Virus record (IMG/VR): IMGVR_UViG_3300042691_034458
Span: 53,468-73,467 of that record
Strand: one strand, 5' to 3'
DNA: 20,000 nt
From: an uncultured virus (IMG/VR IMGVR_UViG_3300042691_034458)
Lineage: Duplodnaviria; Heunggongvirae; Uroviricota; Caudoviricetes
In this document: positions 1 through 20,000 of the stretch, in pieces
How the letters are laid out: each line of letters opens with the position of its first letter
Numbering within the stretch: the stretch's first letter is position 1
Translations under genes and position numbers: made by a program
Notes under the pieces: generated by a model
What the model was told of the DNA's origin: nothing
Seen by the model: the letters and a program-made list of their open reading frames with translations, nothing else
Databases searched by the model: none

Positions 1-1
1 G

Positions 2-181
2 AGTTTTAACAAAAAAATTATTACTAAAGAAAAATTAATTGAAGCTCTTAATAGTGAGATTTCATTAGAGAAATTTTTTTCTGCGGATTCAATAGTTTTT
101 AAAGATGATTTATCTCATTATGCTTTTGGGTTATTTAAAGAAGGATTCTCAAAAGAAGAAATTTTTAAAAAAATCTTGTAA
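2..181 (+). CDS. 3' end of a hypothetical protein (truncated by the window start)
   Basis: Frame 2 is open from the window edge to TAA at 179-181 (SFNKKIITKEKLIEALN...EEIFKKIL*). Not in the ORF track because its start is outside the window. Confidence 0.7.
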   Translation, partial: SFNKKIITKEKLIEALNSEISLEKFFSADSIVFKDDLSHYAFGLFKEGFSKEEIFKKIL

Positions 182-198
182 ATAGTTGATTACTACGT

Positions 199-228
199 AT
201 TATGAGTTAGTTTTAAATAACTCATAAT
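199..228. promoter_or_regulatory. Perfect 11-bp inverted repeat (ATTATGAGTTA-N8-TAACTCATAAT); possible operator or RNA hairpin
   Basis: Arms 199-209 and 218-228 are exact reverse complements and end 4 nt before the ATG at 233. It overlaps a weak TTGATT(186)-N16-TAGTTT(208) promoter-like pair. Function is inferred. Confidence 0.45.
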
Positions 229-232
229 TCAC

Positions 233-2965
233 ATGGAAAAAAAACTAAATATTTTAGCACACGCCTCTTTTATTGGTAAAACCGGTTATGCTAATCATGC
301 TAAATCATTTTTTTGCGCGTTAAATAAGTATGCTAATGTTAAAGTTAGAAATCTGACAGTAGGTGATAGTTGGTGTGGATTATCGGAAAAACCTCATGAT
401 AAAGAAGAGTATTTTACCGATGAAATGCGTAATATGCTTATACTGCAAACATTATACGAACAAGATAATACAAGAAAAGATTATCCAATATACGGTTACG
501 ATGGGTCTTTCATTCCTGATATTCATATCGTTTTAAATGATGTTAATAACCCATATTTTTATGATAACTATGATGGATATCGCATAGCTTATAATGTTTG
601 GGAATCAACGGAATACCCAAAAGATTTTTTTGAAAGATTATTTTATTTTCATGAGGTTTGGGTACCATCTAAATGGCAAAAAGATAATTTAATTAAACAA
701 GGTTACCCAAAGGAAAGAATTTCGGTTGTTCCAGAAGGTGTTGACCCTGAAGTTTTTAAACCAACAAATGAAATTGATTTATCAGAAAAGTTTACATTTT
801 TACTTTTTGGTAGGTGGGAATATAGAAAATCAACAAGTGAAATAATTAGAGCGTTTAATGAAGAATTTAAAAATGAGGATGTTAACTTAGTTGTTTGTGC
901 AAATAATCCATTTGCTAATGATGGGTTTAAAACAACTGAAGAAAGAATAATTGCAAATGGTTTGGAAAATAAAAATCTTAAAATAGTTAATTTTCCAACT
1001 AGAGAAGAATATATTAATTATTTAAAAAATGGTCATGTTTTTATTTCATGTGCTAGAAGTGAGGGGTGGAATCTACCTTTAATAGAAGCAATGGCTTGTG
1101 GTACGCCATCAATTTATTCAAACTGGGGAGCACAACTTGAATTTGCTGATGGATTAGGAATTCCTGTTAAAGTTACTGATTTTGTTTCAGCTAAAAACCA
1201 AGATAATTCATTTGTTGGCGATTATATAGAACCAGATTTTAACGATTTGAAATTAAAAATGAGAATGGTCTATAATGATTATAAATCATTTAAAGAAAAT
1301 GCTTTATTAGAATCTGAAACAATTCACAGAAATTTTAATTGGGATTTGGTGGCTAAAAATGCTAATAATATTTTACAAAAAAAGGTAAATGACTTTGTTT
1401 TTGTTACTACCGGTAACGAAAATTATATGCCTCTTATTGAATGTTTAGTTAAGTCTTTAAATGAGTTTTCAAAATTTAAAATTATTGTTTATGGGATAAA
1501 TTGTGATGTACCATTTGATTATCCAAATTTAATAAAAAGAAGATTAAATATTGAAGAATACTCAGAACATGATAGGTGGTTTTGGAAGCAATACGCATGT
1601 ATTGAGTCAATTAACGAATCATTTGAAAATTTTGTTTGGGTTGATGGGGACGTTGTTGCAAATTTTAATATTGATAATATAATCAATTATTTCCCTTATG
1701 TTGGGAATTATCCGCTATCTGACATACACAGACAAAAAGAATTCTATGGATTTTTTTATGAAAATGGTGTTAAATATGAGCAACTATTTAATGAAAATCT
1801 TAGTAAATACTTAAATGTTACACCACATTTACCATTTATGCACGTTTGTCTTTTCATTTACAATAAAACCTGCAAATGGTTTTTTGATGAGATTATAAAC
1901 CTCTATAAATCAACAGATTTAAATAAATATAGGCATTTATTCTTATGGAATGATGAAGGTGCTGATAATGCAATTAGATCGAAGTTTAATTTAAAAAACC
2001 ATTTACCGTTATCTAATTTTGATGTTTCATCATATGATGGCGAATCATATGAGTTTATTAATAACCAACTATCTGATTTTTATACATTTTGGGAGAAAGA
2101 TGGTCCATATAATTTTAATAAAATTTATGGACTTCAATATATTCCTGAAAATAAAAAAGATATTATCTACTTCCACGGTAACAAAAATGTTGACGCAGCA
2201 AATAAAATGATTGATTTTATTAAAATAAAAAGAGACAATTCTTTTTACGAATCAAATAATTTTTATACTTCAAAAAATGTAATAACAGATTTTAGTGATA
2301 TAAAAAATATTGAGGGCGGAACTATTTGGGTTGCTGAAAATTACGGTTGGTCACACGCAATATATCATGAAATTTATAACTTACAGGATTACTATTTAAG
2401 TAGAAAAAAACAAATAAATGATGGGGATATTGTTGTTGATTTAGGAGGTAATATTGGTATCTTCAATAGATGGGCTTATTCACAAGGAGCGTCTAAAGTT
2501 ATCTCATTTGAACCAGATAGAAGATATTTTGAATTATTGAAGAAAAACACAAGTCCTAATTCAATTCTTTTTAATGCGGCGATGTCTGATAGGATTGGGG
2601 AGTTGAGTCTATTTGAGAGCGACCATTTGGGTGGTTCAAATATATTTGGTGTGCCTAGTAACACAAAAAATTACAAGGTCCGGACTTATACATTAGATTT
2701 TTTATTTGATACAGATTTAATTACTCACATTGACTTTTTAAAGGTTGACGTTGAGGGTGCAGAACATCTAATTTTTAAAGGAATTAGCGATAACAATTTA
2801 TCTAAAGTTAAAACTATTTCAATGGAATATCATCACTCACATTTTAATTTTGATGAAAAATTACGTGATGATTTTATTAATAGATTTGTTAGTCTTGGCT
2901 TCAATTCTTATCTTTTATTTATGGGGACAAATAATGCATTACAAATGATATATTTTTATAGATAA
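233..2965 (+). CDS. Three-domain fusion: GT4 (GT-B) glycosyltransferase + GT-A-like DxD transferase + FkbM-family methyltransferase
   Basis: GT4 motifs: TGYA, WES, VWVPS, GRWEYRK and the RSEGWNLPLIEAMACGTP (E-x7-E) signature (~233-1390). Middle domain has WVDGDVV (DxD), WNDEG and YFHGNK (~1390-2230). C-terminus has FkbM motifs VVDLGGNIG, SFEP and FLKVDVEGAE (~2350-2965). Confidence 0.85.
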   Translation: MEKKLNILAHASFIGKTGYANHAKSFFCALNKYANVKVRNLTVGDSWCGLSEKPHDKEEYFTDEMRNMLILQTLYEQDNTRKDYPIYGYDGSFIPDIHIVLNDVNNPYFYDNYDGYRIAYNVWESTEYPKDFFERLFYFHEVWVPSKWQKDNLIKQGYPKERISVVPEGVDPEVFKPTNEIDLSEKFTFLLFGRWEYRKSTSEIIRAFNEEFKNEDVNLVVCANNPFANDGFKTTEERIIANGLENKNLKIVNFPTREEYINYLKNGHVFISCARSEGWNLPLIEAMACGTPSIYSNWGAQLEFADGLGIPVKVTDFVSAKNQDNSFVGDYIEPDFNDLKLKMRMVYNDYKSFKENALLESETIHRNFNWDLVAKNANNILQKKVNDFVFVTTGNENYMPLIECLVKSLNEFSKFKIIVYGINCDVPFDYPNLIKRRLNIEEYSEHDRWFWKQYACIESINESFENFVWVDGDVVANFNIDNIINYFPYVGNYPLSDIHRQKEFYGFFYENGVKYEQLFNENLSKYLNVTPHLPFMHVCLFIYNKTCKWFFDEIINLYKSTDLNKYRHLFLWNDEGADNAIRSKFNLKNHLPLSNFDVSSYDGESYEFINNQLSDFYTFWEKDGPYNFNKIYGLQYIPENKKDIIYFHGNKNVDAANKMIDFIKIKRDNSFYESNNFYTSKNVITDFSDIKNIEGGTIWVAENYGWSHAIYHEIYNLQDYYLSRKKQINDGDIVVDLGGNIGIFNRWAYSQGASKVISFEPDRRYFELLKKNTSPNSILFNAAMSDRIGELSLFESDHLGGSNIFGVPSNTKNYKVRTYTLDFLFDTDLITHIDFLKVDVEGAEHLIFKGISDNNLSKVKTISMEYHHSHFNFDEKLRDDFINRFVSLGFNSYLLFMGTNNALQMIYFYR

Positions 2966-5700
2966 TGGCGCACGTAGAACAAAGAAATTTTTGCATTAAA
3001 GTAAAAGAAAAGTTTCCTGATTTTTTTAAAAATAAAAAAGTCTTGGATATTGGTTCATTAGACATAAATGGTAGTAATCGAGATTTATTTGAGGATTGTG
3101 ATTATATAGGATTAGACGTTGGTGAAGGTAGGAATGTCGATGTGGTATCTGTTGGTCATTTATATGATGCTCCAGATAGTTTTTTCGATACGATTATTTC
3201 TACTGAAGTCTTTGAACACGATATGTTCTATGAGGAAACCGTTAAAAACATAATGAGAATGTTAAAACCCGGTGGCTTATTTGTATTTACCTGTGCCGCA
3301 CCGGGAAGACCGGAGCATGGAACTAGACGATGTGGTGAAGAGTGCGCTCCATTATTGATACAAATTTCAGAAGAATGGGCTGACTATTATAAAAATTTAG
3401 ATAGCCATGATTTTAAAATTATACCAAGTTTTAATGAAACATTTCCCGATGGTTATTTTGAATTAAATAATTTATATCTAGAAATACCATCTGATTTGTA
3501 TTTTTATGGTATAAAAGGTGGTGAGAAATATTACATAAATAATATTGTTACAGAATACAATAAACCAGAATTTAATGAACATATTTTTGTTATTGATTCT
3601 TGGCCTGACGATGAAAAAAAAGAAAATGATTTAGTTAATTTAATTAAAAAATTAAAATCATTTAATATTCAAATTTTACTAGCCGGACATTATCCGATTA
3701 AAGAAGAAATACAAAAAATGGTGGATTATTATATTTTTGATAAAAATAATCCATTATTACTTTCTAGTGAATTTAATTCGTTTGATGTTGGTAGTGGAAG
3801 ATGGGCAGAAACTTCAGAATATAGAATAGATATGTCAATGGTCTTTCATCATGATTATGCAATATGGGAAACAATGAGAACGGCATTTAATTTTTGTAAA
3901 TTTTTAAATAAAAAATACATTCATTTCTTAGAATATGATAATAATCCAAATGTTTTCCAATATAAACAATGTTTTATTGAACAAATAATTAATCATGATG
4001 CAATCATATACGAATATAGTTTAGATTCAGCAAAAAATTTAAATCCATATTGTGCCACTTTTATTTTTTCAATAAAAACAGATATCGCATTAAAATTAAT
4101 TTCACAAATAAATTCAAAAACGGAATATTTTACTAACAAACCTAAAGGTTGGCAGTTAGAGCGAGTTTTTTTAGAAAAATTAACTAATGTTACAAATAAC
4201 ATAAAACTTTCAGAATATATTGCAAATGAAAATGAATTAAATACTCAAGCAGTTTGGAATAGAGATGGTATAGTTAAAAATGGTGCAATATTTCAATCCT
4301 ACTTAGCTGTTGATTATAAAAATCATTTATATTTAGAACTAATATCTGGTTTTGATAGTAAAAAAGCTGATAAAGATTATATTATAGAGATTGAGTATCT
4401 TTCAACAAGAAAGTTTATAACATTAAAAAAAGATAACATGATGATTGTTCCGTTAGGGGAATATCACGTTGGAGGTTATGTTAAATTATATTATGAGGGG
4501 GTTTTAATTTTTAATGAATTTCTATATAAATCAGCAAAAAAATTTAGAGAAGTGAGTTCAATTATTTTAAAAAATGAGTCACTACCTGAACCCAAAATTA
4601 ATATTAATTTTATTGATGGGGCGTTTGTTGAAATATTAGATGATATTGATTCTAAATATGATGTTGAATTTATAGATAAGCAAACAAATCGTGTAATTTT
4701 TGGAACAACAATAAAAAATAATTGTTGGGCTAAATGTAATAAAAAATATTTTATTGATTGGAAAATCAAAATTAAATCACAATACGGTAAAGAATATACA
4801 TATGACTTAGATTTAAAAAATCAAAATGTTTTGATTTCATTTGAGTCTAAATCCTTAGGGGATACTTTAGCGTGGATGTCATATGTTGAGGCTTTCGGTA
4901 TCAAACACGGATGTAATGTTATCTGCTCAACATTCCACAATGATTTATTTGTAAACCAATATAAAAATATTAAATTCGTTAAACCGGGAAATACAGCTAG
5001 TAATATAATTGCTCTTTATAGATTAGGTGTTTTTTATAATGGAAATAATTTTAATGAGGAATATCATTTAATGGACCCAAAAAAGGAACCACTATTAAAA
5101 ATAGCTTCCGACATATTGGGATTAGAATATAAAGAATTAAAACCAAGTCTTCCCGTTTTATCAATAAAAAAAGAAAAACGAGTTTGTATAGCAACACATT
5201 CAACCGCACAATGCAAGTATTGGAATAACCCAACTGGTTGGCAAGAAGTTGTTGATTTCTTGATAGAAAATGGATATGAAGTTAGATTGTTGTCAATTGA
5301 AGAAGATGGATATATGGGTAATAAAAATCCTATCGGTGTTACACAACAACCAAAAGGTGAAATAACAGATGTCCTTAAAACATTACAGGAATCGGAATTT
5401 TTTATTGGTATTAGTAGCGGACTAAGCTGGTTAGCTTGGGCATCTGGAATTAAAACAATACTAATATCCGGTTTTACTGATAAATATTTAGAACCATTAA
5501 ATGATATTTATCGGGTAATAAATAAAGAAGTATGTCATGGGTGTTGGCACACACATAAATTTGACGCTGGCGACTGGAATTGGTGTCCAATACACAAAGG
5601 AACATCTAGAGAATTTGAATGCTCTAAATCAATAACCGCAGACCAAGTTATTAATTTAATTAAAAATGAAAATTTATGTTCAAATTGCGTCATATCGTGA
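2965..5700 (+). CDS. Fusion: class I SAM methyltransferase + uncharacterised GT-like domain + autotransporter O-heptosyltransferase-like (Aah/TibC, BAHT) domain
   Basis: N-terminal methyltransferase motifs VLDIGS, DTIISTEVFEHD and LKPGG. From ~4591: NFIDGAFVEI, KKYFIDWKI, SLGDTLAW, KYWNNPTGW, FFIGISSGLSWLAW, ISGFT and the four-Cys cluster CHGCW...WCP...FECSKSIT, matching the BAHT iron-finger pattern. Coupled to the upstream gene by a TAATG overlap. Confidence 0.85.
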   Translation: MAHVEQRNFCIKVKEKFPDFFKNKKVLDIGSLDINGSNRDLFEDCDYIGLDVGEGRNVDVVSVGHLYDAPDSFFDTIISTEVFEHDMFYEETVKNIMRMLKPGGLFVFTCAAPGRPEHGTRRCGEECAPLLIQISEEWADYYKNLDSHDFKIIPSFNETFPDGYFELNNLYLEIPSDLYFYGIKGGEKYYINNIVTEYNKPEFNEHIFVIDSWPDDEKKENDLVNLIKKLKSFNIQILLAGHYPIKEEIQKMVDYYIFDKNNPLLLSSEFNSFDVGSGRWAETSEYRIDMSMVFHHDYAIWETMRTAFNFCKFLNKKYIHFLEYDNNPNVFQYKQCFIEQIINHDAIIYEYSLDSAKNLNPYCATFIFSIKTDIALKLISQINSKTEYFTNKPKGWQLERVFLEKLTNVTNNIKLSEYIANENELNTQAVWNRDGIVKNGAIFQSYLAVDYKNHLYLELISGFDSKKADKDYIIEIEYLSTRKFITLKKDNMMIVPLGEYHVGGYVKLYYEGVLIFNEFLYKSAKKFREVSSIILKNESLPEPKININFIDGAFVEILDDIDSKYDVEFIDKQTNRVIFGTTIKNNCWAKCNKKYFIDWKIKIKSQYGKEYTYDLDLKNQNVLISFESKSLGDTLAWMSYVEAFGIKHGCNVICSTFHNDLFVNQYKNIKFVKPGNTASNIIALYRLGVFYNGNNFNEEYHLMDPKKEPLLKIASDILGLEYKELKPSLPVLSIKKEKRVCIATHSTAQCKYWNNPTGWQEVVDFLIENGYEVRLLSIEEDGYMGNKNPIGVTQQPKGEITDVLKTLQESEFFIGISSGLSWLAWASGIKTILISGFTDKYLEPLNDIYRVINKEVCHGCWHTHKFDAGDWNWCPIHKGTSREFECSKSITADQVINLIKNENLCSNCVIS

Positions 5701-6913
5701 CCCGCAATTAATTCCGACAATTAAAAATTTATTAGAAAATTCAAAAAATCCAGAAAATTTAAGGATTGGTATTGCTAGACAATATCATCCAGAAGATAAA
5801 TTTGATGATTTGTCTGAGTATGATAACGATGAACGATTTAGAATTTTAAATATTCCATATGAAGAATCTTTAGGTGTTTGTTGGGCTAGACATTTGATTC
5901 AACAACTTTATGATAATGAGGAATATACCCTTCAGATAGATTCTCACATGAGATTTGAAAAAGATTGGGATGAAACATTAATTAATATGCTTGAAGGATT
6001 AAAAAAAGATGGTTATAGAAAGCCACTATTAACAGCATATGTACCATCATTTAATCCTGAAAATGACCCTAATGATAGAGTCAAGGTTCCTTGGCGGATG
6101 GTTTTTGATAAGTTTACACCAGAAGGTGTTGTATTTTTTCTTCCTGAGGTTATCCAAAATTGGAAACAATTAGATAAACCAATTCCTGCTAGATTTTACT
6201 CTGCACATTTTTGTTTTACAATTGGACAATTTGCGTTAGAGGCGCAACATGACCCCGAATATTATTTTCATGGTGAAGAGATTTCTATCGCAGCAAGAGC
6301 ATATACACATGGATATGATTTATTTCATCCGCATAAGGTCATTCTTTGGCATGAATATACTAGAAAGGGTAGAACAAAGCATTGGGACGATATACAAAAT
6401 TGGTCAGCTTTAAACAAAGAATCACACAGAAGAAATAGAGTATTATTTGGTATGGATAATGAAATTCAAAACATTGATTTTGGTAGATTTGGTTTTGGTA
6501 AATTAAGAACTTTAAGAGATTATGAAAAATATGTTGGTTTATTATTTGAAAAACGTGCTATACAGCAATACACGTTAGATAAAAAATATGCACCAAATCC
6601 ATATACATTTAATGATGAAAATGAGTGGAAAAATAGTTTTGCATCAAAGTTTAAATATGATATAAAAGTTCCAAAAATTAATTTACAAGAAAAAGATTAT
6701 GAGTTTTTTGCTATTGCTTTTCACGACAAAAAAGATGAAACGTTATACAGAAAAGATGCAGACAAGATTGAAATTTTTAATTCTTTTAAGACAGTTGATG
6801 ACTTTATAACAATTAGGAGAGAATTTAATAATGAACAAATTCCGGCGTATTGGGTTGTTTGGCCTTATAGTAAAACAAAAGGATGGTGCGATAGATTGGT
6901 AGGTGAAATTTAA
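5666..6913 (+). CDS. GT60/Gnt1-like (Skp1-type) protein O-GlcNAc transferase family glycosyltransferase
   Basis: IYVQIASYRDP, GVCWARH, LQIDSHMRF (DxH), FHGEEI, AYTHGYDLF and WHEY match the Dictyostelium Gnt1 / Pfam GlcNAc family pattern. Overlaps the upstream gene by 35 nt. Confidence 0.8.
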   Translation: MKIYVQIASYRDPQLIPTIKNLLENSKNPENLRIGIARQYHPEDKFDDLSEYDNDERFRILNIPYEESLGVCWARHLIQQLYDNEEYTLQIDSHMRFEKDWDETLINMLEGLKKDGYRKPLLTAYVPSFNPENDPNDRVKVPWRMVFDKFTPEGVVFFLPEVIQNWKQLDKPIPARFYSAHFCFTIGQFALEAQHDPEYYFHGEEISIAARAYTHGYDLFHPHKVILWHEYTRKGRTKHWDDIQNWSALNKESHRRNRVLFGMDNEIQNIDFGRFGFGKLRTLRDYEKYVGLLFEKRAIQQYTLDKKYAPNPYTFNDENEWKNSFASKFKYDIKVPKINLQEKDYEFFAIAFHDKKDETLYRKDADKIEIFNSFKTVDDFITIRREFNNEQIPAYWVVWPYSKTKGWCDRLVGEI

Positions 6914-6923
6914 TTATTTGATA

Positions 6924-6930
6924 TATTTAT
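6924..6930 (+). promoter_or_regulatory. TATTTAT motif, putative late promoter
   Basis: 15 nt before the ATG at 6946; the same motif precedes four other putative virion-associated genes. Confidence 0.45.
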
Positions 6931-6945
6931 TATTAAAAATAATAA

Positions 6946-7311
6946 ATGGAATTCTTTATTAAAAAAAACGCAACACTTCCTGTTTTAAAAATGCAAGTTT
7001 TAAATAATGGTAGGCATGAATATAAAACATTTATGAATTTACTTGAAACTGCGACAATTTCATTTACAATGATTAATGAAGCTACTGGAATACCAAAAAT
7101 AGCAAATGCTCCAGCATATATAACAGATAAAATTTTTGAAAATCCTAATGCTGATAGGGAATATTATGTTTATTATCTTTTTTCACAGAAAGACACTAAT
7201 AAGGTAGGACGTTATCAGGGTCAATTTGTACTAGCCTTGAATAACGGGACATTAATTTGTCCAATCAGAGAGGATTTATACATAAATATAACGGATAGTA
7301 CAATTTCATAA
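6946..7311 (+). CDS. Putative virion structural protein, BppU N-terminal-like (paralogue 1)
   Basis: FIKKNATLP, ISFTM, YYxF...DT..VGRYQGQF and PxxxxLYINI pattern recalls baseplate upper protein N-terminal Ig-like domains. Paralogue of the next gene. Confidence 0.5.
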   Translation: MEFFIKKNATLPVLKMQVLNNGRHEYKTFMNLLETATISFTMINEATGIPKIANAPAYITDKIFENPNADREYYVYYLFSQKDTNKVGRYQGQFVLALNNGTLICPIREDLYINITDSTIS

Positions 7312-7313
7312 AA

Positions 7314-7814
7314 ATGAATTTTTTTATAAAAAAAAATGCAACACTACCATTTTTGGTATTAAAAATAATTAAAGGTGAGGTAGATGATTTCTATGAATAT
7401 TTTGATTCATTATCTTCAACCACAATTAATTTCTCAATGAGAGATACTGAAACAAAAAAATTAAAAATAGTTAATGATTCATGTAACATAGAAAAAAATG
7501 AAAATGAAGAAAGAGATGAATATTTAATTTATTATCAATTTAAAAATCACCATACCAAATTAATAGGTCGCTACGAAGCGGAATTTAATATTCAAGAAAA
7601 TCAAAAAAAAATAGGTTTACCATTAAAAAATAAACTCTATATTAATGTTGTTGATAGTTTTGCGGCAAATAATCTTTCATATAGTTCTACTACAGCAACA
7701 ATAGTAAGTAATAATTGTTGTGTAACATCTATAACACAAGAAACTTTCTTCTTATTAACAGAAGATAATATAATACTTGCAACTGAAGATGGTGAAAATA
7801 TTCTATGGATATAA
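7314..7814 (+). CDS. Putative virion structural protein, BppU N-terminal-like (paralogue 2) with C-terminal LTED repeats
   Basis: Shares FFIKKNATLP, YYxF, GRYxxxF and LYIN..DS with 6946-7311. Extra tail ends LLTEDNIILATEDGENILWI. Confidence 0.5.
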   Translation: MNFFIKKNATLPFLVLKIIKGEVDDFYEYFDSLSSTTINFSMRDTETKKLKIVNDSCNIEKNENEERDEYLIYYQFKNHHTKLIGRYEAEFNIQENQKKIGLPLKNKLYINVVDSFAANNLSYSSTTATIVSNNCCVTSITQETFFLLTEDNIILATEDGENILWI

Positions 7815-7821
7815 TATTTAT
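7815..7821 (+). promoter_or_regulatory. TATTTAT motif, putative late promoter
   Basis: 14 nt before the ATG at 7836. Confidence 0.45.
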
Positions 7822-7835
7822 ATTTAAAAAAGATT

Positions 7836-9104
7836 ATGGCTAATAAAAAAATTAGTAACTTACCTGAGTATAACACACCACAACCAAATGATGTGTTACC
7901 AATTGTTAATGTTGCTAATAGCGTAACACAAAAAGTACTATTTTCAGCAATTAGTCAAACAATAACATCAGGATTAGTTGATGTTTTTGTGACTGGTGGT
8001 ACTTATTCAGCTGGAACAGCAACATTTATAAATAATACTGGCGGAACGTTTAGTGTTAGTGGCTTTACCGATAGTCAAGCAGGTTCCTCAGGAACATCAG
8101 GGACAAGTGGCTCATCTGGCTCTAGCGGAACATCAGGGATAAGCGGCTCTTCAGGAAGTTCTGGAACATCTGGTACAAGTGGTTCATCAGGAAGTTCTGG
8201 TACAAGTGGTTCATCTGGTAGTTCAGGAACATCTGGAACAAGTGGTTCATCAGGAAGTTCTGGTACAAGTGGTTCGTCAGGTTCTTCAGGAACAAGTGGT
8301 TCATCTGGTAGTTCAGGAACATCTGGAACAAGTGGTTCATCAGGAAGTTCTGGTACAAGTGGTTCGTCAGGAAGTTCTGGTACAAGTGGTTCGTCAGGTT
8401 CTTCAGGAACAAGTGGTTCATCAGGAAGTTCTGGTTCTTCAGGTACAAGTGGAATAAATGGTTCTTCTGGAACATCAGGAACAAGTGGTTCATCTGGTAG
8501 TTCAGGAACATCTGGAACAAGTGGTTCATCAGGAAGTTCTGGTACAAGTGGTTCATCAGGAAATTCTGGTTCTTCAGGAACAAGTGGTTCATCTGGTAGT
8601 TCAGGAACATCAGGAACAAGTGGTTCATCAGGAAGTTCTGGCACAAGTGGTTCGTCAGGTTCTTCAGGAACAAGTGGTTCATCTGGTAGTTCAGGAACAT
8701 CTGGAACAAGTGGTTCATCAGGAAGTTCTGGTACAAGTGGTTCGTCAGGTTCTTCTGGTACAAGTGGTTCATCAGGAAGTTCTGGTTCTTCAGGTACAAG
8801 TGGAATAAATGGTTCTTCTGGAACATCTGGTACAAGTGGTTCTTCAGGAAGTTCTGGTACAAGTGGTTCATCAGGTTCTAGCGGAACATCTGGCACAAGT
8901 GGTTCTTCAGGAAGTTCAAGTGTTACTAATTTTCCGGTAACTTTTAATAATTCTGGAAGTGGAAATGCATCTGGGGTTAATTTTGATGGTTCTGTTGCAC
9001 GAACTGTTAGTTTTAATACAATAGGTGCAAATAAAGTAATAACCTCTGGTACCGCTGCTCCGACCGGAGGTAATGATGGAGACATCTATTTACAATTTAC
9101 ATAA
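7836..9104 (+). CDS. Putative fibre protein with collagen-like Gly-Ser/Thr-Ser repeat
   Basis: N-terminal KKISNLP...DVLPIV and VTGGTY segments, a central 279-aa Gly-X-Y run, and a C-terminal GTAAPTGGNDGDIYLQF motif typical of phage fibre proteins. Confidence 0.7.
   Translation: MANKKISNLPEYNTPQPNDVLPIVNVANSVTQKVLFSAISQTITSGLVDVFVTGGTYSAGTATFINNTGGTFSVSGFTDSQAGSSGTSGTSGSSGSSGTSGISGSSGSSGTSGTSGSSGSSGTSGSSGSSGTSGTSGSSGSSGTSGSSGSSGTSGSSGSSGTSGTSGSSGSSGTSGSSGSSGTSGSSGSSGTSGSSGSSGSSGTSGINGSSGTSGTSGSSGSSGTSGTSGSSGSSGTSGSSGNSGSSGTSGSSGSSGTSGTSGSSGSSGTSGSSGSSGTSGSSGSSGTSGTSGSSGSSGTSGSSGSSGTSGSSGSSGSSGTSGINGSSGTSGTSGSSGSSGTSGSSGSSGTSGTSGSSGSSSVTNFPVTFNNSGSGNASGVNFDGSVARTVSFNTIGANKVITSGTAAPTGGNDGDIYLQFT
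8082..8918 (+). repeat. Coding tandem repeat, 9-bp unit x93 (GSS/GTS triplets) with higher-order duplications
   Basis: 837 nt from GGT at 8082 to TCA at 8918 with Gly at every third codon. The variant GGAATAAATGGTTCTTCTGGAACATC recurs at 8451 and 8802, 351 nt apart. Confidence 0.95.
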
Positions 9105-9113
9105 TCGCTCAAT

Positions 9114-9293
9114 ATGATTAAAATAGAAAAAAATACAGAAGTAGAATCAAACATAAACTACATAACTTGTGAAAGTGGGGAATTTAACGATACCGATTTA
9201 GTTAAGTGTAGACTTAAAACCAAACTTTCAGAAAACACCGTTATGTTTCTAGTATCACAAATAAAAAACACAACCAATGAAAGTAGCATTTGA
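9114..9293 (+). CDS. Small hypothetical protein (59 aa), below the ORF-track cutoff
   Basis: ATG 9114 to TGA 9291-9293: MIKIEKNTEVESNINYITCESGEFNDTDLVKCRLKTKTSENTVMFLVSQIKNTTNESSI. Fills the gap 9 nt after the upstream stop and overlaps the next start by 17 nt. Confidence 0.6.
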   Translation: MIKIEKNTEVESNINYITCESGEFNDTDLVKCRLKTKLSENTVMFLVSQIKNTTNESSI

Positions 9294-11418
9294 ACAGATA
9301 TTTAATGGGTCGCTAGACCAAGTTGCAATAGGTGGTGCTTATGACGCAACAAAAATAAACAGAGGTAAGCATACAGGACAATTCAATCTTGGAGCAAACG
9401 CGATTGATAAATTCGTAGGTCCAGCACCTGTTGGTGTTGCTAACTTCGGTCAATCATCATTAGCTATACCCTCTCAGTTTGTTCATCCAGTCAAAATAAC
9501 AGACGATTTATTTTGGATTTTTGGTGCGGATGTTGCTAGTGCAGGAGCTACACGTAGAGTCCAATTATGGACTTTTGTCCCTTCTACCAATACGTACACT
9601 TTTATAGGCGCAATTACTTGTACATTTCCTACCGCTACTGCTCATACAGTAAGAGGCATTCGTGTTATTCTTGAAAACTACACAACAGGTACAGTAGGTG
9701 TAAGCGGTACGGCAGTAACAGGTTCGGGAACCACTTGGAATACAGACAGACTTTCTGTAGGTTCACGCATAGGGTTTGGTTCTACCAATCCTAATAATAT
9801 TACACAGTGGTTTCAAATATCTGCTATTGGTTCTGATACAACAATCACGTTGACAACTTCAGCAGGAACAGTAGCATCAGGGACACCTTATGTCATTCAG
9901 GATTTAATGATTGTGCAAGCTACAACCAACGCAACTGTTACTAATGGTGGATTGTTTGTGACAAAAGGGTTACAATATGGCGATTTCCAAAATCCAGCAA
10001 TAGTCATTCCTGCTGCTACTACCGTTGATAGGATAAAGGCGGTGTATTGGTTGAAAGATGCGGCCACTATAACGAATGACGTTATTGGTGGATGTGCCTT
10101 AGGAGATAGAGATAGTTGGACTCAACAATACATCTATTCTACTGAAGGTGCATCAACTACATTAGCGATTTACCGATATAACATTAGAGCGGCTCTTACT
10201 CCAAGTGCGGGTGCATTTACACTTACTGGGACAGATATTGTTATTACGGGAAACCAAGCAGTAACGGGTAACATTTCTCAGTTTAACAATGGTAGAGTGG
10301 CTACATTGCAACACGGAGCGGGCAGTGGTGTTCCTTCTTTATACCTATTCACTACTACTCGTATTATTCGTGTTCCTATTTCAAACATAACAGCAGGTAA
10401 CACTTCCTTTGTTGCAGATACTATGAGCGAAGTCGTTCCGGGCGGTACTGAAACAAATGTTGCTATTGGCACATTTGCTACATTTGATGTTGCTCAATCA
10501 ATGGATAAACTTGTTATCGCTGGGGGGGCAGGCACAGTATCATTGTACATCACCGATTATTACACAGGGGGTCAGCAAATGGATAGGAGATCAAATATCA
10601 TATCAACACAAATGGTTTCATCACTGCGTGACGTTGACAGTCCAATTTATGTTCACCAAATTCCAAGCCAAGCGCCTTCTGTTTGGGTTGAAGATGGATG
10701 GTTATTTTGGATGTATGGTACGACCACAACAACTAATACAAATGCTTTAAGTGTATATCCACTTGCAGCAGATTTGGATTTTCAAGCTGAAGTAAACAAC
10801 AGGATAATACTACCTAAAATAACATTGGGTGCTACACCCGCAAAATTATACAGAGTTGCTACCACCAGTATGGGAAATGTAGGCGATGTTACAATGGGCG
10901 TATCGCCTGATTTTTACAGAATTCAGGTTCGCACATCAGGTATTGATAACAATAGTGGAGGATGGACTGATATATCACAAGACGGTGATTTATCAGGACT
11001 TGGCACACCTTCAACTATCCAATTTGCTTTGCAGTTTAGAACTGCGGGTGTAATTATGTTACCTGCAAGGGTTTTAAGTTTGGCTTTATTGTACGAAACT
11101 GACGATGCTCTACCTTCTCAATATCGTTGGAATTACGCCGATTTCAACACTTCTAACGGAACATTTGCGTGGGTTCAAGCAATTCTTTTTGGAACGACGA
11201 TTGGAACACACACCATCAACATTTATCGTGCCGATACGGATGCCTTGGTGCTTACACAAGCAAGCACATCAACTACCAATGGTACATTCGAGAATTGGGA
11301 TGGTAGTGCGTGGGTAGCTGGTTTAGGTGCCGATACTGTAGGAAGAAGGAGAAGGTTTGTTCCTTCAGGTTCATTACCCGGATCAGTTGATTTATATGCT
11401 AAAATAACAATTGCTTAA
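9277..11418 (+). CDS. Putative tail/receptor-binding structural protein (Thr/Gly/Ala-rich, beta-rich)
   Basis: Contains GTVGVSGTAVTGSGTTW...GSRIGFG...ISAIGSDTTITL, a small module I recognise from phage tail spike/fibre proteins. Composition and position fit a virion protein. Confidence 0.6.
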   Translation: MKVAFEQIFNGSLDQVAIGGAYDATKINRGKHTGQFNLGANAIDKFVGPAPVGVANFGQSSLAIPSQFVHPVKITDDLFWIFGADVASAGATRRVQLWTFVPSTNTYTFIGAITCTFPTATAHTVRGIRVILENYTTGTVGVSGTAVTGSGTTWNTDRLSVGSRIGFGSTNPNNITQWFQISAIGSDTTITLTTSAGTVASGTPYVIQDLMIVQATTNATVTNGGLFVTKGLQYGDFQNPAIVIPAATTVDRIKAVYWLKDAATITNDVIGGCALGDRDSWTQQYIYSTEGASTTLAIYRYNIRAALTPSAGAFTLTGTDIVITGNQAVTGNISQFNNGRVATLQHGAGSGVPSLYLFTTTRIIRVPISNITAGNTSFVADTMSEVVPGGTETNVAIGTFATFDVAQSMDKLVIAGGAGTVSLYITDYYTGGQQMDRRSNIISTQMVSSLRDVDSPIYVHQIPSQAPSVWVEDGWLFWMYGTTTTTNTNALSVYPLAADLDFQAEVNNRIILPKITLGATPAKLYRVATTSMGNVGDVTMGVSPDFYRIQVRTSGIDNNSGGWTDISQDGDLSGLGTPSTIQFALQFRTAGVIMLPARVLSLALLYETDDALPSQYRWNYADFNTSNGTFAWVQAILFGTTIGTHTINIYRADTDALVLTQASTSTTNGTFENWDGSAWVAGLGADTVGRRRRFVPSGSLPGSVDLYAKITIA

Positions 11419-11720
11419 TGAGTTTACAATTAACATTCGGTGGAGCAGAGACTGTTCTGGTACGAGATACCGGAACAGCTAATGCTGTGCAAGGATTTGT
11501 TAGTGAAGAAATTGTTGTTTCTAAGAACGTAACTGCACTACCTACCAACTTTTTATTCCAATTATATGAATACATTCAGGCTCCACTAGTATCAATAACG
11601 GGTACAGTTGCTTGGATAAAAGTAAGTGGAGTTTGGAAGCAAGCCATAGTATGGTTAAAGGTAGGTGGTGTTTGGAAGATAACAACCCCGTTTATTAAAG
11701 TAAGTGGAGTTTGGAAGTGA
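11418..11720 (+). CDS. Small tail-associated protein with 3x KV(S/G)GVWK repeat
   Basis: C-terminus WIKVSGVWKQAIVWLKVGGVWKITTPFIKVSGVWK; TAATG coupling with the upstream gene. Confidence 0.6.
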   Translation: MSLQLTFGGAETVLVRDTGTANAVQGFVSEEIVVSKNVTALPTNFLFQLYEYIQAPLVSITGTVAWIKVSGVWKQAIVWLKVGGVWKITTPFIKVSGVWK

Positions 11721-11723
11721 TTA

Positions 11724-11752
11724 TTGACAATACTAATCATAATTCTTATTTT
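11724..11752 (+). promoter_or_regulatory. Sigma70-like promoter for the DNA polymerase gene
   Basis: TTGACA (11724-11729), 17-nt spacer, TATTTT (11747-11752), in the 93-nt intergenic gap. Confidence 0.55.
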
Positions 11753-11813
11753 TAAGAAAAAGGTAAATGTCATTATGTATGACAGCAAATAAACCACTTA
11801 AATTTATAAACTT

Positions 11814-14687
11814 ATGATTAGTCAAGAAGAAATTAAGTCCTTTTTGGAAGGAAGTGACCCAGAAGAGTTTATTGTATCCGTAGAGTTCGATTACGTATCA
11901 AATTCGATTTTTAAAGTCAAAGAATTACCTAATGGAGATAAAAAAATACTCCAAGATAGATTTACCCCATTTGCGTGGGTTGGTGATTTAAAAGGTTTAA
12001 ATTTTTATGAGAACTCAAAACAAAAACAAAAAGAAGCAATAAATAAACATGGTATTGTTATTGAGAAATTAAGAACTGATAGTAACCAGAGGCTTGAAAA
12101 TGGTTTAAATTTTATTGTTAAATCATTAAAAGGTTACAGACAGTTAAAACAATTTTTTAGTGAAGGTGGTTTAGATATTTGGGGTTCAGCTAAAGATAAG
12201 GTTCTTATGTTATCTCCAGTAGAACAATACTTAATCTCAAAAGAAAAAAGACTATTTAAAGGGTTTGATGAATATAATGATATTACTAGACTAGTATTTG
12301 ACTTAGAAACAACATCACTCGAACCAAAAGACGGTAGAATCTTTATGATTGGTATAAAGACCAATAAAGGTTTTCATAAGGTTATTGAGTGTTCTGATGA
12401 TGACGCGGAGAGAAAAGCTATTTTAGAATTTTTTAAAACAATTGACGATATAAAACCAACAATTATTGCTGGATATAACTCAGCAAACTTCGATTGGAAC
12501 TGGATATTTGAGCGTTGCAAGATTTTAGGAATAGATATTAAGCAATATTGTAAGACCTTACATACTAAAGTTAGTATTACAAAAAATGAACAAGTTTTAA
12601 AGCTTGGAAATGAAGTTGAGCGTTACAGTCAGGTAACAATGTGGGGTTATAATGTTATTGATATTATTCACTCTGTTAGACGAGCACAAGCAATTAATTC
12701 AGGTATTAAATCTGCGGGTCTTAAATATATAACAAAATATATTCAAGCAGAAGCAAAAGACCGTGTTTATATCGACCATGACAAAATTGGACCAATGTAT
12801 AAAAATAATGAAGAATATTGGTTAAATATAACAAATGGTCGGTATAGAAAAGCGGACAATCCTGAATTTAGTGATTTGGATAAGAAATTTCCGGATGTTT
12901 ATATAAAGACAAATGGTGTTGATATTGTTGAGCGGTATCTAGATGATGACTTGGAAGAAACCCTTAAGGTTGACGATGAATTTAATCAAGGTTCATTTTT
13001 GCTAGCATCATTGGTACCGACCACTTATGAAAGAATTTCTACAATGGGTACAGCTTCCTTATGGAAAATGATTATGCTTGCGTGGTCATATAAACATAAA
13101 TTAGCAATACCTCAAAAAAATAGTAAACAAGATTTTGTTGGTGGTCTATCGAGACTACTTACGGTAGGCTACTCAAATGATGTGTTAAAACTAGACTATT
13201 CTTCGCTTTATCCATCAATTCAGTTGACGCATGATATTTTTCCTGATTGTGATATTACAGGTGTTATGAAAGGTCTTCTATCTTATTTTAGAGATGCTAG
13301 AATTCTATATAAGAATTTAGCTAGCGAACTAGCAGAAACAGACCCAAAAAAATCAAAATCTTATGATAGAAAACAACTCCCAATTAAGATATTCATCAAC
13401 TCAATGTTTGGCGCATTAAGTGCTCCGCAAGTGTTCCAATGGGGTGATATGGACAAAGGAGAACAGATTACTTGTACCGGTAGACAATACTTGCGACAAA
13501 TGATAAAATTCTTCACAAAAAGAGGATATAAAATTCTAGTATTGGATACTGACGGTTGCAATTTTAGTTTACCTGAAGGTGTTGAATCAAAAAAATATGT
13601 TGGGAAAGGTCTAAACTGGAAAGTTAAAAAGGACAAAGAATATGTCGGCTATGATGCTGATGTTGCTGAATTTAATGACACTTTTATGTCAGGTCCAATG
13701 GCTTTAGATTGTGATGGTACATGGGTTTCTTGTATAAACTTATCAAGAAAGAACTACGCTACTTTGGATGGTAAGGGAAAAATTAAATTGACCGGAAATA
13801 CAATTAAAAGTAAAAAACTTCCCCTATATATTGAAGGATTCTTGGATATCGGAATTAAATTACTCTTAGAAGGTAAGGGACAAGAATTTGTTGAGTATTA
13901 TTATGAATATTTAGGAAAAATCTATAACAAAGAAATCCCACTTTCTAAAATTGCGCAACGAGCTAAAGTAAAATTATCGATTGAGGAATATATTGAACGT
14001 TCCAAAAAGAAGACAAAATCAGGTGGGGCGATGAGTAGAATGGCACACATGGAATTAGCAATAAAGCATGGTTTAAATGTTAATTTAGGTGATGTTATTT
14101 ATTATGTTAATAATGGGGTTAAAGCATCCGATGGTGATGTTCAAAAAGTCTCTAAAACCGGAATTAAAGAGAATCCGACAAAGGATGATATGAAAAAATA
14201 TATATCTAAGAATGGTTGGACTGAAGGTCATGGTACGGATAATTGGTTACCGCCCGGAAATAATAATGATTGGTCTTCTGTTAGTTTAGAAGAGGTGTAT
14301 GAAACAGCAATTAAAACGGATGTTAAAATAAATTGTTATTTATTAGACCCAAAAACATTAGAGCAAAACGAGAATTTAACCGGTGAATACAACGCAGCTA
14401 GAGCAATAACAACATTTAACAAACGAATCGAACCTCTATTGATTGTTTTTGATGATGAAGTTAGAAATAATCTATTGGTTGATAATCCGGAAAAACGTGG
14501 ATTATTCACTAGAGCACAATGTGAGTTAATTAATGGTAAACCTTTTGAAGAAGGGGACCAAGATACTATCGAGGAGTTGTTGACAATAAGTGATGGGGAA
14601 ATTAAATTCTGGAATAAAGTTAATATGGACCCGAATTATATCTATAAATTAGCTCAACCGGGGTGGGAAGAAAAAATATCAACTTAA
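11814..14687 (+). CDS. polB: Family B DNA polymerase with 3'-5' exonuclease domain
   Basis: Exonuclease motifs FDLETT, GYNSANFDW and YLDDD. Polymerase motifs LDYSSLYPSI (A), KIFINSMFG (B), LDTDG (C) and KNYA. Confidence 0.95.
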   Translation: MISQEEIKSFLEGSDPEEFIVSVEFDYVSNSIFKVKELPNGDKKILQDRFTPFAWVGDLKGLNFYENSKQKQKEAINKHGIVIEKLRTDSNQRLENGLNFIVKSLKGYRQLKQFFSEGGLDIWGSAKDKVLMLSPVEQYLISKEKRLFKGFDEYNDITRLVFDLETTSLEPKDGRIFMIGIKTNKGFHKVIECSDDDAERKAILEFFKTIDDIKPTIIAGYNSANFDWNWIFERCKILGIDIKQYCKTLHTKVSITKNEQVLKLGNEVERYSQVTMWGYNVIDIIHSVRRAQAINSGIKSAGLKYITKYIQAEAKDRVYIDHDKIGPMYKNNEEYWLNITNGRYRKADNPEFSDLDKKFPDVYIKTNGVDIVERYLDDDLEETLKVDDEFNQGSFLLASLVPTTYERISTMGTASLWKMIMLAWSYKHKLAIPQKNSKQDFVGGLSRLLTVGYSNDVLKLDYSSLYPSIQLTHDIFPDCDITGVMKGLLSYFRDARILYKNLASELAETDPKKSKSYDRKQLPIKIFINSMFGALSAPQVFQWGDMDKGEQITCTGRQYLRQMIKFFTKRGYKILVLDTDGCNFSLPEGVESKKYVGKGLNWKVKKDKEYVGYDADVAEFNDTFMSGPMALDCDGTWVSCINLSRKNYATLDGKGKIKLTGNTIKSKKLPLYIEGFLDIGIKLLLEGKGQEFVEYYYEYLGKIYNKEIPLSKIAQRAKVKLSIEEYIERSKKKTKSGGAMSRMAHMELAIKHGLNVNLGDVIYYVNNGVKASDGDVQKVSKTGIKENPTKDDMKKYISKNGWTEGHGTDNWLPPGNNNDWSSVSLEEVYETAIKTDVKINCYLLDPKTLEQNENLTGEYNAARAITTFNKRIEPLLIVFDDEVRNNLLVDNPEKRGLFTRAQCELINGKPFEEGDQDTIEELLTISDGEIKFWNKVNMDPNYIYKLAQPGWEEKIST

Positions 14688-15014
14688 TTTTAAACCATCG
14701 GATGACATAATATACCAGTTATTCATCACTAATCTAAATTCAACACAAGCACCCTTTTCAATATTAATTTCATCATATTCCTCATCTATGGAATTATTAT
14801 CTGGTATAATTATCACGCTAGTTAGTGCTTTAATTGTTATGTGTTCAGTTGTTTTTGAATCTAATTTTATTTTACACAAAGGAACATCTTTAACAACAAT
14901 AAATGATTCACCATGCGTATTATATTGATTTTCAGATATAATAGCAGTTTCTGATACGGTCATAACCGTATTATGTATAACTTTATTTACAGGTATACTT
15001 TTGAATATTGACAT
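14679..15014 (-). CDS. Hypothetical protein, possibly small virion protein
   Basis: 111-aa ORF 11 nt downstream of the neck gene on the same strand; its 3' end overlaps the convergent polymerase gene by 9 nt. Confidence 0.65.
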   Translation of the reverse strand: MSIFKSIPVNKVIHNTVMTVSETAIISENQYNTHGESFIVVKDVPLCKIKLDSKTTEHITIKALTSVIIIPDNNSIDEEYDEINIEKGACVEFRLVMNNWYIMSSDGLKLS

Positions 15015-15025
15015 ATTAAAATATA

Positions 15026-16141
15026 TTAAATACTTAAAATAGGTACAGGGAATGCGCGGAATTTTAATTCTTTATTCAAATTCTCCGCTACCTGTGCTGC
15101 TTTTTCCATCACTTTTTCGGGTCTTAATCTTTCCAATCTTAATTTAAGCTCTTCCTCTAATTTAGATTTTTCATCTTTAGCTTCAGTTAATAAACTCTGA
15201 TAATCCATTGTTAATTCACTGTCTGGGGTCTTTAAATTACCACTAAATTTACCTCTAACTCTACCACCTAAAACTTCTTTACAGTAAGCAACAAACCACC
15301 GTCTAACCCATTGTTGTGCTGGATTATTTAAATCACCCCAAGACAATTCCTCTAACGGAACATCTGAAGGTAATTTTACAATATCTGGATTAGCTTTTAA
15401 ACAAGCGTCTCTATCAGCACCTTCGACTTCGTAATACCAATACCAAACTCTGAATCTATTAACCGTGGAATTACCAAAATCAAATCTACCGCCCGGAGTA
15501 TTATATAAGTGAACTAATCTTTTACCGTCAGGCGCTGCGGTAATCCTATATGTTAAATCACCTTGGAAAAGTCTATTTTTAATGTTAATATCTTGTAGTC
15601 TCATTAGGATGTCAAATCCCGGAGTCATGAAGTAATTACCTACAGCCCCTAATTGAGCATAACCACCGGGACCACCAAGACCGGGACCGCCCATAAATCC
15701 AAATGACCAAGGATCAAATAGAACGTTATTCATTTCTGCGGTAGTAAACCAAAGCAATTCATTTATTTCTCTACCAGCAGGAATTTCATAAATTTGTTGA
15801 TTTTTAACCAAATCGAAATAGTCTTTCTTTAAAACACTATCACCACCAGCTTGTAATCCAACAATTTTAGAATATGCATAAGTATATTGCGTTTCATAAT
15901 TCATGCTTCTGGTAATCAAAGCCTTAGCAACAGACTGTTGGTCCATATTTAAACCAGCAAGAGTGGTCCACTGTGACTCAATCAACCAATCTTGTACATA
16001 CTGAGAATAATCATTTATTGAGAATTCTAAAAAAGAATCCATCATTTCATCTTCTAATTCAACAGCACGAATTGGTGCTCCTAAAAGATGTCTAATTTTA
16101 GTATATAAACTACTTCTTTCTGGTTCTTGTATTATTGCCAT
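15026..16141 (-). CDS. Neck protein, T4 gp13-like head-tail adaptor
   Basis: N-terminal LLGAPIRAVELEDEMMD and C-terminal WVRRW...CKEVLG...MDYQSLLTEAKDEKSKLEEEL parallel the T4 gp13 terminal motifs. ATG at 16141 (MAIIQEP) is preferred over the TTG at 16162, which abuts the TATTTAT motif. Confidence 0.8.
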   Translation of the reverse strand: MAIIQEPERSSLYTKIRHLLGAPIRAVELEDEMMDSFLEFSINDYSQYVQDWLIESQWTTLAGLNMDQQSVAKALITRSMNYETQYTYAYSKIVGLQAGGDSVLKKDYFDLVKNQQIYEIPAGREINELLWFTTAEMNNVLFDPWSFGFMGGPGLGGPGGYAQLGAVGNYFMTPGFDILMRLQDINIKNRLFQGDLTYRITAAPDGKRLVHLYNTPGGRFDFGNSTVNRFRVWYWYYEVEGADRDACLKANPDIVKLPSDVPLEELSWGDLNNPAQQWVRRWFVAYCKEVLGGRVRGKFSGNLKTPDSELTMDYQSLLTEAKDEKSKLEEELKLRLERLRPEKVMEKAAQVAENLNKELKFRAFPVPILSI

Positions 16142-16161
16142 CTTAATTGGTATTTCTACCA

Positions 16162-16168
16162 ATAAATA
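16162..16168 (-). promoter_or_regulatory. TATTTAT motif, putative late promoter
   Basis: ATAAATA on the + strand, 20 nt upstream of the neck gene ATG at 16141. Confidence 0.45.
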
Positions 16169-16182
16169 TCATAATAAAAGAA

Positions 16183-17712
16183 TTAATCTAAAATAAATAA
16201 TAAGTCCTTATCTTTAAAGATACAAACGCCCTCATCAATTATTGTGTTAGCGTTTGAAAATACATATGTTTTTTTGTTTTTTTCAAAAATTAACCAATCG
16301 GTTTTGTATTTTTTTATTGAAGATGACGGTACTATTTTAATGGTATTATTTTCGGTTACAATTTCTTTAGCTGGTTTTATTTGCGCATTTGCCACCAATC
16401 CATTAAGCTTAACTTGCACATCAATTCCTCCGCGCATATCATCACTATTACCGTAACCAGAAATTTTTGCAACATTGTTTTCACCAAATCGTTTAATTAA
16501 AGCATCCACCACTAAATTTTCAATCGAATCCCCCTTTTTTGTTGTCTCTGAAAGAGCGGTAATTAATTTTTTAAATGTTTTGGACTCCTTACTAAAAATT
16601 CTATACTTAAATAAATCAATATGTTCCATTAAAGTGGAAATCTGTTTTTTTAATTCTTCCTTATTTTGAGAATTATTAAGGAAATCAATAGAATCTTTAC
16701 CATTGATTTCTAAGACTTTATTAATGTCTTCAGTCAAAATCTTTAATCCTAAAATGTTTGTGTTTAATTTATTAAGGACAGACCATCCCTTTTTCTCAAC
16801 ATCATAAACACCGTGTATATCATTTATTATTCTAAAATTTTCATTAAAAACTTCAGAGAGAACATTACCAATGAAAACTTTATAACCTTCAAATAATTCC
16901 TTATTTTTTTTATAAACTTCTAAGTAACTTCCGAAGTTTTCTCTACCATAAGATTCTTCTAATATTTCAGAACTATTATTCATACTCTCTTTAATATTTT
17001 CATTTTGTTGATTTTCTAGTCGTTCATTAATATATTCCCAATTAACGACTCTCCAGAAATTTTCAATATACTTATCTTTCTGGTTTCTATAAGTAAGATA
17101 GTAAGCATGTTCCCATAAATCAAGTCCTAATAGGGGAAAACCGCCATTATCAACAATACCCATCAACGGGTTGTCTTGATTAGGTGTGTTCATTATTTTT
17201 AATGTACCTCTTTTTGTTAAAACCAACCAAACCCATCCGGAACCAAAACGTTCTTTTGCGGAAGCTTCAAATTTTTTTCTAAATTCTTTTATTCCACCAA
17301 AATTTTTTTGAATTATTTTAAGAATTGGACCGCTAGCTTCTTGTTGTTTTGGAGATAACATCTTCCAAAAAATTGCATGATTATATGCTCCACCGGCATT
17401 ATTTCTAATATCGGTGTTATATTGACTAATTGTTTTGACAATATGTTCTAAATCATCCTCTTTTTTTCCGCTTTTTGTTAAAGCATCATTTAATTTATTA
17501 ACATAACCAATATAATGTTTGTTATAATGGTAACTCATAGTTTCCGGGTCAATAAATTTTTTTAGCGAGTCAAACTTATACGGTAACTTTTCAATTGGAA
17601 TTTTACCTTTTACGTTTTTAACCTTTTTTTCTTCTCGAAGGTAACCCTTTTTCATTTCTACTCTGTAGATTTCTTCCTCCAATCTGTCAATTCTATTAAT
17701 TAAATTTTTCAT
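16183..17712 (-). CDS. sodA: Fe/Mn superoxide dismutase (Mn-type signature) fused to a ~275-aa C-terminal region with a possible PD-(D/E)XK-like domain
   Basis: SOD domain (~17598-17017): LPY, HYNKH, NNAGGAYNHAIFW, FGSGWVWL, NQDNP and DLWEHAYY, with all four metal ligands present. GG and QD are Mn-type hallmarks. Likely start is the ATG at 17712. Confidence 0.9.
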   Translation of the reverse strand: MKNLINRIDRLEEEIYRVEMKKGYLREEKKVKNVKGKIPIEKLPYKFDSLKKFIDPETMSYHYNKHYIGYVNKLNDALTKSGKKEDDLEHIVKTISQYNTDIRNNAGGAYNHAIFWKMLSPKQQEASGPILKIIQKNFGGIKEFRKKFEASAKERFGSGWVWLVLTKRGTLKIMNTPNQDNPLMGIVDNGGFPLLGLDLWEHAYYLTYRNQKDKYIENFWRVVNWEYINERLENQQNENIKESMNNSSEILEESYGRENFGSYLEVYKKNKELFEGYKVFIGNVLSEVFNENFRIINDIHGVYDVEKKGWSVLNKLNTNILGLKILTEDINKVLEINGKDSIDFLNNSQNKEELKKQISTLMEHIDLFKYRIFSKESKTFKKLITALSETTKKGDSIENLVVDALIKRFGENNVAKISGYGNSDDMRGGIDVQVKLNGLVANAQIKPAKEIVTENNTIKIVPSSSIKKYKTDWLIFEKNKKTYVFSNANTIIDEGVCIFKDKDLLFILD

Positions 17713-17719
17713 GACCAAA

Positions 17720-17757
17720 ATAATTGTTACCTTTATTATGTGAAAGTCAACAATTAT
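17720..17757 (-). other. Imperfect hairpin between the helicase and SOD genes
   Basis: ATAATTGTT (17720-17728) pairs with AACAATTAT (17749-17757), extended by inner CTTT/AAAG pairing. Followed by a short T run on the minus strand. Confidence 0.4.
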
Positions 17758-17762
17758 AAATA
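17756..17762 (-). promoter_or_regulatory. TATTTAT motif, putative late promoter
   Basis: ATAAATA on the + strand, about 43 nt upstream of the SOD ATG. Confidence 0.4.
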
Positions 17763-17768
17763 GTTTGA

Positions 17769-19544
17769 TTATCTAGAATTATTAATGAAAGAAAGAATTT
17801 CTTCAACTGAATCAACTTCATTCATTCCATCTCCCATAACAGTTCTCACTATTTGCTTTTTTCTATTTAGAATATCATAAATTTTACCTTCAATTGTATT
17901 TTCAAAAATTGGATAGTATACCAAAACTTTATTTTTCTGACCAAATCTATACGCCCTATCTTCTGCTTGAGCATGATCTGCTGGGACAAAGGATAAATCG
18001 TTCATTACAACAACTTCCGCTGATGTTAACGTTAGTCCCACACCAGCAGCAATAATCTGTCCAACAAAAATCATTGTTTTTTCATCGTTTTGAAACTTAT
18101 CAACAGACTCTTGTTTTTGTTTCGAATTCATACTACCATCTAACTTAACCGCTTTATCACCAAAATGCTCATAAATTTTATTTAATGGTTCAATAAAGTT
18201 GGTAAATATTATTATTTTTTTTCCTTGTTCAAGGATATCTTCACAAAAATCAATTGTTGACTGTATTTTTTCCAATGAAATTAATTTTCTAACTTTCATT
18301 AATTTTGTAAACTGTACGGTCAAAGACGATGATTCTTCTTTTTTATTATCATACCAATCATAATATTCACCCATAAAATTTTCATATTCTTTAGATTTTA
18401 ATCTAAGATAGATTGGTGTAATAATTTTTTCAGGTAAATCTAAAATATCTTCTTTATGTCTACGTAAAATGTATTTTGAAGTCCTTTCTCTTAATTCATC
18501 TAAATTACTAGCGCCACTAACATTCCATATTTTTCTTTTTCCGGCTTTAAATTGGAATCCATTACAGTATCGTTTAACATATGCCATCCAATTATTTGCA
18601 ACAGGACAATCTATCAATTTTAATAAATTAAAATAATTAATCGGTCTAGACGTAATTGGGGTACCGGAAAGCAACCAAATTTTTTTTATTTTACCTGAAA
18701 TAGCTAAAATAATTTTAGTTCGTATTGTTTGTGAATTTGCAATTTTATGCGCTTCATCAATAATACATAAATCAAAATTTGAAATTATTAATTCGGAATT
18801 TTCAGGATTATCCGAATCATAGAAATTCTTTAGAATATCATAATTTATTATTGTATACGTGACATCATCTTCAATCCAAATTTTACCATCAATTATTGCC
18901 ACTTTATCATTAGTATATAATTCAATCTCTCGTTTCCAATTTATTTTTAATGATGCTGGACAAATTATTAAAATTTTTTTTGCTTTAGACTCTAATGAAG
19001 CAATTATTGCTGATGTCGTTTTTCCAACACCCATCGAATCTGCTAAAATAAATTTATCATTCTTTAATAACGTCTCAATTGCAATTTTTTGGTGCTCTAA
19101 CGGTGGACGATGTGCATATTTTTCATAATCAACTTCAACCTTTACGTTACTTGTTTTTAAAATCGCTACTTTAGGTAACCAAATATCTGTAAGCTCTTCA
19201 TTTTCAAAAAATTTACCCCAAATATGATAAGATGTATCTTTTTCAACCAAAAGTTTTTCAACATATATTTTTTCAGGAATTTGAATATACGCTTTATCAT
19301 TTGCAAATTTTTTTGCAAAATATATATCCAAATCAACCCATTTTTTTGCAACTTTTGGAACAATAGTTTCATAAGTAATAATATAATCTGCTTGAGTTCT
19401 GGTTGGATAAAATTTTTTATTTTTAAGGTATTTTTCCTTTAATTTTAAAATAAAATTATTCACCCCACGATATTCATCAAGGATTTTTAACGCTTTTTGT
19501 TCTGGTATGTTGTTTATATCAATCAAACAAGTAATAATAATCAA
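17769..19544 (-). CDS. SNF2-family (SMARCAL1/HARP-like) helicase/ATPase
   Basis: LADSMGVGKT (Walker A), ICPASLKINW, IIDEAH, LSGTP, GVGLTLT and QAEDRAYRFGQ. Start codon uncertain (TTG candidates only). Confidence 0.92.
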   Translation of the reverse strand: MIIITCLIDINNIPEQKALKILDEYRGVNNFILKLKEKYLKNKKFYPTRTQADYIITYETIVPKVAKKWVDLDIYFAKKFANDKAYIQIPEKIYVEKLLVEKDTSYHIWGKFFENEELTDIWLPKVAILKTSNVKVEVDYEKYAHRPPLEHQKIAIETLLKNDKFILADSMGVGKTTSAIIASLESKAKKILIICPASLKINWKREIELYTNDKVAIIDGKIWIEDDVTYTIINYDILKNFYDSDNPENSELIISNFDLCIIDEAHKIANSQTIRTKIILAISGKIKKIWLLSGTPITSRPINYFNLLKLIDCPVANNWMAYVKRYCNGFQFKAGKRKIWNVSGASNLDELRERTSKYILRRHKEDILDLPEKIITPIYLRLKSKEYENFMGEYYDWYDNKKEESSSLTVQFTKLMKVRKLISLEKIQSTIDFCEDILEQGKKIIIFTNFIEPLNKIYEHFGDKAVKLDGSMNSKQKQESVDKFQNDEKTMIFVGQIIAAGVGLTLTSAEVVVMNDLSFVPADHAQAEDRAYRFGQKNKVLVYYPIFENTIEGKIYDILNRKKQIVRTVMGDGMNEVDSVEEILSFINNSR

Positions 19545-19582
19545 TTAAAAATAATTAATCAATATTTTTTAAATCAATAGAA

Positions 19583-19589
19583 TATTTAT
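19583..19589 (+). promoter_or_regulatory. TATTTAT motif, putative late promoter
   Basis: 4 nt before the ATG at 19594, a shorter spacing than the other copies. Confidence 0.35.
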
Positions 19590-19593
19590 AATT

Positions 19594-20000
19594 ATGAAAA
19601 AGATAAAATTAACAGAATCAGATTTATATAGGATAATTAAACAAGTTCTTTTTGAACAGGAGGAAGAAAAGAGAAGTTTTACATTTTCTCCGGGAGCATT
19701 TGCATCTTTTATAACATCATCATCAGGTGAAAGATTTGTTAAACATCTTAATAACAAATATGATGAGATTGTTGTTAATGGGGGTTTGGATTTACAAGGA
19801 ACACCAATTCAATCCTTACCGGATAATCTTAAAGTTGGGGGATGGTTGGATTTACGAGGAACACCAATTCAATCCTTACCGGATAATCTTCATGTTGGGG
19901 GAAATTTGGAGTTAGATGAAACACAAATTCAATCCTTACCGGATAATCTTTATGTTGGGGGAAATTTGGAGTTAGATGGAATACCAATTCAATACTTAGG
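19594..20000 (+). CDS. Leucine-rich-repeat-like protein (runs off the window end; absent from the ORF track)
   Basis: Frame 1 open from ATG 19594: MKKIKLTESDLYRIIKQVLFEQ...VNGGLDLQG TPIQSLPDNLKVGGWLDLRG TPIQSLPDNLHVGGNLELDE TQIQSLPDNLYVGGNLELDG IPIQYL. Confidence 0.85.
   Translation, partial: MKKIKLTESDLYRIIKQVLFEQEEEKRSFTFSPGAFASFITSSSGERFVKHLNNKYDEIVVNGGLDLQGTPIQSLPDNLKVGGWLDLRGTPIQSLPDNLHVGGNLELDETQIQSLPDNLYVGGNLELDGIPIQYL
19774..20000 (+). repeat. 60-bp coding tandem repeat (at least 3.7 copies)
   Basis: AATTCAATCCTTACCGGATAATCTT recurs at 19806, 19866 and 19926, with a partial copy at 19986. Confidence 0.95.

What the first reader, a model, noticed from the sequence alone, without database searches (positions are those of the whole stretch)
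233..9104. Candidate phage-encoded virion O-glycosylation system next to its Ser/Thr-rich substrate
Seen: three overlapping genes with 4-5 glycosyltransferase domains and 2 methyltransferase domains, followed within ~1 kb by a fibre-like gene whose 279-aa repeat is nearly two-thirds Ser/Thr. Established: BAHT enzymes (Aah, TibC) O-glycosylate serines in repetitive adhesins, and GT60 enzymes start protein O-glycans on Hyp/Thr/Ser, so two of the families present act on proteins rather than DNA or LPS. Inference: the phage initiates, extends (GT4, GT-A) and O-methylates glycans on its own fibre. This would give a mucin-like appendage for stability, protease or antibody shielding, or adsorption.
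Basis: partly seen in the sequence, partly recalled or inferred. Interest (0 to 1): 0.85.

Follow-up and report, generated by a model that had tools for sequence, protein, structure and literature searches.

The report
Phage sugar-coating genes beside collagen-like fibre
A large uncultured phage carries a block of sugar-adding and methyl-adding enzymes, one a true relative of the E. coli adhesin-glycosylating enzyme TibC, next to a proline-free collagen-like fibre made of Gly-Ser/Thr-Ser triplets, so it probably sugar-coats its own fibre, though no sugar has been measured.

Summary
Three overlapping genes (233-6913) hold five glycosyltransferase and two methyltransferase domains. A 422-aa fibre gene follows 923 nt later, with 93 unbroken Gly-X-Y triplets: 65% Ser/Thr, no Pro, no charged residue.

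ORF2 residues 545-900 are a true BAHT (TibC/Aah) member: TIGR04414 scores 302 bits against a cut-off of 200. The catalytic Asp and four iron-finger Cys are kept, but the heptose-binding Arg-286 is Val.

Across viral contigs, all BAHT genes linked to such fibres fall in one clade of 47. In 16 of 28 sequence clusters the fibre starts within 300 nt of the enzyme, and in 23 of 28 within 5 kb. None of 70 bacterial BAHT loci has such a fibre. That clade never has Arg-286 (0 of 47; bacteria 13 of 13), so heptose is doubtful as the sugar.

GT60 is not tied to this fibre type. In relatives it mostly follows Thr/Pro-rich proteins.

Best reading (0.65): soluble phage enzymes O-glycosylate and methylate the phage's own fibre, possibly stabilising its triple helix. 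Nothing is shown biochemically.

This scan noted the same pairing earlier on other DNA; four searches of the held papers found none that describes it. A cultured test case exists, Microcystis phage Mel-JY01.

The parts
233..2965 (+). ORF1, 910 aa, three-domain enzyme. GT4 (about aa 78-384, nt 464-1384), retaining GT-A/GT8-like domain (aa 386-693, nt 1388-2311), FkbM methyltransferase (aa 694-889, nt 2312-2899).
   Evidence: Pfam and PHROGs. TIGR01444 87.5 bits vs cut-off 37.7. Fold of the middle domain: glycogenin, WbbM, GT6 enzymes, E about 1e-6. Homologues of 51-72% identity lie just upstream of the BAHT gene in most fibre-linked loci.
2965..5700 (+). ORF2, 911 aa. SAM methyltransferase (aa 1-184, nt 2965-3516), GT-A fold plus beta-sandwich (aa 186-544, nt 3520-4596), BAHT/TibC-like glycosyltransferase (aa 545-900, nt 4597-5664).
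   Evidence: Kept relative to TibC: D633, T747, K751, W822 and Cys857/860/874/886. V803 stands in place of TibC Arg-286.
5666..6913 (+). ORF3, 415 aa, GT60-family (PF11397) glycosyltransferase.
   Evidence: Pfam 258.1 bits vs cut-off 21. phrog_24687 E 4e-163. 43-47% identical to genes of Xanthomonas phages XacN1 and Xoo-sp13 and Stenotrophomonas phages CM1 and RAS14.
6946..7311 (+). ORF4, 121 aa. Stand-alone copy of a domain that in relatives forms the N-terminus of Thr/Pro-rich stalk proteins.
   Evidence: Of 41 distinct homologous proteins, 11 carry a 60-aa window of at least 50% Ser/Thr.
7314..7814 (+). ORF5, 166 aa. Paralogue of ORF4 with a short Ser/Thr/Cys-rich tail.
   Evidence: The BppU_N hit is below the Pfam cut-off.
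7836..9104 (+). ORF6, 422 aa, collagen-like fibre and candidate substrate. N-terminal domain (nt 7836-8081), 93 G-S/T-S triplets (nt 8082-8918), 60-aa C-terminal domain (nt 8919-9101).
   Evidence: It is the only collagen-like frame in the 256-kb genome.
9277..11418 (+). ORF7, 713 aa. Probable fibre or tail protein, 20% Ser/Thr.
   Evidence: Weak PHROGs tail-fibre N-terminal hits, phrog_1591 E 1.7e-7. No Pfam or NCBIfam family.
11418..11720 (+). ORF8, 100 aa. Small protein with a C-terminal likeness to a minor tail protein.
   Evidence: phrog_6977 E 6.5e-7.

Best explanation
This is a phage-encoded, cytoplasmic protein O-glycosylation cassette whose main target is the phage's own collagen-like fibre (ORF6).

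Proposed mechanism:
- The TibC-like domain of ORF2 puts the first sugar on Ser/Thr side chains of the (GSS/GTS)93 tract.
- The fused or neighbouring GT-A, GT8-like and GT4 domains, and possibly GT60, extend the chains or add further ones.
- The FkbM and SAM methyltransferases cap the sugars with methyl groups.

The tract has no proline and no charged residue, which are the two known stabilisers of bacterial collagen helices. Dense glycosylation is therefore likely needed to fold or stiffen the triple helix, as well as to shield it.

Shown here: the domain identities, the conserved catalytic residues, and the genomic coupling. Inferred: the substrate, the order of steps, the sugar and the benefit. 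The sugar is probably not heptose.
For: 1. True BAHT member. TIGR04414 scores 302.1 bits vs cut-off 200. The alignment to TibC covers residues 24-384 of 406, E 1e-59. The catalytic Asp-110, Thr-226, Lys-230, Trp-305 and the four iron-finger Cys named in PMC4358343 (passages) are all kept. The family's only known acceptors are proteins.
2. Coupling across viral contigs. 142 viral contigs encode relatives, and the best 80 were examined. Of 28 clusters (80% identity) with at least 48% identity to the window's domain, 16 have a Ser/Thr-saturated G-X-Y gene within 300 nt downstream on the same strand. 23 have one within 5 kb, 2 more within 10 kb, and 3 have none. None of the 13 more distant clusters has one.
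3. Neighbour enrichment. In 52 non-redundant loci, 23 of 102 immediately neighbouring genes are Ser/Thr-rich, against 19 of 682 genes further away (Fisher p 2e-11, not corrected for relatedness).
4. The coupling survives rearrangement. The fibre is found downstream-adjacent, 1-3.5 kb upstream, or on the opposite strand. Enzyme architectures vary: GT-A-BAHT, MTase-GT-A-BAHT, GT4-BAHT, and BAHT alone.
5. Bacterial control. 0 of 70 bacterial BAHT loci have such a gene. The one positive among 71 genome loci is a 238-kb contig in a MAG with 55% identity.
6. Within this phage. There is one BAHT gene and one collagen-like gene in 256 kb, three genes apart.
7. The partners are real trimeric fibres. 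8 of 8 tested hit Pfam Collagen and 4 of 8 end in Peptidase_S74.
8. ORF1-3 have no hydrophobic segment typical of a membrane helix (maximum 19-residue Kyte-Doolittle mean 1.19).
9. Thr glycosylation can make a Gly-Pro-Thr peptide triple-helical (passage in PMC11923368).
Against: - No glycan, mass shift or virion proteome exists for this phage.
- All fibre-linked BAHTs form one clade of 47 rows (SH-aLRT 99). The linkage could therefore be inherited gene order, and the Fisher p-values overstate independence.
- In this window the fibre is not adjacent to the BAHT gene. GT60, ORF4 and ORF5 lie between them.
- GT60 is conserved next to PolB in relatives whether or not a G-X-Y fibre is present (68 of 80 loci have none within 10 kb).
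- The same phage has Thr and Thr-Pro tracts in other fibre proteins. A further nine or so glycan-related genes lie upstream of the window. Other targets are therefore possible.
- TibC Arg-286, whose alanine mutant abolished or largely diminished heptosylation, is Val here. The activity may be altered.
- No nucleotide-sugar synthesis gene was seen in the ORFs scanned.
- That ORF6 is part of the virion is inferred from homology only.
Confidence: 0.65

Rival explanations
1. The enzymes glycosylate other phage proteins, such as capsid, tail tube or the Thr/Thr-Pro-tract fibre proteins encoded elsewhere. The collagen-like gene is only a syntenic neighbour.
For: GT60 in relatives follows Thr/Pro-rich proteins: 12 of 34 non-redundant loci, 11 of them Thr/Pro type. 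The phage has short Thr/Thr-Pro tracts in fibre-cluster proteins at G001 187.8-199.1 kb. Mycobacteriophage glycans sit on capsid and tail-tube C-termini (passage in PMC12619734 citing Freeman 2023). The fibre-BAHT link has a single phylogenetic origin.
Against: The BAHT-fibre adjacency persists at 48-98 nt spacing through about 50% sequence divergence and several domain architectures. The fibre is the only Ser/Thr-saturated protein among 285 ORFs in this genome.
Confidence: 0.15
2. The cassette modifies the host cell envelope (LPS, capsule, S-layer) or phage DNA, for exclusion of other phages or for evasion of restriction.
For: These are the commonest roles described for phage glycosyltransferases (passage in PMC12619734). 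GT4 and GT9-type folds are used in LPS synthesis. A weak LPS heptosyltransferase I hit (E 1.7e-4) lies under the BAHT hit.
Against: The BAHT equivalog model is passed well above its cut-off, while the LPS heptosyltransferase model is far below its own (20.9 vs 185.3 bits). There are no membrane segments. The coupling to fibre genes would be left unexplained. DNA-modification pathway genes were not looked for next to the cassette.
Confidence: 0.07
3. The BAHT-like domain has lost transferase activity and serves as a ring-shaped assembly chaperone for the fibre. The other domains act on unrelated glycans.
For: Loss of the sugar-binding Arg-286 in 47 of 47 clade members. In TibC the iron finger and thumb serve substrate handling and oligomerisation, and they are conserved here.
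Against: The catalytic Asp and three of four sugar-binding residues are essentially invariant across the 47-row clade (D 46 of 47 with 1 gap, T 46 of 47, K 47 of 47, W 47 of 47). That argues for retained catalysis.
Confidence: 0.05

Closest known systems
TibC-TibA and Aah-AIDA-I of E. coli (bacterial autotransporter heptosyltransferases, BAHT; TIGR04414; PDB 4RAP/4RB4; PMC4358343)
   Same: Same enzyme family by the curated HMM cut-off. Same domain order: N-terminal beta-barrel, GT-B core, thumb, iron finger. Catalytic Asp and four Cys kept. Soluble enzyme encoded next to a repetitive, Ser-rich, rod-like surface protein that it hyperglycosylates.
   Different: Encoded by a phage and fused behind a methyltransferase and a GT-A domain. 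The neighbour is a collagen-like G-S/T-S fibre, not a beta-helical autotransporter. Heptose-binding Arg-286 is replaced (Val here; 0 of 47 in the clade keep Arg). No autotransporter family was seen in the ORFs scanned.
Mycobacteriophage virion glycosylation (Freeman et al. 2023, Cell Host Microbe; known to me only from the citing passage in PMC12619734 and from recall; the paper itself is not held)
   Same: Phage-encoded glycosyltransferases decorate the phage's own structural proteins. A shielding role is proposed.
   Different: Different enzyme families. The targets there are C-termini of capsid and tail-tube subunits, not a collagen-like repeat. Actinobacterial hosts.
BclA of the Bacillus anthracis exosporium (Daubenspeck 2004, seen as a reference entry in PMC11923368; details recalled)
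   Same: Collagen-like Gly-X-Thr repeats carrying O-linked, partly methylated oligosaccharides on a surface filament.
   Different: Bacterial spore protein with Pro in the X position. The glycosyltransferases are unrelated to BAHT as far as I recall.
Thr-glycosylated collagens (Riftia cuticle collagen; the Ac-(Gly-Pro-Thr)10 model peptide; passage in PMC11923368)
   Same: Glycosylated Thr replaces hydroxyproline as the helix stabiliser. This is the mechanism I propose for a Pro-free fibre.
   Different: Animal collagen with galactose on Thr in the Y position and Pro in X. Here X is Ser/Thr and Y is Ser.
GT60 / PF11397 polypeptide alpha-GlcNAc-transferases of protists (T. cruzi mucin initiation: abstract of PMC3769586 seen in a search listing; Dictyostelium enzymes recalled)
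   Same: ORF3 passes the Pfam model. In related phages the gene sits directly after Thr/Pro mucin-like proteins.
   Different: Phage-encoded and without a membrane anchor. Acceptor and sugar unknown. Not specifically linked to the G-X-Y fibre.
Mimivirus collagen and fibril glycosylation (L230, R699; review PMC9614988 seen in a listing only; R699 structure 9e92 appeared as a weak fold match)
   Same: Virus-encoded enzymes modify virus-encoded collagen-like or fibril proteins.
   Different: Eukaryotic giant virus. The chemistry is hydroxylysine-linked glucose (recalled). No BAHT enzyme.

Membership tests
BAHT (TIGR04414 hepto_Aah_TibC) | Score above the curated equivalog cut-off over the full model | tested here: met
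   302.1 bits vs 200; model positions 12-372 of 374. In the six-frame genome search, 304.4 bits.
BAHT (TIGR04414 hepto_Aah_TibC) | Catalytic base Asp-110 and sugar-binding Thr-226, Lys-230, Trp-305 | tested here: met
   D633, T747, K751 and W822 align to these residues (residue list from PMC4358343). They are kept in 46-47 of 47 clade members.
BAHT (TIGR04414 hepto_Aah_TibC) | Heptose-binding Arg-286 | tested here: not met
   Val-803 here. The column holds Arg in 13 of 13 bacterial BAHTs, 16 of 25 other phage BAHTs and 0 of 47 in the fibre clade. This lowers the claim that the sugar is heptose. It does not lower family membership by homology.
BAHT (TIGR04414 hepto_Aah_TibC) | Iron-finger motif, four Cys (339, 342, 358, 370) | tested here: met
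   C857, C860, C874 and C886.
BAHT (TIGR04414 hepto_Aah_TibC) | Ring dodecamer via the beta-hairpin thumb (Phe-265, Val-266, Phe-368) | tested here: inconclusive
   Hydrophobic Y783, M784 and F884 occupy these positions. The oligomeric state was not modelled or measured.
BAHT (TIGR04414 hepto_Aah_TibC) | Acceptor is an autotransporter passenger with strand-loop-strand repeats | tested here: not met
   No autotransporter family appeared among the phage ORFs scanned (ORFs under 100 aa outside the window's contig and those already named by PHROGs were not scanned with Pfam). The conserved neighbour is a collagen-like fibre.
BAHT (TIGR04414 hepto_Aah_TibC) | ADP-heptose-dependent O-heptosylation of Ser | not testable with these tools
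   Needs an enzyme assay or mass spectrometry.
GT60 (Pfam PF11397 GlcNAc) | Score above the Pfam gathering cut-off | tested here: met
   258.1 bits vs 21, two stretches covering profile positions 2-44 and 95-351.
GT60 (Pfam PF11397 GlcNAc) | Transfers GlcNAc to Thr/Ser/Hyp of a polypeptide | not testable with these tools
   Context only. In 12 of 34 non-redundant loci the gene directly upstream is Ser/Thr-rich.
Collagen-like triple-helix protein (Pfam PF01391) | Uninterrupted Gly-X-Y repeats | tested here: met
   93 triplets without interruption. Pfam Collagen 140.7 bits vs 27.2.
Collagen-like triple-helix protein (Pfam PF01391) | Known helix stabilisers: Pro/Hyp, or Lys-Glu/Asp salt bridges | tested here: not met
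   No Pro, Lys, Arg, Asp or Glu in the 279-aa tract. The stabiliser list comes from PMC11923368 passages.
FkbM methyltransferase (TIGR01444 / PF05050) | Score above the curated cut-off | tested here: met
   87.5 bits vs 37.7. Pfam 60.3 vs 22.7.
Mycobacteriophage-type virion glycosylation | Glycans on the C-termini of capsid and tail-tube subunits | not tested
   Nothing was examined for this. The paper is not held.

The most novel reading that the evidence does not exclude
A phage-specific branch of the TibC/Aah family has given up the heptose-binding arginine and transfers a different sugar onto nearly every Ser/Thr of a proline-free, charge-free collagen-like fibre. This glycosylation, rather than hydroxyproline or salt bridges, is what lets the triple helix fold. 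That would be a glycosylation-dependent collagen made by a virus of bacteria, with the enzyme ring possibly threading the rod as TibC does with TibA.
Probability: 0.3. Interest if true: 0.85.

Novelty: new variant of a known kind. Interest (0 to 1): 0.64.

Why it matters
Self-glycosylation of phage particles has been shown, as far as I know, only for mycobacteriophages. The TibC/Aah family is known only from bacterial adhesins.

A widespread phage clade of this family tied to Ser/Thr collagen-like fibres would add three things:
- a new acceptor class for the enzyme family;
- a likely new donor sugar;
- a route by which aquatic jumbo phages make mucin-like, protease- and antibody-resistant appendages.

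It also offers a natural test of whether O-glycans can replace hydroxyproline in holding a collagen helix together, which bears on the design of recombinant collagens.

The question is testable now. A cultured phage, Microcystis phage Mel-JY01, carries the same pairing.

Tried and rejected
- Pfam on the two middle domains alone gave nothing usable. They were resolved only by fold prediction and Foldseek.
- The promoter/terminator scan of 1-12000 was no better than shuffles: 53 promoter-like sites vs 64 expected, 7 terminator-like vs 5. It says nothing about operon structure.
- GT60 as a partner of the G-X-Y fibre is rejected as a general rule: 12 of 80 loci.
- A search for nucleotide-sugar or ADP-heptose synthesis genes, by Pfam scans of the 256-kb relative, found none among the ORFs scanned.
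- The shadow frames on the opposite strand of ORF6 (336 and 249 aa) were considered and rejected as genes. The same artefact explains the minus-strand 'hypothetical proteins' annotated over the collagen-like frame of Mel-JY01.
- I considered a complex prediction for enzyme with fibre and did not run it. An enzyme-substrate pair with a low-complexity substrate is a poor case for that tool.
- Papers: four searches for phage BAHT or glycosylated collagen-like phage fibres and one for Mel-JY01 found no paper describing this. Freeman 2023 is not held.

Full report
**What the window is.** The window is the last 20 kb of a 73,467-bp viral contig. That contig matches positions 43,361-116,827 of a 256,029-bp viral contig, G001, with 2 mismatches. 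CheckV rates G001 85% complete. The phage has terminase, portal, prohead protease and major head protein upstream. It also has tail sheath, gp25-like and J-like baseplate proteins, family B DNA polymerase and a sigma factor. It is therefore a jumbo contractile-tailed phage of about 28% G+C. Phage proteins with a CHU_C type IX secretion domain and SprB repeats hint at a Bacteroidota host. I did not test this.

ORF1 (233-2965), ORF2 (2965-5700) and ORF3 (5666-6913) overlap by 1 and 35 nt.
- ORF1 is GT4 + a middle domain + FkbM methyltransferase.
- ORF2 is SAM methyltransferase + a middle domain + a TibC-like domain.
- ORF3 is GT60/PF11397.

The two middle domains have no Pfam match on their own. 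Models built from alignments of 19 and 17 phage homologues (both pLDDT 82) show their folds. ORF1's middle domain has a retaining GT-A fold like glycogenin, WbbM and the GT6 enzymes, E about 1e-6. ORF2's has a GT-A fold followed by a beta-sandwich, with weak matches to GlcAT-P and the glycosyltransferase domain of lysyl hydroxylase LH3, E about 5e-5.

ORF6 (7836-9104) has an 82-aa N-terminal domain, 93 uninterrupted Gly-X-Y triplets (GSS 53, GTS 36, three other kinds 4) and a 60-aa C-terminal domain. The tract is 64.5% Ser/Thr and holds no Pro, Lys, Arg, Asp or Glu.

**The TibC-like domain is a real family member with one telling difference.** ORF2 residues 545-900 score 302.1 bits on NCBI's equivalog model TIGR04414, cut-off 200. 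They align to TibC residues 24-384 of 406 at E 1e-59. I took the functional residues from passages of the TibC structure paper (PMC4358343).
- Kept: the catalytic base Asp-110 and the sugar-binding Thr-226, Lys-230 and Trp-305.
- Kept: the four iron-finger cysteines.
- Kept as hydrophobic residues: the thumb-tip positions.
- Not kept: Arg-286, whose alanine mutant abolished or largely diminished heptosylation in that paper. It is Val-803 here.

In an alignment of 85 sequences this column is Arg in 13 of 13 bacterial BAHTs and in 16 of 25 other phage BAHTs. It is Arg in 0 of 47 members of the clade that holds the window's enzyme (V 17, I 13, L 13, A 3, T 1). The bacterial rows were a sample: every fifth of 69, plus L187. 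Phage rows were the 72 distinct, stop-free sequences out of 94.

A scan of viral contigs with the BAHT domain found 142 relatives, and the best 80 loci were kept.
- Together with 13 further BAHT genes met in the GT60 loci, they form 41 clusters at 80% identity.
- Of the 28 clusters with at least 48% identity to the window, 16 have a gene with at least 30 aa of G-X-Y runs and at least 70% Ser/Thr at X/Y within 300 nt. In practice it lies 43-98 nt downstream on the same strand.
- A further 7, the window's own phage included, have one within 5 kb, and 2 more within 10 kb. Three have none (L027, L056, L138).
- None of the 13 more distant clusters has one.
- With a broader flag (any 60-aa window of at least 50% Ser/Thr) and one locus per 90% cluster, 23 of 52 loci have a flagged immediate neighbour. 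That is 23 of 102 neighbouring gene positions against 19 of 682 positions further away (Fisher p 2e-11). This p-value ignores relatedness.

A tree shows that every fibre-linked BAHT lies in one clade of 47 rows (SH-aLRT 99). The pairing probably arose once, so inherited gene order is a live alternative. The pairing has nonetheless survived about 50% sequence divergence, moves of the fibre to the other side or the other strand, and several enzyme architectures (GT-A-BAHT, MTase-GT-A-BAHT, GT4-BAHT, BAHT alone). An ORF1 homologue (GT4-GT8like-FkbM, 51-72% identical) sits just upstream in most of these loci.

The partners are real fibres: 8 of 8 tested hit Pfam Collagen and 4 of 8 end in the Peptidase_S74 chaperone domain of trimeric tail fibres. 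In two of the three clusters with no G-X-Y gene within 10 kb of the enzyme, other fibre-like genes lie nearby. L138 has Thr-Pro mucin-like proteins, and L056 has a proline-containing G-X-Y frame and several 20-22% Ser/Thr ORFs. L085, which the stricter G-X-Y rule also leaves out, has a Gly/Ser/Thr-rich protein.

**Controls.** Among 71 loci from species-representative bacterial and archaeal genomes, 70 have BAHT relatives of at most 39% identity (Burkholderiaceae, Acetobacteraceae, Negativicutes) and no such gene within 6 kb. The one positive is a 238-kb contig inside a MAG at 55% identity, which falls within the phage fibre clade in the tree. That scan uses exact peptide patterns from the window's own protein, so it favours close relatives. 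Within the 256-kb genome there is one BAHT gene and one collagen-like frame. No other ORF among 285 reaches 50% Ser/Thr in a 60-aa window; the next highest is 47%.

**GT60 behaves differently.** Of 80 GT60 loci, 12 have a Ser/Thr G-X-Y gene within 10 kb, the window's own phage included. GT60 is a conserved gene of this phage lineage, lying upstream of ORF4-like genes and PolB. In 12 of 34 non-redundant loci the gene directly upstream of GT60 is Ser/Thr-rich: 11 of these are Thr/Pro mucin-like and 1 is G-X-Y (12 of 68 neighbouring positions against 20 of 439 others, p 3e-4). The ORF4/ORF5 domain is, in 11 of 41 distinct relatives, the N-terminus of a protein with a Thr/Pro-rich tract. The window's phage has only short Thr or Thr-Pro tracts, in fibre-cluster proteins some 80-95 kb away. 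So GT60 may act on the collagen-like fibre here, but comparative data do not assign it to that fibre.

**How it most likely works.** ORF1-3 lack any segment hydrophobic enough for a membrane helix. BAHT enzymes act on proteins in the cytoplasm (PMC4358343). The tight co-directional packing from 233 to 11720 suggests co-expression, but the promoter/terminator scan was uninformative.

I propose the following. The BAHT domain starts O-glycans on the Ser/Thr of the fibre. The GT-A, GT8-like and GT4 domains, and perhaps GT60, add further sugars. The two methyltransferases O-methylate them.

The tract lacks both known stabilisers of collagen helices. Glycosylation of Thr turns a random-coil (Gly-Pro-Thr)10 peptide into a triple helix (passage in PMC11923368). 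I therefore think the sugars are structural as well as protective. The loss of Arg-286 across the clade argues that the donor is not ADP-heptose, or is bound differently. No nucleotide-sugar synthesis gene was seen in the phage ORFs scanned, so host pools would be used. All of this paragraph is inference.

**Comparison with what is known, and novelty.** Phage self-glycosylation is in print for mycobacteriophages; I saw this only as a citing passage and the paper itself is not held. Collagen-like surface proteins with O-glycans are known from Bacillus spores, and virus-encoded collagen modification from Mimivirus (both recalled, or seen as references or listings only). BAHT enzymes are known only with autotransporters.

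Four searches of the held library found no paper on phage BAHT enzymes or glycosylated collagen-like phage fibres. Earlier notes of this scan report the same BAHT-fibre pairing in at least 64 other genomes and GT60 with Thr-Pro proteins in at least 14. I reached both patterns from my own calls before reading those notes.

This window adds four things:
- both enzyme types in one overlapping gene block beside a single candidate fibre;
- the clade-wide loss of Arg-286;
- the bacterial negative control;
- a cultured carrier.

The cultured carrier is Microcystis phage Mel-JY01. It has a 1016-aa open GSS/GTS frame on the + strand at 2-3049, which GenBank annotates as minus-strand hypothetical proteins. 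A structural protein follows, and then a 1226-aa GT4...BAHT fusion labelled 'methyltransferase FkbM'.

**Verdict.** The feature is real and is more than chance. The GT60 and heptose parts are not. The chemistry remains untested.

Noticed in passing
own contig C1 31950-47547 (upstream of the window, - strand; loci L006 and L007): A second block of glycan genes: GT2, a CmcI-like and an FkbM methyltransferase, an RXYLT1-like protein, a hexapeptide acyltransferase, GT15-like, GT92/GT2_4, a double GT2 and a GT4-like protein. The phage therefore carries well over ten glycosyltransferase domains.
   Followed up: partly
window 16183-17718 (-): A 511-aa protein with a complete Fe/Mn superoxide dismutase at aa 43-233 and an unassigned C-terminal half of about 280 aa. 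A phage-encoded SOD fusion.
   Followed up: no
L258 (Microcystis phage Mel-JY01, PP395634.1) 2-3049 +: A 1016-aa open collagen-like GSS/GTS frame runs off the start of the linear record. GenBank instead annotates minus-strand 'hypothetical proteins' with Pro at every third residue, which are antisense shadows of the G-X-Y frame.
   Followed up: yes
G001 185985-186806 (L177:5985-6806): A sulfotransferase gene (Sulfotransfer_3, E 2e-19) lies inside the tail-fibre gene cluster, next to Cys-rich fibre proteins with Thr and Thr-Pro tracts and SprB repeats. Possible sulfation of fibre glycans or tyrosines.
   Followed up: no
G001 37779-39296 (L169:17779-19296, -), 178873-181005 and 192529-194430: Phage proteins carry a CHU_C type IX secretion sorting domain and SprB repeats, domains typical of Bacteroidota. 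This is a lead to the host phylum.
   Followed up: no
own contig C1 9199-12339; G001 155458-157908 and 157927-160878: The portal gene is 1046 aa and has an HNH endonuclease match inside it. A ribonucleotide reductase and another large gene carry LAGLIDADG domains. These are probable inteins or homing-endonuclease insertions.
   Followed up: no
window 6946-7814 and loci L088-L167: ORF4 and ORF5 are stand-alone paralogues of a roughly 120-aa domain. In related phages this domain heads proteins of 280-780 aa with Thr/Pro-rich stalks: 11 of 41 distinct homologues reach 50% Ser/Thr in a 60-aa window.
   Followed up: partly
L003 (Xanthomonas phage XacN1) and L004 (Xoo-sp13): In these cultured jumbo phages the GT60 gene is followed by a carbamoyltransferase. 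In XacN1 a 'glycosyltransferase family 9' gene and a gene of about 9.9 kb lie about 7-9 kb further on. I did not examine the composition of the giant gene.
   Followed up: no
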